From positions 57,233-121,232 of the forward strand of contig CP066690.1 in the NCBI GenBank assembly GCA_016432465.1: a DNA stretch of 64,000 nt, in the 5' to 3' direction. Both the position numbers and the translations under genes were made by a program. Shown here one piece after another: positions 1 through 64,000 of the stretch. How positions within the stretch are numbered: position 1 is the first letter of the stretch; each line of letters begins with the position of its first letter. Origin of the DNA: Candidatus Sungiibacteriota bacterium. GTDB taxonomy: Bacteria; Patescibacteriota; Minisyncoccia; Sungbacterales; HO2-52-23. The notes below the pieces were generated by a model that ran no database searches, was not told where the DNA came from, and saw only the letters and a list, made by a program, of their open reading frames with translations.

Positions 1-75
1 GCAAAAGTGTTATTTTCAGCGGTTATTTCGCTCATACCCATAAATCTTATCAGAGCGTACCACACAATTCAATCC

Positions 76-104
76 TTGACAAGTAGTTAAGTTTGATGTA
101 TACT
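76..104 (+). promoter_or_regulatory. sigma70-like promoter TTGACA-17-TATACT
   Basis: ttgaca 76-81, 17-nt spacer, tatact 99-104; followed by ~165-nt GC-rich structured leader and RBS aaaggaag before ATG 268. Confidence 0.45.
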
Positions 105-267
105 TAGATTAAAGAGCCTGGGATTGGCCCGGGCTTAGGTCTTTAACTTCCAAACGGCTGGGCTGGCGCTGAAACGCCAGAGCTTTGGCTCAAGCCCAAC
201 GACGGAAGAACCGTCGTCATGCCGTGCGGAGCCCCGCGATACGAAACGCGGGAGAAAGGAAGTCATC

Positions 268-798
268 ATGCGTAGGTGGTTCTCGGAACTGTCCGTCGGT
301 CTCCTCGCGATGGCCCTGCTTTTCATTTGGGTTGGAGTCCTAGCGTTCTCCAGGGATGGCCAAAGCGCTTTTGGTTTCGTCTCCCTCTGCATAGGGACCG
401 CCATTATGGTGGTCGCTCTGTACAGGGTGGTCAGTCGCCGGCTCGCCTTCCACAGGTTTTACGCCATCTTCGGCTTCGTGCCGAACGATCGGCGACACGG
501 CAAGGAGCTGTTCAGGCACCTTGTCGAGAAAGGGATTCTTGACAGGACGGCCGACCTCTCGGCTGACTACGTAAGTCTTAATGGACTCGAGGCCGAGGCT
601 AGAAATGTTCAAACGTCTGCCGAGGCCAGAAACATCTCCAGAAAATTGCAGGAGGCCCATGGATTCATCCGATCCTCCCGCCGCCGATTCAATGCGGCCA
701 TTGACGTGGCCAGTTCAAGGTGGCTCCCGGCCCCCTACAAGAACTTGAGCCACAACTTCTCCGACTGGGAGAAACGGTTGGAGAAGAGAATCCGGTAA
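268..798 (+). CDS. hypothetical membrane protein (in GC-rich island)
   Basis: 176-aa ORF with N-terminal hydrophobic helices, RBS upstream, ~58% GC. Confidence 0.55.
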   Translation: MRRWFSELSVGLLAMALLFIWVGVLAFSRDGQSAFGFVSLCIGTAIMVVALYRVVSRRLAFHRFYAIFGFVPNDRRHGKELFRHLVEKGILDRTADLSADYVSLNGLEAEARNVQTSAEARNISRKLQEAHGFIRSSRRRFNAAIDVASSRWLPAPYKNLSHNFSDWEKRLEKRIR

Positions 799-866
799 GG
801 GCAACACCGCTAAGTTGCCCTGAGACCGCCATTGGGCTCACCCCCTCTGGCGGTCTTAAAATTTTG
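798..866 (+). terminator. two GC hairpins then T-rich tract (putative intrinsic terminator)
   Basis: gggcaacaccgctaagttgccc and gaccgcc...ggcggtc hairpins followed by ttaaaatttt right after stop of 268..798. Confidence 0.4.
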
Positions 867-872
867 CAAAAA

Positions 873-901
873 TTGACAATATACTTAAAATAGTGTATAA
901 T
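873..901 (+). promoter_or_regulatory. consensus sigma70 promoter TTGACA-17-TATAAT
   Basis: ttgaca 873-878, 17-nt spacer, tataat 896-901; perfect consensus. Confidence 0.55.
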
Positions 902-961
902 TAGAATGTACATTCTTTGGAAAACCCTCGCCGCCATACCTTCTTTACGGGCCGGATCCCA

Positions 962-1056
962 AAATGAAGGCCTGCTTGCAGGCCGTAGCCAAAAACGAAG
1001 GCCTGCTTGCAGGCCGTAGCCCGAAGCGAAGGCCTGGCGGCGATGAACGTTGCCTG
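962..1056 (+). repeat. tandem hairpin repeats in 5' leader (2 perfect 25-nt copies gaaggcctgcttgcaggccgtagcc plus 1 degenerate copy)
   Basis: copies at 966-990, 997-1021, degenerate 1028-1054; each contains palindrome ggcctgcttgcaggcc. Confidence 0.7.
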
Positions 1057-1155
1057 GTGCTTTTCCAGATGAACTGGGAAGGCATGTAGAAACTCTTTTG
1101 CGGCGGCTGAACTGCCGCATCCGGCAGCTGAACTGCCGGAGAAAAGGAGGAGTCC

Positions 1156-1608
1156 ATGTTCTTCGTTTTGTCTCTTGCTCCAGTGCTCTTCCTTGTGACG
1201 GTGATGCTGGCTGATATTATGCGGCCAGCGCTGCAAACGGTGGTGTTCAACCACCGGTTCAGGAAAGAGTACCAGTTCCCGCCATCCCGACTCCAACAGG
1301 GACACGAGGTCCTCAAGGCATACTATCTCAAGATGACCCTGCGCCATATTGAGATGTACGCCAACCGGGCCGCCAACTTGGCGGTCGTGTCTCGCAAACA
1401 TGGCAGGGCTGAGACATTTGAGCTCTTCTCTGCTGCGTACGTGTGGTGGACGGAGGCCCACGAACTCCTCTGGAAAGCACTTCCGGAGGAGAAAAGGCAG
1501 AGTATTCCGCACTGGACCGATTCTCCAGTGTGGATAGCTTTCCAGTCGGCGATGAACGCCGACAACCCAGCTGCCGATGAACGGCAGCAAGAAGGGGGCG
1601 CGCAATGA
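1156..1608 (+). CDS. hypothetical protein
   Basis: 150-aa ORF with strong RBS aaaaggagg 6 nt upstream; no recognisable family. Confidence 0.5.
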   Translation: MFFVLSLAPVLFLVTVMLADIMRPALQTVVFNHRFRKEYQFPPSRLQQGHEVLKAYYLKMTLRHIEMYANRAANLAVVSRKHGRAETFELFSAAYVWWTEAHELLWKALPEEKRQSIPHWTDSPVWIAFQSAMNADNPAADERQQEGGAQ

Positions 1609-2147
1609 GTAATTACCTTTTTTTTACTTTCGTAACTTTGGGCCTCACGGCCATGGCCGAGGCACTCCTTGCTCTACTCTGGCTGAAGGAGCGCCGCGCC
1701 TTTGGCCGGAGGGTCCGCCTGGCTTTCGGGGTTGAGCCCCGGGAGTTAAACACCGAACTGGTATGCGAGCAACTCAAAAAGCTGGCTTACCAGGCCGGCC
1801 TCCTGATGCTCTATCAAGAGGTCCATACGGGGCAGATCGACCCTGATCTGCTCCCCACCGGAACAAAGGTGGAACTTGAGTATGCCGTGTTCCGGGGACC
1901 TTTGGCGGATAGGTTGAACTCTCTCCGCCAAGAACTGCGCAGTGCTACACATTACGCAGCCCGGGCGGGGAAAACGCCATATCATCTGGTTGATTCCAAT
2001 GGGGAGGTGAGGATCGAAACCCTTCCCCCCTACGACCAGCAAGCCTTAACCGGCTGGAGCGCCGCCTGGGCACGGGCAGAAACAGCGCGCCGGCGCGAAA
2101 CAGAGCGTCGCGAGCGTCTTAATCGGCGCTTGCGAAACAGTCGCTAG
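1605..2147 (+). CDS. hypothetical protein (N-terminal TM segment, Arg/Glu-rich C-terminus)
   Basis: 180-aa ORF overlapping upstream stop by 4 nt (translational coupling). Confidence 0.5.
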   Translation: MSNYLFFTFVTLGLTAMAEALLALLWLKERRAFGRRVRLAFGVEPRELNTELVCEQLKKLAYQAGLLMLYQEVHTGQIDPDLLPTGTKVELEYAVFRGPLADRLNSLRQELRSATHYAARAGKTPYHLVDSNGEVRIETLPPYDQQALTGWSAAWARAETARRRETERRERLNRRLRNSR

Positions 2148-2246
2148 TCTAGAAGGAAGTAACTGGTCGTTCCGGATTCACCCGGAGCGGGTAACGGCAG
2201 TGGGCCGCCAGGTTCCAAAACAGGTCCGAAAAGGGAGGTCTATCTT

Positions 2247-2534
2247 ATGATCAATACCGTCGAGAAGGCGGCCAAGGCCGCGGAGGTGAGGCGAATGTGT
2301 GTCGCCCACCTTCAAGGTCTCACTGATTCTATCGGTGAGGCCTACAGATGGGGCGTCCACGGAGTGGCCGGTCACTTCTGCACCGCGCGGACGGGGTCTG
2401 CCATACGGGAGGCCCGCATCCACGAGGATTCCCTCCGGAAACTGGTGGAGGGGGCCGAGAGGGAGGACCTCCCACGACCTCCGGACTCACGTCCGGACTG
2501 GTCGTGGCAGGGGTTCCTCTATCCCCTCCGGTAA
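2247..2534 (+). CDS. hypothetical protein
   Basis: 95-aa ORF in GC-rich island, no family recognised. Confidence 0.35.
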   Translation: MINTVEKAAKAAEVRRMCVAHLQGLTDSIGEAYRWGVHGVAGHFCTARTGSAIREARIHEDSLRKLVEGAEREDLPRPPDSRPDWSWQGFLYPLR

Positions 2535-2621
2535 CGGTAAGGGCACACCGAAAAGTTACCCAAACGCCGCAGGATCTCCCTGCGGCGTTGCAAATTGCGC
2601 AGGAGAGAATATAATAATTAG

Positions 2622-2831
2622 GTGGCAAAAACCGATATTCACCCTAAATACTATGAAGCCACGGTAAAATGCGCCTGTGGAAATACTTTCAAAGTCGGGT
2701 CAACCAAGGAACGGCTGGAAGTTGAAATTTGCTCAAAATGCCACCCTTTCTATACCGGGGGCTCAAAACTCATAGATACTGCAGGAAGGGTGGAGAAATT
2801 TAAGCAGCGGCTTGCGAAAAAGAAATCTTAG
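2622..2831 (+). CDS. rpmE: 50S ribosomal protein L31 (type A, zinc-binding)
   Basis: [12 protein letters not shown]...[10 protein letters not shown] matches L31 N-terminus and CxxC/CxxCH zinc motif; GTG start. Confidence 0.9.
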
Positions 2832-2907
2832 ATGCAAAATTAGACGCCACTTGTGCGCAGAATTAGACGCAATCGCGTTTATTATTGCGTAATAGTGGCG
2901 TTTATGG

Positions 2908-3834
2908 TTGCCTCTAAACAATGTGAATATCCAAGAACTTCACCATAAAAAAGAAGGGCTCCAAAAAGAACTCGCCAATCCCGAGATTTTTAAAGATCCT
3001 CAAAAAATTAAGGAACTCAGTATTGAACTGGGAAAAATAGAAAAAGAAATTAAAGAGGAGCAGAAATCGGGAGATAGCGGCGCGATACCCCAAAACGTCA
3101 TTATAGAGATCCGCGCCGGAGCCGGGGGCGAGGAAGCTTCACTTTTTGCGCAGGAACTTTTTAGTATGTACACTCATTTTGCCGCTAAAAGGGGGTGGAA
3201 AACAACGCTTCTTAATGAATCCCGCAGCGACCTTAGCGGCTATAAAGAAGTTATTTTTGAAATCAACGGCAAAGACGCGTATAAAACTTTACGTTTTGAA
3301 TCAGGGGTTCATCGCATACAACGTATCCCGGAAACTGAAAAATCAGGCCGCATCCATACTTCCACCGCTTCCGTGGCCGTATTACCGCAGGCGCGTGAAG
3401 TTGACGTTGAGATTAGACCGCAAGATATAAAAGTTGAGTTTTTCCGCTCCTCCGGCCCCGGGGGACAAAACGTAAATAAAGTTGAAACCGCGGTAAGAAT
3501 TTATCATTTACCGACCGGGCTTATCGTTACTTCGCAAGAATCACGTTCCCAACAAGCTAACCGCGAACGTGCTATGACCTTACTTCGCGCTAAGCTTCTT
3601 GACGCCAAAATGCAGGAAGAGGCAAAAAAAATGGCCGCTGAAAGGCGACAGCAAATTGGCACCGGAGACCGTTCAGAAAAAATCCGCACTTACAATTTTC
3701 CGCAGGACCGAGTTACGGACCACCGGATTAAAGAAAGCTTGCACAATATTGAATCTATTCTGGCCGGCAATCTCGACCCCTTGATCAATAAGTTATTGTT
3801 TCTAAAGGATTCTATCTATATCCCGCGCCAGTGA
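2908..3834 (+). CDS. prfA: peptide chain release factor 1
   Basis: GGQ motif (SGPGGQNVNK), RF1-type PxT tripeptide (PET), RF-1 domain conservation; TTG start; TGA stop. Confidence 0.85.
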   Translation: MPLNNVNIQELHHKKEGLQKELANPEIFKDPQKIKELSIELGKIEKEIKEEQKSGDSGAIPQNVIIEIRAGAGGEEASLFAQELFSMYTHFAAKRGWKTTLLNESRSDLSGYKEVIFEINGKDAYKTLRFESGVHRIQRIPETEKSGRIHTSTASVAVLPQAREVDVEIRPQDIKVEFFRSSGPGGQNVNKVETAVRIYHLPTGLIVTSQESRSQQANRERAMTLLRAKLLDAKMQEEAKKMAAERRQQIGTGDRSEKIRTYNFPQDRVTDHRIKESLHNIESILAGNLDPLINKLLFLKDSIYIPRQ

Positions 3835-5145
3835 AATAATCCGATTGGCGTAGGAACGGCAGACGTACCGCGTACAACTTGGCCTACCGGAAATGTAGGT
3901 TTTGGCGGCGCGTATTTCTCCTGCTTCGGTTTTTGCGTCAGCGCCGGCGTCAGCCAAAAATATAGCCGCGGCGGTAAACGCATCCTCAACGTTCCAAGGA
4001 CTGGAAGGATTATGCCCAGTAAGGCTGGCAACTCGTTTCTCAAAACGTAACCACGTTGTCGGAATAAACTGGGCCGGCCCCATTGCGCCGCCGCAGCCAT
4101 AATTTGGCCTGCGCGAGACTGGCATTTTATCAGGATCAAGATTTAGTTTACCCGTAATTTCAAAAAATGCCGCTTTTTCTGATTCTGCCTGCTTTCGTCT
4201 TCCAAGACGAATGTAGCAATTATACATATCCCGTTCCCAATTTCCGGTGCCAACGTTGGTGCCGACAGAAATTACCCCGTCTTCAAACTGCTTTCCGGTC
4301 TCAACTTCAAGAAGGGCCAATAAAAACGCGGTCCTAATTCCGGCGCGCTTGGCCGCAAGATCCGCAAAACGAATAGCATCTTCTGCCGTAATCCCTGTTT
4401 TTTCCAAATAAAAGAGCTGGGTTTTTAGGGTCGCAATGTCCCTCTTTTTTGACTTCAAAAGCTGCTGGAAAAGAGCTTCTTTGCCTTTGGTAAGACGGAG
4501 CAGTTCTTCTTTTTCTTTCTTTTTTTGCGCAAGAAATCTTCGTTCCACTTCCTGTAGCGATCGTAGATCTTGTTGCTCTTCTTCAAATTCTTCCAGTTCA
4601 ACTTTTTCTTTTTCCAGAAGCGTCTTATCCTCTTTAAATTCGCCTACTGCCTCTTGTATATTAGATTGCACCCGCTGGAGACTATTTAGAGAGTTGAAAA
4701 AATCGGACAAATTTTGATTTTTTAAAAGTATAGTGAGAGCATTATCCTGATCATATGCGTAAAGAAGGAAAAGACTTGCGCCCAGGGCGCGTCTGGACTT
4801 GTCAATTTTTTTGGCAAGCATTGCAATGCCTGCGCTTTTAGCCTGAATCTCAAGGGCGGTTTTTTTAATCACAAGCGCAAGACGTTTAATCTCAAGCTCG
4901 CGGCGTTTTATTTCTGTGTTAACCGTCTCAGTTTCGTTGGCGAGAGTCCGCGCTTCCCCCTGTACTTGCTGCAAATTTTTATCAAGTTCATTAGCTTCCT
5001 GCTCAAGCCTCTGCAACTGTCTTTCAAGCTCTGCGCGTTTGACAGGATCAAGCTCTTGGGCGTAAGCAGCTGTGCAGCCGGCCAGCAAAAATAGTCCCAG
5101 TGCTGCTGGGAAAATCCAACAAGATACCCTGTATTTGGATACCAT
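3802..5145 (-). CDS. secreted coiled-coil protein with C-terminal lytic transglycosylase (SLT-like) domain
   Basis: signal peptide, long heptad/coiled-coil region, C-terminal ...EVETG...GAMGPAQFIPTTW motif typical of SLT/goose-type lysozyme fold. Confidence 0.6.
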   Translation of the reverse strand: MVSKYRVSCWIFPAALGLFLLAGCTAAYAQELDPVKRAELERQLQRLEQEANELDKNLQQVQGEARTLANETETVNTEIKRRELEIKRLALVIKKTALEIQAKSAGIAMLAKKIDKSRRALGASLFLLYAYDQDNALTILLKNQNLSDFFNSLNSLQRVQSNIQEAVGEFKEDKTLLEKEKVELEEFEEEQQDLRSLQEVERRFLAQKKKEKEELLRLTKGKEALFQQLLKSKKRDIATLKTQLFYLEKTGITAEDAIRFADLAAKRAGIRTAFLLALLEVETGKQFEDGVISVGTNVGTGNWERDMYNCYIRLGRRKQAESEKAAFFEITGKLNLDPDKMPVSRRPNYGCGGAMGPAQFIPTTWLRFEKRVASLTGHNPSSPWNVEDAFTAAAIFLADAGADAKTEAGEIRAAKTYISGRPSCTRYVCRSYANRIISLARDIDRIL

Positions 5146-5157
5146 GAGTTTATTATA

Positions 5158-5832
5158 TCACTCTTCCTTCTCCTCGCCAGCCGTTTCTTCCACCACTTTC
5201 GTCTCTTCCTTTATTTCTCGTTCTGTTTTAACTTCTTCGGGTGCGGCCGCTGTTGAAACTTGTTCCAGCGCGGCTAACTCCTCTTCAGAACGAGGCGCCT
5301 CAATCAATACCACCACCTCGTCCGGTTCAGCCAAAATTTTCACTCCTTTTGGTGTGGGAATATCTTTTACAAAAAGTTTGGACCCAAATGCGGCAAGCCC
5401 CGAAAGGTCAATCCGCAGCTCACGCGGTAAATCCTGCGGCAGGGCTTCTACTTCAAGTTCCTGCATTACCCTTACCAAAATACCGCCTTCATTTTTAACT
5501 GCGGGCGATTCTCCAAAAAATTCAATTGAAACTTTGGTGCGGATTTCTTTATCCATGCGCACGGCATAGAAATCGGCATGAAGAGGGATGCCTTTTAGGG
5601 GGTCATTTTTTATATCATGTATTAAAACGTTATGGGACTTGCCGTCTACATCAAGTTTGATAAGTGTGGACTCCCCTGCCTCGCGGTAAACCTTTTCAAA
5701 ATCTTTATACGGCACCGCAATCGGCTGGGACTTAACTTTTTCGCCATACACCACCGCAGGCAAAAAACCGGCTCTCCGAAGAGCCTTTACTTTTTTGCCT
5801 AATTCAGTTCGTGGTTGGGCCTTAAGTTCCAT
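5158..5832 (-). CDS. rplY: 50S ribosomal protein L25 / general stress protein Ctc
   Basis: MELKAQPRTELGKKVKALRRAGFLPAVVYG... typical L25/Ctc N-terminus, acidic C-terminal tail. Confidence 0.85.
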   Translation of the reverse strand: MELKAQPRTELGKKVKALRRAGFLPAVVYGEKVKSQPIAVPYKDFEKVYREAGESTLIKLDVDGKSHNVLIHDIKNDPLKGIPLHADFYAVRMDKEIRTKVSIEFFGESPAVKNEGGILVRVMQELEVEALPQDLPRELRIDLSGLAAFGSKLFVKDIPTPKGVKILAEPDEVVVLIEAPRSEEELAALEQVSTAAAPEEVKTEREIKEETKVVEETAGEEKEE

Positions 5833-5881
5833 AATAAAAACAGTTTAACATATCTCTACAAAAAATAAAAGGGCTCCTAAA

Positions 5882-6439
5882 TTAGGAACCCGCAACCTGG
5901 GTTGAGTTGGCTGACCTGAAGTTAGAATTAATATTGATAGCGGCAAATAAGATTATACTACCCAAGAGTAAAAAGGCACTTCCAATAAAAAATGGCACCA
6001 AAGAAGCTTTTACCGCCGTTAAAATGAGTTGTTTTCCTTCATGACTGGTGGCAATGTTGTAAAGGAGCGGTTGAAGGAACGGTTGAAGGTTGCTCTTGAG
6101 TTTTTCTTTAGTATAGTACAATTTTCTGTCCGGCGTTCTAATAAAATACAGTAACTCTACAGGTTGGAGATTTTGAAGCATTGCAATAACTGGTTTATCT
6201 GAGCCCGCGGGAATTAGTGCAAGAAATTCTGCAGGTGGAATTTCTCTATATTTACCAGCAACATTCTTATCTTCTAAGTTAATAAAAAGGCCTGGATAAA
6301 ATACGGCATAATCAAGAACTGGAGAGTAAATAGCTTCTGTCACAGGAAGTTGTTCTCTATGGGCCTTGAGACCCGCACCACCGAAAACCAAACCAATCAG
6401 AATTAAAGATACGGCCGAAGCGTAAAGAATATATCTCAC
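5882..6439 (-). CDS. hypothetical membrane protein
   Basis: 185-aa ORF with N- and C-terminal TM helices. Confidence 0.5.
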   Translation of the reverse strand: MRYILYASAVSLILIGLVFGGAGLKAHREQLPVTEAIYSPVLDYAVFYPGLFINLEDKNVAGKYREIPPAEFLALIPAGSDKPVIAMLQNLQPVELLYFIRTPDRKLYYTKEKLKSNLQPFLQPLLYNIATSHEGKQLILTAVKASLVPFFIGSAFLLLGSIILFAAININSNFRSANSTQVAGS

Positions 6440-6483
6440 CTTTTTCTCCTTTGAAAAGATCCAAAATCAGTATAGCATACTTT

Positions 6484-7458
6484 CTAAATTCTAACCAGAT
6501 TCGGCGGTGGCCTGCCTTCCAATGCCTCAATGATATTTTTTGCAGCGAGTTCGGACATGGCTTGTCTCGTTTCTTCGGTGGCAGAAGCGGTATGGGGCGT
6601 TAAAATCACATTTTCAAGTTCAGTAAGACCCGGAGCAAGCTCTGGTTCGTTTTCATAAACATCAAGGGCGGCTCCACGGATAGTGCCATTTTTTAATGCC
6701 TCCACCAGAGCTTTTTCGTCAACTATAGGACCGCGGGAGGTATTTATTAAATACGCGGATTTTTTCATAAGTTTAAGGCGTCTGGAATCAACTAAATGAC
6801 GGGTGGTTGGAAGAAGCGGCACGTGGATAGATACAAAATCTGCTTCCCGAAAAACATCATCAACATTTTCTCGAAATTCCGCCGCAAATTCTTTTTCAAA
6901 GTCTTCGGAGCGCTTCACATCATGATAAATAACCTTCATATCGAATCCTTTGACAGCATGATGCGCTACGCGAGAGCCAATCCTGCCAAGGCCCACAATA
7001 CCAAAAACCTTTTTTGAAATATCTGTACCAAGTAAAAGCATCGGCTCCCAACCAATGTATTTTCCGGCATGGGTAAAGCGATCCGATTCTGCAATTCTGT
7101 GGGCAATAGCAAGCATGAGAGCAAAAGTATGTTCGGCAACAGTATCGGTTAAAACTCCCGAAGTATTGGTTACCATAATCCCCCGCTCTGTTGCGGTTTT
7201 AGTGTCAATGTTATCAAACCCCACCGCATAATTTGCAAAAATTTTAACGCCGCTTGCCTTCGCTGTGTCCAAAACTTCCGCGTCAATTTTATCAGTCAGC
7301 AAAGACAGCACCGCGTCATAGCGATCTTTTTTCAAAAAATCAATCAGTTCCTCTTTTTTAAGAACGCGACCATGCGGACTTATGACAACTTCATAGCCCT
7401 TACTTTTTACCATATCTATACCCTTATTTGGAATTTGTCTGGTTACAAAAATTTTCAT
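6484..7458 (-). CDS. D-isomer-specific 2-hydroxyacid dehydrogenase (glyoxylate/hydroxypyruvate reductase-like)
   Basis: NAD-binding GxGxxG (GIVGLGRIGSRVA), catalytic R/E/H pattern, family-typical length. Confidence 0.8.
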   Translation of the reverse strand: MKIFVTRQIPNKGIDMVKSKGYEVVISPHGRVLKKEELIDFLKKDRYDAVLSLLTDKIDAEVLDTAKASGVKIFANYAVGFDNIDTKTATERGIMVTNTSGVLTDTVAEHTFALMLAIAHRIAESDRFTHAGKYIGWEPMLLLGTDISKKVFGIVGLGRIGSRVAHHAVKGFDMKVIYHDVKRSEDFEKEFAAEFRENVDDVFREADFVSIHVPLLPTTRHLVDSRRLKLMKKSAYLINTSRGPIVDEKALVEALKNGTIRGAALDVYENEPELAPGLTELENVILTPHTASATEETRQAMSELAAKNIIEALEGRPPPNLVRI

Positions 7459-7460
7459 AC

Positions 7461-7489
7461 TTGAAATTTAATTTAACACATTGTATAAT
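7461..7489 (+). promoter_or_regulatory. sigma70-like promoter TTGAAA-17-TATAAT
   Basis: ttgaaa 7461-7466, 17-nt spacer, tataat 7484-7489. Confidence 0.45.
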
Positions 7490-7519
7490 AATATAATGAC
7501 TTGGGAGGGGAGGTCAGCA

Positions 7520-7618
7520 ATGGATCTGTGGGCTAAAGAAAAAGTATGTCTTATAAAAGCCTTTGCTTGTACGCTTGTAGCACTTCACAGAGGGCACATG
7601 TCAGCTGCCGAAGCCTAA
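7520..7618 (+). CDS. small ORF (32 aa, Cys/His-containing peptide)
   Basis: strong RBS gggaggggagg 6 nt before ATG 7520; MDLWAKEKVCLIKAFACTLVALHRGHMSAAEA; below ORF-track size cutoff. Confidence 0.25.
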   Translation: MDLWAKEKVCLIKAFACTLVALHRGHMSAAEA

Positions 7619-7776
7619 AAGGAAATAGGTCTCTTACAAGGACAACTAACTGCTGAAGATATTGAAAATGCTAACATGGCAGCCGATCTTATAAACAGTG
7701 GGGCCGCAAAAACATCTACAGAAGCGCTAGCCAAGATTAAAAGTCAATGTATTCATTAACGGTGAGGGGCGATGGT

Positions 7777-8655
7777 TCAACGTCGCCCTTTTAACTTATC
7801 TTCTGACCCAAAAAGTCTTAATTTCTCTTTCACTAATTCCTTCATAGCAACAATTGCGCTCTGGTCAAGCTTATACATCGCCACTTCATCTAATTCTGTA
7901 GCCAAGCTTTCTTTTAGCGCGTTCACAAACGCCAGGCGAAGCTCGGTTGAAATATGGATATTGGCGATTCCGGCCTCAATAGCGGCCCTAATTTGGTCTT
8001 CCGGAATTCCGGAGCCGGCATGAAGCACTAATGTTACTTCTTTAGAGATACGCTCGCGGATTGCTTTAATGCGGGCAATATCAAGATGTGGTTCGTTCAA
8101 AGAAATTCCGTGTATGTTGCCAACCGCAATCGCCAGACGATCCACACCTGTTTCTTTTACAAAACGTTCCGCCTCCTCGGGCTTGGTTAAGCTCTCCGGC
8201 GGGATTTCAAAAACTTCTTTATATACTTTTGATGCTTCGGTAACAAAATAGCCAACCTCGCCTTCTACGGATATGTCTTTATCTTTTTCTCTTGCGGATG
8301 CTACTATTTCTTTGGTGCCCCCAATGTTATCTTCAAGCGAGAGTTTGGAAAGATCAATATGCACTGAATCGTATCCGGCTTCAACTGTTTCTTTGGCAGA
8401 CTCTACGCTTTTACAATGATCCGCATTCAAAAAAATTGGAATGCCAAAATCTTTTCGGAAGGCATCCCGAACAGCAAGCGCTTCAATAAGCCCCATATGC
8501 TTTCTTTCTCCTTCCGAAGTGCCAATGATCGCCGGAGCGCCGACTTCTTTGCAAGCTTCCGCAATCGCCCGAACTTGATCAAATTCAGAGGCGTTAAAAT
8601 GCCCAGTACTCCAATGTTCCTGACTTGCATGCTGTAAAATTTCTTTAAGTGTCAT
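7777..8655 (-). CDS. fba: class II fructose-bisphosphate aldolase
   Basis: MTLKEILQ...HFNASEF...NADHCKS... class II FBA/tagatose-bisphosphate aldolase signature residues. Confidence 0.85.
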   Translation of the reverse strand: MTLKEILQHASQEHWSTGHFNASEFDQVRAIAEACKEVGAPAIIGTSEGERKHMGLIEALAVRDAFRKDFGIPIFLNADHCKSVESAKETVEAGYDSVHIDLSKLSLEDNIGGTKEIVASAREKDKDISVEGEVGYFVTEASKVYKEVFEIPPESLTKPEEAERFVKETGVDRLAIAVGNIHGISLNEPHLDIARIKAIRERISKEVTLVLHAGSGIPEDQIRAAIEAGIANIHISTELRLAFVNALKESLATELDEVAMYKLDQSAIVAMKELVKEKLRLFGSEDKLKGRR

Positions 8656-9188
8656 TGGACAAAATAAACTCTTTTATACCGAAAACTTGATAAAATCCTT
8701 GAGGCTAGACGAGCTATAATAAAAATCCCCAATAAGGTGATGGCCGGAAGCTGATATACACCGTTAAATGCAATAAGGCCAAGGGCAATAATAATTTCGG
8801 CCCCATTGAATATCAACCATGTATTAACCACCATTTCATCATGATAGGCCGGTTTATGCTCTTTTTTAAGACGGAAAATCCATAAGGAATCCAATATACG
8901 AAATACAATAAAGACTGCCAGAAAGGAGATAACGGTCTTTAGTGTTGCTTGAATAAAAAGGAACAGAACAAACATTATTGCCACATCAAGCATTAAATCA
9001 AGCTCCCGCTTGGGTGGATATTTCTTGAGTGTTGGAGCAGTATCCACCCAGTAATCAATTATAGAAAGATAAGCAAAAATAAAAGCCGCATATTGCCATG
9101 GCTCACGAAGATCGGGCCACCACTGAAACCCAAGTCCCAGCACAATTCCTATCATTATATCCATAAATTTTAGCGCAAAATCTTTCAT
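8652..9188 (-). CDS. hypothetical polytopic membrane protein
   Basis: 178-aa, 4-5 predicted TM helices, overlaps fba stop by 4 nt. Confidence 0.5.
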   Translation of the reverse strand: MKDFALKFMDIMIGIVLGLGFQWWPDLREPWQYAAFIFAYLSIIDYWVDTAPTLKKYPPKRELDLMLDVAIMFVLFLFIQATLKTVISFLAVFIVFRILDSLWIFRLKKEHKPAYHDEMVVNTWLIFNGAEIIIALGLIAFNGVYQLPAITLLGIFIIARLASRILSSFRYKRVYFVQ

Positions 9189-9190
9189 AA

Positions 9191-10177
9191 TTAAATTTTT
9201 TTAGGGAAATAATCCGCCGGCGCTTCTGCAAGATATTCCTCAAGTTTTTTTCGCGAAAGCAGGCCTTCTCGCGCGCCAACATATTGCACCACGGACATAG
9301 AATTTATAGGAGCCCACCGTAACGCCTCGGGGACGTCTAAACCCAGACAAAGCGCTACGACAAAAGTTGAGGAAAAGGCATCTCCTGCGCCAGTACGTTC
9401 ATATGGAGGCTTGGGGTCGGGGTAAGAACGCATACTCCAAGCATTTTGACCATCAGATGCGTAAGCCCCGGCCGGACCGTCGGTAATCACTACTATTTTA
9501 GGACCGAGTTTATGCATCATTTGCAGTAATTTTTTAATTTCTTTTTCGTCGGTTCCCAAAATCCTCTGGGCTTCTTCTTTATTGCATAAAAACACATCCG
9601 AGCGCTCGTAAATTTTTTTCAAAACATCTTTTCCGGCCTTTATCTGGAAAGTGCCCGGCTGAAAAGCAAGTTTAATTGACGGATGGTCGTAAAGATACTT
9701 CTCTACTATTTTATGAAAAGGTAAAGAATTTCCTGCGAGGGACGAAAAATAGACCCACTTGGGTTTGTCTATTTCGGGAAGCGAATATTCAAACTCCTCA
9801 TGTTTTATCAAAATCGTGCGGTCATCCTCGTACCACAAAACATAATGGTAATTTGTTTTCTGGTCTTTATGGATTTTTATAAACTCCGTGTCTACTTTTT
9901 CTTTTTTTAACGCGTCCAAACATTCCTGCCCGAAATAATCATCCCCTATGTTGGAGACAAGCGCGCTTTTTAAACCCAAACGCGAGGCGGCAACCGAAGC
10001 ATTGGCGCTATTGCCTACGGCCGGCACTACATAGACTGCCTCATACGGAATTTTATCTTTGAAACGCATGCAAATAACGCATCGTTCCCTATCAATATCA
10101 CAATGCACCGATGCGTCTTTTAATCGTATAAAAGCATCGGTTGCGGTGTCGCCTATGGCAATGAAATCGTAAATCAT
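9191..10177 (-). CDS. PfkB-family carbohydrate/nucleoside kinase
   Basis: C-terminal TGAGDAFSSTFVVAL PfkB signature, N-terminal GG-box region. Confidence 0.75.
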   Translation of the reverse strand: MIYDFIAIGDTATDAFIRLKDASVHCDIDRERCVICMRFKDKIPYEAVYVVPAVGNSANASVAASRLGLKSALVSNIGDDYFGQECLDALKKEKVDTEFIKIHKDQKTNYHYVLWYEDDRTILIKHEEFEYSLPEIDKPKWVYFSSLAGNSLPFHKIVEKYLYDHPSIKLAFQPGTFQIKAGKDVLKKIYERSDVFLCNKEEAQRILGTDEKEIKKLLQMMHKLGPKIVVITDGPAGAYASDGQNAWSMRSYPDPKPPYERTGAGDAFSSTFVVALCLGLDVPEALRWAPINSMSVVQYVGAREGLLSRKKLEEYLAEAPADYFPKKI

Positions 10178-13100
10178 TTTAATAGTGTTGAGATTCGTTT
10201 AAGCATCCCTACAAAAGATTGCTGAATAGCTGCGAGGGTCCGCCTTATTGGACTTGAAGCGCTAATCTGTAGCCACGACACTTGCGCCACCGCCGCCCCT
10301 CCATTTTCATAATACTCCACTTTAATCCTGTGGGTTCCAGCAATGAGTGTTCTATCAAATATATAAGTGGTGGGGGCTTGGTCAAACCATTTATCAAGTA
10401 TAAGCGCTCCATCTATCCAAAGCCGCAGGCCGTCATCAGTGCGAGCGGTAAAACGATGGGTTCCGGCGGTAAAATCCCAATCCCCTTCCCAGCGGACGCT
10501 GAAGTTATCCGAAGGAATAGAAGAATCTGGAGAACCATTACCCCAATCAAAGCTAATGAGCTTATCAGTCCTGACAATCTTACGGTTGGTGAAGTTACGG
10601 CTGGCGTAGTACTCGCTTCTGAAGGCATTCCTCGGAATCGTCCCATTCTGACACGAGGCAATAAAATTATTTATTGGCGAATGCGCTCCGGCTGCCGGAT
10701 AGAAAACACGCACCCGATAGGACGCTCCATTCTGTAAGAGAAGCGGTCCCGAGACGCCGCTTAACCCGTTGAAGCCGTCGGGAGCAATCGTGCTTAAAGT
10801 TCCCGCAGGCAGGGATTTATTCCAAAAACCATTATTCCAATTATCATCATTATCAATATCAACTATGTAGCCTTGAGACCCGCGACCTGCTTCCGGCCAG
10901 GCAATCGTTGCTTTGGAAACGCCCCCTTCACAGAATGTATCTGCTGAAGGATTGGAAAGTACAGAGGGTGTCCCGGGAAGAGTGGCGTTAATTATTGGCT
11001 CAAGCGTGGGACAGGTCCAAATCCGTACTTCTGCTTGTCTTAGGCCCGAGCTATTCCAAACTGACCTCTGCCATCCTCCTGCGGGCCCTTGAGGACCTGC
11101 AGTAAAATGATCATGCCCGTACATTATAAAACCCCAATCATAACTTGCTCCGGGAGGCTTATCTCCGGGACCAACATCTATTCCCCACGGCTCATTGAGA
11201 TTGGGATTCGGAGGCGAAGAAAGCACCAGTATCCACCGAATCCCGACCTCTCCCCCGAGGTCAAGCTTTCGCAAGGCGCTTATTTTCATACCAAAAGGTC
11301 CGGGTGTACCGCCCGTAACCTGCTGCCAGCTTTTAAATTGGCACGGCGCGGGCGCGTAATTTGCCGGTTTTTGCCAAAGCCACCAGTTATCAGTGGAACG
11401 ATTGTCCGCTCCCAAAGAATACGTTTTCCCCAAATCTCCCGGAAGCGCAACGCTATTTGCGGCCAACGGCAAAATGTCGGGAAATTTGGTATTTTCCGGC
11501 CAAAATACTCCACCCCAGCCTGGATTTCCCGGACCATCAAACCAGTTAGACGGGTTTTTGCGCTGTCCCGTCTCGGCAATCCCCCAAAATGTGCCGTTAG
11601 TCCCCCAAACATCAAGAACCGGCCAATCAAGAGCGCCGCCTTGGTCAGTCGCATCCAATATCATAGAAAGCCATCTGCCGGTGGCAAATTCTAAACGGTT
11701 TTGCGGTCCAAAATCTCCGTCGTCAACTTGTTTAAAAAGACCGGGTTTTTTGAAACGATTCCCCTGATACTTCTTTCCAAATCCAGCTATTGCTTCCCAC
11801 AGATTAATCTGTACCGGAGGAAGACCTTCGGGGAGCGGTAGCAGATCAAACGCTTCTTTAATGTTTGCTTCCGTTACTTTTACAGCTGATATATTTTCCC
11901 ACCTAGCCGTGGAGGCCGTTGCCGGCAGCCAGTCCAGACTTGCCACTGCCGCCCCTCCATTTTCATAATACTCCACTTTAATCCTGTGAGTTCCCGCGGT
12001 TAGTGTTCTATTAAAGGTGTAGGTGGTTGGGGCTTGGTCAAACCATTTATCAAGTATAAGCGCTCCATCAATCCAAAGCCGTATGCCATCATCCGTACGA
12101 ACCGCAAAGGTGTAGATTTCAGCGGCAAAATCCCAATCCCCTTCCCAGCGGACGCTGAAAGTGTCCGGCGCAATAGCCGGGTCCGGTGAACCAGTTCCCC
12201 AATCAAAACGAATCCCTGCGTCTATTCTGGTAAGTATCTGCCCGGTAAAATCGCGATTATTGAAATACGTGCCAAAAAAAGTATTTTTTGAAATTCCGGC
12301 AGGATGTATCACTACTTTATCCTGTCTGATATAGGCAATGTCATACCACCAGACACGAAACTCCAAAGCGTGATTTAGAATAGAAGTAAAATCAAGCCCA
12401 AAAGGCTGGTAGGTAAGGGTTGAAGTAAATTCACGACGCCGTATATCCCGTTCTACCAATATTTTACCGTCGGTGGAATCAAAAATATCAAGTCTCACTA
12501 CTGGAAAATCGTCAGCGGTATTATTATCAATCATCAAATAGAAATCAGCTGTCGTGGCCCCTGCCGGAAGACTACGGACGTAAGGACCATAAGAGAGATG
12601 ATTTTTACTATCTTGGGCAGTATTTACAGACCAGCCATCTGCCTCCGACCGTCCAATACGATGGAGCATGTCTTTTTCTGCTTCAAAGACCCACCCAGCC
12701 GGCAAGAATTCTGACGTATAAATGGGGGTTGGTGCAGTTGTGATTGTGGGTGTAGGTGTAGGTGTGGGTGTTGGAGTTGGTGTAGGAGTTGGGGCCGGCG
12801 CAACAGTTGTAGTTGGCGATGCTTCATTCAAGACCTGCCAAGAAACATTGGCCAGCGCTGCCCCGCCATTCTCAAAATATTCAACTTTAACCCTGTGATT
12901 TCCCGCAGCTATAACCCTATCTATGGTATAAGTAGTTGGTCCCTGGTCAAACCATTTATCAAGAATTACCTCGCCATCCAGATACATCCGCATACCGTCA
13001 TCGGTTTTTACGGTAAATCTATAAGTTCCCGTTGCGGCAAATGACCAATCACCTTCCCAGCGGACGCTAAAAGTGTCTGGGGCAATTGACGGATCCGGGG

Positions 13101-13320
13101 AGCCCAAACCCCAATTAAAATTTATATTAGAGTCAGTGCGAACAAATTTAAGATCGGTTAAGTCTTTATTGTCGTAGTAAGAGGCGGTAAAGGAGTTAGC
13201 CGCGACTGCGGAAAGAGACTGTATTGTTTCCGGACTTGTGGTTTGAGCAAAAGCCAAAAGCGGAACTGCCATCAAAGTTCCTAAAAATATGATTGAAAAA
13301 AGGGGGGGCGTAAATTTCAC
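10174..13320 (-). CDS. secreted protein with three PA14 domains and PT-repeat linker
   Basis: signal peptide; PA14-like blocks (FTxxTDDGxRLWIDGxLILDKWFDQxPTTY...HRIKVEYYENGG) x3; PTPTPTPT linker; central glycoside-hydrolase-like region. Confidence 0.7.
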   Translation of the reverse strand: MKFTPPLFSIIFLGTLMAVPLLAFAQTTSPETIQSLSAVAANSFTASYYDNKDLTDLKFVRTDSNINFNWGLGSPDPSIAPDTFSVRWEGDWSFAATGTYRFTVKTDDGMRMYLDGEVILDKWFDQGPTTYTIDRVIAAGNHRVKVEYFENGGAALANVSWQVLNEASPTTTVAPAPTPTPTPTPTPTPTPTITTAPTPIYTSEFLPAGWVFEAEKDMLHRIGRSEADGWSVNTAQDSKNHLSYGPYVRSLPAGATTADFYLMIDNNTADDFPVVRLDIFDSTDGKILVERDIRRREFTSTLTYQPFGLDFTSILNHALEFRVWWYDIAYIRQDKVVIHPAGISKNTFFGTYFNNRDFTGQILTRIDAGIRFDWGTGSPDPAIAPDTFSVRWEGDWDFAAEIYTFAVRTDDGIRLWIDGALILDKWFDQAPTTYTFNRTLTAGTHRIKVEYYENGGAAVASLDWLPATASTARWENISAVKVTEANIKEAFDLLPLPEGLPPVQINLWEAIAGFGKKYQGNRFKKPGLFKQVDDGDFGPQNRLEFATGRWLSMILDATDQGGALDWPVLDVWGTNGTFWGIAETGQRKNPSNWFDGPGNPGWGGVFWPENTKFPDILPLAANSVALPGDLGKTYSLGADNRSTDNWWLWQKPANYAPAPCQFKSWQQVTGGTPGPFGMKISALRKLDLGGEVGIRWILVLSSPPNPNLNEPWGIDVGPGDKPPGASYDWGFIMYGHDHFTAGPQGPAGGWQRSVWNSSGLRQAEVRIWTCPTLEPIINATLPGTPSVLSNPSADTFCEGGVSKATIAWPEAGRGSQGYIVDIDNDDNWNNGFWNKSLPAGTLSTIAPDGFNGLSGVSGPLLLQNGASYRVRVFYPAAGAHSPINNFIASCQNGTIPRNAFRSEYYASRNFTNRKIVRTDKLISFDWGNGSPDSSIPSDNFSVRWEGDWDFTAGTHRFTARTDDGLRLWIDGALILDKWFDQAPTTYIFDRTLIAGTHRIKVEYYENGGAAVAQVSWLQISASSPIRRTLAAIQQSFVGMLKRISTLLK

Positions 13321-14318
13321 TTTCTTGCAATTACTTTTTTCACCGCTTCTTTGATATTACTTACCCCCATCCCAAAATGTTCAACTAACTCTCTGGGTTC
13401 ACCTGATTCACCAAACCGATTTTGCACCCCTATAAATTCCATGGGTACGGGATAGTGCCTTGCTAAAATTTCAGCAACCGCAGAACCCATGCCTCCCGCG
13501 ACTTGATGCTCTTCAACAGTGACCACATATCCCGCATCTTTGGCTGCTTTAACTATGGTTTCCTCATCCATAGGTTTTATGGACGGGCTATTGACTACCC
13601 TTATTGAAAACCCTTCTTGCTCAAGTTCCGAAGCGGCCAAAATCGCATTATGCGTCAGCGGACCGCAGGCAATAATTGAAACATCCGGCTTTTTCCCCGA
13701 TTCCTGCCAAAAAACCTGCGCTTTTCCAATTTCAAACGGCGTCTCCTCTGTAGTAAATACCGGGGTTTTTTCGCGGGCGTAACGGCTGTAACACGGGCCT
13801 TCAACTTTGGACATAGCATAAGTCACTTTCTTTGCTTCCCACATATCACAGGGCGCAAAAACCTGCATATTTGCAATTGGCCGCATAAGGGCAATATCTT
13901 CAATGGCTTGGTGCGTTGCGCCATCCGGTCCCACGGAAACTCCGGCATGCGCTCCTCCGATTTTTACGTTCGCCTCGTTATAGGCAATGGTGGTGCGAAT
14001 CTGTTCCCAGTTTCTGCCCGGACTAAACATGGCATAACTTGCAATAAAAGGAATTTTACCCATAAGCGACATTCCGGCGGCAACCGACGCCATATTCTGC
14101 TCCGCCACTCCCATTTCCACAAATCGCTCCGGAAATTTTTTGGCAAATGCTTCAGTACGGGTTGATTCGGTAAGGTCTGCGCAGAGTGCCACCACATTCG
14201 GGTTTTCGTCCCCGGCCTGCAGTAATCCCAAACCCCAACCATCTCGTGTGGGTTTTTGCTCAAGAGACTTCAGGTCAAGAATATTCTCAACCAATTTCAT
14301 TTTAGAATTAATCGGCAT
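13317..14318 (-). CDS. transketolase, C-terminal section
   Basis: pyrimidine-binding and C-terminal domains of TK; split-gene form. Confidence 0.85.
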   Translation of the reverse strand: MPINSKMKLVENILDLKSLEQKPTRDGWGLGLLQAGDENPNVVALCADLTESTRTEAFAKKFPERFVEMGVAEQNMASVAAGMSLMGKIPFIASYAMFSPGRNWEQIRTTIAYNEANVKIGGAHAGVSVGPDGATHQAIEDIALMRPIANMQVFAPCDMWEAKKVTYAMSKVEGPCYSRYAREKTPVFTTEETPFEIGKAQVFWQESGKKPDVSIIACGPLTHNAILAASELEQEGFSIRVVNSPSIKPMDEETIVKAAKDAGYVVTVEEHQVAGGMGSAVAEILARHYPVPMEFIGVQNRFGESGEPRELVEHFGMGVSNIKEAVKKVIARK

Positions 14319-14324
14319 ACCTTT

Positions 14325-14879
14325 TCACTTTTTACGCAATGCATTCAGAATATTTAGGGTTGAATGAATTTTTGCCCATTTTCTTAAATATTTCCAGTTG
14401 AGTCTCTTTTGAAATTTAATAACTACTTCAACATCTCGTAACTGAAGTTCCGAACCGCTTTCTTTATGCCAACGCAGTTTATTTAAAATAAGATCCTCCG
14501 GGGATATAAAATAAATCTTTCTCCCGGCAATTATCCTTGACACCCGTCGCTGAAGCTCCTCTCTTGAAAATTCGTCCTTCTTGCTAACCCAAAAGTCCAC
14601 CTTAATCCCGGACTCCACATGAATAAAATTAAATTCACCCTTGCGCTCAAATGCTCTTATAACCATACGCTCATCCACATAGCTCATTTCCGAAATCCCT
14701 CTTAGCGCAGCCGTAAGTTTCCCAATCTGCGGTTCAAAAAGTTCAATAATCACATCAATGTCAAGCGTAGAGCGTGGTTTCCCCCACACTGATACGGCAT
14801 AACCTCCGGTCACAGCGTAAGGAATTCGGAGGCGCTCAAGAATTTCTGCGACTTTTCCGAGTAGCTCTCGAAAATCCAT
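14325..14879 (-). CDS. minimal nucleotidyltransferase-fold protein (Pol-beta superfamily, AbiEii/MNT-like)
   Basis: N-terminal GGYAVSVWGKPRSTLDIDVII = hG[GS]...DxD NTase motif. Confidence 0.5.
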   Translation of the reverse strand: MDFRELLGKVAEILERLRIPYAVTGGYAVSVWGKPRSTLDIDVIIELFEPQIGKLTAALRGISEMSYVDERMVIRAFERKGEFNFIHVESGIKVDFWVSKKDEFSREELQRRVSRIIAGRKIYFISPEDLILNKLRWHKESGSELQLRDVEVVIKFQKRLNWKYLRKWAKIHSTLNILNALRKK

Positions 14880-15203
14880 GAGGGTTCCCTAATTTATTAA
14901 GTTCCCGGAGAAACATTGAAAAATCGGAGGCGTATTTCAATCTTTTATCCGCCGACATTTTTCTAAAAATATCGTCTTGGGTGTCCTGGGCTGATTTTCT
15001 ATATAATTTTTCCATTTTTTATTTCTTTACCCCCAAATAAGAAAAGGTGGTACTCAATTTGTTTATTTCAGTTATGGCTTTATTTGCTTCGCTTAACAGA
15101 AAAAGTGTCGTACTAATAGCAAAAATTACAAGCACAAAAAAATGTAGCGCCGAGCGTTTCGATGAACTCATGACTGTAATAGAGGTTATCTAAAAACCCC
15201 TTA

Positions 15204-15322
15204 TTCTACTGCAATTGCAGAATTTTGGCTACGGCTTCGTCCGTCCTCCTCGGCGTATATTAGCCATATACGCCTTCGTCGTCCGTCCTAGCCTCACTCA
15301 AAATTCTGCAATTTCGCTACGA
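15204..15322. repeat. conserved ~120-nt hairpin element, copy 1
   Basis: arms ttctactgcaattgcagaattttggct / ctcaaaattctgcaatttcgctacgaa around inner palindrome cgtatattagccatatacg; second copy at 43450-43608. Confidence 0.7.
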
Positions 15323-15352
15323 AACGGAGTTCTTAGATGACCTCAAACAGAC

Positions 15353-15565
15353 TTAAAACGCGGTTCCGCCTCCTTTATGATAAATCGCCCCGAGCTTCAG
15401 CCAAATCGCAATCAAAACCAGCACAATCGCGTCGTTAAACCAGTGGTCCGAGGTATACCCAAATGCAAAACCGCGCGCCTCGGCAATCCAGGCAAGAACC
15501 AAAGACAGCACCCCCAAAAGACCAACCACAATACTGATTTTTGTTAGATTGTTAGCTTTATTCAT
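15353..15565 (-). CDS. small membrane protein (2 TM)
   Basis: 70-aa hydrophobic ORF. Confidence 0.4.
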   Translation of the reverse strand: MNKANNLTKISIVVGLLGVLSLVLAWIAEARGFAFGYTSDHWFNDAIVLVLIAIWLKLGAIYHKGGGTAF

Positions 15566-15580
15566 AATTAATATTTACTA

Positions 15581-15844
15581 CTACTGTTGTCCTCCGCCAG
15601 AACCGCCGCATGTACCGCAGCCGTACTGCCCGTGATGCTTTTTAAGACCGAGGGCAAGTACTCCGCCTACGAGCGCGTTCCAATACCATGTAGTAACCGT
15701 AACTCCCAAAAACTCTCCGCTGCGTAGATAAGCAATCAGGCCGCCTATCAAGGCAAAAAACGCCAGACCCCACAAAATCTTGCCAAGCATGGGCTTGGAG
15801 CAACACTTCATATGCCATTTATCATGCATTATCCCTTGCATCAT
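15581..15844 (-). CDS. small membrane protein with Gly-rich/CxxC tail
   Basis: 87-aa ORF, TM helices, C-terminal GCGTCGGSGGGQQ. Confidence 0.4.
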   Translation of the reverse strand: MMQGIMHDKWHMKCCSKPMLGKILWGLAFFALIGGLIAYLRSGEFLGVTVTTWYWNALVGGVLALGLKKHHGQYGCGTCGGSGGGQQ

Positions 15845-15882
15845 AGATTTAAAAATTATTAACTATACGACCTTTAAGAAAT

Positions 15883-16770
15883 TTACTCATGTTCGCTATG
15901 GATTTTCCCACCGAGCGTTCGTAATCTTGAAAGAAATTCTTTGGTTTGTTCCGCGGCGGGAAAAACATCCGTGGGTCCCTTACCAGGAGGCACGCCATGC
16001 CATCGGTAATCAAATTCAATCTCCGGTACCCCCTTTCCCGGAACGGTATGCGCGATAACAACCACCGGTTTTTCAAAAATTCCCTGCGCGGTCTCATACG
16101 CATTAACAATCTCTTCAAAATTATGACCGTTTATTTCAAGAACGTGCCAATTAAAAGACTCGTATTTGGCGCGCAACGGCTCAAGCGGCATAATATTTTC
16201 GGTCATTCCGTCAATCTGAATATTGTTGCGATCAATAAGCGCGGTTAAATTATCAAGTTTCAGTTTGCCAGCAAGCATGGCCGCCTCCCAAGTTTGCCCT
16301 GCTTCTTGTTCGCCATCTGACATCAAACAATATATATTAAATTTCTTTTGGTCCATTTTGGCGGCAATGGCCATACCTACTGCCTGCGAAAGTCCTGAAC
16401 CCAAGGGCCCGGAAGTTGTTTCCACGCCCGGAAGAGCAGTACGATGCGGGTGGCCCTGAAGACGCGTGCCGAGTTTTCGCAATGTTTTTAATTCTTCCAC
16501 CGTAAAATATCCCGCACGAGCCATGGCGGCGTAACGTACGGGGCAGATGTGCCCGTTGGATAAAATTAGCCGATCACGTTCCGACCAATCCGGATTTTTA
16601 GGGTCATGACGCAAAATATGAAAATAAAGCGCTGTGAAGATATCGGTCATGCCCAGCGGCCCGGCAGTATGTCCAGATCCTGCTTCGGTCAACTCCATCA
16701 CAATATCCTGACGGATGGTATTGGCCATCTCTTCCAGAAATTTGATTTTATCATCGTGTAAATGAGACAT
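15883..16770 (-). CDS. transketolase, N-terminal (TPP-binding) section
   Basis: GSGHTAGPLG and SNGH motifs of TK N-terminal domain. Confidence 0.85.
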   Translation of the reverse strand: MSHLHDDKIKFLEEMANTIRQDIVMELTEAGSGHTAGPLGMTDIFTALYFHILRHDPKNPDWSERDRLILSNGHICPVRYAAMARAGYFTVEELKTLRKLGTRLQGHPHRTALPGVETTSGPLGSGLSQAVGMAIAAKMDQKKFNIYCLMSDGEQEAGQTWEAAMLAGKLKLDNLTALIDRNNIQIDGMTENIMPLEPLRAKYESFNWHVLEINGHNFEEIVNAYETAQGIFEKPVVVIAHTVPGKGVPEIEFDYRWHGVPPGKGPTDVFPAAEQTKEFLSRLRTLGGKIHSEHE

Positions 16771-17482
16771 TTTTTAGTTGATTAACCGCAGTTTGAATAT
16801 CGAAACTATTAAAAATATAAGCTCCGGCCACAAGCAAATTAGCCCCTGATTCAACGGCTTTTTTGGCTGTTTCGGGGTTTATCCCCCCATCTACCTCTAT
16901 TATACACCCGGGGCAGGATTTGCGAATGTGGATAATTTTATCGTAAATTTCTTCCTGTATTTGCTGGCCAGAAGGGCCGGGGTGAACGGCCAAAGTCTGA
17001 TAGATATCAACTTTTTTAAACCATGGCTCAAGCTTTCCCCAAAATGTTTCCGGGTTTATAGCTAAACCTACTTCTACATCGGCCTCACGGCATTTTTTAA
17101 CAATCAAGTCTATGTCGGATACGGCTTCCAAATGGACAATGACGCGTTTTATTGGTTTAACCAGCCATTGGTCAATAACTTTCTCCGGTTCGCTGACCAT
17201 CAAATGAACCTCTACATTCAACTTTGTATCCAAAAGTGGCAAATCCGCAGGATTGTGCCACGTTAAATGTTTAGAAAAAATGCCATCCGTAACATCAAGG
17301 TGGCACCATTTAACATAGGGCTCTACTTTTTTAACCCGTTCCTGCACCTCCTCAAAAGTGCGGACGTTGATGGAGGGGATAATTTCAATTCGGTTCAAAG
17401 TTATAAGTTTAAAGTTAAGGTTACAAGTTTTTAGTCTAAGTTTTAACCTTAACAATAAACTAAAAACTAAAACTTTGAACAT
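16751..17482 (-). CDS. rpe: ribulose-phosphate 3-epimerase
   Basis: RPE fold conservation (IIPSINV..., HLDVTDG, VHLMV, EVDGGI); annotated N-terminal 30 aa are encoded by a palindromic repeat, true start probably near 17388 (TTG). Confidence 0.8.
   Translation of the reverse strand: MFKVLVFSLLLRLKLRLKTCNLNFKLITLNRIEIIPSINVRTFEEVQERVKKVEPYVKWCHLDVTDGIFSKHLTWHNPADLPLLDTKLNVEVHLMVSEPEKVIDQWLVKPIKRVIVHLEAVSDIDLIVKKCREADVEVGLAINPETFWGKLEPWFKKVDIYQTLAVHPGPSGQQIQEEIYDKIIHIRKSCPGCIIEVDGGINPETAKKAVESGANLLVAGAYIFNSFDIQTAVNQLKNVSFTR
17392..17480. repeat. AT-rich nested-palindrome element (aagtttaaagttaagg... family)
   Basis: gttcaaagtt...aactttgaac and aagttaaggtt...aaccttaac arms; related copies inside 23S gene. 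Confidence 0.6.
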
Positions 17483-17493
17483 TAAACATTAAA

Positions 17494-17949
17494 CTATCGA
17501 AAATTATGCTCCTCAATCTCCTCAATTTTCTTGAGCCGCCTAATGTGCCTTTCCTCACCACTAAAACTCTTTCCCAACCACACAGTCACAATATCTTTTG
17601 CCTCTTCCGACTCCAGCCAATCCGAGGCAAGAATCAAAACATTAGCATCCTCGTGTTCACGTGATTGCGCCGCAACCTGCCGGTTAAAGCATAAAGCCGC
17701 CCGAATGGAGCGGTATTTATCGGCAACCATATTCATTCCGTGCCCGGAGCCGCAAATAAAAATCCCCTTATGCAATGACGGGTTCTCTGCTATCTTTTCA
17801 GATGCCTCACGAGCAAAATCCACATAATCGTCATCTTTGTCGTAAGAAAATGCGCCCACGTCCTCAACCTCGTGTCCCTGCTCAACTAAATATTTTTTAA
17901 GCTCTTCTTTTAGCTTAAACCCCCTGTGGTCCGCGGCAAAGTAGATCAT
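17494..17949 (-). CDS. rpiB: ribose-5-phosphate isomerase B
   Basis: MIYFAADHRGFKLKEEL... and CGSGHGM motif of RpiB/LacAB family. Confidence 0.85.
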   Translation of the reverse strand: MIYFAADHRGFKLKEELKKYLVEQGHEVEDVGAFSYDKDDDYVDFAREASEKIAENPSLHKGIFICGSGHGMNMVADKYRSIRAALCFNRQVAAQSREHEDANVLILASDWLESEEAKDIVTVWLGKSFSGEERHIRRLKKIEEIEEHNFR

Positions 17950-18019
17950 AACTATAGTATACTGCCTACTATTGGAAATTAAAATACGGGTTTTTCGAGA
18001 AAACCCGCGACTTGACTTG

Positions 18020-18346
18020 CTATGCTGAGACGAGTTGATTTCTCAACCAATCGGGTATGCCAAACCAATACTCCTTTCCACCTACGCTGCTTAGGCCCTT
18101 CTCTTCTACCAGAAGTCCGGCCCGTCTCAACATTGAAGTAATTGATACAACAGTATCGCAGTCTATGCCAAGTTTTTCAGCTAGTTTCTGGTTAAGATCG
18201 GGCGCCGGATGACCAGACCCAGAAGGATGGAAGTACACCTGATAGTACTCTCGAAAATACTCAAGTATTTTGCGCATAGACTCATCTACAGTAATACCTC
18301 GGGATTCAAAAAAACTGACGAGCTTTTTCATCTCAACGGTAGCCAT
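18020..18346 (-). CDS. hypothetical protein
   Basis: 108-aa ORF, no family recognised. Confidence 0.45.
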   Translation of the reverse strand: MATVEMKKLVSFFESRGITVDESMRKILEYFREYYQVYFHPSGSGHPAPDLNQKLAEKLGIDCDTVVSITSMLRRAGLLVEEKGLSSVGGKEYWFGIPDWLRNQLVSA

Positions 18347-18399
18347 CTAATCCTCCACACAGTGTGTGCCAATAATAATGGTAGCATACTATATAAAAG

Positions 18400-18720
18400 C
18401 TGACAAGGTTTTCAAGCATGCTCCCCGCGAGCCGGAGGAAATATGCTTTTAGCGAGTCGGATGTGACCCTAAATAGCTGGTCGAGACGTTTTGTCTTCGA
18501 GGGCCTGATGAGCCGAGGCCGTTTATGCTCCCCGCGAGCCGGAGGAAAGTGTTCTAGCGAGCTAATTGTGGTCGAGGTTATTTCAATTTCAGACAATGGG
18601 AGGAGAAGTTTGCTTGGTTCGCTCCGAAGGAGCGAAAACTTCGACGACCCTTAGCGAGTCCCGCGCTGGACGGGACGAGTCGTGTCTGAAATTGAAATAG
18701 CCGAGGGAACCACAAGGGCG
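18400..18720. ncRNA. candidate structured ncRNA / leader (unclassified)
   Basis: two direct repeats atgctccccgcgagccggaggaaa (18416, 18524), 17-nt inverted repeat tttcaatttcagac/gtctgaaattgaaa (18582-18598 vs 18680-18696) enclosing nested GC hairpins; no convincing ORF. Confidence 0.35.
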
Positions 18721-18724
18721 AGCA

Positions 18725-19831
18725 TCACTCAATTTCTCTCCGCGAGTTTATTTTTATATTCTGTAAAATCCCCACCCCTGCCAAAAGTGTCACCAGACTT
18801 GACCCGCCGTAAGAAACAAAGGGCAGTGTAATCCCGGTAATCGGCAATGCTCCCATATTCATTCCTATATGTATAAAACTTTGCGTAAAAATCAACGCGG
18901 CAAAACCAAGAGTGTAAAGACGGGAAAAATTATCCGAAGCATTCATACCAATACGAACAACCCGCCAGATGACGATTAAAAATAAAAGAAGCATAAATAT
19001 GGTTCCGACAAAACCCCACTCTTCTGCAAAGGCGGCAAAAATAAAATCCGTCTCGGCTTCGGGCAAAAAGTGAAGATGCGTTTGCGAGCCGTAACCAAGC
19101 CCCTTACCCCGCAACTGTCCCGAACCCACGGCAATCATAGACTGCAGAACCTGATACCCTGCACCCCTGGAATCCGCGTAGGGATCAAAAAAAGAAGTTA
19201 TGCGCGTTTTCTGATAAGGTTTTAGCGCACCAAGCCACGCCCCCCCAATTATTAATGCCGCAATAAGCAGCAGGGCAAAGAAGTGGCGTAACTTCATGCC
19301 CGAAAAAACCACAATAGCAACCCAAATAGAAATTAAGACAACCGCCGAGCCGAGATCCGGCTGAAGAAGCACAAGAGAAGTGGGTATTATAAGATAAAGC
19401 CCGGAGACAAGAAGGTGCTCTACGCGGTAAATTTCAATGTGGCGCTTGGAAAAAAATTTGGCAAAAAGTATAACCAGCGCAAGTTTTACAAGTTCAACCG
19501 GCTGGAAAAGCACATTGCCGAATTTCAGCCAAGCGTCCACCCCGCGTATTTTAAAGCTGGCAGTAAGAACGGCCACCAGCAAAACAACCGTCAGCACATA
19601 AAAAATAAAAACCGCAAAACTTTGAGTACGAAAAAGGCGAAAATCAATCGAGCTTGCTGCAAGAAGGAGGACAATCCCGACGCCGGCCCAAAGAAGCTGC
19701 CGCTCAAAATAAGGAAGGGGGCTCACGCCAGATAAACTAAAGAGCGATAAAATTCCAAGCCCCGTCAACAAAAAAACTGCCCCCTGCAGGAGCCAGTCAA
19801 AACGACTAACGTGCGCAAGTATACTCCGCAT
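18725..19831 (-). CDS. SEDS-family peptidoglycan glycosyltransferase (FtsW/RodA)
   Basis: 10-TM topology and conserved C-terminal SEDS block ...GYGSQTHLHFLPEAETDFIFAAFAEEWGF... Confidence 0.85.
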   Translation of the reverse strand: MRSILAHVSRFDWLLQGAVFLLTGLGILSLFSLSGVSPLPYFERQLLWAGVGIVLLLAASSIDFRLFRTQSFAVFIFYVLTVVLLVAVLTASFKIRGVDAWLKFGNVLFQPVELVKLALVILFAKFFSKRHIEIYRVEHLLVSGLYLIIPTSLVLLQPDLGSAVVLISIWVAIVVFSGMKLRHFFALLLIAALIIGGAWLGALKPYQKTRITSFFDPYADSRGAGYQVLQSMIAVGSGQLRGKGLGYGSQTHLHFLPEAETDFIFAAFAEEWGFVGTIFMLLLFLIVIWRVVRIGMNASDNFSRLYTLGFAALIFTQSFIHIGMNMGALPITGITLPFVSYGGSSLVTLLAGVGILQNIKINSRREIE

Positions 19832-19837
19832 GATATT

Positions 19838-20623
19838 TTAAGGCCTTTGAATCGCCGAAGGATCAAAAACGTTAACCCTTGGCTCAATAATTATGGTGTC
19901 GGCTACACCCCTAAGCTCTTCGGGCCAAATAGATTTTACTACCTTTCGTGAATTAGAAAAAAGATCTTCAAGCAGCACTTTGTTGACACCAAGCAGATTT
20001 CCTTCTTTATCTAAAACCGTGAAATTTACTTCAACCTTGCGATAGTCAGGAACGGAGCGGTTGAAGATGCTAACCTCAATAACACTTTGCTTAAGGCCGT
20101 TTTCTTCCATAACCTTATAGTCTCTGCGTTCCACGATCAAGTTGGGTTTATCAACTTGGTTTACCTGCCACTCCGCGTTTAAAATTCTTAGTTCAACACG
20201 GTTCGGCGCGCGGGTCGTAACAAGATTTGTTTCAATAAGATGCAGACGTTCTTGAGGAAGAATAAAAGTTTTACCTGTTTTTCTGGAGATGAGTCCTAAA
20301 CCGTCAAAAAGCGAAAACTCGTACTCCACGTTTGCTGAAGACAATTCCTCATTTAAATTTTGAGCCTCGGCTGCTACGTCGTAAGTACCCGGACGCGCTA
20401 TTACTGCACGGGTCCAGAAAATAGATAGCGGTTTTGGGTTTCTTAACTCGCAGGGCGCGCAGGACCCTCCGCAATCAATATCAAATTCATTTTTATTTTT
20501 TTTATTATCAAAACAGGTTGCCTCTGGCAGAAATTTTGGCACAATCAAAAATCCGAGGCCAACAATAATCACGGCAATAATCAGGAGTACGGTAAGTTGC
20601 TTACGAGCACGCCAAGAAAGCAT
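19838..20623 (-). CDS. hypothetical membrane-anchored protein
   Basis: 261-aa ORF, N-terminal TM anchor, Cys cluster DCGGSCAPCE. Confidence 0.45.
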   Translation of the reverse strand: MLSWRARKQLTVLLIIAVIIVGLGFLIVPKFLPEATCFDNKKNKNEFDIDCGGSCAPCELRNPKPLSIFWTRAVIARPGTYDVAAEAQNLNEELSSANVEYEFSLFDGLGLISRKTGKTFILPQERLHLIETNLVTTRAPNRVELRILNAEWQVNQVDKPNLIVERRDYKVMEENGLKQSVIEVSIFNRSVPDYRKVEVNFTVLDKEGNLLGVNKVLLEDLFSNSRKVVKSIWPEELRGVADTIIIEPRVNVFDPSAIQRP

Positions 20624-20715
20624 ATCCTTATACTATCAGAAAGTCCTTAAAAAGAAAACGGCGAGCTACGCCGTTCTATCTTATTGGTTCAAGAAGCACC
20701 TTTATGAGGGAAAAA

Positions 20716-20868
20716 TCAAGAATCGGTCTCCCGCACAAATTCCTCATGTCCGCACTTGTCACAACGAAGTCCTCGCCGCTCCGTAGATCGACTAACCAGC
20801 TCGGAAAACCGACCCATCCATCCCTTCCTGCATACTTGACACAATGCCACGCCGCACATGCAGCACAT
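20716..20868 (-). CDS. small Cys-rich zinc-ribbon-like protein (50 aa), alternative to track ORF 20676..20879
   Basis: ATG 8 nt downstream of RBS aaaggagg; MCCMCGVALCQVC...CDKCGHEE has three CxxC pairs; frame choice uncertain. Confidence 0.25.
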   Translation of the reverse strand: MCCMCGVALCQVCRKGWMGRFSELVSRSTERRGLRCDKCGHEEFVRETDS

Positions 20869-21206
20869 CTCCCATTCACCTCCTTTCTGAAGAACTAAAT
20901 TCCCGTGGCGGAATTGCCACGGGAATTATTTTCCAAAAGTTTTTGATTAAAACCTTCTTAGTTTAGACAATAATTTCCATGGCAAAATATTGCAAAACAC
21001 CGCAACGACGTGCGGTTCGCTTCACATTATTAAACATGGAACAAAGTTGCTGCATAATAATTGATCTTGGGTGCTAGCAATGGTATTCCGGCCCGCGCTT
21101 CGCTGAAGCTTCGGCGAGGCGAGCAAACCCTATCCAGCACATAACAAGTTATGTACTGGACTCCGTTCTCCCGCTTTCAGCGGGATCACTTCGCTTTCCC
21201 AACATT

Positions 21207-21325
21207 ACTGGCGTACCCTACTTTCCCAGGCGCGGATTGGCACCAAGTATCATTGGGCCTAGATGCTTTCACTACTGAGTTCGGAATGGAATCAGGTGGA
21301 TCACATCTAGGTAAAACACCAGCAA
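21207..21325 (-). rRNA. rrf: 5S ribosomal RNA
   Basis: reverse complement matches 5S core CCACCTGAttCCATtCCGAACTCAGtAGTGAAA...GCGCCTGGGAAAGTAGG; terminal helix pairs. Confidence 0.85.
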
Positions 21326-21713
21326 AGTTCGGAATGCGAAACCAAACTTAACTTGGCGAGTCTCACCATATATTTTTGAGAAACTTCTCAAAAATTTATA
21401 GGCGGGCAGGTAATTAATGATCTATTAGTATCGCTCGGCTAAACGCATTGCTGCGCTTACACCTGCGACCTATCAACGTAGTCATCTTCTACGGATCTAA
21501 TACTAGCGGACATCAGAAATCGGAGATCGGAAATCAGAAAAGTTCTGACGTCTGATTTCTGAAATCTGAAGTCCGCTAGTTCGATACCTAATCTTGAGGC
21601 GTGCTTCGCACTTATATGCTTTCAGCGCTTATCACAACCGAACATAGCTACCCAGCGGTGCTCCTGGCGGAACAGCTGGTACACCAGAGGTTCGTTCATC
21701 CCGGTCCTCTCGT

Positions 21714-22354
21714 CACATTTTCTTCTATCACTAGAAGTGTAGACTATATCTTTGCCCCTTTGGATTTTGATCTAAAGTCGGGCATCGGCATATTATAATC
21801 AAGAATTTTCTTGACTATCCGTCCCGGCAATGCCGGGAACAAGTCGTTACGGGGTCATATTGACAAATTCTAGTATATCATGTAATAATGATATCGCCGA
21901 AATGAAAGGAGGACTCATGGCCCGAGAGTTGGTCGTTGACATGTTCTATTCAACGATTAAGACACCATGGATTACCTGCGATAAGTGTGGCTTTAAAGCA
22001 AAACAGTCAGATCTCAGATATGACGGATATTATAAGGATCATTCTGGTTTTAACCACCATTTTCACTGTCCAAGGTGTTATGAGTCTATTTTAATACCAA
22101 GCCTTTTATAGGCGGTATCATCAACCATTGCTCCTGACTTCCCGGGAGCATTTTTTTGTCAATTGACTTCCCACGGTATTAACTTTAGTATGTTTGATCG
22201 AAGTTCTCGGACCGCGAGATTTCTTCGCAAACTAAAGCATCCATGGCTAAGCCGAGTTTGACTCGGCCGCCATCCCGTCCCGCTTTTAGCGGGATTAGGG
22301 ACCGTTATTAGCCAAATTGTCATCGCGCATTACTGCGCGAAGTAGCAATACTTT
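21714..22354 (-). mobile_element. group-I-like intron in 23S at sarcin-ricin loop (exons rejoin to CCUAGU|ACGAGAGG)
   Basis: 5' exon ends in U, insertion ends in G, removal restores conserved CCUAGUACGAGAGGACC; 641 nt. Confidence 0.6.
21917..22111 (+). CDS. small zinc-ribbon protein encoded antisense inside 23S intron
   Basis: TTGACA-17-TAATAA promoter at 21860-21888, RBS aaaggagg 21905-21912, ATG 21917, CDKCG...CPRC motifs, hairpin+T7 terminator 22150-22178. Confidence 0.45.
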   Translation: MARELVVDMFYSTIKTPWITCDKCGFKAKQSDLRYDGYYKDHSGFNHHFHCPRCYESILIPSLL

Positions 22355-22405
22355 ACTAGGGACGACCCCTCTCAAGTATCAACGCCTGTGGTAGATAGGA
22401 GACCA

Positions 22406-22439
<34 letters not shown>

Positions 22440-22444
22440 GACTT

Positions 22445-22493
<49 letters not shown>

Positions 22494-22509
22494 AAGTCGA
22501 GCCGACATC

Positions 22510-23130
22510 GTATGTTCGCTTCGCTCACAACGCGATACCAATATACGAATGGCATGCGAATGATACGAATTGCGAATTTCCTCTATTACTAGAGGCATGG
22601 ACTATATCTTCATCCCCCTGCATGCCTGCGGAAGGAGCTCGCGTATTATATTTTGCTTAAAGCAAAATATCTTTCCGAACTTTATTCGGAAAAGTCTCTA
22701 CGGGGTTAATGCTTTTTTTATAGAAGCTCTGGTTTCAGCAAACTTAGCGACATCTTGAATAGCTTGCTGAATTTCAGTTTCAATAATATCAACCGGTCGT
22801 TTCCCTGAATCAATCTCCGCATCAGTCCAATTTCTACGACCAATCGGGTCTTCCAATTGTTGAAGTCGTGCAACGAGCCTTGACGATGCCTCGCTCAACA
22901 AAAGATTATTTTCTTCCAATTGATTCAGAAGTTCTTGGTTGTTTAATTGTAATTCTTCTTTCATATGCATAACTTCCCTCGGTATTATCCTATCAAATTT
23001 GGTTCAAAAACTCAATAGGATTTCACCGATATTAGCGAGATTTTTATGCAGGATTACTCCTGCAGCACCCCGATGATCGTGATGGCCAGTCACGTGCAAA
23101 CTAGTTAACCAGAGAACTAGCTAACTAATA
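22510..23130 (-). mobile_element. intervening sequence in 23S near the conserved ...CACCUC/GAUGUCGG... peptidyl-transferase segment (intron class undetermined)
   Basis: conserved GGCACCUC and GAUGUCGGCUC exon blocks separated by ~620 nt; boundaries lack canonical group I/II termini. Confidence 0.5.
22698..22970 (-). CDS. small coiled-coil protein encoded within 23S intervening sequence (sense to rRNA)
   Basis: 90-aa ORF with RBS gagggaag; heptad-rich; no HE motifs. Confidence 0.35.
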   Translation of the reverse strand: MHMKEELQLNNQELLNQLEENNLLLSEASSRLVARLQQLEDPIGRRNWTDAEIDSGKRPVDIIETEIQQAIQDVAKFAETRASIKKALTP

Positions 23131-23511
23131 AACTATTGTTGAGGTGCCGAACTCCGCCGTCGATATGAACTCTTGGGCGGAACTAGCCTGTTATCCCCAG
23201 AGTAGCTTTTGTCTGATAATCTTTGGCCTTGTTCTAGAAAGCGATAAATACCCACACCTCGGAACTGAATCCGAAGCGTGAATAATTACCATGGCCATCG
23301 GTTCACTAAGCTCTGCTTTCGCACCTGCGCGGGATATCCCCCTTGCAGTCAAGCCGGCTTGTGCCTTTACACGTCCACCCCGATTTCCATCCGGGGTAAG
23401 CCGACCTTAATAGACCACTCCATTACTTTTTGGGAGTGTAGTGCCCCACCAAAACTGCCCACCAGACACTGTTCCAGTTGGGCTTCACCGCGAAGCCCAC
23501 AGTTAAGTTTA

Positions 23512-23640
23512 AGGTTAAAAGTTTATTGTTAAGGTTGTGAGTTGTTAGTTTAAGTTAATGTTTAACCTAAACCAAAAACTTACAACCTAAACTTACAGGT
23601 TGCCAGAGCAACCGAAACTTTAAACTTAAAACTGTCGTGT
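23512..23640. repeat. AT-rich nested-palindrome element inside 23S
   Basis: gttaaggttgtgag...tttaagttaatgtttaacctaaac... related to 25185, 27305, 27843 copies. Confidence 0.55.
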
Positions 23641-24027
23641 GAACACTGCGGTGTTCCCAACCGGTTAGAATTTAAAACTTCAAAGAGTGGTATTTCACTG
23701 ACGGCTCCTCTTGATCCGGAAACCAAGAATCAAAGCCTGCCACCTATGCTACGCATCAAAGTTCTAAACCCAATATCAAGTTGCAGTAAAGCTTCTGGGG
23801 TCTTTTCGTCTAACCACAGGTATCCGGCATCTTCACCGGAATTGTATTTTCACCGGGCTCCTCGTTGAGACAGTCCCCTAGTCGTTACGCCTTTCGTGCG
23901 CTTCAGAACTTACCTGAAAAGGAATTGCGCTCAATTACGTTATCACCGAGCACTCAATTTTGGATTTGACAAAATTGTCAAAATTGGTTATGTTGAATAT
24001 GGTACGTTCTACCTACTGGAGGTAAAC

Positions 24028-24237
24028 ATGAAGTTCAAGGACTTGGAGATTGGGGATCATTTTGTTCTCCCAAACCATATCCCAACCAGGAACGGTATCC
24101 CTTCACCCATCGATGCTGTACAGCTTGAGGTTTTTCGTAGGATCACCACTCATGGACGCATTAACGTGCTGTCCGTAAAATCTTTGGCTCCAGGATACGT
24201 TAACCATAACGCTCCGGTCATCAAACTTATCATGTGA
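24028..24237 (+). CDS. small protein (69 aa) encoded antisense inside the L1931 intron
   Basis: TTGACA(23966-23971)-17-TATGTT promoter, RBS ggaggt 24018-24023, ATG 24028, stop 24237, hairpin gccaccgccggtggc + TTTTT 24242-24262; cassette bounded by perfect 18-nt inverted repeat 23946-23963 / 24270-24287. Confidence 0.45.
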   Translation: MKFKDLEIGDHFVLPNHIPTRNGIPSPIDAVQLEVFRRITTHGRINVLSVKSLAPGYVNHNAPVIKLIM

Positions 24238-24348
24238 TTTCGCCACCGCCGGTGGCATTTTTAAATAATCCAAAATTGAGTGCTCGGATCCTCTATGTCG
24301 CCATAGAGATCGGACTATATCTTACAAACAGAAGTCAGGTGTTGGAAA

Positions 24349-24912
24349 TCAGAAGTCAGAATGCTTCCGACTTCCAATATCCGATGTCTGATATCTGTTG
24401 TTCTGGCGTATAGTCTCTGAGGATTCAAGATATTGAGATGGTTTCTTACGATTCATTTGCTCTACTGTCCTCGCAATTTCTTTCATACCCTTCTTGGTTA
24501 GATGGATTTTCCGTTCCATCATATCAAGAATTTTTATGAATCGTTTGAAGTCACTTTGTTTTGCAGTACGGAGCGGATATTTCTGAAAGAAAGGAATTAT
24601 TTTCTCACGTATATCTTTCGTAGACCTAACACAATAACGATATAGCGGTTCACGGTGATTATCGTAACGCTTATTGATGAAAATTTTTCCGCAGCCGAAG
24701 AATTTTTGTAATTCTTCAAGAGCGAATAAACTTTTTTCACCTTGCGTTACCACAAACTCCGGAAAAACCTGCCATCCATTTTTAAGAATCCTATTACGAA
24801 AGACTCCTACAGAGAAACATCCTTCTCCGTCTACAAAACCAGTTATCCATCCCAAATAATAATCTTGCCTTTCCTGCTGATTATCTGCACTGGACACATT
24901 TTTACTTGGCAT
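24349..24912 (-). CDS. LAGLIDADG homing endonuclease (single-motif type)
   Basis: LGWITGFVDGEGCF dodecapeptide motif, 187 aa, inside intron and sense to rRNA. Confidence 0.85.
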   Translation of the reverse strand: MPSKNVSSADNQQERQDYYLGWITGFVDGEGCFSVGVFRNRILKNGWQVFPEFVVTQGEKSLFALEELQKFFGCGKIFINKRYDNHREPLYRYCVRSTKDIREKIIPFFQKYPLRTAKQSDFKRFIKILDMMERKIHLTKKGMKEIARTVEQMNRKKPSQYLESSETIRQNNRYQTSDIGSRKHSDF

Positions 24913-25184
24913 AATTTTAGAAGATTTTATCCCCTAAGGATAATTATACCTTAGTAGTGCCAGATACTCCAGACTTTCCAGCATATAGTCCCGACGTTTC
25001 ATCTAAAAATTAGGATGAAGAAGTCGGGATCCCGATTTTACACTATGATTATTTTATAAATAGTGCATCGGGACCAGATTTTATTAAAGCAGCGCGCTTT
25101 CTACTTTAAGACCCTTATAGTTAGGGCCGACATTGACGAGGGCTTGATACCTAGAGCCGCGAGGCGGCCTCGTATGTTTATAAG

Positions 25185-25325
25185 TTTGTAGTTAAAAGTT
25201 TTGAGTTTAAGTTAAAAGTGATTAGTTTAAGTTAACGTTAACCTAAACATTAAACTAAAAACTTAAACTTAGGAGGCCGCTAGGCCGGAACCTAGAACTA
25301 AAAACTATAAACTAATCGAGGTCGC
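25185..25325. repeat. AT-rich nested-palindrome element inside 23S (near E. coli ~1860)
   Basis: ...gtttaagttaaaagtgattagtttaagttaacgttaacctaaac...cttaggaggccgctaggccggaacc... Confidence 0.6.
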
Positions 25326-26151
25326 CCCGCGACCAAGGTATTTAACCTTCTCGCATTGGTCAGGCGTCACCCCCCATACATCCTCTTACGAGTTAGCGGG
25401 GAGCTGTGTTTTTGGTAAACAGTCGCCAGGGGTACTTTTGTTGCAGCCCCTAAGCCCTTGCGGGCCGGGGCAGACCTTATTGCGAACTTACGGTCGCTTT
25501 TTTGCCGAGTTCCTTAACGAGGAATCACCCATTCGCCTTAGTGTTCTCCACCAACCCACCTGTGTCGGTTTACGGTACGGTCGCATGCTGATATTTTAGA
25601 CGGTTTTCTGGGAAACGCGCTTTGCAAAATTTCTAATGGATTGCTCCAAAAGATTTTCTCCGCGCTTGGAACCGAGCATTACCTCCATGGACGGATTTTC
25701 CTATCCACGTTCCTTACGCTAAGAACGAAAATCCAATAATTCGCTTTGCATACTGCGTTCCGTTACGCCATCAAAACAACATGCGGTGCTGGAATATTAA
25801 CCAGCTGTCCATCAGCTACGGCTTTCGCCATTGCCTTAGGACCGACTAACCCTCAGTTGATTGCCATTGCTGAGGAAACCTTGGGTTTTCGGCGGTCCGG
25901 GCTTTCACCGGACTTGCGGTTACTTGTGCCAACATTCTCTCTTCTTAACGCTCCAGTCGCCCTCGCGGGTCAACCTTCACTGCATTAAGAATGCTCTTCT
26001 ACTGCTTGCGCAACTGCCAATTGCCAACCGCTAACTCTTAATTTTTATTAGAAATTAGAAGTTAGAAATTCGAAGTTGCGCAAGCCCGTAGCTTCGGTAC
26101 AACGCTTAGCCCCGAGTATCTTTGGTGCAGTGTCTCTAGACGAGTGAGCTG

Positions 26152-26194
<43 letters not shown>

Positions 26195-26923
26195 CGCTGT
26201 TTGAGAAACTCCACCGCCTTATTACACTTAGCGTTGATTTAGGGACCTTAGCTGACGATCTGGGCTGTTGCCCTCTTGCACGATGGAGCTTAGCCCCCAC
26301 CTGCTGACTCTTGGAATAACTATACGCGCATTCGGAGTTTGGTTGGTTCGCCGAGCTTTCGCCCTTACGAACCATCCAGTAGCTCTACCTCGCGTATCGT
26401 ATAATCCAAGGCTAGCCCAAAAGCTATTTCGAAGAGAACCAGCTATTACCAGATTCGATTAGCTTTTCACTCCTTACCACAGGTCATCCGAAGGCGTTGA
26501 ACGACCCACCGGTTCGGGCCTCCCCCCGATGTTACTCGGGGTTCACCCTGCCCATGGCAAGCTCATCTGGCTTCGGGTCTTTTGAATACTACCTACAAAA
26601 GCTTCTTAGCTTATAGCTTCCTAGCTTCCTAGGAACGAAAATAAACTCGCACCTAAAAAGCTAAGAAGCTAAAAAGCTAGAAAGCTATTGAAAACGCGCT
26701 ATTAACACTCGGTTTCCCTACGACTCGGTGCCTCGCGGCACTTAGTCAAGCAGTATCCAAAAACTCGTTGGCTCATTCTTCAATAGGCACCACAGCAGAG
26801 ATCAGAGGTCGGATGTCGGAAATCAGAATTTTAGTTCCGACTTCTGATTTCCGATCTCTGATCTCCTTTGTGTCCTTGTAAGCATATGGTTTCAGGTACT
26901 ATTTCACCGCCCTCACCGGGCTG

Positions 26924-26962
<39 letters not shown>

Positions 26963-27304
26963 GTTCCGGGAGTATTTAGCCTTGGCGGACTAGTTCCGCC
27001 TGCTTCCTGCCCAGTCTCCATACGGGGCAGTACTCAAGAACCCCGACGCACTATTAGAAATCTAACAATGAAGTCGGGGTCCCGACTTTACGTCGGGATA
27101 ATAACTAGGAGCATGCAATATTTTTCAAATACGGGGCTTTCACCCTCTTTGGCCGGCCTTTCCAGGGCCGTTCTTCTAAATAAATCGCAACTTTTTGCTC
27201 CTTCGGATCGCTCCGAGCGCTATTATCTTACAACCTCCCGGTCTCCATTAAATAAATTCAATAGAAACCGGGATTTGGGCTGATCCCTTTTCGCTCGCCG
27301 CTAC

Positions 27305-27450
27305 TGGGGGAATATATCAGTTTATAGTTAAAGGTTTTAAGTTTAAGTTAAAAGTTATTAGTTTAAGTTAGCGTTAACTTAAACTTTAAACTAAAAACTT
27401 AAACTTAGGAGGCCGTTAGGCCGTAACCTAAAACTAAAAACTGACATTCT
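27305..27450. repeat. AT-rich nested-palindrome element inside 23S (near E. coli ~200)
   Basis: ~95% identical to copy at 27843-27975. Confidence 0.65.
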
Positions 27451-27507
27451 TTTCTTTTCCTCCGCTTACTGAGATGTTTCACTTCAGCGGGTATCGCGCC
27501 AAGCACT

Positions 27508-27695
27508 CATTTCTATACACTTGACAAATTTATAAATATAAACTATGCTAAGATCAACCAAGGGGGTTTGGTTACAACCACCGATAGCCTGGCCCGGTCC
27601 TACCGGACTTCCCAGGCCGCTGGTTGGTTAGACCCCCCTGCCACAGGTTTTCCCTGTGGCCTCTTTTTTGAGTACAGAAATGAGTGCTCGGCGAA
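27508..27695 (+). promoter_or_regulatory. antisense promoter-terminator cassette within 23S 5' domain expansion helix
   Basis: IR cgccaagcactcatttct / agaaatgagtgctcggcg flanks TTGACA(27531)-17-TATGCT and hairpin ccacaggttttccctgtgg + CCTCTTTTTT (27636-27668); no ORF with RBS. Confidence 0.4.
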
Positions 27696-27842
27696 TGCGT
27701 TTTACGCAAACGGGTTTCCCCATTCGGACATCGCCGGATCAAAGGTTGCTCGCCACCTCCCCGACGCTTATCGCAGGCACGCCACGTCCTTCATCGCCTC
27801 CGGAACCCTAGGCATCCACCATATGCTCTTAATTAATTCTGT

Positions 27843-27975
27843 TCATAGTTAAAGGTTCTAAGTTTAAGTTAAAAGTTATTAGTTTAAGTTAGCGTTAACT
27901 TAAACTTTAAACTAAAAAACTTGAACTTAGGAGTCTCGCTGTAAGCGGGACGAAACCTGAAACTAAGAACTGATT
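27843..27975. repeat. AT-rich nested-palindrome element in 23S 5' leader
   Basis: near-identical to 27305-27450 copy. Confidence 0.65.
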
Positions 27976-28538
27976 TTACCTGCCCGCCTATAAATTTTTG
28001 CTTATTAGCCAAAAAATTATGGGGCGGGAATACAATTTTTTACTTCGACTATGCTCAGAATTCTAATACTGAGCCTGCCGAAGTATACCTGTTTATTCAG
28101 TTTTCAAGATACTATCCTTATCTGCCATCGGATATCCACCTGCTATAAACGGATATCCGACGGCAGGTAAACCCGCGCACTAATTCTGAAATGGTTTTGT
28201 CTCAACTGAGATTATTTCCGCGGTGTCGCCTCTGTCAAGCTAAACTTGACGTCGGCTCCATCAGTACCAACACTAAAGCCTCAATAGAATTAGTGCGGGG
28301 TCAATTGTCCGTTTCCAAATTTTCTGCGCCTGATGGCTTAAAAATTTGGACGGAACAATTGAAAAACCGCGTAAGTACGCGGCTCTTTCACACAGTATCT
28401 AAAAACTGTAGGCTAAATTTCAATCATTTTTTGAGCCGCTTTATTTTTAAATTGTAGACGGGTTTTCATTGTTATCGCAATTATACTCCCGGCCCCATCT
28501 TGCTGTCAACAATATCTGTGGATAAGCTGTCAAATACA

Positions 28539-28569
28539 AAACCGTCCCGGCCGGCCGGGACGGTTTTGT
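28539..28569 (-). terminator. perfect GC hairpin (bidirectional intrinsic terminator)
   Basis: aaaaccgtcccggccggccgggacggttttg downstream of 28588..29268. Confidence 0.6.
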
Positions 28570-28587
28570 AGCAAAATTCTCTGAAAA

Positions 28588-29268
28588 TTACTGCCTTCTT
28601 AATTCGCTTCTTACGCGGTCAATCCAGCCGGCAGCGGCCTCTTTACCGCCAAGGCCAAAAGAAAGGCCAAAAGCCAAAGCAAGAGCTGCAATAAGACCTG
28701 TAATAAGCGTCTGGACAAGGGCAGTGGCAATGCCAAGCTGTAGTAGTACGGCAATAAAAGCAAACACCCAAATTGCCCAGCGCGCTACTATTCCTACCAG
28801 TCCACCGTGATAGCCAGCTGCCTCAACTGAACCACGCACCAGCCGCTCTACGGCTTGAGCTACTATAGCGGCAATAATAAGAACTAATGCTGCCACTACG
28901 ACGTTGGGGATGTAAAGAAGGACACTCGTCAAAAATGCAGATACCTGACCCAAACCAAGTATATTTACCGAGGCCAGAAGAAAAACCACAATCAAGAACC
29001 ATCTCACCAATCCTCCAATAAATGCGCCGGTGTTGAGACGGAATCCGCCTCGTTCCAGGGTTCGTTCAAAATCAAGTTTAACCAGCAAAGCGTCAATTCG
29101 TAGCGCTCTTATTATGTGCTCCACCAACTTCCCCAATGCTACGGCTATGATCCAGCCTATTATAAAGACGATTATCGCGCCTATAAGAAGCGGAAGAAAT
29201 CCTATTACCGAAGCCCATACCTCTTGCAGGGAAGCCACTATTACATCTCCCCAGGTTTGTAGTACCAT
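28588..29268 (-). CDS. membrane protein with repeated conserved TM-helix motifs (MscS-associated TM_helix-like)
   Basis: 226-aa, two similar halves each with 2 TM helices. Confidence 0.4.
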   Translation of the reverse strand: MVLQTWGDVIVASLQEVWASVIGFLPLLIGAIIVFIIGWIIAVALGKLVEHIIRALRIDALLVKLDFERTLERGGFRLNTGAFIGGLVRWFLIVVFLLASVNILGLGQVSAFLTSVLLYIPNVVVAALVLIIAAIVAQAVERLVRGSVEAAGYHGGLVGIVARWAIWVFAFIAVLLQLGIATALVQTLITGLIAALALAFGLSFGLGGKEAAAGWIDRVRSELRRQ

Positions 29269-29460
29269 AATTTATAAGTTAACGTCTAAATTCTTATTTA
29301 ATAATCACGAAACCTAAATAGTCCTTTTGTCCCGTTTCTGGCGGGACGAAAAGTTATTGTGCACAATAACTTTTAACTATCGACCTTTGCCTTTTTTACT
29401 ATTTATAATTATAGTATGAAGGTATTTCTATATAAACCTTAGTTATCCACAAGGCTCACC

Positions 29461-30036
29461 ATGCTAAGTTATACCGACCTAAAAAAAGGTGTTCTCTTTA
29501 CTCTTGAAGGAGAACCTTATAAAGTTATTGACTCAAGTTTTTCCCGCATGCAGCAGAGAAAACCAGTAGTACAGGTAAAACTCCGGAACCTGCGCTCCGG
29601 CAAAACTGTGGAACGAACCTTCCAGCCTTCGGATACCTTTGAGGAGGCCGAGGTTCAAAAACGCCCCATGACTTTTTTATACGCACATCGTGGGGATTAC
29701 GTTTTCTCCGACGACGCAGACCCCAAAAACCGCCTTACTTTAAAAGAGGCGGCTTTGGAAAACAAAACAAACTGGCTAAAACCAAATACGCGTCTAACGG
29801 CTTTATTTTTTAAAGATGAACTTACAAGTATTGAGCTTCCTATAAAAATGGACTTCAGGGTTATTGAGGCCCCGCCCGGAGTGCAGGGAGATCGCGCCCA
29901 GTCAGGAACCAAAACAGTCACCATAGAAACCGGGATTGTGATTCAGGTCCCGTTATTCGTAAATGCGGGGGATACCGTCAGAGTCAATACAGAAACTGGT
30001 GAATATGTAGAAAGAGTACAAAAAGCTCCGGCCTAA
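29461..30036 (+). CDS. efp: elongation factor P
   Basis: 191 aa, three-domain EF-P conservation (LKKGVLFTLEGEPYKVID..., KLRNLRSGKT...). Confidence 0.85.
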   Translation: MLSYTDLKKGVLFTLEGEPYKVIDSSFSRMQQRKPVVQVKLRNLRSGKTVERTFQPSDTFEEAEVQKRPMTFLYAHRGDYVFSDDADPKNRLTLKEAALENKTNWLKPNTRLTALFFKDELTSIELPIKMDFRVIEAPPGVQGDRAQSGTKTVTIETGIVIQVPLFVNAGDTVRVNTETGEYVERVQKAPA

Positions 30037-30253
30037 ACGAACAACGGGACGGGCGCCACTTTTTACCCCGCCGGTGGAAAGGGTTGAAAAAGTCGGCTCA
30101 TGAACCGGCTTCAGAAAAAATCTTTTGCCCTTCTGTTACCTGATAAAATAGGTTAAGAAAAAACTTTCTATCTTTTCTGGTCAAGGGCAACCCAGAGCTT
30201 GACATTAAAATCTAAATGTTTTAAACTAAGTTAAACCGCCTTGGAGGGGACAA

Positions 30254-30802
30254 GTGGTGAGACCGCAAGTCCGAACCAGCATCTGGGAGTCCTTTTTATA
30301 TGTTGGCCTTAGCTTCGCAGCAGTTGTCATGGTTATTTATCTTCAGACGCTTATTGAGCGCATACTCCAGGGTACAACAGTAGGAACTTTTCTTTACACA
30401 CAGGTAGGATATGGATTCCCTGTGCCGGAATTTTGGGAACGCATTGTAACTGCGCACAATGCAATTCAAAATACAGTTCTTTCGTTCCTAACAGGCTGGC
30501 TTCACGCCTCACTTTCCACTAATATGTTCCTCTTGGTTCGGGGAGTGGCCGTAAGTGCTTTGGTGGAAGAAGTGGAGTGGCGAGGAATTACGCGGCTATT
30601 CCAAGGTTCTTCAAAAAAGTTTTGGTGGTGGGTACTGGCCGCCATTTTACTGCTGGGATATACCCTAAGCTACTATACCGGCCCAATGAACTTATTGGTG
30701 GTACTAACGCTCGGGGCAGCCGCAACAATACTCGTAAAAGTAACAGGACGGCTTTGGACGGCCATCCTGCTACACATACTTATCAATATTAAAGGTTTCT
30801 AG
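30254..30802 (+). CDS. CPBP-family intramembrane metalloprotease (CAAX protease/Abi)
   Basis: EEVEWRG (EExxxR) motif and downstream HxxxN-like ILLHILIN block, 6 TM. Confidence 0.65.
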   Translation: MVRPQVRTSIWESFLYVGLSFAAVVMVIYLQTLIERILQGTTVGTFLYTQVGYGFPVPEFWERIVTAHNAIQNTVLSFLTGWLHASLSTNMFLLVRGVAVSALVEEVEWRGITRLFQGSSKKFWWWVLAAILLLGYTLSYYTGPMNLLVVLTLGAAATILVKVTGRLWTAILLHILINIKGF

Positions 30803-30891
30803 TCCCGCATCTTGCGGGGTTTTTCTTTCCTTACAGGAAACCCCGCGCGAAAGCGGCGTCATCCGTGGCTTTAGCCGCAGGAGCGCGGGGA

Positions 30892-32886
30892 TCAAAACTT
30901 GACGGTTTCCCCAGGCTTGATTACTCTTTTTTCCTTCTTGGTCTCTGTTTCCGATCCATTTTTTTCTTTTAAGGACTCTTCTAAAACTTTCCTCAATTCA
31001 GAAACGTTGGTTGCCGGATGCTGATTTCCGTTTTCTTTTCTGGCGCCTTCTCGTGGTTTTAATTCTGTTAGCGAGACCGGTCTTGCCCCCTGCGGCGTTT
31101 TGACTATGGGTTGAGAGCGAAGGCCGGGACGCGAGTGCGATGGTTTTATTTCTGAACGGGGTGGCACTGTCTGTTTTTGTTCTCTGCGTTCCGGAAAAGG
31201 ACGCCTAACTTCCGGGCTAAACACTCTGGGATAGCGTTCCTCCTCACGCGGTCTCGCGGCCGATACTGCCTTTTCTGCCGGCCGAGTTCCTGCTCCTGCC
31301 GTAGCGGCAAATTCAATCCCCAGCCCTCCCAAGGTTTGTGAAAAACGCGCCTTTCCAACCTGTGGCATACGTTCGGGCAGAGGCACCAGTTTCCCCTCCT
31401 CAATTTGTTTAAGACAAGTAAAACAATACACAGGCCTTCTGCCGTCTGGTTTAAAAGGCACCGCTGCTGTTTTCCCGCAGTTCCAACAAGTAGTCTCATA
31501 CTTCCCCTCCTCGCCGCTCCCTCCCCCACCCCCGTCATCGCCAACCATACCGCTCCACTGTGTGATTTTTTCCTCTACCTCCGGACGGGACCGGGCATAA
31601 CGCTCCCGGGAAACCTTAATAATTTTCTCTTTGACTGTCGGGTCGGTTTCAAACTGAATGGGCGGCAAAGTCACGGCAGAAAATGGCCGGGAGGTAACTC
31701 CATCCACCATGAGTTTTAGATAAATATTATAGTTGGGCAAACCAATAAGATCCTGCTGCATGAACTCCGGCATAAACTCCTTTTCCAGAAATTCAGCATC
31801 CGCCGCACCCACCCTAAAAGTAATCATGGTGCCCACATTGCCAAAAACAGCATCTCTAACTTTGGTGGACACGTCGGTTACCAACTGTCCCACATATTGA
31901 TGGGCGAGTATCAGGTTCAGGCGATATTTTCGGGCCTCAGAAAGAATGGCAGCAAAAGACTCCGTGGCAAAATTTTGAAACTCGTCAACATAAAGATAAT
32001 AGTCCAGGCGGTCTTCCTCCGGTATACGTACCCGCTCCATGGCGGCGAGCTGAATTTTAGTAATAATCATGGCGCCAAGGAGCTGAGAATTATCTTCCCC
32101 GATTTTGCCTTTGGAAACGTTCACCAACAATATCTTCCCCGTATTCATTATCTCCGGGATGTTAAGTGTGGATGTTGGCTGACCAACAATGTTACGGATA
32201 AATGAGGTATTTAAAAACTGCCCGACTTTATTCTGTATCGGGACAATGGCTTCATTACGAAACTGGTCGCGCCACGTCTCATACTCATGTATCCAAAAAG
32301 ACTTCACCACCGGGTCTTGGACTTTGGCGACAATTTTTTGGCGGTAGTCTTTATCTACCAGAATCCTTGGGATACCCAAAAGGGTTGTACCGGGCGTATC
32401 CAGAAGCGCCAAGATACAATTCTGGAGTATGTATTCCATACGGGCTGACCAGACGTTTGCCCAAATCTTGGTGAAAATTCCCAGAAGGTCCGAAACCACT
32501 AAATGTTTATATTTGGGGTCCGGAACTTCAAGCACGTTGAAACCAATAGGGAACTCCGAGTCCACCGGGTTGAAATAAATCACATCGTTGGTGCGCTCCG
32601 CAGGGATCTGAGCCAACACCTCTTCTACAAATTCACCGTGGGGATCAATAATGCCAATACCTCGTCCGGCCCTGATATCCTGAAGTGCGATATTCTTTAA
32701 AAGCGCTGTCTTGCCCACACCGGTCTTACCAATAACGTACATGTGCTGTCTTCGGTCATTGGTTTTAGTACCAAAAACTCTCTCATTTCCGCGAAAGTTA
32801 CATTTTCCGATGAAAGTTGTATCGTTAGCTTTACCTTTAACGGTCATAACTGTATTAATTATACCATAAATTTTAAGATACGGCAA
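30892..32886 (-). CDS. VirD4/TraG-like P-loop ATPase (AAA_10/T4CP-like) with C-terminal zinc ribbon and disordered tail
   Basis: Walker A GKTGVGKT, Walker B LYVDEF, ILAHQ...QL block; CWNCGK...PVYCFTCL zinc ribbon; paralog of adjacent gene. Confidence 0.5.
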   Translation of the reverse strand: MPYLKIYGIINTVMTVKGKANDTTFIGKCNFRGNERVFGTKTNDRRQHMYVIGKTGVGKTALLKNIALQDIRAGRGIGIIDPHGEFVEEVLAQIPAERTNDVIYFNPVDSEFPIGFNVLEVPDPKYKHLVVSDLLGIFTKIWANVWSARMEYILQNCILALLDTPGTTLLGIPRILVDKDYRQKIVAKVQDPVVKSFWIHEYETWRDQFRNEAIVPIQNKVGQFLNTSFIRNIVGQPTSTLNIPEIMNTGKILLVNVSKGKIGEDNSQLLGAMIITKIQLAAMERVRIPEEDRLDYYLYVDEFQNFATESFAAILSEARKYRLNLILAHQYVGQLVTDVSTKVRDAVFGNVGTMITFRVGAADAEFLEKEFMPEFMQQDLIGLPNYNIYLKLMVDGVTSRPFSAVTLPPIQFETDPTVKEKIIKVSRERYARSRPEVEEKITQWSGMVGDDGGGGGSGEEGKYETTCWNCGKTAAVPFKPDGRRPVYCFTCLKQIEEGKLVPLPERMPQVGKARFSQTLGGLGIEFAATAGAGTRPAEKAVSAARPREEERYPRVFSPEVRRPFPERREQKQTVPPRSEIKPSHSRPGLRSQPIVKTPQGARPVSLTELKPREGARKENGNQHPATNVSELRKVLEESLKEKNGSETETKKEKRVIKPGETVKF

Positions 32887-34317
32887 CTAAATAAGCGGCT
32901 CGGGGTGACTGCCAGTAATTTTATCTTCCTTGGGGAATGAGGTTTTGTGAAAAACCGTTGCTTCTTCCTCTGCCTTAATCAGGCGCCCTACCTCCTCAAC
33001 ATTTACCGCATATTTGCGGCGTGACGATAGTATAATCCTGTCTTTATACGAAGGGTGCGGGGAAGCAAGAACCCCCAAGGTCTCTGCCGAGAACGGATCA
33101 TAAGTCTCACCGTCTATCGTCTCTTTTATGTAGAACTCCTGCGTTCCTAAATTTATCATGTCTTTGGCCTTGAAAACCGGGGTCATCTCAACTTCTAATC
33201 TTGCGGCGTCGTCTCCGCCTACACGAAAGACTATCAGGGTCGCCACGTTGCCCAGAACAGTGGCCATAACGTCAGGGATTAGCTGCGCCGTAAATTGATG
33301 GGCCACGGTAAGATTAAGTCCGTATTTTCTTGCTTCAGCAAAAAGATTAATAAAAGAGGCCGTAACCAGATTATGAAACTCGTCAACATAGAGATAAAAA
33401 TCAATTCTTTTTTCTTCGGGTATTTCGGCCCGCGCCATACCGGCCTGCTTAATTTTGGTGATAAACATGGAACCAAAAAAACTGGAATTCTCCTCGCCCA
33501 ACTTACCCTTAGATAAGTTAATCAGGAGAATTTTTCTATTATTCATTATCCATTCAAAATCAATCTTATTTTCTTTTTGGGCAAAGATATTTCGGAGCAT
33601 GGGCATAGACAAAAACTGTCCAAGTTTATTAACCAGAGGGATGATGGCATCCGTATCAAACTTTTCAGACCAGTCGGCAAACTCCACCGCAAAGAAACGC
33701 TTAACCATATCATCCGTTATGTACTCAATTACTTTTTGGCGATAAGGCCGATCGGTAAGCATAGATATCATTCCCCGCATGGTGGCTTCGGGATAGTCAA
33801 GAAGGGCCAACGTGGTAAAACGAAACACATGCTCAAGGCGCGGCGTCCAGTTGGCGCCAAACTGTTTCTCCATTACCTCAATAAGTCCTTGCGCCATCTG
33901 GTGTTTCATCTCCGGCGGCACTTTTTGCAACGGATTAAAAGAAACCGGCCAGTCATGATCCGAAGGATCAACCAAAACCACATCATCAATCCGTTCCTCT
34001 GGAATAAACTTCAAAATTTCCTCAATCACGTCTCCGTGGGGATCAATAAAACAAAAGCCGTAACCATAAGCGATGTCCTGACGCACCAAAAGCTCCAGCA
34101 ATTTTGATTTCCCTACTCCGGACTTACCCACTATATACACATGGCGCCTGCGATCCTTACGTTTTACGCCAAAGATGTATTTCTTGGTCTCAAGCGGGGC
34201 TTCATAGTTGGTGCGGCCGACAAAAGAAACCGCTCGCGGATCCACCTGCTGATACACGGGCAGCTCCGGCGGCGGAGGCCCATATTTACTTATATGTATT
34301 CTTCCTTCCCGAGCCAT
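32887..34317 (-). CDS. VirD4/TraG-like P-loop ATPase (AAA_10/T4CP-like)
   Basis: Walker A GKSGVGKS, Walker B LYVDEF, TVAHQFTAQL; abuts downstream paralog with no gap. Confidence 0.5.
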   Translation of the reverse strand: MAREGRIHISKYGPPPPELPVYQQVDPRAVSFVGRTNYEAPLETKKYIFGVKRKDRRRHVYIVGKSGVGKSKLLELLVRQDIAYGYGFCFIDPHGDVIEEILKFIPEERIDDVVLVDPSDHDWPVSFNPLQKVPPEMKHQMAQGLIEVMEKQFGANWTPRLEHVFRFTTLALLDYPEATMRGMISMLTDRPYRQKVIEYITDDMVKRFFAVEFADWSEKFDTDAIIPLVNKLGQFLSMPMLRNIFAQKENKIDFEWIMNNRKILLINLSKGKLGEENSSFFGSMFITKIKQAGMARAEIPEEKRIDFYLYVDEFHNLVTASFINLFAEARKYGLNLTVAHQFTAQLIPDVMATVLGNVATLIVFRVGGDDAARLEVEMTPVFKAKDMINLGTQEFYIKETIDGETYDPFSAETLGVLASPHPSYKDRIILSSRRKYAVNVEEVGRLIKAEEEATVFHKTSFPKEDKITGSHPEPLI

Positions 34318-34403
34318 GCTGATGTTGTCTAAATTTATGAGCGAGAATAGATGCCGAGCGTAATAAATTTAGCTACAACATCGAGCACCCTCTCACTCGA
34401 AAA

Positions 34404-34775
34404 TCAACTGAATAAACTATGTTTCAGCCGACGTTTTAAACTAATGTAGGCCTTTGCTCTAAATTTAATCTGTGACTCCCGCTCACGAGCATCTTTCTCA
34501 GACCTGTAGGCCTCGTAATAAATACACTCCAAGGGTCTTCTATTTCTAGTGGAATACACCCTACCCTCATTATGCTCTTTTATTCGTTTACGTAAATCCC
34601 CAGTGTATCCAAAATATAAGTTTTTATCCTTCAGAGATTGCAAAGTGTAGAAATAAAACATAGTGATTTTCGAGTGAGAGGGTAAGGTTTTGTTACCAAA
34701 ATTTGTTCGTCCTACAGACTCCAAATTTTGGACAAAGCCCTTATTAAACAACCTCGCTTTGATAGCACTGCTCAT
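34404..34775 (-). CDS. GIY-YIG nuclease family protein
   Basis: LYFGYTGDLRKRIKEHNEG (GIY...YIG...R...H...E); true start probably internal Met (MFYFYTLQS...). Confidence 0.7.
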   Translation of the reverse strand: MSSAIKARLFNKGFVQNLESVGRTNFGNKTLPSHSKITMFYFYTLQSLKDKNLYFGYTGDLRKRIKEHNEGRVYSTRNRRPLECIYYEAYRSEKDARERESQIKFRAKAYISLKRRLKHSLFS

Positions 34776-35085
34776 CCCCCGCCAATTCCGTCTCCAACGT
34801 CATCGTAATACAGGCAACTTTCCGCGGCAGCGCCTAACGGCTTACCCCGTGATAAATCCAGATCACCAATAGAATTGGAGGGGGACTCCGCGTGCCTTTT
34901 ATTTATACGACTTCATTTTGGTAGCACGCTTCATCCCCCGCCAATTCCGTCCTAAATGCCACCAGAATTACAGACAACGTTCCGCGGCAGCGCCTCCGCC
35001 AAGTCAAACTTGGCTCCGGCTTACACTTATTTAACACTAGTATAACCTTGGAGTTGGAGTGGGATTTCGCATGTTCCTATTTTAT
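34775..35085. repeat. two to three tandem ~150-nt repeat units
   Basis: units begin ...gcacgcttcatcccccgccaattccgtc... and contain ttccgcggcagcgcct; last unit overlaps 3' end of 35082..36839. Confidence 0.6.
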
Positions 35086-36839
35086 ATCACCTCGTTATTG
35101 TAACATGCTTCACAATACACAATCTCCGGCCTTTCCGGAGCGTACGAAGTTTCAAACTCATTAGGGCAGTGGTTTGTGCCGTGGAAATGTGTAGTTTGAT
35201 TCTTGTATATCCCCTGATCGTCCTTGATGCCGGAACATTGACATTGACGGTTATAAAACCAAGGCTGGTTACGGTACTTTAGACGCGCTTGGTATCTGCA
35301 TTCAATACAGCGCCGGGGAAGGGGTAACGACATTTTTTTATAAAACTCCAATTCCATGGGTATGATGCGAAAAACCCCGCCACAATCTGCACAGCGTATA
35401 ATTTCCTGTACGATCGTATCCGAAACATCTTTGATCTTGTCCGGTAAACTTAGGGTCTCCACGGTAACTTTAAAATCTTTAATGCCCGGCTCTCTCCATA
35501 AATATCCCCGCTCTTTGGCTGATTTTTGGTCCAAAGGAAAGTAATCATACGCCAGTGTTTCGTTATAGGCAAAAGGTGAAAATTCTGGCGGGAAAAATTC
35601 TCCATACTTATAGACCAGCCCCCCCGAATCCGTATAAGGCATCTCGTTCATGTGTTTTATAATTTTTTCGCGGAGAGTTAGATAATCCTCGGGCGAGTAC
35701 TGTTTATTGAAAATACAGTGGGACTTTTTTCTTAGACCAACACAGCCAAAAAGATTAGAGGAGGAGTTACAAAACATAGAGTACTCAACGTTGTTGATCG
35801 ATGGCCAGCAAAGCCAGGCAAATTTAAGCCCTGCTACCTCCAGACCGACCTGTACGGACTCATACACAAGTTCACAGCCGCCCATGGCGGTTACATCATA
35901 CAAGTCGCGTGATTTCATAAAGTTATTCTGGCAGTTCTTGCTGTCTTCAAGTTCAAAGGCATTGAAACAAAGTTTGGCATTTTTGGAGTGGCTAATCTGA
36001 TCACCCGAAACACCAACGTTGCGCCAACCGTGCATAAATTTATGCGGCTGCAGTATCCAAAAATTATCCGCTTTTTTAGCAATATCCTGCAGTGATTTAT
36101 ATGATCCCGGTCCCAGTTTCTCAAGCTCTTGGAAATAAGTCTCTTGGGTGTAGGGTTTATTGAAAATATGATACTGTTTGTTCCGCAAATTTACACACCC
36201 CAGACAATAGGAACAGCCCACGCAGTCACGTGAAAACCAGACATCGCGGCACTCTTCGCAGTGAGTTGAAAAAAAAGTACGGTAGCATTTCTCAATAAAC
36301 AGGCTCTCAAAGCACAACTCCGAATCTTCCGCCTCGGTAACATCAAAACACTCTTTTATTTTATCGCCGCTTACAACGTAGGCGCAGTTTTCCAAAAATC
36401 CCGCGTCAAAACAGAGATAGCAGTTTTTTGCCCAACCGGTAAAGTTGCAGTAGTCCGAGTTTACAAGCTCCGTCACGTCGCGGCTGGGCCAAGGAACAAC
36501 ATACATAAGTTCCCGAAACTGTTTTAAAAAAGAACGCGAAAAATCGTAATCGCGTCCATACTCCATCGGGTCCCATTTGTCTCCCAACCAATAATCACGT
36601 TCATATACTCTGGCAAGAACCTGCGGGTGATAACCAGAAAAAACCTCTTTGCCGTAAGCGTCTTCTTTTCTTTTAAAGAGGTGGCGTTCGTTCGCAAAAA
36701 CCATACGCCTTACCATACGGCAGTTCGAACACCACGTGGGCGGAGGAACTTTTATCTTCTCGTAAAATACAAAGTCCTCGGGTTCAACGATGAACTCTTT
36801 TTTACAGTTTTGGCACTCTTTTATTTGACGCTCCATCAC
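35082..36839 (-). CDS. large Cys-rich protein with N- and C-terminal zinc-ribbon modules
   Basis: 585 aa; CQNCKKEFIVEPEDFVFYEKIKVPPPTWCSNCR and CADCGGVFRIIPMELEFYKKMSLPLPRRCIECR modules plus central Cys-rich repeats. Confidence 0.6.
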   Translation of the reverse strand: MMERQIKECQNCKKEFIVEPEDFVFYEKIKVPPPTWCSNCRMVRRMVFANERHLFKRKEDAYGKEVFSGYHPQVLARVYERDYWLGDKWDPMEYGRDYDFSRSFLKQFRELMYVVPWPSRDVTELVNSDYCNFTGWAKNCYLCFDAGFLENCAYVVSGDKIKECFDVTEAEDSELCFESLFIEKCYRTFFSTHCEECRDVWFSRDCVGCSYCLGCVNLRNKQYHIFNKPYTQETYFQELEKLGPGSYKSLQDIAKKADNFWILQPHKFMHGWRNVGVSGDQISHSKNAKLCFNAFELEDSKNCQNNFMKSRDLYDVTAMGGCELVYESVQVGLEVAGLKFAWLCWPSINNVEYSMFCNSSSNLFGCVGLRKKSHCIFNKQYSPEDYLTLREKIIKHMNEMPYTDSGGLVYKYGEFFPPEFSPFAYNETLAYDYFPLDQKSAKERGYLWREPGIKDFKVTVETLSLPDKIKDVSDTIVQEIIRCADCGGVFRIIPMELEFYKKMSLPLPRRCIECRYQARLKYRNQPWFYNRQCQCSGIKDDQGIYKNQTTHFHGTNHCPNEFETSYAPERPEIVYCEACYNNEVI

Positions 36840-38155
36840 TTAATCCCCGGCAACTTTTCTTCTCCCTCTCCATAAATAGAGAGGCCTGCTGGCGGGCCAA
36901 CCTTACGAGCTTCTACGTGTTTGATCAGTGGTCCGGTCAAAACCGCAACTGTGGGCGGATGAAAAATTGTGGCCAATTCTTCTGTATTGAGAACCATCTT
37001 CCCAACTTCCTGCGCTTTAATACCCCAATGGAATGCCTTGATGTTTTGTACTTTAGAGGTAAGGGGGGCTGCCGGATCCTCATACATCTTGCGCGCCCTG
37101 TAGGCGGCATAGATCCTTTCTTTTCTGGCCATAACCCGCTTTGCCGGAAAAATATGCGGCCAAAACCATATGTTAGCACGCGTCCAGGCTTTAACATTAT
37201 GTTTAAACCTGTTAAGGCTCTCGGAGGCATATTGATTTAAAGCAGAGTAAACTCCGCGCTGACCGAAGTTAGAATCAAAAACTTCCGCAGTGGCCATATA
37301 TAGATACCGGATTAGCGTTTCAAAGCCCGGCTTGGCAATGTTTCGTTCAATAGCCTTAAGAACTTCTAACTCACCGGGGGATCTTTCAATCATCACCAGT
37401 TTCCCGGCTGCGGTTTCAACTTGTGTACGACCAGTTTCTTCTTTGAGTTTTTTAATCAAATCCTCCCCCCTTTTTTTCCAACTATTGTCCGTAGGCCTGA
37501 TTAAAATCTGTAACCAGATAACTTCCTGTGGTTTTATTTTTGACAGAACCTCAAGGAGCGCCGAGATAGGATCAAGCTGTTTCTCTTCCTCCATGGTCTC
37601 AAACTCCAGATAAGTTTTTATCGGGTAGGCATCGGGTTTCTCAAGACGCAGCTCATTGCCAAAAAGTTTGTATCCGCTAGCCTCTAACTCTTTGTGGGTT
37701 GGCGGTAGCCTAGTCACGTAATCGTCGGAGAGTTGTGTAATCCCAATATCAGGATATTGAGAATAAAGGGCAGCCTCAATCATATTACGATGTTTTTCCG
37801 GAATCCTCATATAAAAATGAATTTCTCCGCCAAAACTTACTACTTCACAGGAAAACCAAAGGGTTATCTCGCCGTCCCACCAATGTTCTTTGAAACTGGA
37901 CCAAGCGTTATACAGGGCGTGAATCCCCATAAAAACTTGCTCCATGGCCTTGGGACTCCTCCGTACCTCTCTTGGAACCCTAAGTTCTATTATAGTCCAT
38001 TTAATCGCCAGTCTAAATTTCTCCTGCACGTAAGTCAGCCAAAGGGACCGGGTGAAGAAAAAAAGCGCAACAAAAAGCCAGAGCCACCAGAAAGAAAAGA
38101 CTCCGGCCTCAATTCGGAAAAGAATATCAACAATAGTCAAGGGATCAAAAATCAT
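36836..38155 (-). CDS. hypothetical membrane-anchored protein (439 aa)
   Basis: N-terminal TM helices; 4-nt overlap with downstream Cys-rich gene suggests coupling. Confidence 0.55.
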   Translation of the reverse strand: MIFDPLTIVDILFRIEAGVFSFWWLWLFVALFFFTRSLWLTYVQEKFRLAIKWTIIELRVPREVRRSPKAMEQVFMGIHALYNAWSSFKEHWWDGEITLWFSCEVVSFGGEIHFYMRIPEKHRNMIEAALYSQYPDIGITQLSDDYVTRLPPTHKELEASGYKLFGNELRLEKPDAYPIKTYLEFETMEEEKQLDPISALLEVLSKIKPQEVIWLQILIRPTDNSWKKRGEDLIKKLKEETGRTQVETAAGKLVMIERSPGELEVLKAIERNIAKPGFETLIRYLYMATAEVFDSNFGQRGVYSALNQYASESLNRFKHNVKAWTRANIWFWPHIFPAKRVMARKERIYAAYRARKMYEDPAAPLTSKVQNIKAFHWGIKAQEVGKMVLNTEELATIFHPPTVAVLTGPLIKHVEARKVGPPAGLSIYGEGEEKLPGIK

Positions 38156-38215
38156 CAGAGGTTTTTAGCTGTAATAAAAACTCGCGCCCAACTCCGAATC
38201 CTGCTCTCTTATATC

Positions 38216-39286
38216 TTAAACAAGTGTATATTTCCCGTCGTCCGTCCTCTTAAAAAGAGACTTATTCTGTAAATTCAAAAGTATGGTCGGCTGCTTGACC
38301 AGGCGTTTCTCCAGAACCATCCTGATTATTGCATCTTTAGACAGCGGCCTACCGGCCGATTTGAGAACAGACGCTAAAACATCACGCACCACGCCAGGCT
38401 CGTATCCCCACTCGCGTAGCGCATAAAGTCCACGGCCAACTAAAACAAATCTTTTATCTTTAATAAGCTCATTATGCACTGTCTGGGGATGGGCCTTTCG
38501 CTTGGACCAGCCGGCCTTATTGATGCCTTCGGCCACCTCACGGAAGTGAAGCGGATTTCCAGACTTAGCAAGCACCAAATACGCCTTGTCCCTAACGCCT
38601 CGCGGATTTATGGTTGACCACGAAACAAGTCCAAACTCACCATAAGGATTAACGTGGATAATTTTTGATGTTTTTAAAAAAGAGTCAGCCGCGTTCTCTA
38701 CAGAAAGATCTCTTAATACCTCTTTGGCGTTACGAGAAATAAGATCATAAAGAACCACCCTAGTGACGGGTTTGCCTATTTTTTCCAGATCCCGCACAAC
38801 ACCGGATATTACTTTTTCGCCGCCTGCTGCGCTGTCTTTATCAACTGCCCAACGATGGCGATGCCGATCATCCTCGGGAACTCGATAGAAATCTTTTCCA
38901 ACGTCCAAAAGTAACGCTACGTGGGGATAGTGTTTTGCCTCGGATGCGGTTGCCATAAGGTGGCCTTCGGCCATAACGCCGCCATGCTCTTTTATATGAT
39001 CGTGGAGCGCAGCCAAAACCGGTTCTGCCTCTTTTATATTCTCTGGTTTGGCAAGGTGGCGCAGTGCATCTGCCTCAATTTGGCGCACGCGTTCTCGCGT
39101 AATCTTATATTCTTTCCCTATAGCTTCTAGGGTCTGACGACGACCCGCGAGCCCAAAACGCCTTTTCAGAACATCCCGCATACGGCGGGTAGGCAGCCTG
39201 TCCATCATTGTTTTGACAACCAAGTCAGGTTTAATGGATAAATTTGAATTAGACATGAAGATTATCCGCTTATTACGTCTTGCCAA
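38216..39286 (-). CDS. sigma-70 region 4 / HARE-HTH domain DNA-binding protein
   Basis: N-terminal ...RRFGLAGRRQTLEAIGKEYKITRERVRQIEADALRHL (sigma70 r4 HTH); C-terminal ...RFVLVGRGLYALREWGY (HARE-HTH). Confidence 0.6.
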   Translation of the reverse strand: MARRNKRIIFMSNSNLSIKPDLVVKTMMDRLPTRRMRDVLKRRFGLAGRRQTLEAIGKEYKITRERVRQIEADALRHLAKPENIKEAEPVLAALHDHIKEHGGVMAEGHLMATASEAKHYPHVALLLDVGKDFYRVPEDDRHRHRWAVDKDSAAGGEKVISGVVRDLEKIGKPVTRVVLYDLISRNAKEVLRDLSVENAADSFLKTSKIIHVNPYGEFGLVSWSTINPRGVRDKAYLVLAKSGNPLHFREVAEGINKAGWSKRKAHPQTVHNELIKDKRFVLVGRGLYALREWGYEPGVVRDVLASVLKSAGRPLSKDAIIRMVLEKRLVKQPTILLNLQNKSLFKRTDDGKYTLV

Positions 39287-39446
39287 ATTACCGTTAAGGA
39301 TTTAATAATTTGGGTGCGACTATAATTCAGTCGGGGTTAAATAAGATAATAGATAAGCCAGATCTCTCTAAAGAGAACAGGCCCTTATAACCCTAGTTAA
39401 GAATAACATATTACTTCTTACTTGTCAATCTATGCCAGATCACGAA

Positions 39447-39708
39447 CTGAGACAGCGCAGGGATAATACCGTATTAGTTTCTTTTCTTCGCACCAAACTT
39501 CTGCCAGATCACCAGCAGGGGGCTTGCCCCCACACCAATTCTACTACGGAGTTTGTATTGAAAAATGGGCATCTTGTCAGAAAAGTCTTGGAATTAATCA
39601 CAAAAGATTCTGCAGTAGAATTGGTGTCTGAGACAACGCAGGGATAATACCGTATTAGTTTCTTTTCTTCAAACTAAACTTCTGCCAGATCACCAGCAGG
39701 GGGCTTGC
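39447..39708. repeat. 80-nt direct repeat (duplicated secF 3' end) flanking a 14-nt inverted-repeat element
   Basis: gagacaRcgcagggataataccgtattagtttcttttcttc...cttctgccagatcaccagcagggggcttgcc at 39447-39527 and 39628-39708; IR acaccaattctact/agtagaattggtgt between. Confidence 0.7.
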
Positions 39709-40545
39709 CACAAAAATAGAAGAATAAGTCCCGAATATAATTCCAAGCATCAAGGCAAGTGAAAAGTACCTAGTTGTTTCTCCCCCTAAAAAAAATATAG
39801 CTAAAAGAACGAGCAGGACCGTAAATGAGGTATTGATTGACCTTGACAGCGTCTCATTAACACTGCGATTAACCGTAACCTCAAACGGCTCCATAGCCTT
39901 TAACTTGTGCAGGTTCTCCCTGGTTCTATCAAATACTACAATTGTATCGTGCACAGAGAACCCTAAAATTGTCAATAGGGCCGTTATAAACAGGGGGTCT
40001 ATCTCCACACCCCTAACATGTCCCAGGAGCGCAAAAACCCCCGTAGGAATAGACACGTCGTGCACCAGTGCAATCACGGCTGTTATGCCGTATTTCCACG
40101 AGGATACTGGTTTAGACACTTTCCTAAAGGCCCAAGCTATATAAAGTATAATTGCCAAGACCGCAAAACCCAACGCCATAATAGATTTTTGTTTTAGCTC
40201 ACGCCCTATGGTCGGCCCGATAGAATCAAATCTAAATTCTTTAGCCCCCGGACCGAGTTTGGTTAAAATTTCCTGATGCAGACTTTCATTAATATCTTTG
40301 AACCGCAAAATCATCCCTTTCTCGCCGGTGGGCTGTACAGCAAGCGTGCCTAAACTCAACGACTCAAGACTCTTCTTTATTTCTTCAACTGCAGGACGGT
40401 CATTCTGATACTCAACTTCCAGAAGCGATCCGCCGGTAAAATCAAGGCCCAACCTAAGACCCCACAAACCAATAGCAACGAAACTGACTACCAACAGAGT
40501 GGCGGACAAGGTCAAAAATACATACTTTTTACCTATGATATCCAT
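39655..40545 (-). CDS. secF: protein translocase subunit SecF
   Basis: 6-TM SecF conservation, adjacent to secD. Confidence 0.85.
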   Translation of the reverse strand: MDIIGKKYVFLTLSATLLVVSFVAIGLWGLRLGLDFTGGSLLEVEYQNDRPAVEEIKKSLESLSLGTLAVQPTGEKGMILRFKDINESLHQEILTKLGPGAKEFRFDSIGPTIGRELKQKSIMALGFAVLAIILYIAWAFRKVSKPVSSWKYGITAVIALVHDVSIPTGVFALLGHVRGVEIDPLFITALLTILGFSVHDTIVVFDRTRENLHKLKAMEPFEVTVNRSVNETLSRSINTSFTVLLVLLAIFFLGGETTRYFSLALMLGIIFGTYSSIFVASPLLVIWQKFSLKKRN

Positions 40546-40547
40546 AT

Positions 40548-41921
40548 CTATCTTGCCAATCCGTTTAAAAATAAGAAACGAAGAGATTCCAGACGTCGGC
40601 TCATAAATGCAATTAGGAGAGTTCTCGTCACACTGATAGCCGAGAACATACTTACTAAAATTCCAACTCCAAGGGTCAAGGCAAACCCCTGCACCATACT
40701 TGTGCCCATCCAGTATAAAATTGCTGAAGTAATAAGACTGGAAATATTAGAGTCGCGGATAGAGGTCCAGGCGCGTGAAAAGCCTTCATAAATCCCCTCC
40801 TCCAAACTCTTGCCTTGACGCAACTCCTCCTTTAGGCGCTCAAAAATTAAAACATTGGCATCCACGGCCATACCTATGGAAAGAATAAATCCGGCAATAC
40901 CCGCTACGGTAAGCGTTACCGGAATTAATTTAAATATAGCCAACACCAAAGCAGCATAAAGAAGGAGCGCCATAACCGCCAACATGCCCGGCAGACGGTA
41001 CCAAAAAATCATGAAAAGCGTTACCGCCAAAAAACCGATAAGGCCGGCCTGCAAACTTCGCTCCAAAGACTCCTGCCCCAAAGACGCTTCTACTGATTGC
41101 TGGGAAATCAACTTGATAGGCACAGGCAGAGCGCCGGCATTTAAACGCCCCACAAGTTCCTTGGCCGATTGGGGTGTGAAATTTCCGGTAATCTGCGCTT
41201 TTCCGCCTGCAATCTCTTCCCGAACAACCGGTGCGGATATGGGCGCCCCGTCTAAATAAATAGCCAGCTGCTTACCAACATTGCGGCGGGTCAAGTCTTT
41301 AAAAATTTTTCCTCCCTCATCAGTAAGTTCAAGGTTTATTTGCGGCTGAAAAGTGGTTTGGTCAAAATCCAGTGCAGATCGCTTAACCTGCCGACCAGTA
41401 AGTATGGTGGGCGTAAAGTACGGATCCTCCGACAGCCGCTCTCCTTTTTTTTGCGACTCTAAAATTTTATTACGTTCTTCCTCTGGGGTTTCTTCCCGAA
41501 ATTCAAGGTATGGTGTTTCGCCAATAAGTTTAATGGCGGCATTTATATCCTTAATACCGGCCAACTCCACTATAAGCCTCCAGTCTTTGCCTGATTTTTC
41601 AACCTGTACCAGCGGCTCCGCAACCCCAAAAAGATTTACCCTTCGCTCAATCACATCCCGCACCGCCTCCATGGAACTTGCATAATCAGGGGTAGAGATG
41701 TTGCCCAAATCAGCCTGATACCGGAGGTGCGTTCCCCCTTGTATGTCCAGCCCCAGACGATAAGGAATATTCAAAAAATTTAATTCAACCCCCGTGAGGC
41801 GCGAAAAATATTGAGGCGCGTCAAAAATGCCAAGTAAAACGCCCACACATAAAAACGCGGCCGCGATAAGCCGCGCTGTTTGAGGGCGCATATTTTTTTT
41901 AACAGCCGTTGCTGAATTCAT
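40548..41921 (-). CDS. secD: protein translocase subunit SecD
   Basis: 457 aa, periplasmic domain plus C-terminal 5-TM SecD block. Confidence 0.85.
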   Translation of the reverse strand: MNSATAVKKNMRPQTARLIAAAFLCVGVLLGIFDAPQYFSRLTGVELNFLNIPYRLGLDIQGGTHLRYQADLGNISTPDYASSMEAVRDVIERRVNLFGVAEPLVQVEKSGKDWRLIVELAGIKDINAAIKLIGETPYLEFREETPEEERNKILESQKKGERLSEDPYFTPTILTGRQVKRSALDFDQTTFQPQINLELTDEGGKIFKDLTRRNVGKQLAIYLDGAPISAPVVREEIAGGKAQITGNFTPQSAKELVGRLNAGALPVPIKLISQQSVEASLGQESLERSLQAGLIGFLAVTLFMIFWYRLPGMLAVMALLLYAALVLAIFKLIPVTLTVAGIAGFILSIGMAVDANVLIFERLKEELRQGKSLEEGIYEGFSRAWTSIRDSNISSLITSAILYWMGTSMVQGFALTLGVGILVSMFSAISVTRTLLIAFMSRRLESLRFLFLNGLAR

Positions 41922-41925
41922 TATG

Positions 41926-42306
41926 TTAGTGGCCCGAAAGAAACAAAGACGCTATCGCGCCGCCCATGCCGTCCAAAAATAAATCCATCATGGTGTCCTG
42001 ATAAAACAACGGGCCCATAAGAACCATTACTGTCTCGTTTATAAACACATATTCGGCAAGTTCCCAGAAAAATCCAAGAGCCAGTGCGCCGCAAGTTAAG
42101 TGCCAAACCCTAAGTCCCCATGACGTTTCCTGATAGGATTTGGGGACCGCCTTTTTCCAAATTGAGACTATAAACCAGGAAGCAACGGCACCGCCCGTCA
42201 AGTGCAAAGCAACACTAAACCACCACTGGGACCCGAAAATATTTTGTGCCCCAAAATATACCAGAAATAACACACCCAGAGCCAAGGGCGGCGCTATGAA
42301 CTTCAA
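41926..42306 (-). CDS. hypothetical membrane protein
   Basis: 126-aa, 4 TM helices. Confidence 0.45.
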   Translation of the reverse strand: MKFIAPPLALGVLFLVYFGAQNIFGSQWWFSVALHLTGGAVASWFIVSIWKKAVPKSYQETSWGLRVWHLTCGALALGFFWELAEYVFINETVMVLMGPLFYQDTMMDLFLDGMGGAIASLFLSGH

Positions 42307-42374
42307 GGGATATCCTCCGAATGTTCTAAAATAAAAATACCAGATGATCGCTCATCTGGCAAGACGCTCGTTAG

Positions 42375-43442
42375 TTACTTTACAACTTCTTTTGCCCTAT
42401 TCCACCCCAAGTTCATAAAAATAGAAAAATTCTCACCCGAACTTCGGCCAATTGTACCACCCCGATGTGGCCCGACAATGCACTTTTTGGTGGCGTTAAA
42501 CGCGAGCCCCCCGGAATCCCCGTAAAAAGACGCCACCCGGCTTACCATGTAAGGATGCACCTCTGTCTCACTGTTGGTGTATTGAAAAATCGGACTTCGG
42601 TAGGTATAAGTCTGATCCTGCGAGAGCTGGGTTTTCATCCCTTTAATATCGGCATGTACCACGGCTTCTCCTTCTAGTTTGGACAGATAATTCTGGTCAA
42701 CGTAATTTGAAGGATAACCAAAATGAAGCAGTTTATCTCCCAGCATCTTAGGATTAGTGCATAGGGGATAAGGGACTTGAGGATATTCCTGAAAAATGGC
42801 TCGGGCTTCCGGAAAAGACTCAAGTTGTGGCATCCGTAAAATCGCGACGTCAATCCCCTCTTCATCATGCCGCCTTATTACCTCCTGCAGATTTTCAATG
42901 GTGGCGTGAAGATAATGAATTGGTTTTCGCTCGCGAGGAAAAATTACCGAACAATTCTCGCTTGCCGAATCCTTTACAACATGGGCAGCGGTGACAACTA
43001 TTCCGCCCTTTAACATGAATCCGGAACCAACGTACTTCCCGAGGCCGTCAGAAGACGGACATTCAATTTTTACCACCGAGCGCAAAATCTCTGCTTCGTC
43101 AGACGATGAAAATTCCGGTACAGGTGGCAGCACTTCTTCCGGAGCCAGCGCCAATCCCTCCGGTACTGTGGTGGCAGAAGAAACTGCAGGAGGAGGCGGC
43201 AGTTTTGGTAAAAAATCTGGCGGCGCCAAAACCGGTTCCCTTGGTAATGGTTTTACCGGAACTTTAGATAGCGGCGGGGGGACTGTATTTTGCTTCTCGT
43301 CTGTGGTGGTTGCCGTTAGAGAAAGCTGTGTTTGCTCTGACGGAGGCAAAGTTATTGTAGTTTTTCGTTCCCCAATATCCTGAAAAAACAAAAAACCCAA
43401 AGAAGCCGCCAAAACCAGCACTAAAACCATATACTTAGTCAT
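42375..43442 (-). CDS. secreted trypsin-like serine protease (S1 family)
   Basis: signal peptide, Pro-rich linker, TAAHVV (His), GDSGG (Ser) motifs. Confidence 0.7.
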   Translation of the reverse strand: MTKYMVLVLVLAASLGFLFFQDIGERKTTITLPPSEQTQLSLTATTTDEKQNTVPPPLSKVPVKPLPREPVLAPPDFLPKLPPPPAVSSATTVPEGLALAPEEVLPPVPEFSSSDEAEILRSVVKIECPSSDGLGKYVGSGFMLKGGIVVTAAHVVKDSASENCSVIFPRERKPIHYLHATIENLQEVIRRHDEEGIDVAILRMPQLESFPEARAIFQEYPQVPYPLCTNPKMLGDKLLHFGYPSNYVDQNYLSKLEGEAVVHADIKGMKTQLSQDQTYTYRSPIFQYTNSETEVHPYMVSRVASFYGDSGGLAFNATKKCIVGPHRGGTIGRSSGENFSIFMNLGWNRAKEVVK

Positions 43443-43449
43443 AACTTAA

Positions 43450-43608
43450 GACCTCTTACACAATAACAATTCTACTGCAATTCCAGAATTTTGGCTGCAA
43501 ATCGTTCAGGCTTCGTCGGCTTATATGTGGCATATAGGCCTCCTCATCCTTCACGATTTTCGCTCAAAATTCTGGAATTTCGTCACGAATGCTTATTGTG
43601 CAAGAGGT
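43450..43608. repeat. conserved hairpin element, copy 2 (extended arms)
   Basis: ttctactgcaattccagaattttggct...ctcaaaattctggaatttcg with compensatory g/c swap relative to copy 1; outer arms gacctcttacacaataac/ttattgtgcaagaggtc. Confidence 0.7.
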
Positions 43609-43676
43609 CTTTGATTTTAACAAACTCACCCCCCACATTCGAGGGGTGAGTTTTTAAACGGTTAGTGTCTAAGTCA

Positions 43677-46337
43677 CTATCGGAAGAACTCTATAATATT
43701 TGCGAAGAACCCTTTCCGCGGCGCGCTTCCCGAAGGCGGGGGTGGCGGCGGTTGTGTAGTTCCTCCGCTGGGAGGCGGTGGCTGAATCGTACCGCCGCTT
43801 GGAGGAGGTTGCTGGATTGTTCCACCACTTGGAGGAGGCGGCTGAATCGTACCGCCGCTTGGAGGTGAAAACTGCTGGAATGTGCCGCCACCAGATGGCG
43901 GTTGGAAACCATCTCCCGAAGGCGGATAAAAAGTCCCGCCTTGTCCTGTTCCAAAACTGCTTCCTTCGTGTGGTTGAAATGAACCGCCGCCCGAAGGCCC
44001 AAACGTACCGCCGGGCTGCTGAAAACCTCCTTCCTTCGGAAAGGGGGTAAAAATACCTGGAGTTCCGGGACGCGGTCCAATTCCTTCCGAAGGGCCAGCT
44101 CCTTCTGGTCCCTGCGGAAATGGTCCGAAAATACCGGGAGTTCCGGGAATCGGTCCCATACCGCGCGGTTGCGGAAACCCAGTTGAACCTTCCCCCCTAG
44201 TCCCTCCTGCTCCTCCCGGAAACTCACCCGGTCTCCCCGGAAATTCTTGTATGCCACGTCCGGGAAATTCGCCTCCGCTGCCGCCTGGAAATCCTCCTTC
44301 CTCACCCCGAAAACCGCCTTGTTCTCCTGGAAATCCACCCTGACCACCAGGAAATCCACTCGGCCCACCCGGAAACTCACCCGGTCTTCCGGGAAAACCG
44401 CCGGGGCCGCTCGTCTCTCCCGGGGGCGTCATTCTGAAATCTTCAAATCTCTTTTGGAAAAAATCTTTTCTTTCTTCCTCGTTGCCGAATTTTTGCCCTC
44501 GCAAGTCTTCAAAATTACTCTTAAAGAATTCTTTTCTCTGCCCATCATTTTCAAAACTGGGCAATTCATCCTGATGTACCTCAATTCTCAAATTATTGCG
44601 AATCTGCGGAAATTCATGCCCCGGAGGAATGCCTCCTTCCGGCGGACGCGCGCCCGGAGGACCTCCAGGAGGACCCATACTAAAACATTCCTCTTTGTGT
44701 TCAGAACAATACTTGATACACTCCTGCGGCGAGGTGCAGCCTCCCGGGCCTACGAATCCAAACCCTCCGGGACCACCCGGACCGCCGCCCATTGGACCGC
44801 CCGGACCTCCCGGAAATCCGCCGCCTTCTTCACCCGGAAATCCTCCTACTCCTCCGGGGAAACCACCGGGACCACCCGGACCAAATCCGGGCGGAGGACC
44901 AAATCCCTGACCGCGGAATTGTCCTTCCAACTGCCTAAATTCTTCAAAACGCTGTCCTGACTCCTGATCAAAACGCCGCATCTGCTCTTCAAATCCTCTT
45001 ACGCCCGGAGGCGGACCAAAATCTTCCCTGCGTACCTCAAACCTGCGTTCTGTAAATTGCTTAAGCATGGCCCGCGCTTGTTCCGGCGGCATGCCTCCCT
45101 GCGCCGCGCCAAAAGCCACGCACTCTTCCGCGTGATTAGGGTCAGTACAATAGGCGCGACACTCGTCGTCATTTTTGCAGCCGCCGGGCCCGCCCTGACT
45201 TTTTACTACCTCCTGAATTTTACGTCCGGCCTCAAATTGCTTCTCTTCTTCTTGGCTTATAAGCCCTTGTTTTTTGGCAAAACCAAAACATTCTTCTTGA
45301 TGAGCAGGGTCATTGCAATAATCCTGACATTGCCTTCCCCGACATCCTCCGGGTCCGCCCTGCTTGGCAACATTTATAAATTTCTTGGCCCGTTCCAGCT
45401 CTTCTTTCGGCATAAGACCCTCCCGCTCCGCATGTTCTATGCAGACTTCCGTATTATCCGGGTTTTCGCAGAATTGACGGCACTGCTCCGGACCCCGACA
45501 ACCGCCGGGTCCTGCTTTCCCAGCAAATTTGCGCGCCCTTTCCACCTCCTCTTTGGACATAAACCCGCTTTTCTCCGCAAAGTCAATACATTCACTCTGG
45601 TGCGCCGGGTCTTCGCAGTAAGCGCGGCACTGCTCTTGTCCTTTACATCCGCCCGGACCGCCGGCTAGTCCCGCTTTTCTTACACGCGCTGCCTCTTCTT
45701 TCTTTATAAACCCGTTTTCCTCGGCAAAAGCTAAACATTCTTCAGTATGCGCGGGGTCATTACAATAGGAACGGCATTGCTGTTCTCCTTGGCAACCGCC
45801 CGGACCTGTTTTGGACTTTCTTAGTTTATTTATTCGCGCCAGTTCTTCTTTGGGTATCAAACCGTTATCAGCTGCATACTGAAAACATTCTTCTTCGTGT
45901 GCCGGATCATTACAATATGCTTCACAGGCGCGTCCCCTACAGCCTCCGGGTCCGGGTTTTCTGGCGCGTTCGGCCTCCGCTTTAGACATAAAGCCATTTT
46001 TTACCGCAAACTCAATACATTCATCCTCGTGGCCCGTGCCATCGCAATAAGCCCGGCATTCGTTTTCCGACTTACATCCTCCGGGACCTCCTTGATTACG
46101 CACAGTTTCGGCCTTGGCCGCGCTACTGCTGTCCACCAAGCCGTGTTTTTTGGCAAAAGCCAAACATTCAGTGCCGTGAGCCGAGTCGTCACAATAAGAC
46201 TTACAGACATTTTTATCGGCACAATTACCCAATTCCGGAATCGGAAACTCAATATCAAAAGGCGAGCTTGCCGAGAGAAACAGGGCAAATGCAAAAAACC
46301 CTACGCTAAATAGTGAAATTAAAAGTAGTTTCTTCAT
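43677..46337 (-). CDS. giant secreted repeat protein: ~11 Cys-rich ~45-aa modules plus Gly/Pro-rich low-complexity tail
   Basis: signal peptide; repeats GPGGCxGxxxCxxYCxDPAHxxECxxFAxxxGxxxKEExERAxK; C-terminal GGFPG and PPPSGGTIQ repeats. Confidence 0.75.
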   Translation of the reverse strand: MKKLLLISLFSVGFFAFALFLSASSPFDIEFPIPELGNCADKNVCKSYCDDSAHGTECLAFAKKHGLVDSSSAAKAETVRNQGGPGGCKSENECRAYCDGTGHEDECIEFAVKNGFMSKAEAERARKPGPGGCRGRACEAYCNDPAHEEECFQYAADNGLIPKEELARINKLRKSKTGPGGCQGEQQCRSYCNDPAHTEECLAFAEENGFIKKEEAARVRKAGLAGGPGGCKGQEQCRAYCEDPAHQSECIDFAEKSGFMSKEEVERARKFAGKAGPGGCRGPEQCRQFCENPDNTEVCIEHAEREGLMPKEELERAKKFINVAKQGGPGGCRGRQCQDYCNDPAHQEECFGFAKKQGLISQEEEKQFEAGRKIQEVVKSQGGPGGCKNDDECRAYCTDPNHAEECVAFGAAQGGMPPEQARAMLKQFTERRFEVRREDFGPPPGVRGFEEQMRRFDQESGQRFEEFRQLEGQFRGQGFGPPPGFGPGGPGGFPGGVGGFPGEEGGGFPGGPGGPMGGGPGGPGGFGFVGPGGCTSPQECIKYCSEHKEECFSMGPPGGPPGARPPEGGIPPGHEFPQIRNNLRIEVHQDELPSFENDGQRKEFFKSNFEDLRGQKFGNEEERKDFFQKRFEDFRMTPPGETSGPGGFPGRPGEFPGGPSGFPGGQGGFPGEQGGFRGEEGGFPGGSGGEFPGRGIQEFPGRPGEFPGGAGGTRGEGSTGFPQPRGMGPIPGTPGIFGPFPQGPEGAGPSEGIGPRPGTPGIFTPFPKEGGFQQPGGTFGPSGGGSFQPHEGSSFGTGQGGTFYPPSGDGFQPPSGGGTFQQFSPPSGGTIQPPPPSGGTIQQPPPSGGTIQPPPPSGGTTQPPPPPPSGSAPRKGFFANIIEFFR

Positions 46338-46476
46338 AAAACAATAAATACCGTTACATTTCAGCGAAGTAGTATACCCGCAGAAATGTTCTGAATTTTA
46401 TTTTGGTATCCCCACGACAAGACTGCATGGTTTTAAAAATGTAACGGGATAAAGACTTACTCAATTGAGTAGGCCT

Positions 46477-46728
46477 TTATTTAAACGGGTTAACTTTTAC
46501 GTCCTCAAATGGATTGGTGGGGGATTTGCTAAAAGGATTGGTCGTAGTTTGCTCAAAAGGATTGATGGCTTTGGCCGCCTCCTTTTCAGCATCTTTTTTG
46601 CGTGCTTCTCCAGCCGCTTTCTCCTTGGCCACTCCCTGCTGCAGACCGTAATAGTACCCTCCGCCCAATCCGACCAAAAGGGCCACAAGCACTATAAGCC
46701 AGCGCAGGGGACTTGATCCTTGTCCCAT
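46477..46728 (-). CDS. small membrane-anchored protein with NPF repeats
   Basis: 83 aa, TM helix, NPFEQ/NPFSK/NPFED/NPFK. Confidence 0.4.
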   Translation of the reverse strand: MGQGSSPLRWLIVLVALLVGLGGGYYYGLQQGVAKEKAAGEARKKDAEKEAAKAINPFEQTTTNPFSKSPTNPFEDVKVNPFK

Positions 46729-46875
46729 GAAATTTTAGTTTAATGAGTAATTTAATTTCATCCTAAGCCCTATTTCCGTGATTAAAAAGAGCAGGTTATC
46801 CACATATTGACACCACGCAACACTCATGCTAGTATGAAAAGGTGCTGGCGAACCAGCTAGCTCTAGGGGGACGTA

Positions 46876-47439
46876 ATGACCCGGCAGCAAAAGGAACAGG
46901 AACGAGGTATCAGGGTCGCTGAAAAGTATGGCTTAAAAAAGACAGCAGAGATAATCAGGAGGGGTGGTTGTTTTGGGCAAATTTTCAATACTGCAGTTGA
47001 CGAGTGCGGACAAGCACAAACCGTAGCCATTATTACCAAAAGCAGGATCCCCTTATGGGCATATAAGCTGGCTAATTGGTTATGGTTAGACCGTTATGAC
47101 CGCCTGACGCCGACTTTGACAGATAAACTCGCCAAGGTGGCTATTCAACGACGCAACAGCCATTATGCAGCTCTCTTCGCACATCTACCCGACATTACTA
47201 AGGAGCTAAGAGCAGAATTGGAGGAAGTCGTTACTTCCAGCAAAGATACCTATGCTGCCGTGTTGCTTGCTGAACTACCCGGAATCAGACGCGAGCTAAG
47301 GGAACAATTAGGAAAGATAGTACTTACACATGGCACTAACGCTGATGCCTTTTGGTTCTTGGATGATAAAAAGACCCGACGCGGAATTTCCGCTGCTTTA
47401 AGAAAGAAGCTTCGGGCTTTGGAAAAGTCTTGGCTATAA
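46876..47439 (+). CDS. hypothetical helical-repeat protein
   Basis: 187 aa, repeated AALFAHLPDITKELRAELEEV-like helices; hairpin terminator 47480-47503. Confidence 0.45.
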   Translation: MTRQQKEQERGIRVAEKYGLKKTAEIIRRGGCFGQIFNTAVDECGQAQTVAIITKSRIPLWAYKLANWLWLDRYDRLTPTLTDKLAKVAIQRRNSHYAALFAHLPDITKELRAELEEVVTSSKDTYAAVLLAELPGIRRELREQLGKIVLTHGTNADAFWFLDDKKTRRGISAALRKKLRALEKSWL

Positions 47440-47751
47440 GGACACGATTAATTTGAAAAAAGAAGGCAGAGACCTAAAAGGCCCGGCGCATATGCGCGGG
47501 GCTATTAAATTACCATATTCTCTTTCGTAAGAACTTATGCCTTTATTGTAGCACGAGGTTAAGAAAAATAAAATACTTAACCTGCCGTGATCATAAAAGG
47601 AGTCGGAGTAGGAGGCTGCAATATGCAGAATGCCTCCGCAAACTATTCGCCTATTCGCGCGAATTAGAGAACAGTAACTTTTAAAAAGTGGTCAACTTAG
47701 GAAAATAAGATTAGGGGGAACAAAAAATAGATATGATATAGTGAGTGGGTT

Positions 47752-48429
47752 TTACCCCCCACGATAACCGCAATACTCGCAGGTTTCATGAGCTTGCGGA
47801 ATGGGCCCCGTAACGATTTCGTGCACTTTTTTTAAAACCGACATACCGCGGCTCGGAGAAACATCCATCTTGATAAGTTCAGTTTTAAAATTTGCCATGC
47901 CCAAATTATAAGACTGCGGCCAGAAAAAAAGTAAGTAGCCGTATTCGGCCGGCTCCATCTGGTTTTTTTGAAAAAGCAGAGCGTAAAGGTCAAGCTGATG
48001 GCGATAGTGTTCGTGGGTATCTTCTTTGGTGGGATAGCCGCGAGTTTTGAAATCAAAAGGAATAAATCTGCCGTCGGGCGCAACCAGCAATTCGTCAATC
48101 GCGCCCGAAAGAAACATATTGTATTCCGGAATTTCCGCTTTTATTCCGCCTCTCCCGAAATTAAACTCCTGCCACTCGTGGAGTTTCTTTTTATCCTCAA
48201 AAAGTTTTCCCTCTACCTTGCCCTCAATCTCCGGAGGAAGTTCTCCGCGTGTCCGATACTCGTCAAAATATTTCTTAAAGATATTATCCATCCCGTCCGG
48301 AAGCGAGGGATATGCTCCGCGGGGACGCCTCAAATTTTCGTTAACGTGCAGCCAAAGACAACGCGGGCATTCCAGGAGATAACTTATGCCGGACGGCGAG
48401 ACTTTTATTTTACCGTTTTTATTTTCCAT
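47752..48429 (-). CDS. PD-(D/E)XK nuclease, Cas4/RecB-like with terminal Cys ligands
   Basis: N-terminal CPRC, motifs D(ELL)...DFK...QLDLY, C-terminal CEYCG. Confidence 0.6.
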   Translation of the reverse strand: MENKNGKIKVSPSGISYLLECPRCLWLHVNENLRRPRGAYPSLPDGMDNIFKKYFDEYRTRGELPPEIEGKVEGKLFEDKKKLHEWQEFNFGRGGIKAEIPEYNMFLSGAIDELLVAPDGRFIPFDFKTRGYPTKEDTHEHYRHQLDLYALLFQKNQMEPAEYGYLLFFWPQSYNLGMANFKTELIKMDVSPSRGMSVLKKVHEIVTGPIPQAHETCEYCGYRGG

Positions 48430-48610
48430 GACACCTTTTATATTTCTTTTACACTATTCGCCTATTCGCGCGAATTAGAGAAGAGTATCTGGTCTGCGTC
48501 ATGTGACACCTTTGTTACTTCTTGTCTACTCCGCATGGATAAACAGACTTGCTTTCCAAATATCTATATGCTATCTTGAATCCGGAACCTTTTGCCTTGA
48601 GGAGGATCAC

Positions 48611-48724
48611 ATGAAAGGATTTCTACTGAAGGTCCGGGCTATCTTTGTCTGCGTTTTTACCCATTCGCTTTGTGAATCATGCCAGATTTCAGAATCAGGT
48701 GAGATTCTTTGCCATAAAGGCTAA
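48611..48724 (+). CDS. small Cys-rich peptide ORF (37 aa)
   Basis: RBS gaggagg 5 nt before ATG; MKGFLLKVRAIFVCVFTHSLCESCQISESGEILCHKG. Confidence 0.2.
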   Translation: MKGFLLKVRAIFVCVFTHSLCESCQISESGEILCHKG

Positions 48725-48820
48725 CTCCTCACGCATCGCCCGACTCCAACCGAGTTCGGGCATTTTTCTTTCTCCTACGCCCCATAACACTTTTTTCACT
48801 TCTTGCCGCAATTGCGGGGA

Positions 48821-49234
48821 TTAAACAATACTTTTGATTTCTCTTAAAATCTCCGGTGGTATCGGGTCCCGCTTCGGACTTTTTCCCGGATAGCGCCATG
48901 CCGTGATAATTTTTATTTTCTTAATGCTGCCAGCGAGCGGATGGGCGGTCGAGCCCCGCCCTTTGTTCCGCGAACTGAAGGCGAGGTTCCCTTTGTGAGC
49001 GGCAAAGGGCGGGGCGAGGGAACCGCCCTCGCGAGTCAAAATGTACATCGTCCATATCTCGGAATACTTTTTCCCTCCGGCAGGAGCCATCACGGCAATG
49101 GCATTTTCTAAAATCCCCTCCTCCGTTCGCGCCGGGTAACGGATTATCCTTTTGATGCGGGACTCGCTCAGACGATACTGACGCAGCTTTATACGGGAAT
49201 GGCTGGTCCAAATATATTTTCCGTCCTGCTCCAT
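48821..49234 (-). CDS. hypothetical protein (contains GC-rich hairpin insert)
   Basis: 137-aa ORF; central ~100 nt is GC-rich with 13-bp inverted repeat. Confidence 0.35.
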   Translation of the reverse strand: MEQDGKYIWTSHSRIKLRQYRLSESRIKRIIRYPARTEEGILENAIAVMAPAGGKKYSEIWTMYILTREGGSLAPPFAAHKGNLAFSSRNKGRGSTAHPLAGSIKKIKIITAWRYPGKSPKRDPIPPEILREIKSIV

Positions 49235-49307
49235 TTATACAATATAGACCTATACGCTTGAAGATAAAAGGCGGGCTAGCGGCCCGCCTTTTATCTTCTT
49301 CAAAAAG

Positions 49308-49550
49308 TTATTGATTTAATTCTTTATCTATGTCGCCCAATTCCGAATCCAAACCCTCCAATGAAACCCCCTGTAACTCCTCTTCAATAGCGGCCGTTGT
49401 GTCAGATTCCTCGCTTGGCGCTGAAGCGGGCGTTGAAATTAGATAGTAGGCCAAACCAAGCACCACAAGCGCTACCGCCCCCACGATAATCCAAAGCCAG
49501 ACTTTTTTGCTTCCGGCTGACGCAGTTTGAAATTGTGTTGTTCCGTTCAT
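49308..49550 (-). CDS. small membrane protein
   Basis: 80 aa, one TM helix, acidic C-terminus. Confidence 0.4.
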   Translation of the reverse strand: MNGTTQFQTASAGSKKVWLWIIVGAVALVVLGLAYYLISTPASAPSEESDTTAAIEEELQGVSLEGLDSELGDIDKELNQ

Positions 49551-49574
49551 TTTTTTTAATTAGCGGTCAATTAC

Positions 49575-50417
49575 TTATTGCGTAGGCCCTGCGGCAGGAG
49601 CTGTCGGTGTCACAGCCGCTGGCGCCGGTTTTTCCTCCCCTAGACCTTTGACGGAATTCACCACGTCCACGAGAGCCGCATGAGCCTCTTTTACTTTTTT
49701 AGCAACACCCTCCACAACTTCACGCACTTTGGCAAAAGCGACCTTGAAGTCTGGGTCTTTTACCGCCTCCGCGTATTTGGCGCGGGCATCCTGCAGAGCG
49801 GTCCGCGCTTCGTCAATCTTGGTTCGCGCAGTCGCAAGTTTCTCGCGCAATGCCGCCACATCTTTACCGCGTTCAGCCGCCTTATTAAGGCGTTCCTCAA
49901 TCCGGCCAGCAAGTTTATCCAGACGCTCAATGGCCGCCTCAAACTTATCAACCATTTTCTTAAAGAATTGTTCAATGCGCTCGGCCCTTTTATCTCCCAG
50001 CTTTTTCTTGAGTTCCTCCCGCCGCGCTTTAGCCTCTTCTTCAAAAGATTTACGTTTTTCCTGAAGTTCCTTATGGAGCGTTTCGCGTTTGGCCTTGACT
50101 TCGTCACGTACCGCATCGCGTTTTTCTTTAATCTCGCCCCTAACAGCTTCCCGTTTTTCTTTTAACTCTCCCTTAACAGCCTCTCGCTTGTCTTTAATCT
50201 CCTGTTTTACTGTCTCCCGCTTCTCCTTAACTTCCTGCTTTACAGCCTCTCTTTTCTCTTTAACCCCCTGCTTAAGCTGGTCTCGTTTCTGCTGAAGTTC
50301 CTGCTTCACTGTCTCGCGTTTTTCTTTAAGACCTTCATGAAAAGCGGCCAAAGCAGCCACCGGAAGAAGCTGAAACATTAGGCTTGAACCTATAATAAAA
50401 GATAATGTTTTTCGCAT
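49575..50417 (-). CDS. secreted coiled-coil protein with 11-residue KEKREAVKQEV-type tandem repeats
   Basis: signal peptide, ~9 tandem 33-nt repeats. Confidence 0.6.
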   Translation of the reverse strand: MRKTLSFIIGSSLMFQLLPVAALAAFHEGLKEKRETVKQELQQKRDQLKQGVKEKREAVKQEVKEKRETVKQEIKDKREAVKGELKEKREAVRGEIKEKRDAVRDEVKAKRETLHKELQEKRKSFEEEAKARREELKKKLGDKRAERIEQFFKKMVDKFEAAIERLDKLAGRIEERLNKAAERGKDVAALREKLATARTKIDEARTALQDARAKYAEAVKDPDFKVAFAKVREVVEGVAKKVKEAHAALVDVVNSVKGLGEEKPAPAAVTPTAPAAGPTQ

Positions 50418-50504
50418 AAATTTTTACTTAAAAATATCTCTTATCTGCGCCCTTTTATATAAGTATAAGGTAAAGACGTATAGGATTCAATCTCGTTATC
50501 CACA

Positions 50505-51545
50505 TCAAACTTTAATAATTTCTTCCCAAGGAAGATCCGGCTTTCCAAAATGTCCGTAAGCCGCGGTCTTTCTATATATAGGACGGCGCAGACCCAACCT
50601 CTCAATAATGGCCTTGGGACGGAAGTCAAATCTCTGCCGTACCCATGACCCCAAATCCTTGCCACTACCGGTTTCAGCATGCACCATAAGAGGTTCTGCC
50701 CGTCCAATAGCATAAGCTACAGACACCAGGCAATCTTTTCCAAGGCCGTTGGCCACAATGTTTTTCGCCACAAAACGCGCCATATAAGCGGCGGAACGGT
50801 CAACTTTGGTTGGATCTTTGCCGGACCAGGCGCCTCCGCCATGGGGCACCAGACCTCCATAACTATCCACCATAAGCTTGCGTCCCGTAAGACCCGTATC
50901 TGCGGTAAAACCGCCCACGGTAAATTTTCCAGTGGGATTTACCAATATTTCTACTCCGTCTAAATCCCCTAAAACAGGCCCTATTAACTTTTTAGTAAGC
51001 GCGTCCTTAATCTCTCCCTGCGCAATAGAATCTTCGTGCTGGCAGGATACAAGAACCGCACTTATGCGACCATCCTGCATAGTGACTTGTGACTTACCGT
51101 CCGGCCCAAGCCAAAAACATTCCGGATCGTTCCTGCGCAGCTCTTCAAGACCCTTGGTCAGCTTGTGGACAAGAGACACGGCACAAGGTAAAAACTCCGG
51201 GGTTTCGTCTGTAGCATACCCGTACATAATCCCCTGATCCCCGGCTCCACCCGTATCCACTCCTTGAGCAATATCAGGAGACTGCTGAATAATATTAGTA
51301 ATAATATTAAGGATATCTTTGTACCCAATATCGCCGTAAAGAGTCTGGGCAAGTTTGGCGGCCTCAACCTTGCCTTGAGAGGTGACCTCCCCGCCGACCA
51401 CCAAAAGGCCATGAGATCCAAAAGTCTCCATGGCCACGCGTGAATATGGATCCTGCGCAATATAGGCGTCTAAAATCGCGTCTGAAACCTGATCGCAAAT
51501 TTTATCGGGGTGACCGGAAGTTACGCTCTCTACGGTGTAGGTTGT
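50505..51545 (-). CDS. metK: S-adenosylmethionine synthetase
   Basis: ESVTSGHPDKICDQVSDAILD and downstream MetK motifs; track start 51659 lies inside riboswitch, Met at 51545 preferred. Confidence 0.85.
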   Translation of the reverse strand, partial: TTYTVESVTSGHPDKICDQVSDAILDAYIAQDPYSRVAMETFGSHGLLVVGGEVTSQGKVEAAKLAQTLYGDIGYKDILNIITNIIQQSPDIAQGVDTGGAGDQGIMYGYATDETPEFLPCAVSLVHKLTKGLEELRRNDPECFWLGPDGKSQVTMQDGRISAVLVSCQHEDSIAQGEIKDALTKKLIGPVLGDLDGVEILVNPTGKFTVGGFTADTGLTGRKLMVDSYGGLVPHGGGAWSGKDPTKVDRSAAYMARFVAKNIVANGLGKDCLVSVAYAIGRAEPLMVHAETGSGKDLGSWVRQRFDFRPKAIIERLGLRRPIYRKTAAYGHFGKPDLPWEEIIKV

Positions 51546-51548
51546 TTT

Positions 51549-51940
51549 TGGCATAACGATATAAAAAATCCCTTCGCAAAAAGGGCTAGATAAAAATTTA
51601 TCTTCCCCATCTTGCTTAGTGGGCCGGACTTGGCACCCAGCTCTTTGATGATACGGCATAAACTACGTTACACCACTGAACGTCATCAAAGGTACACACC
51701 CTTTGTCGTCCATAAATCCCCCCACCTTCCCAGAATACCCCGCAACTTAGGAAGTCAGACTTCCCTTGCTGCGAGGATGAATGGGTGTCGTAGAAATCCT
51801 TCCCGCGGGGTCCACTACCCCGCCGGGAAGGTGGGGGGATAAACTCAAAAGGGTTGGGTTGTCGGCGGGTTAAAGGGCCGGTTCCCTCGCCCTCTGTAAT
51901 CCCGTTGAAAACGGGACGAAGCAGGGCTTACCGCACTCTT
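51549..51940 (-). promoter_or_regulatory. SAM-I (S-box) riboswitch with long P3 insertion and terminator
   Basis: minus-strand TTTATCAAGAGTGCGG...GAGGGAACCGGCCCTTTAACCCGCCGACAACC...GGTGCCAAGTCCGGCC...GAAGATAAA then hairpin cccttt-tgcg-aaggg + U-run immediately before metK. Confidence 0.55.
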
Positions 51941-52050
51941 GATAAATCAAAGCTATTTAATTTTATCTTACTATAAATTAAAACTTATACTCTGCAAGAA
52001 AGGTTATCCACAATAATATCAAAAAGGGTTCGCAGAAGCGAACCGCAATT

Positions 52051-52974
52051 TTAGACCAGATAGCGCTCAATGTAACCGCTGACAAAACTGATATACTCTG
52101 CAATAGTTTCTTTTTCTTTTCCTTCCTCTCCGCGCGCCGCCTGTAAAGTAAAACTCCCTCTATATCCTATTTCACCCAGTCCCCGGAACAGCCGCTCAAA
52201 ATTTGCATGCCCGCCTCCCAAAGGAACTGTTCCTCCGCCCAAAATCCTATCTTTGATATGAACATTAGAGATGTATTCTCCCAATACAGTAATTTCTTCA
52301 TAGCTATCATACCCCAAAGAAGCACTATTGCCGCTGTCGTAGGTCAACGCCAGCGCCGGATGGCTAATCGTCTCCACCAAAGCCAGCAGTTTACGGGGTG
52401 GTAAATCCGTTTCCAAACTCAATTGAACTTCGGATTGATGGGCAAAATCAAGACCAGTGCGGAGAAAATCAATGAATTTTTTTTCATCCGCCTCCGTTCT
52501 CAAGGAGGACTTTTCCAAAAGAGGAATTTCAACGCTGCTTGCACCGATTTCTAAAGCCGCCTGTATCAATTCTCTCAACACCTTTTCATTTTCTTTTCTC
52601 TGTGCCCTGTCTCCAACAAAAGGCGTCTGTCTCATGAAAAAATCGGCACAAATGTGACGCACCAATACATTGTGTTCACCAATCAATTCCCTTATGCGCG
52701 CTCTGCCCTCGGAACTCATCAGCGGATTCTCCGCAGAACGCTCCAGGTCAAAAATAAACTCAATAGCGTCAAGTCCTAACTTGGCGGCAAGGCCAAACTC
52801 TTTTTCCCACTCCTCAAACGGGAAAAACTGAATCCCGCGTCCCCGCGATGGAATCAAACGACCCTGCATAACACCCAGCTTAAGTTCCAGCCGCCGGGAA
52901 CCACTTACCAGCATGTTCTCCCTCCATCCATGATAAGATTGGCCCCTGTCATGTAAGAGGAGGCATCGGAGCAA
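52051..52974 (-). CDS. sugar phosphate isomerase/epimerase (xylose isomerase-like TIM barrel)
   Basis: TIM-barrel AP-endonuclease-2 family pattern; true start probably at MQGRLIPS (overlap with upstream gene otherwise 70 nt). Confidence 0.65.
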   Translation of the reverse strand: MLRCLLLHDRGQSYHGWRENMLVSGSRRLELKLGVMQGRLIPSRGRGIQFFPFEEWEKEFGLAAKLGLDAIEFIFDLERSAENPLMSSEGRARIRELIGEHNVLVRHICADFFMRQTPFVGDRAQRKENEKVLRELIQAALEIGASSVEIPLLEKSSLRTEADEKKFIDFLRTGLDFAHQSEVQLSLETDLPPRKLLALVETISHPALALTYDSGNSASLGYDSYEEITVLGEYISNVHIKDRILGGGTVPLGGGHANFERLFRGLGEIGYRGSFTLQAARGEEGKEKETIAEYISFVSGYIERYLV

Positions 52975-53735
52975 AGAAACAAAATTGCGGCCTGATACTC
53001 ATTAACGTTAGCCATCCTTCCCATAGGAATCAAGCTGACGAGACGCTTCACAAAATCCTCCGGCATACCTTCCTTGTAAACCCCGCCGGGAGAAATCGCA
53101 TTTACTCTTACTCCGCGGTCTGCCCAGTAAGTCGCAAGGTACTTGGTAAGTCCCAAAAGAGCGTGTTTAGTTACGGAATAGGTCACGGGCTTTACGGGCT
53201 GCTGATTTTCAGATAATCCCTGTTCCCTATAAATTCTTTGGTCAGGCGCAATAACGCCCAAATCCGATAAAACGTTCACAATAACACCCCTCCCCAATTC
53301 AGCCATGCGCGAGCCAAGGATCCTGCTCATTAAAAAAGCTCCGGTCACGCCCACAGCAAAATCATCATTCCACTGCTCCAGTGACAAATTCTCAAGTCTT
53401 GTAAGACTTTGTTTACCTTTTTCAACCTGCGGGTTATTGGCGACATTATTTATTAGAATACTGACTTCGCCAACGTCTTCCCTGATTTTCTGATGAACCA
53501 CGTGAATGAGCGGTTCTCTGGTAATATCCAGACAGTAGCACCACACGCTGCTTTGGCCATATTTACTGCGCAACTCATCGGTTTTAACAACAAGGCGCAC
53601 CATATGGTTGTCACAAAGTACAACCCTTCCGCCGCCTTCCAAAATTGCCTCGGCGTGCTTCCCGCCGAGAAACCCCGCCCCGCCGGTAATAACAGCAACA
53701 GCGCCATCAAGACTAAACTTTTTCCAAACGCTCAT
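52905..53735 (-). CDS. SDR-family oxidoreductase
   Basis: TGGAGFLG cofactor motif and YSVTK (YxxxK) catalytic motif. Confidence 0.75.
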   Translation of the reverse strand: MSVWKKFSLDGAVAVITGGAGFLGGKHAEAILEGGGRVVLCDNHMVRLVVKTDELRSKYGQSSVWCYCLDITREPLIHVVHQKIREDVGEVSILINNVANNPQVEKGKQSLTRLENLSLEQWNDDFAVGVTGAFLMSRILGSRMAELGRGVIVNVLSDLGVIAPDQRIYREQGLSENQQPVKPVTYSVTKHALLGLTKYLATYWADRGVRVNAISPGGVYKEGMPEDFVKRLVSLIPMGRMANVNEYQAAILFLCSDASSYMTGANLIMDGGRTCW

Positions 53736-53927
53736 CTTGTCTTACTCCTGTCTAAAATTTGCCTCAAAGAAACTGGTTTAAGTTATAGCAAAAATTTCTA
53801 AATCAGTCAAGTTTTTGAAATGGAAACGCCGCACGGAATGAACACGTGCGGCGTTTGACTACCTGTGTAGGCGGACGAACGGAAGGATCCAAGGACCCCT
53901 GACTTCAGGGCCCGAAGACCCGAGAAC

Positions 53928-54587
53928 CTACTTGGACTTGCGGACGAAGCCGAACCAGTAGCCATCGCTGAACTCGTCGTCGAGCCAGAGGTGGCCGGCC
54001 CCGCGCTCCGACCTATCGAACCAGACATCGGTGACGTTCGGCCTGCCCTGGAAGGAACACTCCTTGAGCGAGATCACGCCCATCGGGTCCATGCCGAGGT
54101 CCTTCGGCAGGTTCGGGCAGTGCTCGCCGATGGCGAATCCAGTGCGTGGGGTGATCGGGACGAGCTTCTGGGACTTGCCCCACAGAGCGGCGGCCCTGCC
54201 ATTCATGTACTTGCCGAAGTTGACCAGAAGGACCTTTTTCAGGCCCGACCCCGTTTTGCTCGGCGGGTACTGGTCACCCATCCTCCAGATGTCCCAACCC
54301 TTGTCGGTATTGGGACCGGCGGCCTTGACCGCCTTGATCCAGTCACGGGACTCGTTGACCGGAACCGCAACGACGTGAATCCGACCGCTCTCCGGGATTT
54401 CAATCCCGTCGGTGGTCACAACCACGACGCTGCCCAGGTTCAGCAGATACCGCGTGAACTCCTCCCCGATGTTGGGGTTCTCGATGATCGCCTGCGCAAC
54501 CCCCGAGGAGACACGAGACCAGTCGGCCTTCGTCCCCAATTTCGCCATGACTTCGTGAGACTGCTTCAGGCTGACCATATTTTCCAT
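53928..54587 (-). CDS. hypothetical protein in ~62% GC island (likely horizontally acquired)
   Basis: 219-aa ORF; GC far above flanks; hairpin aacgccgcacg...cgtgcggcgtt downstream. Confidence 0.55.
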   Translation of the reverse strand: MENMVSLKQSHEVMAKLGTKADWSRVSSGVAQAIIENPNIGEEFTRYLLNLGSVVVVTTDGIEIPESGRIHVVAVPVNESRDWIKAVKAAGPNTDKGWDIWRMGDQYPPSKTGSGLKKVLLVNFGKYMNGRAAALWGKSQKLVPITPRTGFAIGEHCPNLPKDLGMDPMGVISLKECSFQGRPNVTDVWFDRSERGAGHLWLDDEFSDGYWFGFVRKSK

Positions 54588-54800
54588 GGCTTACCGTCCT
54601 TTCGTTTGGTTGCGGCTCATCCCTTACCTCGCACCATGCGAGGAATCAGGACTGACCATTTGATGCTATTACAATTATAGCATAGGTTATACTTTTTTGC
54701 AAGGAAAATCACATTTTGTCAACTTGACCTCAAATCCTAGATATGCTACTAATGTTTTGACGCCCAATGTCGGGCTCATTCAAAAAACAAGGGGGTTTGT

Positions 54801-55665
54801 ATGGAGTGGGTGTCTCTATGGCTGGTGGTGGCGGTATTTGTTGTGTTTGCCACCTCGTGGAGATTTTCTCATTCGTTCTGGACCGCCATATTTTTAGGTG
54901 GAGTAACAGTGGGGATAGGACTGCTCTTCTCCAAAATTTTCCCTGTACTTTCCGTGCGCGGCCATCGTTGTCTTATCTCTTATAGAGCATGAGCGCACGG
55001 TCAGCGCCGCGTTTTCCGTTATAGCCGCCCTTCTCCTGCTCCAGTTCTTCGGCGACATTAAAATATTTGGTTATATATCCGCGCACCCGTGGTGGTCGCT
55101 CTTTTACGCATTTTTATACTTTCTCGTCGGCGCTCTTTACTCTCTCATCAAATGGTTTCTTTTTGCGCACGACGAGAGGGAAAAAACAGAAAAACTGACA
55201 GAAGAGTTTCTGAAAACAAAGGGTATTAAGGGAACTGTGGTACCGGATGATCTTAAATACGAATGGTATTTCTTTGTTAGGCGAGGGACGCCCGGATCCT
55301 CTAAAAATTATGGATACGAAGATCACCCTACCACCAAATTTCTTAGAGAAAGAGGAATAAGCGGAAATGTCATTCCGGCCGGAATGGAGGGTGAGTACAA
55401 GACTTACGCAGAGGAATTTTACAAATCCAGATATGAAAGGGTGGAAAAACCAACTTTTGCGCCAAGTTACAAAGAACACAAGAAAGAAATAATCCTCTGG
55501 ATTGCACATTGGCCCTGGAGCCTTGCGTGGACACTGATTGACGATCCTATCAAACGGCTTCTTAAGTTCATCTACCGCAAACTTGCCCGCGCCTACGAAG
55601 AAATCGCACGCTACGCCTTCCGGGACGTAGACAAAAAACTTCCCCCCACCACCAAGATACAGTAG
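54801..55665 (+). pseudogene. membrane protein gene split by +1 frameshift (track ORFs 54801..54992 and 55237..55665)
   Basis: second frame open and hydrophobic from ~54919 with no canonical start until 55237; frames switch near ccaaaattttccc tract. Confidence 0.35.
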
Positions 55666-55804
55666 AGTCTAACAACCAAAACCGCGCTTTTCGGCGCGGT
55701 TTTAAATTATATTTCCGTTCTGCAGTGCCCTGAAATTGACACGGTCACTAATTCTGATATATCTTAATTGCTAGACACCGACCTTTGAAAAAGAGAGAAA
55801 AACG

Positions 55805-57520
55805 ATGTCCATTCCGGTAAGGGGTTTTCGCCCCAGACACCCGGCGGATGTGGTGGGCGACATACAACCTAATGAATTTCGCGGTCTTAAAGTTACTTTT
55901 GTTAATATGCCCCTGCGCGAAACAGCCAAACCCCATGTACCTCCGGAAGGGCCGCTGATTCTGGCCGCCATATTACGTCTTTACGGAGCTATCCCCACGA
56001 TTATAGATCTTAACGCCTATAGAATCTGCGACGAAGAAGCCGGCCGACAAGGACTTGTTAACGGCCGGCACCTCACTTTTGAAGAAGCAGAAGATTTGCT
56101 GCGGCTTCATTTTAACCAACAGGGTGAGCAGGACATTGTGGCTTTTTCCGGAATGATAACGACTTTGCGCTGGCAGGAAAAAGTGGCCAAAATGATTCGC
56201 AGACTCCAACCGGATTGTTTTCTGGTTACCGGCAACGGCCTTGCTACAGAACTTAAAGCCGGACTTTTTAACTGGATGCCCGAACTTGACGCTATAGCCC
56301 ATTCAGAGGGCGATGATGTAATGATTGTTATGGCCCGGGATGTTAAAAGAATAAAAGAATTGGGGATGGAGAGGGCGGCGCGCTCGGGTAACTTGAGTCC
56401 TTACTATACGGGAGAAATGGGTGGCCGGCACCGATTTCTTTATGCCGGAGACAGACCCAAAAACCTTGATGCTGTTCCTTTTGGAGCGCTTGATCTTTTG
56501 GAATCCGATCCTTACGGCCGAAATTTGCTGGAAATATATATTACGAATCCGGTGTGGGGACTGGCAGCCAACAACAGTTCCGCCACCGCCTTTACCATGG
56601 AGCGAAGCTTAACCACAGTAAGTTCCCGCGGATGCCCTTATGCCTGCGCTTTCTGCTATCGCGGCGCGCAGGGTGAAAGAAACTATGGCATGCGCTCGGT
56701 CAATCATATAGCGCGCCAAATCCGTGAGTTTATGGACCGCTATAACATTGACTTTGTTGGTTTTCCGGATGACAATTTTGCCATTTCCAAACCGCGCTGT
56801 GCCGATTTCCCCCGTGTTTTTGCTGAATACGGCATCCGCATCCGTTGGGGCACGCACACGCGACTGGATGAAGCGGATCAGCGTATTATTCCTATGAGCG
56901 AATCGGGCTGTATCTATATTGGTTTTGGGGCAGAATCAGCGTCCGCGCATGTTCTGGGGCTAATGAACAAAGGCGGATTTATTCTGAAAAACGGCTTGAC
57001 GCCCATGCGGGTTCGCGGAAGAGAGTGGCAATTCCCTACTACCATGATAAATGGCATCCGCAACTGCCGCGATGTAGGGATTCACGCCAACTGCACTTGG
57101 ATCATGGCTTATCCCGGTGAGACGCTGGAAGATCTTAAAACCAGCGTTGCCTTTATTCTTTGGCAAGAAGAGCTGATGACCGAAGGACTTATACCCGGCA
57201 CACCGGAATACGAAATGGCCAAAGCAACCGTAAACCGCAAAATGTTTACGGCCACTTCCTACCCCGGAACAGCCATGTTTAGTGATCCTGCGGCGCGCGC
57301 TTTGCTCTCGCAAAACTTCGGAGTTTCTTTTGACGCTTCGGGAGAACCCATCTGTGACGAAGCATTCCACCATTATGTTGTGGAGCTTGATGATGCCACT
57401 AAGGTTTTGCATAATAAAGACGGCGAGCCCCTGAACTTTGGCGCGATGCCCATGGATCAATTTTTGGAAGCACGGGAATATGTTGATCGCGGAGAGATTG
57501 AAAGAATTCTAGAAATGTGA
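55805..57520 (+). CDS. B12-binding-domain radical SAM protein
   Basis: CPYACAFC (CxxxCxxC) rSAM motif after N-terminal B12-binding-like domain. Confidence 0.65.
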   Translation: MSIPVRGFRPRHPADVVGDIQPNEFRGLKVTFVNMPLRETAKPHVPPEGPLILAAILRLYGAIPTIIDLNAYRICDEEAGRQGLVNGRHLTFEEAEDLLRLHFNQQGEQDIVAFSGMITTLRWQEKVAKMIRRLQPDCFLVTGNGLATELKAGLFNWMPELDAIAHSEGDDVMIVMARDVKRIKELGMERAARSGNLSPYYTGEMGGRHRFLYAGDRPKNLDAVPFGALDLLESDPYGRNLLEIYITNPVWGLAANNSSATAFTMERSLTTVSSRGCPYACAFCYRGAQGERNYGMRSVNHIARQIREFMDRYNIDFVGFPDDNFAISKPRCADFPRVFAEYGIRIRWGTHTRLDEADQRIIPMSESGCIYIGFGAESASAHVLGLMNKGGFILKNGLTPMRVRGREWQFPTTMINGIRNCRDVGIHANCTWIMAYPGETLEDLKTSVAFILWQEELMTEGLIPGTPEYEMAKATVNRKMFTATSYPGTAMFSDPAARALLSQNFGVSFDASGEPICDEAFHHYVVELDDATKVLHNKDGEPLNFGAMPMDQFLEAREYVDRGEIERILEM

Positions 57521-57552
57521 TTTAAAAATTTAAACACCCCACGTACAATTAC

Positions 57553-57933
57553 GTGGGGTTAACTTTCTCCTACTACCAAAGGGCGAGAACACTGTTAAAG
57601 AAAATTATTATAACCACACTATCGGAGGGGGAAATAAAGTATTTTGCCGTGTTGAGGCCAGATGACCAAGCATTTTATCCCGATTTTATATTTCAGCTTA
57701 AAGACGGAAGTATAGGGATACTTGATATTAAATCGGGAAGAACTGCCGAAACTGGAGACGCCGCACCCAGAGCCGAGGCATTACAGAGGTTTATCACGAA
57801 GCAAAATAAGAGCGGCAAAAAGTTAATAGGCGGAATTGCCATTTATGTTAATGGCACTTGGCGATACAACGACAACGAAAAATACGAATATAACCCGAAA
57901 GATTTATCAAAATGGAAGGTGCTGGATTTATAG
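57553..57933 (+). CDS. hypothetical small protein, possible PD-(D/E)XK fold
   Basis: D...ILDIK(SG) pattern resembling D/ExK core; weak. Confidence 0.3.
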   Translation: MGLTFSYYQRARTLLKKIIITTLSEGEIKYFAVLRPDDQAFYPDFIFQLKDGSIGILDIKSGRTAETGDAAPRAEALQRFITKQNKSGKKLIGGIAIYVNGTWRYNDNEKYEYNPKDLSKWKVLDL

Positions 57934-57955
57934 TGAGTGGTGGAGTGGGGTAACT

Positions 57956-59005
57956 TTATTCACTTAACCAAAACCAGAATTTATTTTTTAATTCATTGCC
58001 AAATTTATGAGTATTCGCATGAGAAAGAACGCCGAGATAAGACTGGAGAGATTGTTCCAGTGTTCGTTTCGTAATAATACCGCTTTTGTATTCAGAAACT
58101 CTTTTATGCAGTTTCCTCAAAATTCGTTGTTTAGTTTTTCTCCGCAACAAGCGATGGTGTGGGAGAACAATATAGCCGAGAAAATCTACGCCCCAGTGCA
58201 ATTTGCGGATACTGACTTTTCTGGGATGAAGTTCCAAAGCCAGCCTATCGTGCAAAAATTTTCTGATTGGTTCAATAAGATTTTCAAGAAAAGTTTTGCT
58301 GTCAGAAATTATTACGAAGTCGTCTGTATAACGAACATAGTTTTTAATCTTCAAGCGGTGTTTAACAAATTGGTCAAACTCGTTGAGATAGATATTAGCA
58401 AAAAGCTGGGAAGTCAGATTGCCGATGGGCAGTCCCTTTGCTTGAAAAAGATTAGAGTATTCGGATTTGAGACTCTCTACGATTTCTTTAAGAACCAACA
58501 TCGCATCGGCGTCTTTGATTCGTTTTACAAGCAGGGTCATAAGAATAGTATGGTCAACCGTCCCAAAAAACTTCTTAATGTCGCATTTAAGAGCGAAGCA
58601 GGGCTTATGAATGTTGTGGCTGACCGCCTTCGTTATGCTGTCCAAAATATCTACTCCTTTATGCGTTCCTTTGCCCACACGACACGACAGCGAATGTGCG
58701 ATAAATGTCGGCTCAAAAATTGGATTAAGGACACTGAAAACTGCGTGGTGGAGCACTCGGTCTCTGACGATAGCTTTGTGAATGTGCCTCTGTTTGGGGT
58801 CTTGAATATAAAACGAAGTATATGTTCCGTGCTTATAATTTTTATTTTTCAAATCCCGATGAAGCTGAAAAATGTTTTGCTCAAACTCCCATTCAAACTC
58901 AACAACATCCCGTTTTTTCTTTTTATCGCTACTAAACTTATCCCACGCCGAAAACAGATTTTCCAGTGAGATGATTTTTCCAAAAACATTTTTATAGATT
59001 TTCAT
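57956..59005 (-). CDS. diversity-generating retroelement reverse transcriptase
   Basis: RT motifs incl. YTDD, and DGR-specific LPIGNLTSQ (IGxxxSQ); likely start MKIYKN at 59005 rather than track start 59104. Confidence 0.85.
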   Translation of the reverse strand: MKIYKNVFGKIISLENLFSAWDKFSSDKKKKRDVVEFEWEFEQNIFQLHRDLKNKNYKHGTYTSFYIQDPKQRHIHKAIVRDRVLHHAVFSVLNPIFEPTFIAHSLSCRVGKGTHKGVDILDSITKAVSHNIHKPCFALKCDIKKFFGTVDHTILMTLLVKRIKDADAMLVLKEIVESLKSEYSNLFQAKGLPIGNLTSQLFANIYLNEFDQFVKHRLKIKNYVRYTDDFVIISDSKTFLENLIEPIRKFLHDRLALELHPRKVSIRKLHWGVDFLGYIVLPHHRLLRRKTKQRILRKLHKRVSEYKSGIITKRTLEQSLQSYLGVLSHANTHKFGNELKNKFWFWLSE

Positions 59006-59008
59006 AAT

Positions 59009-59359
59009 ATGGATGATTTTGATATACCAATTTTCAAAATAACTTACGAGCTGTATAAGGAGTTTTATGCTTACCGAAATAATGTTAAGAAACAAGACCG
59101 CCATACGCTTTGGCAGAGATGCGAAAACATTACTTTAGATGTGTTGGAAAATTTGCTTTGGGCAAGTCAGCTTTCAAAGACTGAAAAACTACCCGTGTTA
59201 GAAAAAACCAGCGTCAAACTAAACTTTCTGCGAGTGTTCTTACGGCTTTGTAAAGAAGTAAAAGTTATTGATGTCAACAAATACATTAAGTGGCAGGAGA
59301 CGGTTGATGAAATCGGAAGACAGCTTGGTGGTTGGATTAGGTCAACTAAAGAGCGTTAA
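59009..59359 (+). CDS. avd: DGR accessory variability determinant (Avd, four-helix bundle)
   Basis: 116 aa; C-terminal ...WQETVDEIGRQLGGWIRS resembles bAvd ...EVGRILGSWIAR; divergent from RT. Confidence 0.65.
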   Translation: MDDFDIPIFKITYELYKEFYAYRNNVKKQDRHTLWQRCENITLDVLENLLWASQLSKTEKLPVLEKTSVKLNFLRVFLRLCKEVKVIDVNKYIKWQETVDEIGRQLGGWIRSTKER

Positions 59360-59406
59360 ATGAAATACCCTCGGAAAGGAGGGTATTTCACATTGACGGA
59401 GAATGA

Positions 59407-59524
59407 CTGCCGAGAGGCGGCCAGACCGATGTTGTAGTTGCGGTTGTCGTCCCAGTAGTTGTTGACATTGAGACCGTTCTCGTCGAAGTTGCCGACATTG
59501 ACACGGTTGCCGTCCGAAGTGACA
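59407..59524 (-). repeat. DGR template repeat (TR)
   Basis: 118 nt colinear with VR; all 15 mismatches fall on minus-strand adenines of TR. Confidence 0.85.
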
Positions 59525-59809
59525 TAGTTTGCCCATCCTCGTCCGTGGCACTGGAAATTGAGGTTTACTGCCATAAAGCTTATATCCTCTCCTTCCTGTA
59601 TTTTATTCGGGAGCAATCGATAGTATCGCTATCTCCACTAAAGATGAGCAAGAAGTTCTATCTCCATCTGGTTCACGCGCTATCGTAACCCGTAGGCGAC
59701 GATACTCTGGTGAAATCTCAAAGATGAGATGTCCTGCGAGGTGAAACCATAGCCGCACCTGCATTAGCAGAACATTTACAGAATAACTTTTTGAAAAACA
59801 AAAGAAAAG

Positions 59810-59839
59810 AGCCTCCGCCGAAAAAAATCGGACGGAGGC
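59810..59839 (-). terminator. GC hairpin + T-tract downstream of VR (DGR-associated hairpin / terminator)
   Basis: gcctccgccgaaaaaaatcggacggaggc; second hairpin gagggtcaagccctc at 59851-59866. Confidence 0.5.
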
Positions 59840-59879
59840 TCTAGGTTTCAAGAGGGTCAAGCCCTCAAGACTTCAAGGT

Positions 59880-60749
59880 TCAGAACTTCCGAGAGGCGGC
59901 CAGACCGATGTAGTAGTGGCGGCGGTCGTCCCAGTAGTAGTAGACATTGAGACCGCACTCGTCGAAGTAGCCGACATAGACACGGCGGCCGCCCGAAGTG
60001 ACACACTCGCAACGGGCATACCGTGAGAGGTTCACGAAGTTGCCTGTCTTACGGAAGACGAGCAGGTCTTTCGTGGCCTCGGTCATGGCAGACGGCACTT
60101 CGTAGTCGGCAGTGAGCATACGCACCTGCTCGTCGTAGGTCTTGTCCTCGGATTTCTGGACGATGTTCTGATGTAGCAGATACCACCTGAAGCTCATCGT
60201 GGTCTCCCTCGCAAACTTCTGCTCGGAATACCACGCACTCGGAGCGTAGGAGCCAAACTTCGGTTGCCCCGTGGCAGGATGAAGCTCCTGCAATTTCAGG
60301 ATGGTGAGCGGCTTGCCGTTGATGCGGTCTAGCCCCACGAAGGCGAAGTGGCAGTCCTTCACCACCTTGTCGCAGAGCGGGCAGGTGGAGTTGAGAATGT
60401 CCTCGCCCCACGGGAACTCGGCGACCTGACGGAGTTGCTTCTGACTGAAGTTCACGCCGTAGAGAGCTGACCAGTCCTCCACGCCAAAGAAGTTCTTGCC
60501 CATGACTGCACGGGCGAGCTTCTGGTGTATGGAGGCGTCGAGACCGCCTCGGAGCATGAACTCCGCCACCCGCTTGGCGTAGTCTGGTTCGGCACGAAGC
60601 CTTGCCAGATGGTCAGGGGTGACGCCGTGGTCTTGGAGCACCTTGAGAGTAGCCCCAAGCTCACCGAACTCTACTTTCCAGAGACCGCTTTGGGTTGTGC
60701 TTTTCATAGCACTTTCCTCCTTTTGTTGAATTTTCTCTCTTTGTCCCAC
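59880..60749 (-). CDS. DGR target protein (C-terminal variable CLec/FGE-like ligand-binding region)
   Basis: 289 aa; C-terminus CECVTSGGRRVYVGYFDECGLNVYYYWDDRRHYYIGLAASRKF parallels TR-encoded ...GNRVNVGNFDENGLNVNNYWDDNRNYNIGLAASR. Confidence 0.8.
   Translation of the reverse strand: MGQREKIQQKEESAMKSTTQSGLWKVEFGELGATLKVLQDHGVTPDHLARLRAEPDYAKRVAEFMLRGGLDASIHQKLARAVMGKNFFGVEDWSALYGVNFSQKQLRQVAEFPWGEDILNSTCPLCDKVVKDCHFAFVGLDRINGKPLTILKLQELHPATGQPKFGSYAPSAWYSEQKFARETTMSFRWYLLHQNIVQKSEDKTYDEQVRMLTADYEVPSAMTEATKDLLVFRKTGNFVNLSRYARCECVTSGGRRVYVGYFDECGLNVYYYWDDRRHYYIGLAASRKF
59886..60003 (-). repeat. DGR variable repeat (VR) at 3' end of target gene
   Basis: 118 nt; TR AAC (Asn) codons correspond to Tyr/His/Arg/Cys/Gly codons in VR. 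Confidence 0.85.
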
Positions 60750-61164
60750 TGAAGGACTTTAGAGAGAGGCAACCGTATCCGACGGCTTGCGGTCTCATCT
60801 CGGAATGAGACGAGCACCTTAGAAACCAAGTGTTTGGCGTCCAAAATGCTCGTCTCACTGATTTTCAATAAACACCATAATTATAGCAAATCGTCAACAA
60901 AAAGTCAATAGCGGTATTTTTCAAACAATAGTGAATGGTGCGGTAGGGTAAGTTTATGAGTTGGAATATTATCTCAAATCAGGGATATAAATATACGCAT
61001 TTTGTCGCTCAAAAATGGTTCTAACATTGTTCACAGTGCAGAGCGGGAATATGTGCAGAATTTGTATAATCCGTAGGCTTTAGTTCGTGAAATGGAGGGG
61101 GTATAAAAAGAGGCCGTAGCCCAAACAGGCCACGGCGCGCTGATTGTGCAATGAGCAGAAGCTC

Positions 61165-61704
61165 CTAGACCCCGCGTTGCCGCATTGATTCGAAGTGCTC
61201 ATAGGTTCCTGGGGTCTGACGCCTAAGTTCCTCAATTTCCTCAAGCACTGCAAGCGCCCAGCCCGCTGGTACAAGCACATCCTGTTCAGCGAATTGATCT
61301 ACATATCGTCTTCCACCACCGTCGCGCTTTTCCAGATCAGCCCGTCGCCATGGGAACCGACACTCCTCGAAAAACCTGAATCGGTTCGGCGAGTCATCAG
61401 GCTCGAGGATATATAGACCTCCTCCTAAGTCTGCGTACTGAAGAAGGAGTTCGCCGGGCGAGATCTTAGCCGCCACAGCTACTTCTTGGAGCTTTTCCCA
61501 CCCCCAATCTATGCCAGGGGGTTTCCCGCCGATATAACTCCTGACCTTGTAAACGGCGGGCTTTGCAACCCTTACCTCAACGATGCCGTAAAACACGTCT
61601 CCCTCCTTGCCGTCTGTTGACGGCTGGTTAGAAGGCTGTTTTGTGACACCCCACAGTCTGGGGCAATAATAGAATAATACTAGACGTATCATTTTGTCAA
61701 GCAC
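61165..61704 (-). CDS. hypothetical protein
   Basis: 179-aa ORF, moderately GC-rich, no family recognised. Confidence 0.4.
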   Translation of the reverse strand: MLDKMIRLVLFYYCPRLWGVTKQPSNQPSTDGKEGDVFYGIVEVRVAKPAVYKVRSYIGGKPPGIDWGWEKLQEVAVAAKISPGELLLQYADLGGGLYILEPDDSPNRFRFFEECRFPWRRADLEKRDGGGRRYVDQFAEQDVLVPAGWALAVLEEIEELRRQTPGTYEHFESMRQRGV

Positions 61705-61756
61705 AGGGCTTGTCGTGGAGGCGTGTCAACCAAGCATCATGGGTTTTCAATCAACC

Positions 61757-62722
61757 TTAAAATTTAGGCCAGCGCGCCGGATCAACTTGGTTGGGGTCGG
61801 AAAGGGCCAGGGTTTCCATCTCTGCTACAAGACCATACGGCAAAGGACCCCGCTCTGCCGCGCGAACCGCACTAGAAAGATGCCCAAGGTTATTCGTTCC
61901 AATGAGTATGGTGGAAATAAAAGGGTTGGATAGGGCAAATCTTATGGCAAAAGTCGGCAAGTCCACGCCATACCTTGCCGCAAGATCATATACTTGAGAT
62001 GCTACAGATGCTAGGGGTTGAAGAATCGGGGGGTAATTCAGGACCGCTCCGCTTAAAACTCCTTTTAAAAGCACGGACCGGTTGATAATGCCTACACCGT
62101 TAGAATAAGCAAGGGGTAGAACCCTACGACTCATCCGCTGATCAATAATGCTATAGGCAGTCTGCACTACCTCAAAAAAACCACCGCTAACTGCTGCCAA
62201 GGCCGCCTCCTCCCCCCTTGTGCTAATACCAACATGAAGCGCCTTACCCTCGTCTTTGAATTTCTGCAGAATATCTGTCAGTTCCCGCCCCGTGATATCT
62301 TCTGCGCTTCCGCCATGAAGCATAAGAAGGGGCAAAACATCCAGCTTGAGAATGCGGAGACTGTCTTCAACTTCTTTTCTGATTCTTCGTTCCACCTCAG
62401 CGCTTTCAGGACGCTCTCCTTTGTCCAAAAAACTCCCGCACTTGGTACCAATCACCACTCCCGGATTTTTGGCAATACCCGACTTCCCAATTCGCTCCTC
62501 GGCCAGACCGTAAAATGCCGCCGTATCAAAATAAGTGATGCCCATCCCCACCGCAATGTTTAATAGCCTGATGGCTTCTTTCTCGTCCGGAAGACTACGC
62601 TTCCCCAGCCCGTAGGCAAAACCAATTTCTGCTGTTCCAAGTCCAAGACGAGAAACAACCAAACCCGTTCTACCGAGAACACGGGTTGGAATCCTACTTG
62701 CTTCTTGCCAGCACAACATCAA
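61757..62722 (-). CDS. aldo/keto reductase
   Basis: AKR TIM-barrel pattern (YFDTAAFYG..., GISTRGEE...). Confidence 0.75.
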   Translation of the reverse strand: MMLCWQEASRIPTRVLGRTGLVVSRLGLGTAEIGFAYGLGKRSLPDEKEAIRLLNIAVGMGITYFDTAAFYGLAEERIGKSGIAKNPGVVIGTKCGSFLDKGERPESAEVERRIRKEVEDSLRILKLDVLPLLMLHGGSAEDITGRELTDILQKFKDEGKALHVGISTRGEEAALAAVSGGFFEVVQTAYSIIDQRMSRRVLPLAYSNGVGIINRSVLLKGVLSGAVLNYPPILQPLASVASQVYDLAARYGVDLPTFAIRFALSNPFISTILIGTNNLGHLSSAVRAAERGPLPYGLVAEMETLALSDPNQVDPARWPKF

Positions 62723-63992
62723 CTGCCTCCTCTAAAATATCAAGCCCCTCCTCGAGTGCGTCTTGAGCAATCGTGAGAGGCGGACCGATTTTTATTGTAC
62801 CGATATTGGTCTTAATTAGCAAGAGACCGGAAGCAATGCACCTTCGCACGATCTCACTGCAGGTTTTAACATCAAGGTCGTTGCTCTCTTTATTACCAAA
62901 ATGTATGCCGGCCAGAAGCCCACGGGAAGAAATAAATTTGATTCTTTCCGGATATTTACGCTGCAGTTTCTCCAGCCGTTCTAAAAGTATTGCTCCGAGC
63001 CTGTTCGATCGCTCCACTAATTTTTCATCATGCAACACCTCCAAATTTCCGATACCGGCAGCAACGGAAAGAACGTTACCGGTATGCGTACTGGTAACTC
63101 CGGCATGATTCAGTATCTCCCGCGGACCAAGCACTGCTGACAAGGGCAAGGAGGAAGAAATACCCTTGCCGCAGCAGACCAGATCCGCCTCCACCCCAAA
63201 ATGTTCATAAGCAAACCACATGCCGGTTCTACCAAAACCCGACTGCACTTCGTCAAAAATAACCAATACTTGATTGCGCTTGGCCCAAGAAGCAAGCGCC
63301 TGTACGTAACTTTTAGGGAAGAAACAAGCGCTCCAACCCTGATACGGCTCCATAAATACGGCGGCAATGCTCTCGCTTTTTACTCCCTTGGCTTCCAAAG
63401 CCGCAATTGACTCTTTAAAAAAACTGGCCCCATTAGTTTCGTCAATCCCACGGCGATAGTCCGGGTAGGGCAGATGGTAAATGGCCGGATCGTGCCATGG
63501 CATCCACACCTTGTCTTTAGGTTTCCCGCCTATCATTAAACTTCCCAGTGTTTTACCGTGAAAAGCATCCTCAAAGCCAATGATACCAACTTTGTGAGGA
63601 TTGATTTTTTGCCCATGAATACGGCTAAGTTTCAAGGCGCATTCGTTTGTTTCCGAACCAGTGGCATACAAAACAACCTGATTAAATTTTTGCGGGGTCA
63701 ATTCAAGCAGCAACTCAATAAACCGCAGTTTATCTTCGGTGGCATATAAATAATTGAAGAGGTGGCCTCGATCCAAACGCGCCTGAATAGCGGTCTTGAC
63801 GCGAGGGTGCGAGTGGCCGGTATTGGCCACAAAAATTCCTGAAGTGAAATCTATCCATTGATTGCCAAAGCGGTCAAAAACTAAAAAATCTTTGGCGCGA
63901 TCCCAAAGCACAAAGTCATCTTCACAGGTTGCTTCCGGCTCTAAGGTTTTGAGCCGTTGGATTATCCGAACGGCCTCCTGATTTTCTTCCAA
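62694..63992 (-). CDS. class III PLP-dependent aminotransferase
   Basis: DEVQSGFGRTG...CGKGISS (PLP-lysine) signature. Confidence 0.8.
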   Translation of the reverse strand: MEENQEAVRIIQRLKTLEPEATCEDDFVLWDRAKDFLVFDRFGNQWIDFTSGIFVANTGHSHPRVKTAIQARLDRGHLFNYLYATEDKLRFIELLLELTPQKFNQVVLYATGSETNECALKLSRIHGQKINPHKVGIIGFEDAFHGKTLGSLMIGGKPKDKVWMPWHDPAIYHLPYPDYRRGIDETNGASFFKESIAALEAKGVKSESIAAVFMEPYQGWSACFFPKSYVQALASWAKRNQVLVIFDEVQSGFGRTGMWFAYEHFGVEADLVCCGKGISSSLPLSAVLGPREILNHAGVTSTHTGNVLSVAAGIGNLEVLHDEKLVERSNRLGAILLERLEKLQRKYPERIKFISSRGLLAGIHFGNKESNDLDVKTCSEIVRRCIASGLLLIKTNIGTIKIGPPLTIAQDALEEGLDILEEAVDVVLARSK

Positions 63993-64000
63993 ATTTGAAA

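Follow-up and report, generated by a model that had tools for sequence, protein, structure and literature searches.

Two elements with complementary arms lie in the window, as we call the whole 64-kb stretch of DNA analysed here, and the question that they raise is what such elements are and how they came to be there. The first-pass annotation left three possibilities open: a structured ncRNA, an element of REP/MITE type or an elaborate terminator. Of these the MITE held, on the strength of terminal inverted repeats (TIRs), 3-bp duplications and transposase-bearing elements with the same ends, while the ncRNA and the terminator did not. Both elements are very probably copies of a CPR/Patescibacteria MITE family moved by an IS5-type transposase. 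They are regarded as MITEs because the family has TIRs and a duplication of fixed length, is small, non-coding and multicopy, and shares its ends with an autonomous partner, which was found for end type A only.

The two copies in the window and their surroundings

Alignment of the two elements gives a common left arm, ATTCTACTGCAATT[G/C]CAGAATTTTGGCT, and a common right arm, CTCAAAATTCTG[C/G]AATTTCG..ACGAA. With up to three mismatches, the left-arm pattern occurs four times in the 64-kb window against 0.14 expected, and the right-arm pattern twice against 0.04. These values are far above chance and confirm that two hairpin elements exist; the arm patterns and nhmmer profile searches find two copies only in the window. 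The compensatory difference described between them, G...C in one copy and C...G in the other, is present on both sides of the stem with pairing kept, as seen by reading and by alignment. Hairpins were thus correctly placed by the first-pass annotation, which nevertheless drew them too narrowly, since the outer arms pair too. Copy 1 occupies window positions 15182-15344 (163 bp) and copy 2 positions 43449-43610 (162 bp), with limits set by ungapped inverted-repeat matching; those from RNAfold ran too far into the flanks. The outer arms are unrelated in sequence between the copies (GAGGTTATCTAA / TTAGATGACCTC in copy 1, AGACCTCTTACACAATAA / TTATTGTGCAAGAGGTCT in copy 2) and pair in both, each copy being a single hairpin of 163 or 162 nt. 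The fold energy of copy 1 is -60.8 kcal/mol on the plus strand (z -8.8) and -79.6 on the minus strand, and that of copy 2 is -69.7 kcal/mol on the plus strand (z -9.2) and -81.1 on the minus strand; over both copies and both strands the z-scores range from -8.8 to -13. At the level of the family, copies measure 159-164 bp and are crossed by short chance ORFs only.

Copy 2 (43449-43610, plus strand) is a complete MITE of the 'type A' subfamily, with ends AGACC...GGTCT that have one and no mismatches to AGACCTCTTGCACAATAA, and it is the best nhmmer match to the family (152-162 bits). Its left TIR, AGACCTCTTACACAATAA (43449-43466, plus strand), is the 18-mer that also ends full-length ISs in loci L055/56, L060/66, L078 and L094, and its right TIR is TTATTGTGCAAGAGGTCT (43593-43610, plus strand). 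The inner left arm CAATTCCAGAATTTTGGC (43478-43495, plus strand) was located by the arm pattern and corresponds to helix 3 of the consensus, in which 94.5% of cells are paired; the inner right arm CTCAAAATTCTGGAATTTCG (43563-43582, plus strand) was located by the arm pattern and the consensus structure. Between them, the fold places an apical stem-loop, GGCTTATAT-GTGGC-ATATAGGCC (43518-43540, plus strand), whose helix 6 covaries with double changes in 9 of 10 pairs. This stem-loop corresponds to the 'palindromic core' tatatNNgccatata of the first description, which turns out to be palindromic only approximately, reads tatatgtggcatata in copy 2 and varies between subfamilies. Copy 2 is a typical member of type A, the subfamily with demonstrated duplications and partners.

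Copy 1 (15182-15344, plus strand; nhmmer 90-101 bits) has the same inner core with diverged, 'type B' ends (GAGGTTATCTAAAAACCCC...GATGACCTC), which form an inverted repeat at 12 of 14 positions. Inverted-repeat matching places its left TIR at 15182-15200 and its right TIR at 15326-15344 (both plus strand), flanked by ATA and AAA without a clear duplication. The inner left arm CAATTGCAGAATTTTGGC (15212-15229) and the inner right arm CTCAAAATTCTGCAATTTCG (15297-15316) were located by the arm pattern, and the apical stem-loop GGCGTATAT-TAGCC-ATATACGCC (15252-15274) by sequence and fold, all on the plus strand. Similar ends are found in L053 (511-674), L015 and L022. Copy 1 is most readily understood as a relative that is older or was mobilised in another way.

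As had been noted earlier, the minus-strand genes upstream of the two copies are predicted to encode membrane or secreted proteins. Copy 1 is intergenic between minus-strand genes and follows the stop codon of a gene for a 70-aa membrane protein (15353-15565). The surrounding region (13317-16770, minus strand) contains a split transketolase, with its N-terminal half at 15883-16770 and its C-terminal half at 13317-14318, about 1.5 kb apart. Between the halves lie two small membrane-protein genes, MITE copy 1 and a pair of genes for 59-aa and 184-aa proteins (DUF6036, nucleotidyltransferase-like), and the whole stretch looks like an accretion of insertions. In six Logan contigs of the same strain, a strain-level comparison, copy 1 is identical in all six.

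Copy 2 is likewise intergenic between minus-strand genes, and it ends 6 nt before the start codon of a gene for a trypsin-like protease (42375-43442). This protease is catalogued for a Candidatus Sungiibacteriota MAG with a 923-kb contig, from which the window derives. On its other side, a separate small terminator-like hairpin (43629-43645) follows the gene for an 886-aa secreted protein. In the strain of the window itself, Logan contigs stop within copy 2, as short-read contigs are expected to do at a repeat. The 886-aa protein itself (43677-46337, minus strand) comprises about nine Cys-rich modules in tandem (GPGGC...C..YC.DP.H..EC..FA), after which comes a long tail rich in Gly and Pro, and homologues of it are encoded near MITE copies in L005 (771 aa) and also in L102 (854 aa). 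Elsewhere in the window, the bacterial 23S rRNA gene (23046-27842, minus strand) measures 4797 bp for a 2925-position model, which implies about 1.9 kb of insertions (introns or intervening sequences); the 5S gene (21205-21324) comes after it. Insertions in rRNA genes are often reported for CPR.

Terminal repeats, target-site duplications and IS5-type partners

A metagenome scan with the 18-mer end AGACCTCTTGCACAATAA gave 68 loci. When all approximate left and right ends were paired across the collected loci, 49 TIR pairs resulted, among them three spurious pairings and five full-length ISs. Identical 3-bp direct repeats flank 29 of the 49 pairs, compared with one or two of 49 in four controls in which either flank was shifted by 3 or 6 bases. 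The duplicated triplets are ATA/TAT (14), TTA/TAA (8), AAT/ATT (4), CTA (2) and ACT (1), and the flanking triplet is an A/T-rich 3-bp target-site duplication of type-A insertions. For example, copies with outer arms AGACCTCTTGCACAATAA / TTATTGTGCAAGAGGTCT have the same three bases on both sides in direct orientation, and the three copies in L024 have three different duplications (AAT, ATT and TAG, relative to the element). The terminal bases are complementary at 12-14 of 14 positions in nearly all copies. At copy 2, the left flank TTA (43446-43448) and the right flank TTG (43611-43613) match in two of three bases, which is consistent with a decayed duplication. With inverted-repeat matching, no clear duplication was seen at copy 1 or at the other copies of types B and C.

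Outside the hairpin elements there are 32 matches to the 18-mer, several of them with an inverted 18-mer about 1 kb away. The same 18-bp TIR brackets elements of 970 bp (L055/56), 1041 bp (L060/66), 1080 bp (L078) and 1007 bp (L094), and the 1080-bp element is also found at the ends of contigs L065 and L090. The 970-, 1041- and 1080-bp elements each hold one intact ORF of 290-303 aa; the gene in L094 is split into two ORFs. All three intact proteins match PF13359 DDE_Tnp_4 (E values of 1e-25 to 1e-28, 90-100 bits) and PF13613 HTH_Tnp_4 (45-49 bits) above the Pfam cut-offs. In an NCBIfam scan of two of the three, the best model was the IS5 family, NF033581, with scores of 85 and 104 bits against an equivalog cut-off of 140. 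Judged from these matches, the partner is an IS5-like element of PIF/Harbinger type, and, since the scores of 85-104 bits fall below the cut-off of 140, a divergent lineage outside the curated IS5 equivalog groups of NCBI. Duplications also flank the IS elements (ATT/ATT in L094, AAT/AAT in L109).

Between transposases with identical ends, protein identity is only 30-59%. These ends are found as well around short non-coding elements of 38, 73, 160, 167, 206 and 360 bp with unrelated interiors, and the 18-bp ends are the only sequence that the autonomous elements and the hairpin element have in common. MITEs commonly share the ends alone with their autonomous element.

Contig L090, which ends in a partner IS, carries recA, ftsK and rpoC, and its RecA is 75-79% identical to that of named Patescibacteria, Uhrbacteria, Buchananbacteria and Magasanikbacteria; the CPR-like RecA indicates that the partner IS is resident in CPR genomes. 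For the L060 transposase, 2337 relatives were found at E<=1e-30, most of them on contigs of about 1 kb, as collapsed repeats would be. Transposases 60% identical to it occur in L105-L108 (e.g. L106 3934-4985) with the ends AGACCTGTTGTGCAATTA, on contigs that encode the archaeal ribosomal proteins L31e and S19e, which suggests, from the gene content of these contigs, an IS group common to CPR bacteria and co-occurring archaea. Given the 30-59% identity and the archaeal relatives, the shared ends do not single out one enzyme as the mobiliser in a particular CPR lineage. By tblastn, no transposase was found in the window or in the 19 copy-bearing genome loci, which leaves any current mobility in this genome putative, and no autonomous partners for end types B (including copy 1) and C were found among the collected loci.

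Spread of the family and conservation of the hairpin

A species scan of one genome per species with the pattern CAGAATTTTGG-N50-80-TCAAAATTCTG gave 25 loci, which divide into 19 clear relatives and six chance matches. The relatives come from MAGs named Saccharibacteria, Doudnabacteria, Sungiibacteriota, Paceibacterota, Moraniibacteriota and Falkowbacteria (at least six CPR candidate phyla) and from unplaced Parcubacteria and Patescibacteria group MAGs; four MAGs gave two or three copies each. A profile built from the 19 relatives retrieved more divergent copies, and nhmmer found three copies within 8 kb in L024. The first-pass annotation had claimed selection on structure from two copies; the genome-wide arm search and the larger sample yield many copies beyond these two, with mismatches that are systematically compensatory; distinct copies number 47 in all.

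The element is built from TIRs of 18-28 bp, a short helix with a conserved asymmetric loop, an inner helix of 15-16 bp (canonically CAGAATTTTGG / TCAAAATTCTG) and an apical stem-loop. In addition to types A and B, a third end type, GGGGCTGTTGCCAAATGCC, occurs in L003, L008 and L017, with related ends in L006 and L021. The same core is therefore combined with at least three end types, none of which is as well conserved.

Pairing was assessed on a MAFFT alignment of the 47 copies, with pairs counted on the copy 2 hairpin as the structure (62 pairs). Standard pairs fill 84.7% of cells, compared with 35-49% when the partner is slid by 1-3 columns; 52 of the 62 pairs have changes on both sides, compared with 32-41 when the partner is slid; and the covariation score is 0.383, compared with at most 0.139 in controls. 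None of 500 shuffles reached the observed pairing values. Complementary variants of the 15-bp inner arm number more than 30, among them AATCATGATTTTTCG / CGAAAAATCATGATT and AATTCCAGAATGTCG / CGACATTCTGGAATT. Several features outside Watson-Crick pairing are conserved as well: U.G at columns 40/177 in 43 of the 47 copies, C.U at 43/175 in 41 and a bulged G.U at 59/158 in 36. On the aligned strand there are 83 G.U and 144 A.C wobbles, a small excess on the opposite strand to which no meaning can be attached, since the copies are related to one another. Across phyla, the ends are less conserved than the inner arms, an uncommon pattern in a MITE that hints at some role other than mobility. The conserved, covarying inner hairpin suggests selection on the fold-back structure.

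Such covariation is what a functional structured ncRNA gene or a cis-regulatory RNA across CPR phyla would produce, for instance a riboregulator that hides a ribosome-binding site in the outer stem. The very strong covariation, the unpaired and mismatched positions conserved across phyla, the hairpin z-scores of -9 to -13 and the AAGAGG in the outer stem, which adjoins start codons in many copies, all fit this explanation. It is very unlikely, however, given the target-site duplications and the ends common to transposase-bearing ISs, and given that copies stand in both orientations, also between convergent or divergent genes, beside neighbours that are mutually unrelated. Relative to the nearest long ORFs, 15 copies are sense to both, 10 are antisense, nine lie between convergent genes and five between divergent genes, and this mixture is not expected of a dedicated RNA gene or cis-regulator. 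Moreover, the ratio of G.U to A.C is alike for copies that are sense to the adjoining genes (30:48) and for antisense copies (21:34), so that the pairing constraint is not tied to the host transcript and selection at the level of mRNA gains no support. The window has no relevant Rfam match at gathering thresholds; at E<=10, copy 1 gives nothing and copy 2 chance-level matches only. No promoter-like site was found at copy 2. There is scarcely any likelihood that the element is an elaborate intrinsic terminator or an mRNA-stabilising 3' hairpin of the upstream genes. Both window copies do lie just after minus-strand stop codons, and many copies of the family abut a stop codon, but no T-run follows the hairpin on either strand, and the only terminator-like site near copy 2 is the separate hairpin at 43629-43645, none overlapping the copy itself. 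Copies are also found inside read-through operons (rpmC-rpsQ in L035, before rplI in L023) and between divergent genes. A REP/BIME palindromic repeat moved by a RAYT (Y1/HUH) transposase, or an IS200/IS605-derived PATE, would likewise be intergenic, palindromic and multicopy. REP/BIME and PATE units measure 20-40 nt, however, and lack the combination of terminal inverted repeats with target-site duplications, whereas here a unit of about 160 bp shows 3-bp duplications and shares identical ends with DDE-transposase partners, which makes this origin exceedingly improbable.

A different objection is that the 'compensatory' pattern does not reflect selection at all, and that each subfamily began as a fresh palindrome (by fold-back copying of one half) or was homogenised by intramolecular gene conversion. 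Subfamilies of near-identical members do exist (the copy at L045 7088 equals that in L097), and the G.U and A.C mismatches show no transcript-linked bias. On the other side, the U.G at 40/177, the C.U at 43/175 and the G bulge at 59/158 persist in subfamilies with wholly different helices, as do the unequal loops TTCTAC / GTCACGAA, and de novo formation of palindromes would erase such features. These persistent asymmetric features argue against each subfamily arising as a fresh perfect palindrome, and we consider the objection unlikely to hold; in the aligned copies, the persistence of mismatches favours compensatory change, probably under a constraint on pairing. A further proposal, tentative and on balance improbable though clearly less so than the objection just discussed, is that the inner hairpin is a functional module carried by the transposon, either a portable intercistronic RNA device or a single-stranded DNA fold-back for IS5-type transposition. 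As an RNA device, the element would have an outward ribosome-binding site in each end, masked by the long stem and opened or cut by RNase III or by upstream translation. If true, such a module would explain a core that is conserved beyond the transposase-binding ends and that occurs with three end types.

Insertion beside genes, related systems and significance

All 47 distinct copies are intergenic, and many abut a stop or start codon. In L035 the rpmC-rpsQ spacer of a ribosomal-protein operon holds an element whose first base completes the rpmC stop codon, and in L023 a copy is located before rplI. Read outward, the end repeat is ...GCAAGAGGTCT, with AAGAGG 4-16 nt before adjoining start codons. 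An ORF of at least 60 aa starts within 30 nt outward of 26 of 77 family ends, and seven of these read GGTCT-T-ATG. In the left TIR of copy 2, AAGAGG (43452-43457, minus strand) stands 9 nt before the protease ATG (43442-43440), the stretch reading AAGAGGTCTTAAGTTATG. The element end may thus act as a portable ribosome-binding site, a candidate for one borne by a transposon, and the AAGAGG of copy 2 may serve the protease gene in this way.

Under the preferred reading as a MITE, an IS5-type transposase would bind the end repeats and move the element in trans by cut-and-paste. A/T-rich trinucleotides would be frequent at stop codons and just before start codons, and their abundance there could explain why copies lie flush against gene ends in compact genomes. 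The outward AAGAGG would let a gene directly downstream of either end keep a ribosome-binding site, which could make insertions beside genes tolerable. The fold-back structure may in turn matter for the spread or the tolerance of the element, as single-stranded DNA, as read-through RNA (e.g. an RNase III substrate) or in arm-to-arm repair.

Filled and unfilled sites were compared by flank-to-flank BLAST among the collected loci, which gave one informative pair, L035/L054. The rpmC-rpsQ spacer of L054 measures 76 nt and has no element, with flanks only about 75% identical to those of L035 at the nucleotide level. No exact empty site (the same flanks with a single trinucleotide) was recovered among the orthologues compared, which are about 57% identical in protein or 75% in nucleotide sequence. 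At the site in L102 orthologous to that of copy 2, between the secreted-protein gene and the protease gene, there is a different palindromic element of about 270 bp (3147-3416), with ends GGAGAGCAGGATTCAAACTAGCGTCAA / TTGACGTTAGTTTGAATCCTGCTCTCC, also given as GGAGAGCAGGATTCAAAC; the protease there is 57% identical. This element may represent a second MITE family. The L035/L054 and L102 comparisons fit insertion, though not cleanly. In L103 (1-33) and L104 (1-92), contigs end 33 and 92 nt upstream of the orthologous protease gene, and these assembly breaks fall at the position where the window has its MITE.

The same intergenic site holds different MITE subfamilies in L061 (2992-3152) and L097 (4146-4306), with flanks about 79% identical. 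The L097 copy is identical to a copy elsewhere (L045 7088), which rules out compensatory evolution in place as an account of the difference between L061 and L097; the site instead suggests repeated insertion at a hot spot (TAT|G before the start codon) or replacement by conversion.

Among the closest known systems are the IS5/PIF-Harbinger MITEs (Tourist-like in plants, IS5-related in bacteria), which are likewise short, non-coding and multicopy, with the TIRs of a DDE_Tnp_4-type transposon. They also resemble the present family in their A/T-rich 3-bp duplication and in having the ends alone in common with the autonomous element. A duplication of 3 bp is also typical of canonical Harbinger transposons, which are related to the IS5 family (PMC12730594). 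The present family differs in that its interior hairpin covaries, is conserved across phyla above the ends and has a core that occurs with at least three end types. The partners, at 970-1080 bp with a 290-303-aa DDE transposase and 18-bp ends, are comparable in size to the ISL2 and IS1031 groups of the IS5 family, which measure 0.9-1 kb and encode a transposase of about 275 aa (PMC3196728). They differ from these groups in scoring 85-104 bits, under the NCBIfam equivalog cut-off of 140.

Two other families of bacterial repeats invite comparison. Correia elements (NEMIS) of Neisseria are MITEs of 100-160 bp that are co-transcribed, form a long hairpin and provide signals for adjacent genes, and they are like the present family in size, inverted-repeat ends, position next to genes and long hairpin. 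However, Correia elements duplicate TA and carry promoter and IHF sites, whereas here there are a 3-bp duplication, partners and an outward signal resembling a Shine-Dalgarno sequence; we know of no autonomous partner for Correia elements. ERIC/IRU sequences of enterobacteria are imperfect palindromes of about 127 bp that lie in transcribed intergenic regions in either orientation, occur across genera and show compensatory changes. They share with the present family their intergenic palindromes, either orientation and a hairpin kept by compensatory changes. The CPR family differs in its inverted-repeat ends, duplications and transposase; to our knowledge, ERIC has no defined inverted-repeat ends, no duplications and no known transposase.

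The genomes of CPR/Patescibacteria are tiny and streamlined, and the usual view is that they hold little mobile DNA. The literature searched contained no account of MITEs in CPR. One MITE family spread over MAGs that bear the names of six or more CPR candidate phyla indicates that small transposons are active there. Copies flush with start and stop codons, even in ribosomal-protein operons, mean that transposons reshape gene boundaries in these genomes, and such transposons may move between lineages. Furthermore, the family breaks up short-read assemblies, and it could pass for a structured RNA in covariation screens, which calls for caution in covariation-based RNA discovery. The element is thus of a familiar kind, a MITE, in a family newly seen in CPR, and matters chiefly for the genome dynamics and assembly of CPR.

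Two further repeats were seen close to copies of the family. The MITE copy in L072 (3904-4088) contains a nested, perfect 20-nt palindrome, CCCTGCCTGCCGGCAGGCAGGG, next to its right inner arm, and in L024, a Parcubacteria contig, another short repeat, GGCGAGCCCATCGGGCTGTAGCC, recurs near three MITE copies (3690-3715 and 4640-4680).

Follow-up and report, generated by a model that had tools for sequence, protein, structure and literature searches.

Paralogous hairpin inserts in the 23S rRNA gene region and the rpiB-rpe spacer of a Candidatus Sungiibacteriota genome

A five-member family of AT-rich inserts

We identified five homologous AT-rich copies (A to E) of an element of ~130 bases in a MAG of Candidatus Sungiibacteriota (CPR). 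All five are on the minus strand and fall within 10.6 kb of the 64 kb window, by which we mean the whole stretch of DNA that was analysed. The cassette has been copied at the DNA level between non-homologous sites, which comprise three helix loops of the 23S rRNA, the leader junction of the same gene, and the spacer between the protein genes rpiB and rpe. The best reading, to which we assign a probability of roughly 0.6, is that these are Y-shaped hairpin cassettes similar to bacterial intervening sequences (IVS), that they are paralogues specific to this genome, and that they were copied as DNA between sites encoding loops. The repeat family is real and better supported than most such findings, and the interpretation that accompanied its original prediction is partly right.

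Alignment and profile searches bear out the proposal of a nested-palindrome family shared by the 23S gene and one protein-gene spacer, as well as the existence and homology of all five copies that had been listed. A MAFFT alignment of the five has a mean column identity of 69%. When the window was searched by nhmmer with the five-copy profile, exactly five matches were returned, all on the sense strand, whose E-values range from 1e-24 to 1e-37; nothing further fell below E=0.001, leaving the other 53 kb empty. A profile made from A to D alone recovers the intergenic copy E (E=1e-14, 50 bits), so the membership of this copy is not circular and is no low-complexity artefact.

The copies are short (115-150 nt), multi-copy and free of ORFs, as MITEs are. 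Copy A (27837..27978, minus strand, as are all the others) is matched by nhmmer at E=4e-33 and is placed by a cofold of leader and trailer and by an inverted repeat. Copy B (27316..27450) was delimited by cmscan, by the join in the blastn alignment and by an exact empty site in a relative's locus (L011). For copy C (25176..25325) the cmscan result is accompanied by an identical sequence in the Logan contig L010, and copy D (23503..23641) was located by cmscan and by blastn against E. coli. Copy E had been placed at 17392-17480 and actually spans about 17389..17503, based on the A-D-only profile, the alignment, and four independent Logan assemblies (L002-L005) in which it is identical. A look-up of A and B in independent assemblies, by way of spurious ORFs, gave no record.

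Pairwise identity is 91% for B and C, 88% for A and B, 67-70% for D against the others and 75-78% for E against the others. The pair A and B is a mosaic. The ~95% identity that had been ascribed to it holds for the 3' 95 alignment columns (93.7%) but not for the 5' 41 columns (58.5%), which contain the GC side hairpin described below; overall, the two are 83% identical when gap columns are counted and 88% identical over positions present in both. The exact pattern TAACTTAAACTAAYNACTNNNAACYTWAAC had 0 matches in 185,579 GTDB species genomes and JGI metagenome contigs, and thus neither the source genome itself nor any other carrier is included in those collections. Zero matches were found when element B was compared by BLAST with plasmids and phages. 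An Rfam scan of the C/D region at a permissive threshold yielded only chance miRNA-like matches (E=0.24-0.67).

Fold and sequence architecture

Copies A to D are each predicted to fold into a Y shape, with z-scores of -4.3 to -9.4 relative to dinucleotide shuffles, in line with the expectation that the rRNA copies would form long hairpins. The Y has an outer stem rich in AU, in which CAGUUUUUAGUUUUAGGUU pairs with AACCUUUAACUAUAAACUG; a small GC hairpin stands on its 5' side, and the third part is a long hairpin, also AU-rich, whose U-rich internal loops are symmetric. In copy E the outer arms and the long hairpin are present and the GC side hairpin is missing; the z-score of this copy, against the same type of shuffle, is -3.2 in sense and -5.2 in antisense. 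Of the 42 pairs in the consensus structure, 5 have undergone compensatory double changes. Invariant AGUU/AACU boxes are separated by variable bases, and the arms as a whole are made of degenerate tandem units of 6-8 nt. At one and the same position, the GC side hairpin is represented by three unrelated stems (one in A, one in B and C, one in D). Together with the compensatory pairs, these alternative stems are evidence for a maintained fold.

The two DNA strands fold about equally well, with 0-3 G-U pairs per copy. Asymmetry of G-U pairs between strands was considered as a test of RNA-level selection and rejected because, with both strands alike, it is either uninformative or points to a DNA-level origin. 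Nothing in the cassette sequence singles out an RNA strand. The termini of the element are palindromic (CAGTTTTTAG...CTATAAACTG) and are inverted repeats solely by virtue of the overall palindrome; no separate terminal repeats were found at the five copies.

Because the arms are tandem arrays of 6-8 nt, and many unrelated periodic hairpins occur in related genomes, similar low-complexity hairpins might in principle have grown by slippage at each site independently, with no copying between sites. Such convergence would have to account for 88-94% identity over 95-128 nt, for the same irregular order of units and for shared internal loops, and the family profiles had zero matches to the other AT-rich periodic hairpins of the relatives. 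We consider this explanation extremely improbable. It is already contradicted for A, B, C and E, and is a good account of how the arms grew.

Placement of the copies in the 23S rRNA gene and its leader

The 23S rRNA gene (21410..27842, minus strand) is about 6.4 kb long, as identified by Rfam (LSU, 1691 bits) and by blastn against E. coli rrlH, and contains three group-I-like introns and about ten hairpin inserts. Rfam placed the 23S rRNA at 27842-23046 and the 5S rRNA at 21324-21205, and found no 16S gene or tRNA in the 64 kb window. The 3' end at 23046 was rejected as ~1.6 kb too early, given that blastn puts E. coli 2501-2884 at 22510-21424. In this alignment, E. coli 2501-2657 corresponds to 22510-22354, 2657-2787 to 21713-21583, and 2815-2884 to 21493-21424. 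A 24-nt processing stem encloses the gene, its 5' strand (27976..27999, minus strand) being perfectly complementary to its 3' strand (21390..21413, minus strand).

Three large intron-like inserts, all on the minus strand, were recognized in the gene. The first (23932-25100, 1169 nt, at about E. coli 1931) includes a LAGLIDADG ORF at 24349-24912 (Pfam LAGLIDADG_1). The second (22511-23140, 630 nt) and the third (21714-22353, 640 nt) are at about E. coli 2500 and 2657, respectively. Matches of the three to the group I intron model RF00028 are below threshold (34, 32 and 23 bits), and E. coli positions 1931 and 2657 are known intron sites in CPR (PMC11270868).

Copies B, C and D each enlarge a hairpin of the 23S rRNA, as seen by cmscan. 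Copy B is in the loop of a small hairpin between H11 and H13 (E. coli 224-232), where there are 134 nt compared with 6 in the model. For copy C the insertion site is the apical loop of H68 (E. coli 1854-1878; 179 nt versus 17), and for copy D it is that of H79, the hairpin after CUAAC (E. coli 2200-2225; 172 nt versus 4). Copy A, which had been thought to lie inside the 23S gene at 27843-27975, is located 5' of 23S position 1 and thus outside the mature rRNA. In the cofold it forms a side arm of the pre-23S leader, flanked by the 5' strand of the processing stem and by helix 1. All surviving copies either lengthen a hairpin or occupy a spacer, and the rRNA core is uninterrupted. The 35 permissive insertion sites that were recovered in E. 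coli (PMC2441807) include neither the tips of H68 and H79 nor E. coli 224-232.

Two of the copies are raised on GC-rich pedestals. That of copy C (25326-25334 and 25156-25175) has GGTCGC-GGG-GCGACC on one side and CGAGGC-C-GCCTCG on the other, and that of copy D, which is specific to its site (23642-23663 and 23473-23502), has GAACAC-CGCA-GTGTTC on one side and GGGCTTC-GCGGT-GAAGCCC on the other. In both cases an inverted copy of the adjacent host flank is present. Relatives without the insert possess only the outer halves of these pedestals, which at D amounts to just GGGAAC...GAAGCCC. From the look of these flank duplications we infer snap-back (fold-back) synthesis at a break.

The copy between rpiB and rpe

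Copy E fills the spacer from the stop codon TAG of rpiB (17494..17949, minus strand; Pfam LacAB_rpiB, E=8e-45), which supplies the first bases of the element, to the probable TTG start of rpe at 17398. The longest ORF for rpe, of 243 amino acids, begins inside the element and reads MFKVLVFSLLLRLKLRLKTCNLNFKLITL ahead of the conserved IIPSINVR. Its Pfam domain (Ribul_P_3_epim) begins only at residue 34, and the Rpe proteins of relatives start with M/V/L-x-E-I/V-I-P-S-I-N-V-R. The domain start and these N-termini place the real start at about TTG 17398 or a nearby codon, giving a probable true extent of 16751..17398 (minus strand); the start within the element is probably spurious, as had been suspected. 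A hairpin that spans the rpiB stop and the rpe start could couple or gate translation of rpe.

Some hairpin is found between rpiB and rpe in every relative examined, in each case different from that of the window. In L006 the spacer contains GACTAAAG units, in L007 TTTCTAAT units precede a TTGAAAAT hairpin, and L008/L009 combine TTCTAATT units with an inner GC hairpin. The closest relative (L016, with an RpiB 87% identical) has a GC-rich 66-nt hairpin set that is read through by the rpiB ORF. The rpiB-rpe junction of this relative was considered as an empty site and rejected, since the alignment shows this different hairpin set in its place.

Corresponding sites in related genomes

Loci of relatives were collected via homologues of RpiB, homologues of the LAGLIDADG protein, and a 27-mer adjoining H79. 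The order 23S - 5S - 260-aa gene - ftsW is common to all of them, and in several the downstream rpiB - rpe - tkt or the upstream EF-P and MscS-like genes are shared too. Among these loci are L011 and L012 (GCA_964492515.1), whose 23S exons are 80-96% identical to those of the window and which have no insert at sites B, C and D. At site B, the join of window positions 27446 and 27317 corresponds in blastn to the adjacent bases 5424/5425 of L011, an exact empty site. The tip of H68 has 37 nt in L011 versus 182 in the window, and that of H79 has 7 nt versus 166.

The tip of H68 is short in L014 and L015 as well as in L011, and site B is also empty in L019, L021 and L022. H79 is uninserted in 11 of the 13 relatives' loci (L007, L011, L012, L015, L018-L023 and L024); L008 and L009 have there an unrelated 105-nt insert on a shared basal extension. 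In L014 and L024, site B is occupied by a hairpin of GTAG units that is homologous between the two and unrelated to the family in the window; in L014 it follows the same AATGT that precedes the window's copy. The 23S leader of relatives bears hairpins as well. No copy of the AGTT family, to which A to E belong, was found in any relative's locus examined.

Two explanations that involve no recent insertion can be weighed against these observations. The first is that the copies are functional expansion segments of the Sungiibacteriota ribosome, conserved by vertical inheritance. Their placement at helix tips, the undisturbed core and the structure-preserving changes between copies would all be expected of such segments. 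The original prediction had named conservation at the same sites across the lineage as the finding that would overturn it, and this is not what is seen: the cassette is missing from these sites in relatives whose 23S exons are 80-92% identical. In addition, one member is in an mRNA spacer and members of sister families are inside spliced introns. We regard this explanation as already contradicted and very improbable.

The second is concerted evolution, in which hairpins already present at the five sites were homogenized by ectopic gene conversion without any insertion. The presence of some hairpin in the spacer and in the 23S leader of every relative is in its favor, as are the site-B hairpins of L014 and L024 (the former after the same AATGT), the basal H79 extension that L008 shares, the mosaic identity of A and B, and the physical clustering of the copies. 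However, the empty sites B, C and D of L011/L012 and several other relatives mean that some copies must be net insertions, and the flanks have no shared homology that could guide conversion. As an account of the whole family we find it quite unlikely. At the leader and at the rpiB-rpe spacer, where relatives already have hairpins, a new insertion and the replacement or conversion of an older hairpin are equally likely. Since the relatives' sites are empty or carry unrelated hairpins, the copies are recent, lineage-specific paralogous inserts and not conserved expansion segments.

Other paralogous insert families

A second family, built of ATCRGAA units, is present in the same gene with three copies on the minus strand, detected with a single-sequence profile and by folding. 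They are located at H25 (26791..26872), at H98 (21500..21582) and in intron 1 (24316..24400). The copies are 64-73% identical, with mutual nhmmer E-values of about 1e-7, and the profile of the H25 copy found the two others and no further match in the 64 kb window. The H98 copy is absent in L007, L008, L009 and L012. The intron copy, absent in L011, overlaps the 3' end of the LAGLIDADG ORF, and homologues of the endonuclease cover only about 91% of this ORF. Other hairpins are also borne by this 23S gene at H25 and H45.

An unrelated family with four copies in one 23S gene was found in L022 (FLOH01000029.1), at H25, H45, H68 and in an intron (E=1e-19 to 1e-29). Its copies are flanked by palindromes with arms of 8-11 nt, like the pedestals of C and D. 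Every tandem array of period 6-8 in the window falls inside the hairpins described here, and the short rRNA inserts of relatives are likewise hairpins with periodic arms of 7-8 nt. Paralogy within a gene and periodic arms thus recur among such inserts, as seen in the second family of the window, the L022 family and the inserts of relatives.

Origin of the copies

The original prediction viewed the family as a mobile palindromic element that targets rRNA and intergenic DNA. The paralogous copies at non-homologous sites agree with the first part of this view, but no target-site duplication or transposase was found in the 64 kb, a single copy is outside the rRNA region, and all copies are within 10.6 kb. 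Placement in rRNA and intergenic DNA could equally be the result of local copying, or of gene conversion between pre-existing hairpins.

In its most explicit form, mobility would mean that the element is a MITE whose ends are recognized by a transposase encoded elsewhere, with only insertions into loops and spacers surviving selection. A MITE is compatible with the presence of multiple copies at sites that are not homologous, including a protein-gene spacer, with the empty sites of relatives, with the palindromic termini, and with the second-family copy that lies inside an intron and overlaps the end of an ORF. On the other side, no target-site duplication was detected at the junctions of the five copies or in the comparison of filled and empty site B. 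Pfam searches of the ~40 window proteins revealed no transposase-like domain, including no RAYT / Y1 transposase, and no recombinase or RNase III (rnc). The family has five copies within 10.6 kb and none in the rest of the window, and no match to a plasmid or phage. Moreover, the GC side hairpin is swapped between copies that are otherwise 94% identical, a mosaic not expected from transposition of whole elements. Because of the missing duplication and transposase, the clustering and the A-B mosaic, classical transposition is not favored, and we consider the MITE explanation unlikely.

We return to the preferred reading of IVS-like cassettes copied locally as DNA. Copying would more likely have been templated than of the cut-and-paste kind, for example by gene conversion, template switching or snap-back repair between nearby sites that encode hairpins. 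The periodicity of 7-8 nt suggests that the arms may have grown by slippage with compensation on the opposite arm. Taken with the periodic arms, the flank duplications at C and D suggest that the cassettes arose by templated repair or template switching combined with slippage. In the RNA, the copies would act in the manner of bacterial 23S IVS, being either trimmed by a double-strand-specific RNase or tolerated as surface extensions. Members of the sister families that lie in spliced introns can be of no use to the ribosome, and this speaks for neutral or selfish cassettes rather than functional rRNA.

Comparison with known systems

The closest known kinds of element are the intervening sequences of bacterial 23S genes and palindromic repeats of the MITE/REP type. 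The 23S IVS known from Salmonella, Leptospira, Campylobacter, Coxiella and alpha-proteobacteria, which are excised by RNase III, also replace a helix tip by an extra stem-loop. They too are sporadic among close relatives, and a horizontal or mobile origin is suspected for them. The likeness is one of structure and distribution. The classical IVS sites are H9, H25 and H45, whereas the AGTT family is found at E. coli 224-232, H68, H79 and the leader. It further differs in that one gene contains several paralogues and an mRNA spacer contains another copy, and in that the arms are periodic, with units of 7-8 nt.

Like the MITE, REP, ERIC, Correia and RPE repeats, the elements are short, non-coding, hairpin-forming, multi-copy and transcribed within operons, and one copy is exactly in an operon-internal spacer. 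Unlike repeats of the MITE/REP type, they have no target-site duplication and no cognate transposase or RAYT found in the 64 kb; most of the copies are in the rRNA gene, and they are locally clustered within the window. REP and BIME sequences are imperfect palindromes of 20-40 nt with a conserved 5' tetranucleotide, near a RAYT gene, and the elements described here, at 115-150 nt and with a Y shape, do not correspond to them.

Group I introns with LAGLIDADG genes are the known source of most insertions in CPR rRNA genes, and occur in the same gene as the cassettes. The cassettes differ from them in lacking a catalytic core, an ORF and an Rfam match, and in being located in loops and not at conserved intron sites. 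An E-value scan with RF00028 over 20800-25200, which includes C and D, matched only the three large inserts, and no match at gathering threshold was found over A and B (whole window; 22800-28200).

A resemblance also exists to the expansion segments of eukaryotic rRNA, which are extensions of helix tips with two arms of complementary simple tandem motifs. Hancock and Dover reportedly held that these segments grew by 'compensatory slippage'. H79 is an expansion-segment site in eukaryotes also. The same is true of H25, H45 and H98 (PMC2441807 Table 2). In contrast to expansion segments, the family in the window is not orthologous across its lineage, and the same sequence has been copied to several helices and an mRNA spacer and, in the sister families, to an intron.

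Significance

Most CPR 23S genes carry insertions, of which the short, ORF-less ones that are not introns were left uncharacterised (PMC11270868, PMC9297842). They are suspected of being IVS processed by RNase III (PMC11270868), and short ORF-less inserts of the IVS type have been proposed for CPR 23S genes (PMC11270868, PMC4990558). None of the papers retrieved describes paralogous insert families, periodic arms, or copies that also occur in mRNA spacers.

There are practical consequences as well. Short-read assemblies of rRNA operons are broken by the repeats, and the Logan contig L010 ends near hairpin repeats. The repeats also create spurious ORF starts, as for rpe, and mislead global rRNA annotation, as with the 3' end given by Rfam.

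The locus shows that at least some short CPR inserts form families of paralogues, with copying between helix tips, introns and an mRNA spacer, and that such inserts share a periodic hairpin architecture and turn over quickly between related genomes. It offers a concrete, testable model for how bacterial rRNA helices gain extensions, and links bacterial IVS with the supposed growth mode of eukaryotic expansion segments. It is conceivable, if doubtful, that in Sungiibacteriota, and perhaps in CPR at large, periodic hairpin cassettes are generated and multiplied by a process acting on DNA, specifically where that DNA encodes RNA hairpin loops, via snap-back or template-switch repair or via an unrecognised structure-specific recombinase. 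If so, the unit length of 7-8 nt and the inverted flank duplications of C and D would be footprints of that enzymology, and a 23S gene would gain paralogous 'expansion segments' on several of its helices, and in introns and mRNA spacers, within a short evolutionary time.

Intergenic hairpins and neighboring genes

A 90-nt hairpin at window positions 2828-2917 extends into the beginning of an ORF for a release factor (2908-3834). The PCRF profile match of this ORF begins only at position 100, which may reflect either a frameshift of the RF2 type or an incorrectly called start. Two more long intergenic hairpins of ~100 nt (43479-43579 and 39532-39627) are non-periodic and are unrelated to the AGTT-type, ATCRGAA-unit, or other families. 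The window also encodes a 1048-aa protein with PA14 domains (10174-13320), which is located between the genes for a pfkB-like kinase and the C-terminal subunit of transketolase; these two genes directly adjoin each other in the relatives L007 and L008.

In L007 (GCA_964467395.1), the region 5200-5420 contains a TTGAAAAT hairpin bordered by a second, diverged copy of the first 50 nt or so of rpe. This 50-nt duplicate lies upstream and encodes MVEVIPSINVRIFEEAK before it reaches a stop codon, whereas the real rpe lies 3' of the hairpin. We identified a paralogue of this hairpin at L007 11720-11850.

Structure of the 23S rRNA gene

The true 3' part of the 23S rRNA gene is found at 21410-23140 and includes two more intron-like inserts (E. 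coli ~2500 and ~2657), which split off the 3' end of the gene at 22510-21424. An end at 23046, as placed by Rfam global alignment, was rejected based on the location of the final 400 nt of the gene in this split-off segment. There is no 16S rRNA gene within the 64-kb window, thus the rRNA genes are unlinked.

Periodic hairpin families

A second paralogous hairpin family, built from ATCRGAA units, has copies in helix H25 (26791-26872), in H98 (21500-21582), and inside intron 1 (24316-24400), the group-I-like insert at E. coli ~1931. The C-terminus of the LAGLIDADG ORF of this intron is altered and overlapped by the intron copy, and homologues cover only ~91% of the ORF. The 5' part of intron 1 (25000-25080) has a GTAAARTCGGGAYCCCGACTTC motif in common with a 23S domain I insert (27001-27109; E. 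coli 358-406) that is also present in the relative L014.

Nearly all short rRNA inserts in the lineage (window 26581-26692 and 26004-26085; L011, L014, and L024) form hairpins with arms of 7-8-nt tandem units, which are TAGCTTYT, TTCTAAYT, TTGAAAAT, GTAGnnn, and CGCRGAAS. A 170-nt insert in the H9/H10 region (27498-27711; E. coli 130-178) is multi-branched, non-periodic, and GC-richer, and is absent from L011 and L014.

A periodic hairpin family also occurs independently in another genome (L022; FLOH01000029.1), with four copies in a single 23S rRNA gene, located in H25, H45, H68, and an intron (2670-2772, 3430-3531, 4251-4351, and 5881-5982 in reverse-complement coordinates of L022). Near-identical GC-rich palindromes with arms of 8-11 nt flank every copy.

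Pedestals of the AGTT-type copies

The AGTT-type cassettes at the tips of H68 (copy C) and H79 (copy D) are joined to their host helices by GC pedestal strands (25320-25334, 25160-25172, 23641-23656, and 23480-23498). Each strand is a short palindrome, an inverted copy of the neighboring host flank, and insert-free relatives have only the outer half of the palindrome at these sites. The pedestal palindromes may be the footprint of snap-back repair.

Follow-up and report, generated by a model that had tools for sequence, protein, structure and literature searches.

An apparent antisense expression unit in the P6 loop of a sarcin-ricin-loop group I intron from a CPR bacterium

The 64,000-nt stretch of Candidatus Sungiibacteriota DNA analyzed here (the window) carries a 23S rRNA gene in which the sarcin-ricin loop (SRL), the most conserved loop of 23S rRNA, is interrupted by a 641-nt insertion. 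Judged from its sequence, this element is an ordinary member of the CPR-specific L2656/23IS14 group I intron family, and both the intron and its site are already documented and form the routine part of our results. The P6 loop of this intron holds an antisense unit of about 300 bp, comprising a promoter, a ribosome-binding site, an ORF and a terminator, indicating that an independent, backward-facing gene can take the place of the homing endonuclease in a CPR rRNA intron. The explanation that we favor, with slightly more belief than doubt, is that the unit is a selfish or cargo cassette resembling an intervening sequence (IVS), carried by an ordinary CPR group I intron.

Results

Exon mapping, together with the group I core described below, confirmed to the base that the insertion is an intron of 641 nt with U at position -1 and G (21714) as its last base, as the preliminary description had proposed. 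Given the plus-strand bases at both edges (Table 1), excising 21714-22354 restores CCUAGU followed directly by ACGAGAGGACC, and the ligated-exon junction without the intron reads CCUAGU-ACGAGAGG. In E. coli, AGUACGAGAGGACC begins at A2654, and the junction therefore falls between U2656 and A2657, within the bulged-G motif of the SRL. Comparison by blastn with an E. coli 23S copy, which is offset by 2 relative to the standard numbering, thus agrees with the initial placement of the insertion inside this loop. The SRL had also been taken not to be among the known intron sites of 23S rRNA, and this proved mistaken: in CPR, position 2657 (23IS14) is listed among the sites where group I introns are frequent (Tsurumaki et al. 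2024, PMC11270868), and we found the identical junction in at least 112 GTDB species genomes (112 of 120 loci among the matches listed). In about two thirds of these 112 introns, the P6 loop holds a LAGLIDADG gene in the sense direction.

Core sequences of the family accompany the insertion between U2656 and A2657. The window intron has the insertion point of the CPR 23IS14 introns (PMC11270868), their GCUA guide, P2 with a GNRA loop, ACGGU/ACCGU P4, P6 GGGAAGUC…GACCCC and J8/7-P7 AAGAUAUAGUC, and in both the P6 loop is the cargo site. Unlike the published introns, which usually encode LAGLIDADG_1, the window copy has no LAGLIDADG gene or remnant, and an antisense 64-aa ORF takes its place; about 58 nt of additional sequence are inserted beside P4.

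Table 1. Features of the interrupted 23S rRNA gene, its SRL intron and the antisense unit (window coordinates).
Feature	Position	Strand	Basis or remark
23S rRNA gene		-	Rfam LSU and 5S matches; blastn against E. coli 23S
Group I intron, 641 nt, between 23S U2656 and A2657	21714..22354	-	Exon mapping
5' exon end CCUAGU	22355..22360	-	Plus strand = actagg
3' exon start ACGAGAGGACC, A2657 to C2667, including GAGA tetraloop	21703..21713	-	Plus strand = ggtcctctcgt
P1: exon UAGU with guide sequence GCUA, U.G wobble at splice site	22343-22346 (guide)	-	Read from sequence
P2 hairpin UCGCGCA-GUAA-UGCGCGA	22323..22340	-	Strong covariation, 4-6 pair types per position, 101 sequences
P3 5' strand UUGGC, partner GCCGA at 21785-21789	22311..22315	-	Covarying pairs (UA/GC/AU/CG; CG/UA); in RNAalifold consensus
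P4 5' strand ACGGU, partner ACCGU at 22173-22177	22301..22305	-	Canonical pairs in 101/101
Two-hairpin insertion, about 58 nt, between P4 and J4/5	22244..22300	-	Window-specific columns, MAFFT alignment with 19 ORF-less relatives
P6 5' half and extension GGG-AA-GUCAAUUGACAAA	22155..22172	-	P6, P6a invariant or covarying
P6 stem 3' half UUUGUCAAUAUGAC-CCC; holds -35 box on plus strand	21851..21867	-	Folds
P7 5' strand A(C)GACU, partner AGUCU at 21741-21745	21842..21847	-	Canonical pairs in 103/103
J8/7 AAAGAUAU	21746-21753	-	
Two hairpins (P7.1, P7.2) between P7 and P3 3' strand	21795..21838	-	Read from sequence
P8 hairpin	21754..21783	-	Covarying base pairs
P9 hairpin CUUCUA-GUGA-UAGAAG	21722..21737	-	Strong covariation
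Predicted sigma-70-type promoter: TTGACA (21860-21865), 18-nt spacer, AATAAT (21884-21889)	21860..21889	+	Promoter scan
Shine-Dalgarno AAAGGAGG, 4 nt upstream of ATG	21905..21912	+	Read from sequence
64-aa ORF and stop; ATG at 21917, stop 22109-22111	21917..22111	+	ORF list
Predicted intrinsic terminator: 8-bp stem, 6-nt loop (22129-22150), T7 (22151-22157)	22129..22157	+	Scan

Helix support was assessed by counting pairs on a MAFFT alignment of family members. The elements P3-P4-P6-P7-P8 and J8/7 were all located, and each helix is canonical, so that a complete group I core can be read in the 641-nt insertion. P1, P4, P6 and P7 are invariant in the alignment, and P2, P3, P6a, P8 and P9 covary. 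The four P1 pairs are all present in 99-100 of 100 family members, and all 103 sequences have canonical GACU/AGUC pairing in P7, where the G-C pair of the guanosine-binding site lies. The region of the P7.1 and P7.2 hairpins is variable at the same place in relatives and, by inspection, looks like a subgroup-IA feature. Because the core is intact and the SRL is essential, we infer that the intron is spliced out with ligation of the exons. Against Rfam model RF00028 this intron scored 23.2 bits (E = 0.0013 on 771 nt) with a poor alignment. The gathering score is 50, and it was not reached by the two further introns of the same 23S gene either (34.1 and 31.7 bits).

The P6 terminal loop is the single large permissive site of the intron family. 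The spacing between the P6 anchors is 17-27 nt in ORF-less members, about 461 nt in members with LAGLIDADG (LAGLIDADG_1 was confirmed by Pfam in two relatives) and 309 nt in the window intron. Neither a six-frame profile of 67 family ORFs nor a DNA profile matched LAGLIDADG in the window intron; the profile searches did detect truncated LAGLIDADG remnants in three relatives (L027, L029 and L058). The idea that the cassette is a degraded LAGLIDADG gene was ruled out, since no remnant was found by protein or DNA profile. Both the centroid fold and the minimum-free-energy fold close P6 around the cassette with a 13-bp stem that has one bulge, such that an inverted-repeat stem is predicted to close the insert in the precursor RNA, as in an IVS.

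Promoter and terminator scans, with a Shine-Dalgarno (SD) sequence read directly, upheld the proposal that the strand opposite to the rRNA carries an apparently complete expression unit for a 64-aa CxxC…CxxC ORF. The promoter had been read as TTGACA-17-TAATAA; its location stands, and the best -10 box by scan is AATAAT, one base later and with an 18-nt spacer. A TG upstream of this box (21881-82) forms an extended -10, and the predicted promoter scores 11 out of 12, the top result for the 4 kb that were scanned. The ORF lies in a frame of 93 codons between stops, and 17 nt separate its end from the terminator. Read on the rRNA strand, the terminator sequence becomes A7 followed by a hairpin, which is not a terminator, and the scan found no terminator-like site on that strand within the intron. 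In a chance-control scan of 231 CPR rRNA insertions, in which a promoter, an SD-preceded ORF and a terminator were jointly required, six antisense ORF calls represented four distinct units, including that of the window, and one unit was in the sense direction; the same scan found no full unit in 1155 shuffled sequences.

The predicted product is an orphan four-cysteine zinc-ribbon candidate, with cysteine pairs at C21xxC24 and C51xxC54 (CDKC…CPRC). No homolog was present in a word-indexed search of 5.8 billion clusters, and neither exact look-ups of the 64-aa and 93-aa forms nor a back-translated scan of JGI metagenomes produced a match. Pfam, PHROGs, PADLOC, NCBIfam and PDB sequences contained no family match. 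An exhaustive phmmer search of 1.84 billion representatives returned one marginal match, to a repetitive eukaryote-like C2H2 protein, and the sole tblastn match in phages (E = 0.01) was a Clostridium phage hypothetical protein. The top NCBIfam and Pfam matches were zinc-ribbon families, all under the cut-offs, and sub-threshold families of this type were the only ones returned by Pfam at E values up to 1. The AlphaFold2 model is beta-rich, with five strands and low confidence (pLDDT 61), and Foldseek aligned this low-confidence model with generic zinc ribbons in the PDB (best E 0.35). The highest 19-residue hydropathy value is 0.43, and there is no membrane-like segment. The protein is probably a small nucleic-acid-binding zinc ribbon. 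The codon-usage score of its ORF, -0.04, is the best of the six frames, lies below the 5th percentile of host genes (0.07) and corresponds to the 95th percentile of off-frame windows; the GC content of the ORF is 0.385, versus 0.465 for the window. A search for strain variants in the source population, by way of the neighboring EF-P and LAGLIDADG proteins, yielded nothing beyond short Logan contigs ending at the rRNA genes; the same EF-P protein is present in runs SRR12113383-SRR12113431.

The preliminary description regarded an antisense gene in an rRNA intron as unusual and suggested a search for homologous cassettes in other CPR rRNA introns. That search was productive, revealing the same antisense architecture in the P6 loop of four other SRL introns (L028, L060, L113 and L103). 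Antisense genes are indeed infrequent, occurring in about 5 of the 112 SRL introns among the matches listed, versus about two thirds with sense LAGLIDADG, but the window unit belongs to a class that recurs. The scan identified full units with an SD-preceded ORF in the window and in 2 of 120 other loci, and inspection added L028 and L060. Inverted repeats also close two more antisense promoter-terminator units in the window 23S gene, at 23946-24287 and 27497-27693, for which transcripts would be expected at about 23995-24256 and 27556-27668. A neighboring 69-aa cassette ORF of the window has a codon score in its own frame that is worse than in two other frames. A suspected relationship of this 69-aa cargo to L142 and L153 was set aside, because the resemblance was by eye only and there was no significant similarity to other cargos.

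We also identified a cassette family with conserved ends (…GCTCAAATTTTTGGA-NNN-TTGACA … terminator-TCCAAAAATTTGAGC…), represented by 47 paired-end elements in metagenomes. Thirty-seven of them lie within 16S or 23S genes or next to them, without exception antisense; one is 1.3 kb upstream of a 23S gene and in the same direction, and nine are on contigs without rRNA. Many are flanked by the P6 sequences ACGGGGTCA / GACTTCCC, and for some family members the insertion site is itself a 23S helix, close to E. coli positions 130-180 and 650-667. Upstream of the -35 box runs an A/T tract that is conserved in the family and resembles an UP element. Of the 47 elements, 41 retain an ORF that follows an SD and has 25 codons or more (29-97 aa). 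ORF-less cassettes also exist, including 27497-27693 in the window and metagenome elements of 162-185 nt, suggesting that the protein may not be the point.

The 44 unique cargo ORFs are mutually unrelated, and 19 of them encode small proteins with one or two hydrophobic segments. Two other cargo ORFs are under purifying selection, with dN/dS values of 0.44 and 0.20 in two orthologous pairs. In L060 and L129, the single strain pair that represents another cassette, all 8 intron substitutions fall in the ORF, 6 of them non-synonymous and 2 synonymous, a pattern that looks neutral. In L170 and L177, the P6 loop of an intron of this family holds a second CxxC…CxxC cargo, of 52 aa; the two zinc-ribbon cargos at this site are unrelated, and homology between them was rejected.

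The nhmmer profiles of both family ends matched 27517-27568 (E = 4.6e-4) and 23953-24007 (E = 0.019) and gave no match at 21855-22170, where the SRL cassette of the window lies, and the flanks of this cassette had no match among 230 fetched loci. Its link to the family is therefore one of architecture only. The shared architecture consists of an inverted repeat, a promoter just inside the left arm, an SD with a small ORF and a terminator that abuts the right arm, in antisense orientation to the rRNA and at an RNA-removable site. The conserved-end motif was also considered as a phage feature, and this was rejected: five matches were to viral contigs, and the two of these that correspond to metagenome loci (L229 = L147, L231 = L135) have no inverted partner.

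Discussion

If the SRL cassette is indeed an IVS-like insert in a group I intron, its survival can be rationalized as follows. The intron guide GCUA would pair with UAGU of the SRL, and splicing with rejoining of the exons would be needed for a working ribosome. The P6 loop, which is the usual LAGLIDADG slot, appears to have been taken by a self-contained transcription unit facing backward. Such a cassette should be harmless to the ribosome because P6 is closed again by the 13-bp stem and splicing would take the entire intron out of the rRNA. It would persist only in the antisense direction because a terminator in the sense orientation would cut off the 3' end of the 23S rRNA and the 5S rRNA. 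The cassette mRNA (approximately 21896-22157) would be transcribed head-on against rRNA synthesis and would be fully complementary to the abundant intron RNA, and its expression might consequently be low during rRNA synthesis and rise when rRNA transcription falls.

Several features liken the cassette to the IVSs in the 23S genes of Coxiella, Leptospira and Salmonella (PMC4990558), which likewise measure a few hundred bases, have inverted repeats at their ends that pair into a long stem in the precursor rRNA, contain a small ORF whose function is doubtful, are taken out of the RNA and are considered selfish. In contrast to classical IVS ORFs, which belong to the S23p family, are in the sense direction and have neither a promoter nor a terminator of their own, the cassette ORF is antisense, predicted to be autonomous and not S23p, and the ORFs of the cassette family are hypervariable. 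Classical IVSs also occupy 23S helix 9, 25 or 45 and are cut out by RNase III, whereas the window cassette is nested in an intron loop. Nuclear rDNA introns with antisense His-Cys-box genes (e.g. L2066, PMC9548176) similarly carry an opposite-strand gene with its own expression signals. Those cases are eukaryotic and involve recognizable endonucleases, polymerase II signals and spliceosomal introns, whereas the window unit is bacterial and its 64-aa product bears no signature of an endonuclease. Type I toxin-antitoxin loci also combine a small ORF with an mRNA that is overlapped by a complementary RNA, and many of the family cargos are small hydrophobic peptides, but here the complementary RNA is the rRNA precursor or intron, and the 64-aa ORF is not hydrophobic. 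The cassette is also like phage morons, which are self-contained promoter-ORF-terminator units in tolerant sites, and like the Correia elements of Neisseria, which have terminal inverted repeats, a built-in promoter and a hairpin in the host transcript. It differs from these in not being in a phage, in having an ORF, unlike Correia elements, and in being almost exclusive to rRNA operons with a fixed orientation. We found no description in the literature of a recurrent antisense cassette type in CPR rRNA genes; Tsurumaki et al. (2024, PMC11270868) translated all six frames and described only ORFs with Pfam domains.

It is conceivable that the ORF is not a functional protein gene, and that the cassette is a decaying or newly arisen insert of which the antisense RNA, the promoter and terminator or the stem matters, if anything. 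The absence of convincing relatives from 1.84 billion representatives, 5.8 billion clusters and the metagenome DNA scan is consistent with this, as are the low GC content and codon usage unlike that of the host, the 69-aa neighbor that is outscored by two of its other frames, the existence of ORF-less cassettes, and the excess of non-synonymous changes between L060 and L129. However, a 64-codon ORF in 39% GC DNA, 4 nt after a perfect SD and 17 nt before a terminator, argues for a gene, and so do the retention of an ORF in most metagenome elements, the dN/dS values of 0.2-0.44 and the lack of any full unit among the shuffled sequences; we consider this explanation doubtful, while taking it seriously. 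A module for addiction or dormancy that resembles a type I toxin-antitoxin system, with a harmful protein whose mRNA is held by pairing with the intron or pre-rRNA and freed when rRNA transcription stops, seems to us decidedly improbable. By construction the mRNA is fully complementary to the intron P6 loop, the rRNA-associated cassettes are all antisense, and the 19 cargos with hydrophobic segments are similar to type I toxins. Yet the 64-aa product is predicted to be a soluble zinc ribbon and not a hydrophobic peptide, it matches no toxin or defense family in Pfam, PADLOC or NCBIfam, and the terminator explains the orientation bias more simply. Loss of the intron would also remove toxin and antitoxin together, so that classical post-segregational killing does not follow.

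The location of the ORF exactly in the homing-endonuclease slot raises the question of whether the protein could serve the intron, as a tiny homing endonuclease, a DNA-binding module for mobility or a maturase that has replaced the lost LAGLIDADG gene. Its CxxC…DH…N…H-CxxC pattern, as read from the sequence, is reminiscent of zinc-bound HNH motifs, but Pfam profiles of HNH, His-Cys box, GIY-YIG and LAGLIDADG did not match even at E = 1, and the DH-to-N spacing is about 10 residues too short for the beta-beta-alpha metal finger of HNH proteins; an HNH assignment was rejected on these grounds. The unrelated 52-aa CxxC…CxxC cargo in the same loop of L170 and L177 and the known antisense homing-endonuclease genes of nuclear rDNA group I introns (PMC9548176) would favor a role in the intron. 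Against it, the Foldseek matches are only generic zinc ribbons (E > 0.3, from a low-confidence model), and the cargos of the slot are mutually unrelated, with many of them membrane peptides; we regard such a role as very unlikely. That the unit acts on the host, with head-on promoters that throttle or sense rRNA transcription by interference and an ORF of secondary importance, we find scarcely credible. Three antisense promoters scoring 10-11 of 12 in one 23S gene, the A/T tract conserved upstream of the family -35 box and the retention of promoter and terminator in ORF-less versions point in this direction, but most CPR 23S genes are without such units, and their patchy distribution is like that of selfish elements.

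The reading of the unit as an IVS-like selfish or cargo cassette could be extended to propose that the rRNA operons of CPR/Patescibacteria host undescribed miniature elements, including the SRL-intron cassette, that behave as conditional genes coupled to rRNA and are not inert junk. We put this forward as a speculation that is itself unlikely to hold. Such elements would be bounded by conserved inverted repeats, would bring a strong promoter and terminator of their own together with a hypervariable ORF of 40-100 aa, and would reside almost only in RNA-removable parts of rRNA (group I intron loops and IVS helices), always antisense. Transcription of the rRNA might control their expression, by way of head-on collision and of pairing with the abundant sense RNA, and their cargo could include dormancy or addiction peptides or small nucleic-acid binders. 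The conserved-end family already brings together unrelated small ORFs, nearly all of them inside rRNA genes and, where rRNA-associated, all antisense. If expressed, the cassettes would supply very small genomes with micro-proteins specific to their lineage, the output of the cassettes would be tied to how active the rRNA operon is, and terminator polarity would provide a simple rule for the survival of selfish DNA inside rRNA genes.

The interrupted gene also provides a useful warning for annotation, in that Rfam ends the 23S gene at 23046, about 1.6 kb before its true 3' end.

Insertion site and intron family

The bacterial LSU rRNA and the 5S rRNA are both matched by Rfam on the minus strand of the window. 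Comparison of this strand with a fetched E. coli 23S gene by blastn showed collinear exons broken by three large interruptions (see table), the last of which separates U from A in AGU↓ACGAGAGGACC, within the sarcin-ricin loop (SRL). In the fetched E. coli copy, which lacks 2 nt upstream, AGUACGAGAGGACC begins at 2652, equivalent to A2654 in standard numbering. The preliminary description had reported a 641-nt intron inside the SRL, preceded by U (-1) and ending in G, and both the sequence and the exon mapping bear this out. Its view that the SRL is an unusual intron site does not hold, since a survey of rRNA insertions in Patescibacteria (CPR) by Tsurumaki et al. (2024) had already described 23S position 2657 (23IS14) as a frequent group I site, with introns that mostly carry LAGLIDADG_1 ORFs, and one that is unreported in other bacteria according to its authors (PMC11270868).

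A search of a single genome from each GTDB species for AGATATAGTC followed by 15–45 nt and G↓ACGAGAGGACCGG gave at least 120 matches, and nearly all among those listed were from Patescibacteria. The 5′ junction (…YAGU↓A…) could be placed in at least 112 loci, which share the junction of the window intron. Among those listed, 23 introns measured 230–400 nt, 77 measured 700–890 nt, and 12 were intermediate, the class to which the window intron belongs. Long SRL introns contain a sense ORF of ~159 aa, identified as LAGLIDADG_1 by Pfam in the two that were checked. Judged from its sequence, the window intron belongs to the 23IS14 family, which is already published. Promoter-like sites (at least 9/12) precede the sense ORFs of rRNA insertions in 33 of 106 cases in the fetched loci L002-L121, where shuffles predict 7.4; this suggests that endonuclease genes in SRL introns may have their own promoters within the intron.

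The window intron was aligned with ORF-less relatives, and base pairs were counted over 103 family members with long P6 loops trimmed. P1 (UAGU/GCUA, with a U.G wobble) is invariant, P2 is a GNRA hairpin with 4–6 pair types per position, and P3 (UUGGC/GCCGA) covaries. P4 (ACGGU/ACCGU), P6 (GGG-AA-GUC…/…GAC-CCC) and P7 (A(C)GACU/AGUCU) are also present, the guanosine-pocket G-C pair of P7 occurring in 103 of 103 members. Two IA-like hairpins lie between P7 and the 3′ strand of P3, and P8, J8/7 (AAGAUAUAGUC), a GNRA-capped P9 and a terminal G complete the structure, which the Rfam group I model matches weakly (23.2 bits). Because this core is intact, and because an SRL with 641 extra bases or a break would be nonfunctional, we infer that the intron splices. 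Immediately following the 5′ strand of P4, the window intron alone has a two-hairpin insert of ~58 nt, which is absent from all aligned relatives; an upstream UGGCUAA could pair with the UUAGCCA that ends this insert, in competition with P3.

Features of the 23S rRNA gene and of cassettes in the window
Feature	Position	Strand	Details
23S rRNA gene	21424-27842	-	Rfam LSU match 23046-27842
Interruption 1 (~1931-site intron)	25100-23932	-	sense LAGLIDADG_1 ORF 24349-24912
Interruption 2 (~2500-site intron)	23140-22511	-	group I, Rfam 31.7 bits; sense 90-aa ORF 22698-22970; weak terminator-like site 22693-22671
Interruption 3 (SRL intron)	22354-21714	-	between U2656 and A2657, standard numbering
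SRL intron, two-hairpin insert	~22300-22244	-	
SRL intron, UGGCUAA	22307-22313		
SRL cassette, -35 box	21860-21865	+	TTGACA
SRL cassette, RBS	21905-21912	+	AAAGGAGG
SRL cassette, 64-aa ORF	21917 (ATG) to 22109-22111 (stop)	+	CDKC and CPRC
SRL cassette, terminator	22129-22150	+	8-bp hairpin, then T7
Second antisense cassette	23946-24287	+	in ~1931-site intron; 19-bp perfect inverted repeat GAGCACTCAATTTTGGATT; TTGACA 23966; GGAGG 24019; 69-aa ORF 24029-24237; terminator 24242-24256
Third antisense unit	27497-27693	+	23S insertion near E. coli 130-178; closed by 22-nt inverted repeat; TTGACA-17-TATGCT 27521-27549; terminator 27640-27660, then T6
GIY-YIG unit	34387-34683		perfect 20-bp inverted repeat (ACCCTCTCACTCGAAAATCA) around 257 bp; ORF of ~85 aa on minus strand
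Palindromic repeats	17393-17495, 25204-25269, 27338-27408, 27858-27929; also 21502-21580, 26791-26872, 24320-24360		

An antisense cassette in the P6 loop

The distance between the P6 anchors ACCGTGGGAAGT and GACCCCGTAACGACT is 17–27 nt in ORF-less introns, ~461 nt in LAGLIDADG introns and 309 nt in the window. Intron positions 1-200 and 470-641 are conserved in blastn comparisons with relatives, and nothing between them is. The loop is closed in the RNA by pairing of GUCAAUUGACAAA with UUUGUCAAU(A)UGAC, and the MFE and centroid folds of the 326-nt hairpin agree. Two profiles, one built on the protein sequences of 67 LAGLIDADG ORFs of the family and one on the DNA of their loops, each detected truncated remnants in three other loci (L027, L029 and L058); neither found one in the window intron. 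From this position, and from the lack of a remnant by either profile, the cassette can be said to fill the homing-endonuclease slot without being detectably derived from that gene.

The antisense promoter, RBS, 64-aa ORF with paired CxxC motifs and terminator of the preliminary description are all present; for the promoter, our scanner favours AATAAT at a spacing of 18 nt, with TG upstream of it (11/12). In the signal scan, the rRNA strand of the SRL intron showed no terminator-like site.

Similar antisense cassettes in rRNA genes

Cassettes of the same architecture, which the preliminary description proposed to look for in other CPR rRNA introns, do occur there. Among the at least 112 SRL introns listed, P6 loops with non-LAGLIDADG content are also found in L060, L028, L113 and L103. 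In each of them an antisense promoter (e.g. TTGACA-17-TAGTAT) adjoins the 3′ stem arm, an RBS and a small ORF (79, 65, 83 and 82 aa, respectively) are present, and an antisense terminator abuts the 5′ stem arm. Of these four hosts, three bear the label Yanofskybacteria, and L103 is the nearest to the window in 23S exon identity (91–93%) among the loci listed. We also scanned 231 rRNA insertions blind, requiring a promoter, an ORF with a Shine-Dalgarno sequence and a terminator. This gave six antisense ORF calls representing four distinct units, of which the window holds two and L103 and L113 one apiece, and one sense unit; shuffled controls gave none. The antisense gene, first described as unusual, is thus a rare variant but not a one-off, and serves as the entry point to a recurrent, apparently undescribed class of cassettes.

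The window 23S gene contains two further antisense units closed by inverted repeats. The 69-aa ORF of the second cassette has no homologue; when scored by host codon usage, its own frame is outranked by two others. In the third unit, ~110 nt separate promoter and terminator, with no contained ORF.

Stems are alike in L028, L113, L103 and the window 1931-site cassette (GC[A/T]C…A[A/T][A/T]TTTTGG). A further copy in L028 occupies the P8 loop of a different intron, and the L070 copy lies downstream of the 23S gene, by ~300 nt. A scan of JGI metagenomes for TCAAATTTTTGGANNNTTGAC yielded 97 loci and 47 matches with an inverted partner 120–800 nt away. In the alignment of ends, the left end reads …C(C/T)G(C/T)TCAAATTTTTGGA-NNN-TTGACA, ~17 nt and a TATAAT-like box, and the right end consists of a hairpin, a T-run and (A)ATCCAAAAATTTGAGCGG…. 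Across L130-L226 and L028, L070, L103 and L113, the elements are ~160–620 bp long, with ends …GCTCAAATTTTTGGA-NNN-TTGACA … terminator-TCCAAAAATTTGAGC… around unrelated small ORFs, and some of 162–185 nt have no ORF. By count from the printed alignment, the P6 sequence ACGGGG is visible in the left flank of 12 of 36 unique elements, and the right flank is often GACTTCCC. An A/T tract that precedes the -35 box resembles an UP element.

Of the 47 elements, 37 are within or next to 23S or 16S genes, and all 37 are oriented against the rRNA. Their sites include introns at 2656, 2593, ~2500 and 1917-1931, as well as places near E. coli 130-180 and 650-667 where the element is inserted directly. One other, located 1.3 kb upstream of a 23S gene, has the same orientation as that gene, and nine are on contigs without rRNA. 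The antisense bias is real, because the search pattern is strand-blind, and the antisense rule is strict for similar units.

Cargo ORFs, 44 of them unique, show no relationship in BLASTP except between close strains.

The end profiles match the window units at 27497 (the best window match of the left-end profile, E = 4.6e-4) and 23946 (0.019). They do not match the SRL cassette, and its flanks match no other fetched locus, so its membership in the conserved-end family is by architecture only. A 52-aa CxxC…CxxC protein, the only such cargo besides the 64-aa one, is encoded in an SRL-intron P6 loop by a cassette with conserved ends (L170 1560-1882; L177 351-673); the two proteins are not homologous, though they share a site and a putative fold class.

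Proposed origin of the SRL cassette

We favour, with modest confidence, the interpretation of the SRL cassette as a selfish or cargo cassette, on the basis of a family-typical ribozyme core, a stem-closed P6 cargo and canonical antisense signals. Splicing would take the cassette out of the rRNA at no cost to the ribosome. A unit with its own intrinsic terminator would persist in an rRNA operon only if that terminator faced away from rRNA transcription, and we propose that this polarity explains the antisense orientation. The unit would be transcribed from ~21896 to 22157 and then translated. Its mRNA would be made head-on with rRNA polymerases and be fully complementary to abundant intron RNA, and we propose for this reason that cassette output should run opposite to rRNA synthesis.

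The cassette would work most like a classical 23S intervening sequence, with which it shares an inverted-repeat stem and a small ORF, as well as a putatively selfish character and predicted excision from the RNA. The S23p ORF of classical intervening sequences lies on the sense strand and lacks expression signals (PMC4990558), whereas that of the SRL cassette is antisense and has its own. The only antisense genes documented in group I introns of rRNA encode His-Cys-box endonucleases and belong to eukaryotic nuclear introns (PMC9548176). [quoted passage not shown]

Among the alternatives, that the 64-aa ORF encodes no functional protein is unlikely, but deserves serious consideration. The ORF had no match in a search of 5.8 billion protein clusters, one marginal repeat match in an exhaustive search of 1.84 billion representatives, and nothing in metagenome DNA, exact look-ups, four profile libraries or PDB sequences; by these searches it is an orphan. 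Its codon-usage log-odds of -0.04 is the best of six frames and lies at the 95th percentile of off-frame windows and below the 5th percentile of host genes (mean 0.29, sd 0.13). Its GC is 0.385, compared with 0.465 for the window, and this composition and codon usage suggest that the ORF, if a gene, is foreign or young. In two orthologous cargo pairs of the cassette family dN/dS was 0.44 and 0.20, and the L060/L129 pair differs by eight substitutions, all in the ORF and six of them non-synonymous.

A module resembling a type I toxin-antitoxin system is improbable; in its favour, complementarity between mRNA and intron RNA would be expected of the SRL cassette, and one or two hydrophobic segments are present in 19 of 44 unique cargo ORFs. 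We regard a nuclease or maturase serving the intron as more doubtful still. For it, the cassette sits in the endonuclease slot; against it, AlphaFold2, run without an alignment, gave a five-strand model of the 64-aa protein (pLDDT 61) for which Foldseek returned generic zinc ribbons only (E > 0.3). Regulation of host rRNA is very improbable. The selfish or cargo cassette remains our preferred reading.

Other features of the window

The Rfam LSU match is called complete, yet the exons run on to ~21424; ~400 nt of the 23S, SRL included, fall outside the match, and automatic annotation of this gene will err at its 3′ end. The window (1-64000) contains 23S and 5S rRNA genes and no 16S rRNA gene, the latter apparently not being adjacent to the 23S gene. 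The ORF of the ~2500-site intron is coiled-coil-like, with no endonuclease family matched, and is followed by the terminator-like site on the rRNA strand. Two palindromic repeat families, AGTTTAAGTTAAAAG… and ATCAGAAATCGGA…, form hairpin expansions of the window 23S rRNA, and the AGTTTAAGTTAAAAG family is found outside the rRNA gene too, at ~17.4 kb. Outside the rRNA operon, the unit at 34387-34683 encodes a GIY-YIG domain (Pfam E = 7e-14) and resembles a small nuclease cassette with inverted repeats at its ends.

Follow-up and report, generated by a model that had tools for sequence, protein, structure and literature searches.

Predicted antisense gene modules in group I introns and in a helix tip of the 23S rRNA gene of a CPR bacterium

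The DNA analysed here is a stretch of 64,000 nucleotides from a Candidatus Sungiibacteriota contig (the window), and on its reverse strand lies a complete 23S rRNA gene of ~6.4 kb (21417..27842) that is interrupted by three group I introns and has numerous insertions in its helices. The extent of the gene was obtained from Rfam LSU matches and from alignment of its exon pieces to the E. coli 23S, for which the reference copy is 2903 nt long and is numbered as the standard minus 1, an offset that was checked on the helix 69 sequence. A first Rfam search forced LSU positions 1–2925 onto 23046..27842. A second pass matched LSU 2468–2912 at 21417..23200, and together with the E. coli alignment it places the 3′ end of the gene at ~21417 rather than at 23046, with two further introns in between. 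Automated rRNA annotation cuts this 23S gene short by 1.6 kb.

Of these two additional introns, both on the reverse strand, the second intron of the gene (22511..23140; Intron_gpI 31.7 bits, E=9e-6) interrupts site ~L2500 and has a 90-aa sense ORF to which no family was assigned. The third (21714..22353; Intron_gpI 23.2 bits, E=0.003) lies at ~L2657 in the sarcin-ricin loop (AGUA|CGAGAGGACC) and is without a sense-strand ORF; it is the host of one of the antisense units described below. Site 2657 is among the CPR insertion sites listed earlier, and CPR rRNA genes in general are rich in insertions without an assigned function (PMC11270868).

The remaining intron occupies 23932..25102 on the reverse strand (1171 nt). 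BLAST against the E. coli 23S places this interruption between U1931 and A1932, in agreement with the L1931 site named in the original prediction, and the exons are otherwise continuous. Exon 1 ends at 25103 (U) and exon 2 begins at 23931; the intron's terminal base is a G (23932), its 3′ end reads ...AAUUG and its 5′ region reads AGAAAGCGCGCUGCUUUAA. In P1 the exon UUAAAGU pairs with the intron GCUUUAA, leaving a U.G wobble at the 5′ splice site, and in P10 the intron GCGCU pairs with the AGCGC of the 3′ exon. The Rfam family RF00028 (Intron_gpI) matches the core with 34.1 bits (E=1e-6), below its gathering score of 50, and only the 3′ half aligns well. This 3′ part of the core (24291..24323, reverse strand, placed by the Rfam alignment) consists of the S element AAGAUAUAGUCC, the 3′ strand of P7, and the P9 hairpin CUCUAUGGCGACAUAGAG. 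Homologous L1931 introns were found in 20+ loci, and in the alignment the R/S elements and P9 are invariant across 20+ of them. L1931 introns also occur in Simkania and Thermotoga.

Inside the intron, in the rRNA sense, lies an intact gene for a single-motif LAGLIDADG homing endonuclease (24349..24912, reverse strand, 187 aa). Its assignment, already proposed from the letters alone, was confirmed by a Pfam LAGLIDADG_1 match over residues 23–128 (E=1.7e-26), and the protein is 87% identical to the ORFs of two Saccharibacteria contigs (L008 and L009). One Logan contig (L001) encodes the identical 187-aa protein and is the sole other contig found with exactly the same intron; it ends inside P9 at 24294, 7 nt short of the module described next. 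A reading of this break as a module-less allele was rejected, because the break falls in a conserved P9 region that is common to other introns. Judged by its P1/P10 pairings, core elements, terminal G and intact endonuclease gene, the host intron looks functional. An L1931 intron with a LAGLIDADG gene is as such already known for CPR bacteria: the 23IS7 L1931 introns (e.g., I-ShaI) share the site, the type of ribozyme core and the ~180-aa LAGLIDADG_1 ORF in the sense orientation, the I-ShaI intron being 691 nt long versus 1171 nt here (PMC11270868).

From the S element to exon 2 this intron measures 392 nt, compared with 67–111 nt in all related L1931 introns examined, and within this interval lies a 342-bp module on the strand opposite to the rRNA (unit A, 23946–24287). 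The module is bounded by an inverted repeat whose left arm (23946..23966) and right arm (24267..24287) would form the 3′ and the 5′ strand, respectively, of the last intron hairpin (P9.1-like) in rRNA-sense RNA. The original prediction had given this repeat as a perfect one of 18 nt (23946–23963 / 24270–24287); it is indeed perfect, but its real extent is 21 nt, or 35 nt at 83% when extended. Allowing up to 3 mismatches, chance alone should yield ~0.09 matches in the window. The module reads on the forward strand as a compact gene. A sigma-70-type promoter, TTGACA-17-TATGTT (23966..23994; 10/12), antisense to the rRNA and one of only three that score at least 10/12 on the antisense strand of the 23S gene, is followed by the Shine-Dalgarno sequence GGAGGT (24018..24023, with 5 nt between GGAGG at 24018–24022 and the ATG at 24028), a 69-aa ORF (24028..24237) and an intrinsic terminator (24242..24262) in which the hairpin GCCACCGCCGGTGGC (24242–24256) precedes ATTTTT. 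All of these elements had been predicted, and each was recovered in place.

The related introns indicate where the module entered. In the nearest relatives (L008, L009, L022 and L044) the corresponding region reads GGAUC, a covarying hairpin of 5–8 bp, and then GUGAUAACGUAAnG|AGCGCAAUUCC, and this hairpin takes the position of the repeat stem. Because ~20 related L1931 introns have just such a 5–8 bp hairpin at the module position, we read the module as having been inserted into the loop of this last intron hairpin. The intron sequence stays in register on both sides of it (GGAUC...GUGAUAACG), the flanks read ...TTATCA|IR...IR|ATCCTC, and in the predicted fold of the sense RNA the repeat stem closes the module. 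At the sequence level, an inserted, self-contained antisense gene in the intron is well supported. Since the repeat sits at the site of the relatives' terminal hairpin, it may be at least as much a ribozyme-insulating RNA stem as a transposon end.

The 69-aa protein belongs to a very rare conserved family, with six homologues found. The top phmmer match (P0001) was discarded as spurious, since this 1623-aa repeat protein aligns to residues 8–30 alone, sixteen times over. In an alignment of the seven family members 16 residues are invariant, and all are kept in the unit A ORF. Nonsynonymous divergence (pN) in the family is 0.3–0.4 with synonymous sites saturated, and the closest pair has a dN/dS of 0.18, from which we conclude that the family is under purifying selection. 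The original prediction had tied its antisense gene to conservation of this frame, and the six other proteins provide it. The AF2 model (pLDDT 85.5) is a predicted SH3-like beta-barrel whose structural matches are generic small barrels. Searches of Pfam, PHROGs, NCBIfam, PADLOC and PDB sequences with the protein gave no match, tblastn against phages and plasmids gave nothing meaningful, and a search of viral, genome and metagenome collections with the family profile gave no related loci. By word-indexed protein search the protein is absent from public assemblies and gene calls.

A second module of the same kind lies outside the intron. Unit B (27497..27693, forward strand) takes the place of the loop in the helix that spans E. 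coli 23S positions 150–176, with flanks ...TATCG|IR...IR|AATGCG, and is bounded by arms at 27497–27518 and 27672–27693 (CGCCAAGC... / ...GCTCGGCG; 22 nt at 91%) that are related to the repeat of unit A. At the imperfect position of this repeat the rRNA-sense strands form a G.U pair, which points to a constraint at the RNA level. Within the arms a promoter, TTGACA(27521)-17-TATGCT, and a terminator (27640–27660 followed by a T-run) enclose a non-coding payload, a ~90-nt hairpin without an ORF, for which Rfam gave no family. One check proposed with the original prediction was to look for the repeat cassette elsewhere without the intron, and this related repeat-bounded promoter/terminator module in a 23S helix answers it positively.

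A third antisense module, unit D (21859..22163, forward strand), lies inside the third intron. A perfect 9-nt repeat, extending into a stem of ~16 bp, closes it, and the repeat common to A and B is absent. Its promoter, TTGACA(21860)-18-AATAAT, scores 11/12; a Shine-Dalgarno sequence AAGGAGG, a 64-aa ORF (21917–22111) with a zinc-ribbon-like CxxC...CxxC pattern and a terminator (22129–22150 followed by TTTTTTT) complete the unit. For the 64-aa protein there was no Pfam or NCBIfam match above the cut-off, only sub-threshold zinc-ribbon matches, and no homologue.

Three antisense promoter-to-terminator units in a 6.4-kb 23S gene are far more than expected by chance: in 200 dinucleotide shuffles the mean was 0.03 and the maximum 1. 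In 30 related rRNA loci, which together span 175 kb, the antisense strand showed no such unit. In the predicted folds of the sense RNA long stems close all three units, with z-scores of −4.4 (A), −10.0 (B) and −8.6 (D). Units A and B resemble each other more specifically. Their arms share CC[G/A]AGCACTCA...TGAGTGCTCGG, their ends align at 78% and 76%, and they have the same layout, with promoter and terminator placed alike relative to the repeat; beyond the repeat and the consensus hexamers they are only modestly similar, ~59% in the AT-rich promoter spacer by hand count. The same 11–12 nt stem sequence occurs at three places, the last hairpin of the L1931 intron, the 23S helix at 150–176 and P8 of L008, where a hairpin with the same arms has no cargo.

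The reading that we tentatively prefer, and that we consider plausible if somewhat short of probable, is that unit A is an antisense gene module of 342 bp sitting in the P9.1-like loop of an otherwise ordinary L1931 intron, in the 23S gene of a Saccharibacteria-like (CPR/Patescibacteria) bacterium, and that its chassis has been copied between stem-loops. At the RNA level the 21-bp repeat would merely lengthen a hairpin that is already present in related introns. The 300-nt insert would be kept away from the ribozyme core and would be removed with the intron at splicing, so that the rRNA would be unharmed. At the DNA level the unit would be transcribed from its own promoter, and antisense would be the sole orientation that lets a unit with an intrinsic terminator sit in an rRNA operon without aborting 23S synthesis. 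The stem together with the promoter/terminator chassis would have passed from one RNA stem-loop to another at least once by copying, and unit A would be carried along whenever the intron homes. Because the units face the cell's strongest promoter, and because their mRNA would be fully complementary to abundant pre-rRNA and intron RNA, the products would probably be made mainly when rRNA transcription is low.

The 69-aa gene may alternatively have been captured only once. A small gene that stood alone and brought its own promoter and terminator would have landed in the loop of the intron's last hairpin by illegitimate recombination, the repeat would be the native stem lengthened by selection for ribozyme folding, and the likeness to unit B and to P8 of L008 would reflect gene conversion or convergence of rRNA-operon hairpins. 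The homologous genes elsewhere (L003–L007, L042 and L043) are what this account expects: they stand alone in varied contexts, one of them next to a transposase-like ORF (L007), and each has its own TTGACA-17-TAnnnT promoter, Shine-Dalgarno sequence and terminator. None of the six homologous genes lies in an rRNA gene or an intron or is flanked by the unit A repeat, and the repeats that do flank them are nothing comparable, merely weak A/T-rich or 80% matches. The identical position of the repeat and the native hairpin of related introns also fits a single capture, as do the G.U pair in the stem of unit B and the failure to see a target duplication, a transposase or another copy. However, a single capture does not readily explain an 11–12 nt stem sequence at three unrelated structural positions or the alike placement of promoter and terminator in A and B, and three units in one gene are hard to see as independent accidents. 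We regard it as rather unlikely, and continue to prefer an inserted module with a copied chassis.

Alternatively, the module could be a non-autonomous DNA transposon, such as a MITE or mobile insertion cassette, with a passenger gene, its terminal inverted repeats being recognized in trans by a transposase from another part of the genome and rRNA and intron stem-loops being tolerated sites. The 21-nt perfect terminal repeats would suit such an element, and so would a second copy (B) with related ends and a different payload, the L008 hairpin with the same arms and no cargo, and the occurrence of the cargo gene in varied contexts, once beside a transposase-like ORF. Against this, no target-site duplication was seen when the flanks at the unit A and B junctions were read, and no transposase-encoding element with matching CCGAGCACTCA-type ends was found in the 64-kb window, where A and B are the only related copies of the repeat. 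Searching metagenome and viral collections for the exact repeat word revealed no additional copy of the module: the word matched six metagenome and two viral contigs, all as single arms, which we take to be chance matches because there is no other similarity and because the one inspected (L038) lies in coding sequence. Moreover, the ends of the units lie precisely at the base of RNA helices that were already there, and DNA transposition alone would not account for this. A transposon is in our view distinctly unlikely. The description of the cassette in the original prediction as independently mobile is accordingly only partly supported by these comparisons: a related module does exist at a second site, but no transposase, target duplication or copy outside this gene was found. 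We also considered an inverton, i.e., an invertible promoter, and set it aside; no recombinase is nearby, and the repeat encloses the terminator too, so that flipping would put a terminator in the rRNA sense.

It could also be argued that the ORF and its signals are a decaying, unexpressed relic silenced by head-on rRNA transcription, with B and D being structured expansions that contain AT-rich promoter look-alikes. Unit B has no ORF, unit D has no homologue, and insertions without known function abound in CPR rRNA genes (PMC11270868). Yet the unit A ORF is intact and keeps all 16 of the family-invariant residues, its promoter, Shine-Dalgarno sequence and terminator are likewise undamaged and score highest among the signals of the region, and three promoter-terminator pairs compare with 0.03 expected, which makes silent decay highly unlikely. 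That a metagenome mis-assembly joined the module into the intron is very improbable: an independent Logan contig with the identical intron does stop 7 nt before the module, the 69-aa protein is missing from public gene calls, and short contigs do chimerise in intron cores common to several introns (e.g., L045), but a chimeric join is not expected to replace exactly the native hairpin loop with flanks in register and a perfect closing stem, or to be accompanied by two more units of the same architecture in the same gene.

A broader version of the preferred reading would treat A, B and D as a new selfish class, i.e., always-antisense, stem-bounded expression cassettes, each made up of inverted repeat, promoter, small-protein or RNA cargo and terminator, which would use the helix tips of rRNA genes and their introns as safe harbours, spread by stem-loop copying and intron homing, and be expressed inversely to rRNA transcription. 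We find this generalization rather doubtful. In the usual view bacterial group I introns and rRNA intervening sequences carry at most a homing endonuclease gene in the sense orientation or a probably untranslated ORF, whereas this one rRNA gene of a genome-reduced CPR bacterium has three independent predicted antisense transcription units, two of them protein-coding. If the units are expressed, self-splicing introns and rRNA helix tips would be carriers or safe harbours for unrelated genes, homing would offer a new route for gene hitch-hiking, and convergent transcription against the rRNA promoter would amount to a built-in growth-rate switch. CPR rRNA insertions without known function may then also conceal genes that six-frame-plus-Pfam surveys miss.

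Several known systems share parts of this arrangement, for which as a whole, antisense units within an rRNA gene, we found no description for bacteria in the literature. MITEs, mobile insertion cassettes (MIC231) and Rickettsia palindromic elements are short, lack a transposase, have inverted repeats at their ends and in some cases carry a passenger gene; they are tolerated in functional genes by folding out of the way. Terminal inverted repeats are present here as well (21 nt perfect in A, 22 nt at 91% in B), but there is no visible target duplication and no known cognate transposase, and the two related copies found are both in one rRNA gene. In yeast, TAR1 is a protein gene antisense to the 25S rDNA that overlaps mature rRNA sequence. 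It resembles the present case as a small protein encoded antisense to a large-subunit rRNA, but it is eukaryotic and is not an inserted, stem-bounded module.

The survey of CPR rRNA insertions annotated only ORFs with Pfam domains, and its main text does not mention antisense units, promoters or inverted repeats, so that we take it not to report antisense units (PMC11270868). IStrons likewise combine a bacterial group I intron with a second element toward its 3′ end, with splicing hiding the insertion, but they carry a transposase or TnpB and IS605-type subterminal hairpins and reside in protein-coding hosts (PMC4227781), whereas unit A has terminal inverted repeats and a small-gene cargo. The ORFs of the L1931 intron are the LAGLIDADG gene and the 69-aa protein only, with no IS200/IS605 transposase or TnpB.

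The 23S intervening sequences of Salmonella, Leptospira, Coxiella and others are helix-tip sequences closed by a long inverted-repeat stem and sometimes contain an ORF; they are regarded as selfish or horizontally spread, by a mobility mechanism that is unknown (PMC4990558). Unit B is like them in lying at the tip of an rRNA helix, while unit A is unlike them in lying in an intron hairpin. Their known ORFs (S23p / 23S_rRNA_IVP) share the orientation of the rRNA, lack a separate promoter and are probably untranslated, in contrast to the antisense ORF with promoter, Shine-Dalgarno sequence and terminator found here, whose 69-aa product has no Pfam match. Fungi and myxomycetes offer a parallel in orientation: group I introns in their nuclear rDNA can contain antisense homing endonuclease genes, which are likewise on the opposite strand, in a peripheral loop, and in need of their own expression signals (PMC9548176, PMC3679873). 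These are eukaryotic genes for His-Cys box endonucleases, the intron's own mobility gene, with Pol II signals and spliceosomal introns; in the present case, by contrast, a bacterium is the host, and the protein belongs to no endonuclease family and comes in addition to a homing endonuclease gene in the sense orientation.

Alignment of the exons to E. coli 23S rRNA places the interruption of the minus-strand 23S gene between U1931 and A1932 (the E. coli copy used has 2903 nt, one short of the standard, and 1 was added after a check against the helix 69 sequence). The 5′ exon ends in ...UUAAAGU at 25103, where the intron starts with AGAAAGCGCGCUGCUUUAA; the intron ends in ...AAUUG at 23932, and the 3′ exon starts with AGCGCAAUUCC. 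Intron GCUUUAA would pair with exon UUAAAGU as P1, with a U.G wobble at the splice site, and the adjacent intron GCGCU with 3′-exon AGCGC as P10, a predicted pairing of textbook group I type. Rfam's group I model matches the 3′ core alone (24511..24291; 34.1 bits, E=1e-6, below threshold), but the elements R and S and the hairpin P9 do not vary across more than 20 homologous introns. The alignment and pairing uphold the L1931 group I intron of the original prediction, and its 187-aa sense-strand ORF (24912..24349) is indeed LAGLIDADG_1 by Pfam (E=1.7e-26). Searching one-genome-per-species contigs with this protein gave 28 loci, the closest being Candidatus Saccharibacteria MAG contigs with 87% amino-acid identity and 23S exons 83-92% identical to the window's. 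In a survey of CPR rRNA insertions, position 1931 is a standard site of LAGLIDADG_1-encoding group I introns, and I-ShaI, whose insertion 23IS7 is 691 nt, is a characterised enzyme of that kind (PMC11270868). Because the survey lists both the site and I-ShaI, the intron with its endonuclease is known biology, ordinary for CPR bacteria. We take 23IS7 to be the insertion at position 1931.

Between the S element (AAGAUAUAGUCC) and exon 2 the window intron has 392 nt, compared with 67-111 nt in related L1931 introns. The four closest introns share the layout ...P9-GGAUC-hairpin-GUGAUAACGUAAnG, followed across the splice site by AGCGCAAUUCC, with hairpin stems CCCGCC/GGCGGG, CUCCCCG/CGGGGAG, CUCCCG/CGGGAG and CUCUCCGU/ACGGAGAG. 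The window intron keeps these flanks, and a 21-bp stem closing 300 nt substitutes for the short hairpin. With the same flanks and the stem at the same position, the inverted repeat is at the RNA level the positional equivalent of the native, freely covarying peripheral hairpin (P9.1-like). Unit A, the antisense module at 23946-24287, sits in the loop of this hairpin, the usual site of intron cargo, and structure prediction for the sense RNA has the 21-bp stem closing it; unit A is a hairpin-loop insertion. Its promoter, SD, 69-aa ORF (24028..24237, plus strand) and terminator all lie where they had been predicted, as does the inverted repeat, but the latter is perfect over 21 nt rather than 18.

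Among 1.84 billion representative proteins, searched exhaustively with phmmer, the 69-aa protein has four true homologues; a profile search of 5.8 billion clusters raised the number to six, 40-55% identical over the full length. The seven-sequence alignment has 16 invariant residues and the motif MxFxDLxxGDHFVLPNHIxTRDGxPSP...LEVF...PVIKL; pN is 0.3-0.4, synonymous sites are saturated, and dN/dS is 0.18 for the closest pair. The original prediction had staked itself partly on conservation of this frame, which these values bear out. The homologue genes were found on short metagenome contigs, in a different neighbourhood on each and never within rRNA or an intron there; all carry a TTGACA-17-TAnnnT promoter, an SD and a terminator of their own, and none is flanked by a repeat comparable to that of unit A. 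The conservation argues that the ORF is a real gene coding a conserved protein; unit A, judged by its signals, is a complete transcription unit around it.

The full-length Rfam LSU match stops at 23046, yet the 23S gene extends to about 21417, across two further minus-strand group I introns at 23140..22511 (~L2500) and 22353..21714 (~L2657, within the sarcin-ricin loop); about 1.6 kb of the gene would be lost in automated annotation. The 5S gene lies at 21205-21324 (Rfam). The L2500 intron contains a 90-aa ORF (22698-22970, minus strand) that is coiled-coil-like and runs in the rRNA sense; it is not recognisable as a homing endonuclease and has no match in Pfam, NCBIfam or PADLOC.

The L2657 intron hosts another antisense unit, unit D (21859-22163, plus strand), with a TTGACA-18-AATAAT promoter (11/12), AAGGAGG, a 64-aa CxxC...CxxC ORF and the region's best terminator, closed by a ~16-bp stem around ATTGACAAA/TTTGTCAAT. 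Homologue and family searches with the 64-aa protein gave no homologue and no significant family match. Unit B (27497-27693, plus strand; arms CGCCAAGCACTCATTTCTATAC / GTACAGAAATGAGTGCTCGGCG) came to light through a third approximate copy of the repeat arm, identical at 15/18 positions, and takes the place of the loop in the 23S helix at E. coli 150-176. Its promoter, TTGACA-17-TATGCT, begins 2 nt inside the left arm, its payload is a ~90-nt hairpin with no ORF and no Rfam match, and its strong terminator (GCCACAGG...CCTGTGGC then CTCTTTTTT) lies 11 nt ahead of the right arm. At the single imperfect position of its stem the rRNA-sense strand forms a G.U pair, and the stem is therefore constrained as RNA. 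A and B share their ends, which align at 78% and 76% across ~70 columns; the similarity is modest beyond the arms and consensus hexamers. The closest related intron, L008, has a P8 hairpin without cargo (1303-1331; CCGAGCACUCAA-AACG-UUGAGUGCUUCGG, also CCGAGCACTCAA-AACG-TTGAGTGCTTCGG), and its stem sequence is that of the A and B arms.

Under a fixed rule (a promoter of at least 10/12 with a terminator 40-450 nt downstream of it), three antisense units and no sense unit are counted in the 6.4-kb 23S gene, where 200 dinucleotide-preserving shuffles give a mean of 0.03 antisense units and a maximum of 1. Such units thus recur in this gene. The whole 64-kb window has eight on both strands combined, and the antisense strand of 30 related rRNA loci, together 175 kb, has none. 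Short promoter-to-terminator units at 873-1062 and 7461-7797 (plus strand; promoters 12/12 and 11/12; longest internal ORFs 37 and 40 aa) are possibly small RNA genes.

The findings on all three units rest on one assembled window, and joining of the module into the intron by mis-assembly is an unlikely alternative. The sole independent contig with the exact intron, the Logan contig L001 (window 25371..24294), ends inside P9, 7 nt before the module, as such an artefact would have it; a JGI contig, L045, reads as a 23S L1931 intron up to the same P9 and beyond it as a 16S-3′-end-like exon. Conserved intron cores thus seem to break or chimerise short-read assemblies, and cores common to several introns are the likely cause of the L001 break. 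However, the hairpin-loop replacement is precise and in register, and two sister units lie in the same gene, which argues against an artefact. We regard the intron with its antisense module as confirmed at the sequence level and the module as real, its expression being predicted from promoter, SD and terminator.

The closing stem would prevent the insert from disturbing ribozyme or ribosome folding, and unit A would depart with the intron upon splicing and be co-transferred on each LAGLIDADG-driven homing event. Antisense orientation would be forced on each unit, because an intrinsic terminator in the opposite orientation would abort 23S synthesis. Expression should be confined to periods of low rRNA synthesis, given head-on rRNA transcription, probably from an 11/12 promoter at 28238 facing the units, and full complementarity to abundant pre-rRNA. 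Independent mobility of unit A, as originally proposed, is plausible: a related repeat-bounded module does occur elsewhere without the intron, as unit B, but exact-word scans of metagenome and viral collections found no further copy beyond the window. No target duplication was seen at unit A or B, and no transposase with matching ends was found.

On target duplication and copy number the units do not qualify as MITEs or mobile insertion cassettes. The units resemble rRNA intervening sequences in helix-tip position, long stem and occasional ORF, but the ORFs of the latter are in the rRNA sense, without promoter, and encode S23p-family proteins (PMC4990558). For rDNA group I introns, antisense genes are known from eukaryotic nuclei only, as the introns' own His-Cys endonucleases (PMC9548176). 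IStrons, in which a transposon is nested within a bacterial group I intron, differ by their transposases (PMC4227781). Because each system differs in a defining feature, we file the modules as a variant of intron or IVS cargo, a member of none of them; three antisense units, each enclosed by a stem, within a single rRNA gene are a set previously unnoticed.

Outside the rRNA genes, a perfect 20-nt inverted repeat (34387-34406 / 34664-34683) tightly brackets an 85-aa minus-strand GIY-YIG nuclease ORF (Pfam E=7e-14), with the ATG 2 nt into one arm, the stop codon in the opposite arm and no promoter within the repeat. Two tandem VirD4/TraG-like coupling-protein genes (TrwB_AAD_bind, TraG-D_C) lie at 30892-34317 (minus strand), the first (30892-32886) also having a treble-clef zinc finger. 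AT-rich imperfect hairpins of a 'TTAAGTTT' family (17393-17495, 23500-23620, 25180-25300, 27315-27442, 27858-27913) fill three 23S helix insertions and are also present outside the gene, and a second family, 'GGAAATCAGAAGTCGGA', occurs near the 23S 3′ end (21502-21580), in a domain II helix insertion (26791-26872) and in P8 of the L1931 intron (24330-24400). Just upstream of the 23S 5′ end (28357-28509, minus strand) a 12/12 consensus promoter in the rRNA sense has an intrinsic terminator 80-190 nt after it, a layout also present at nine other CPR loci (L010, L012, L014, L015, L016, L018, L021, L024 and L033); the pair could belong to a leader/attenuator or to a small RNA gene.
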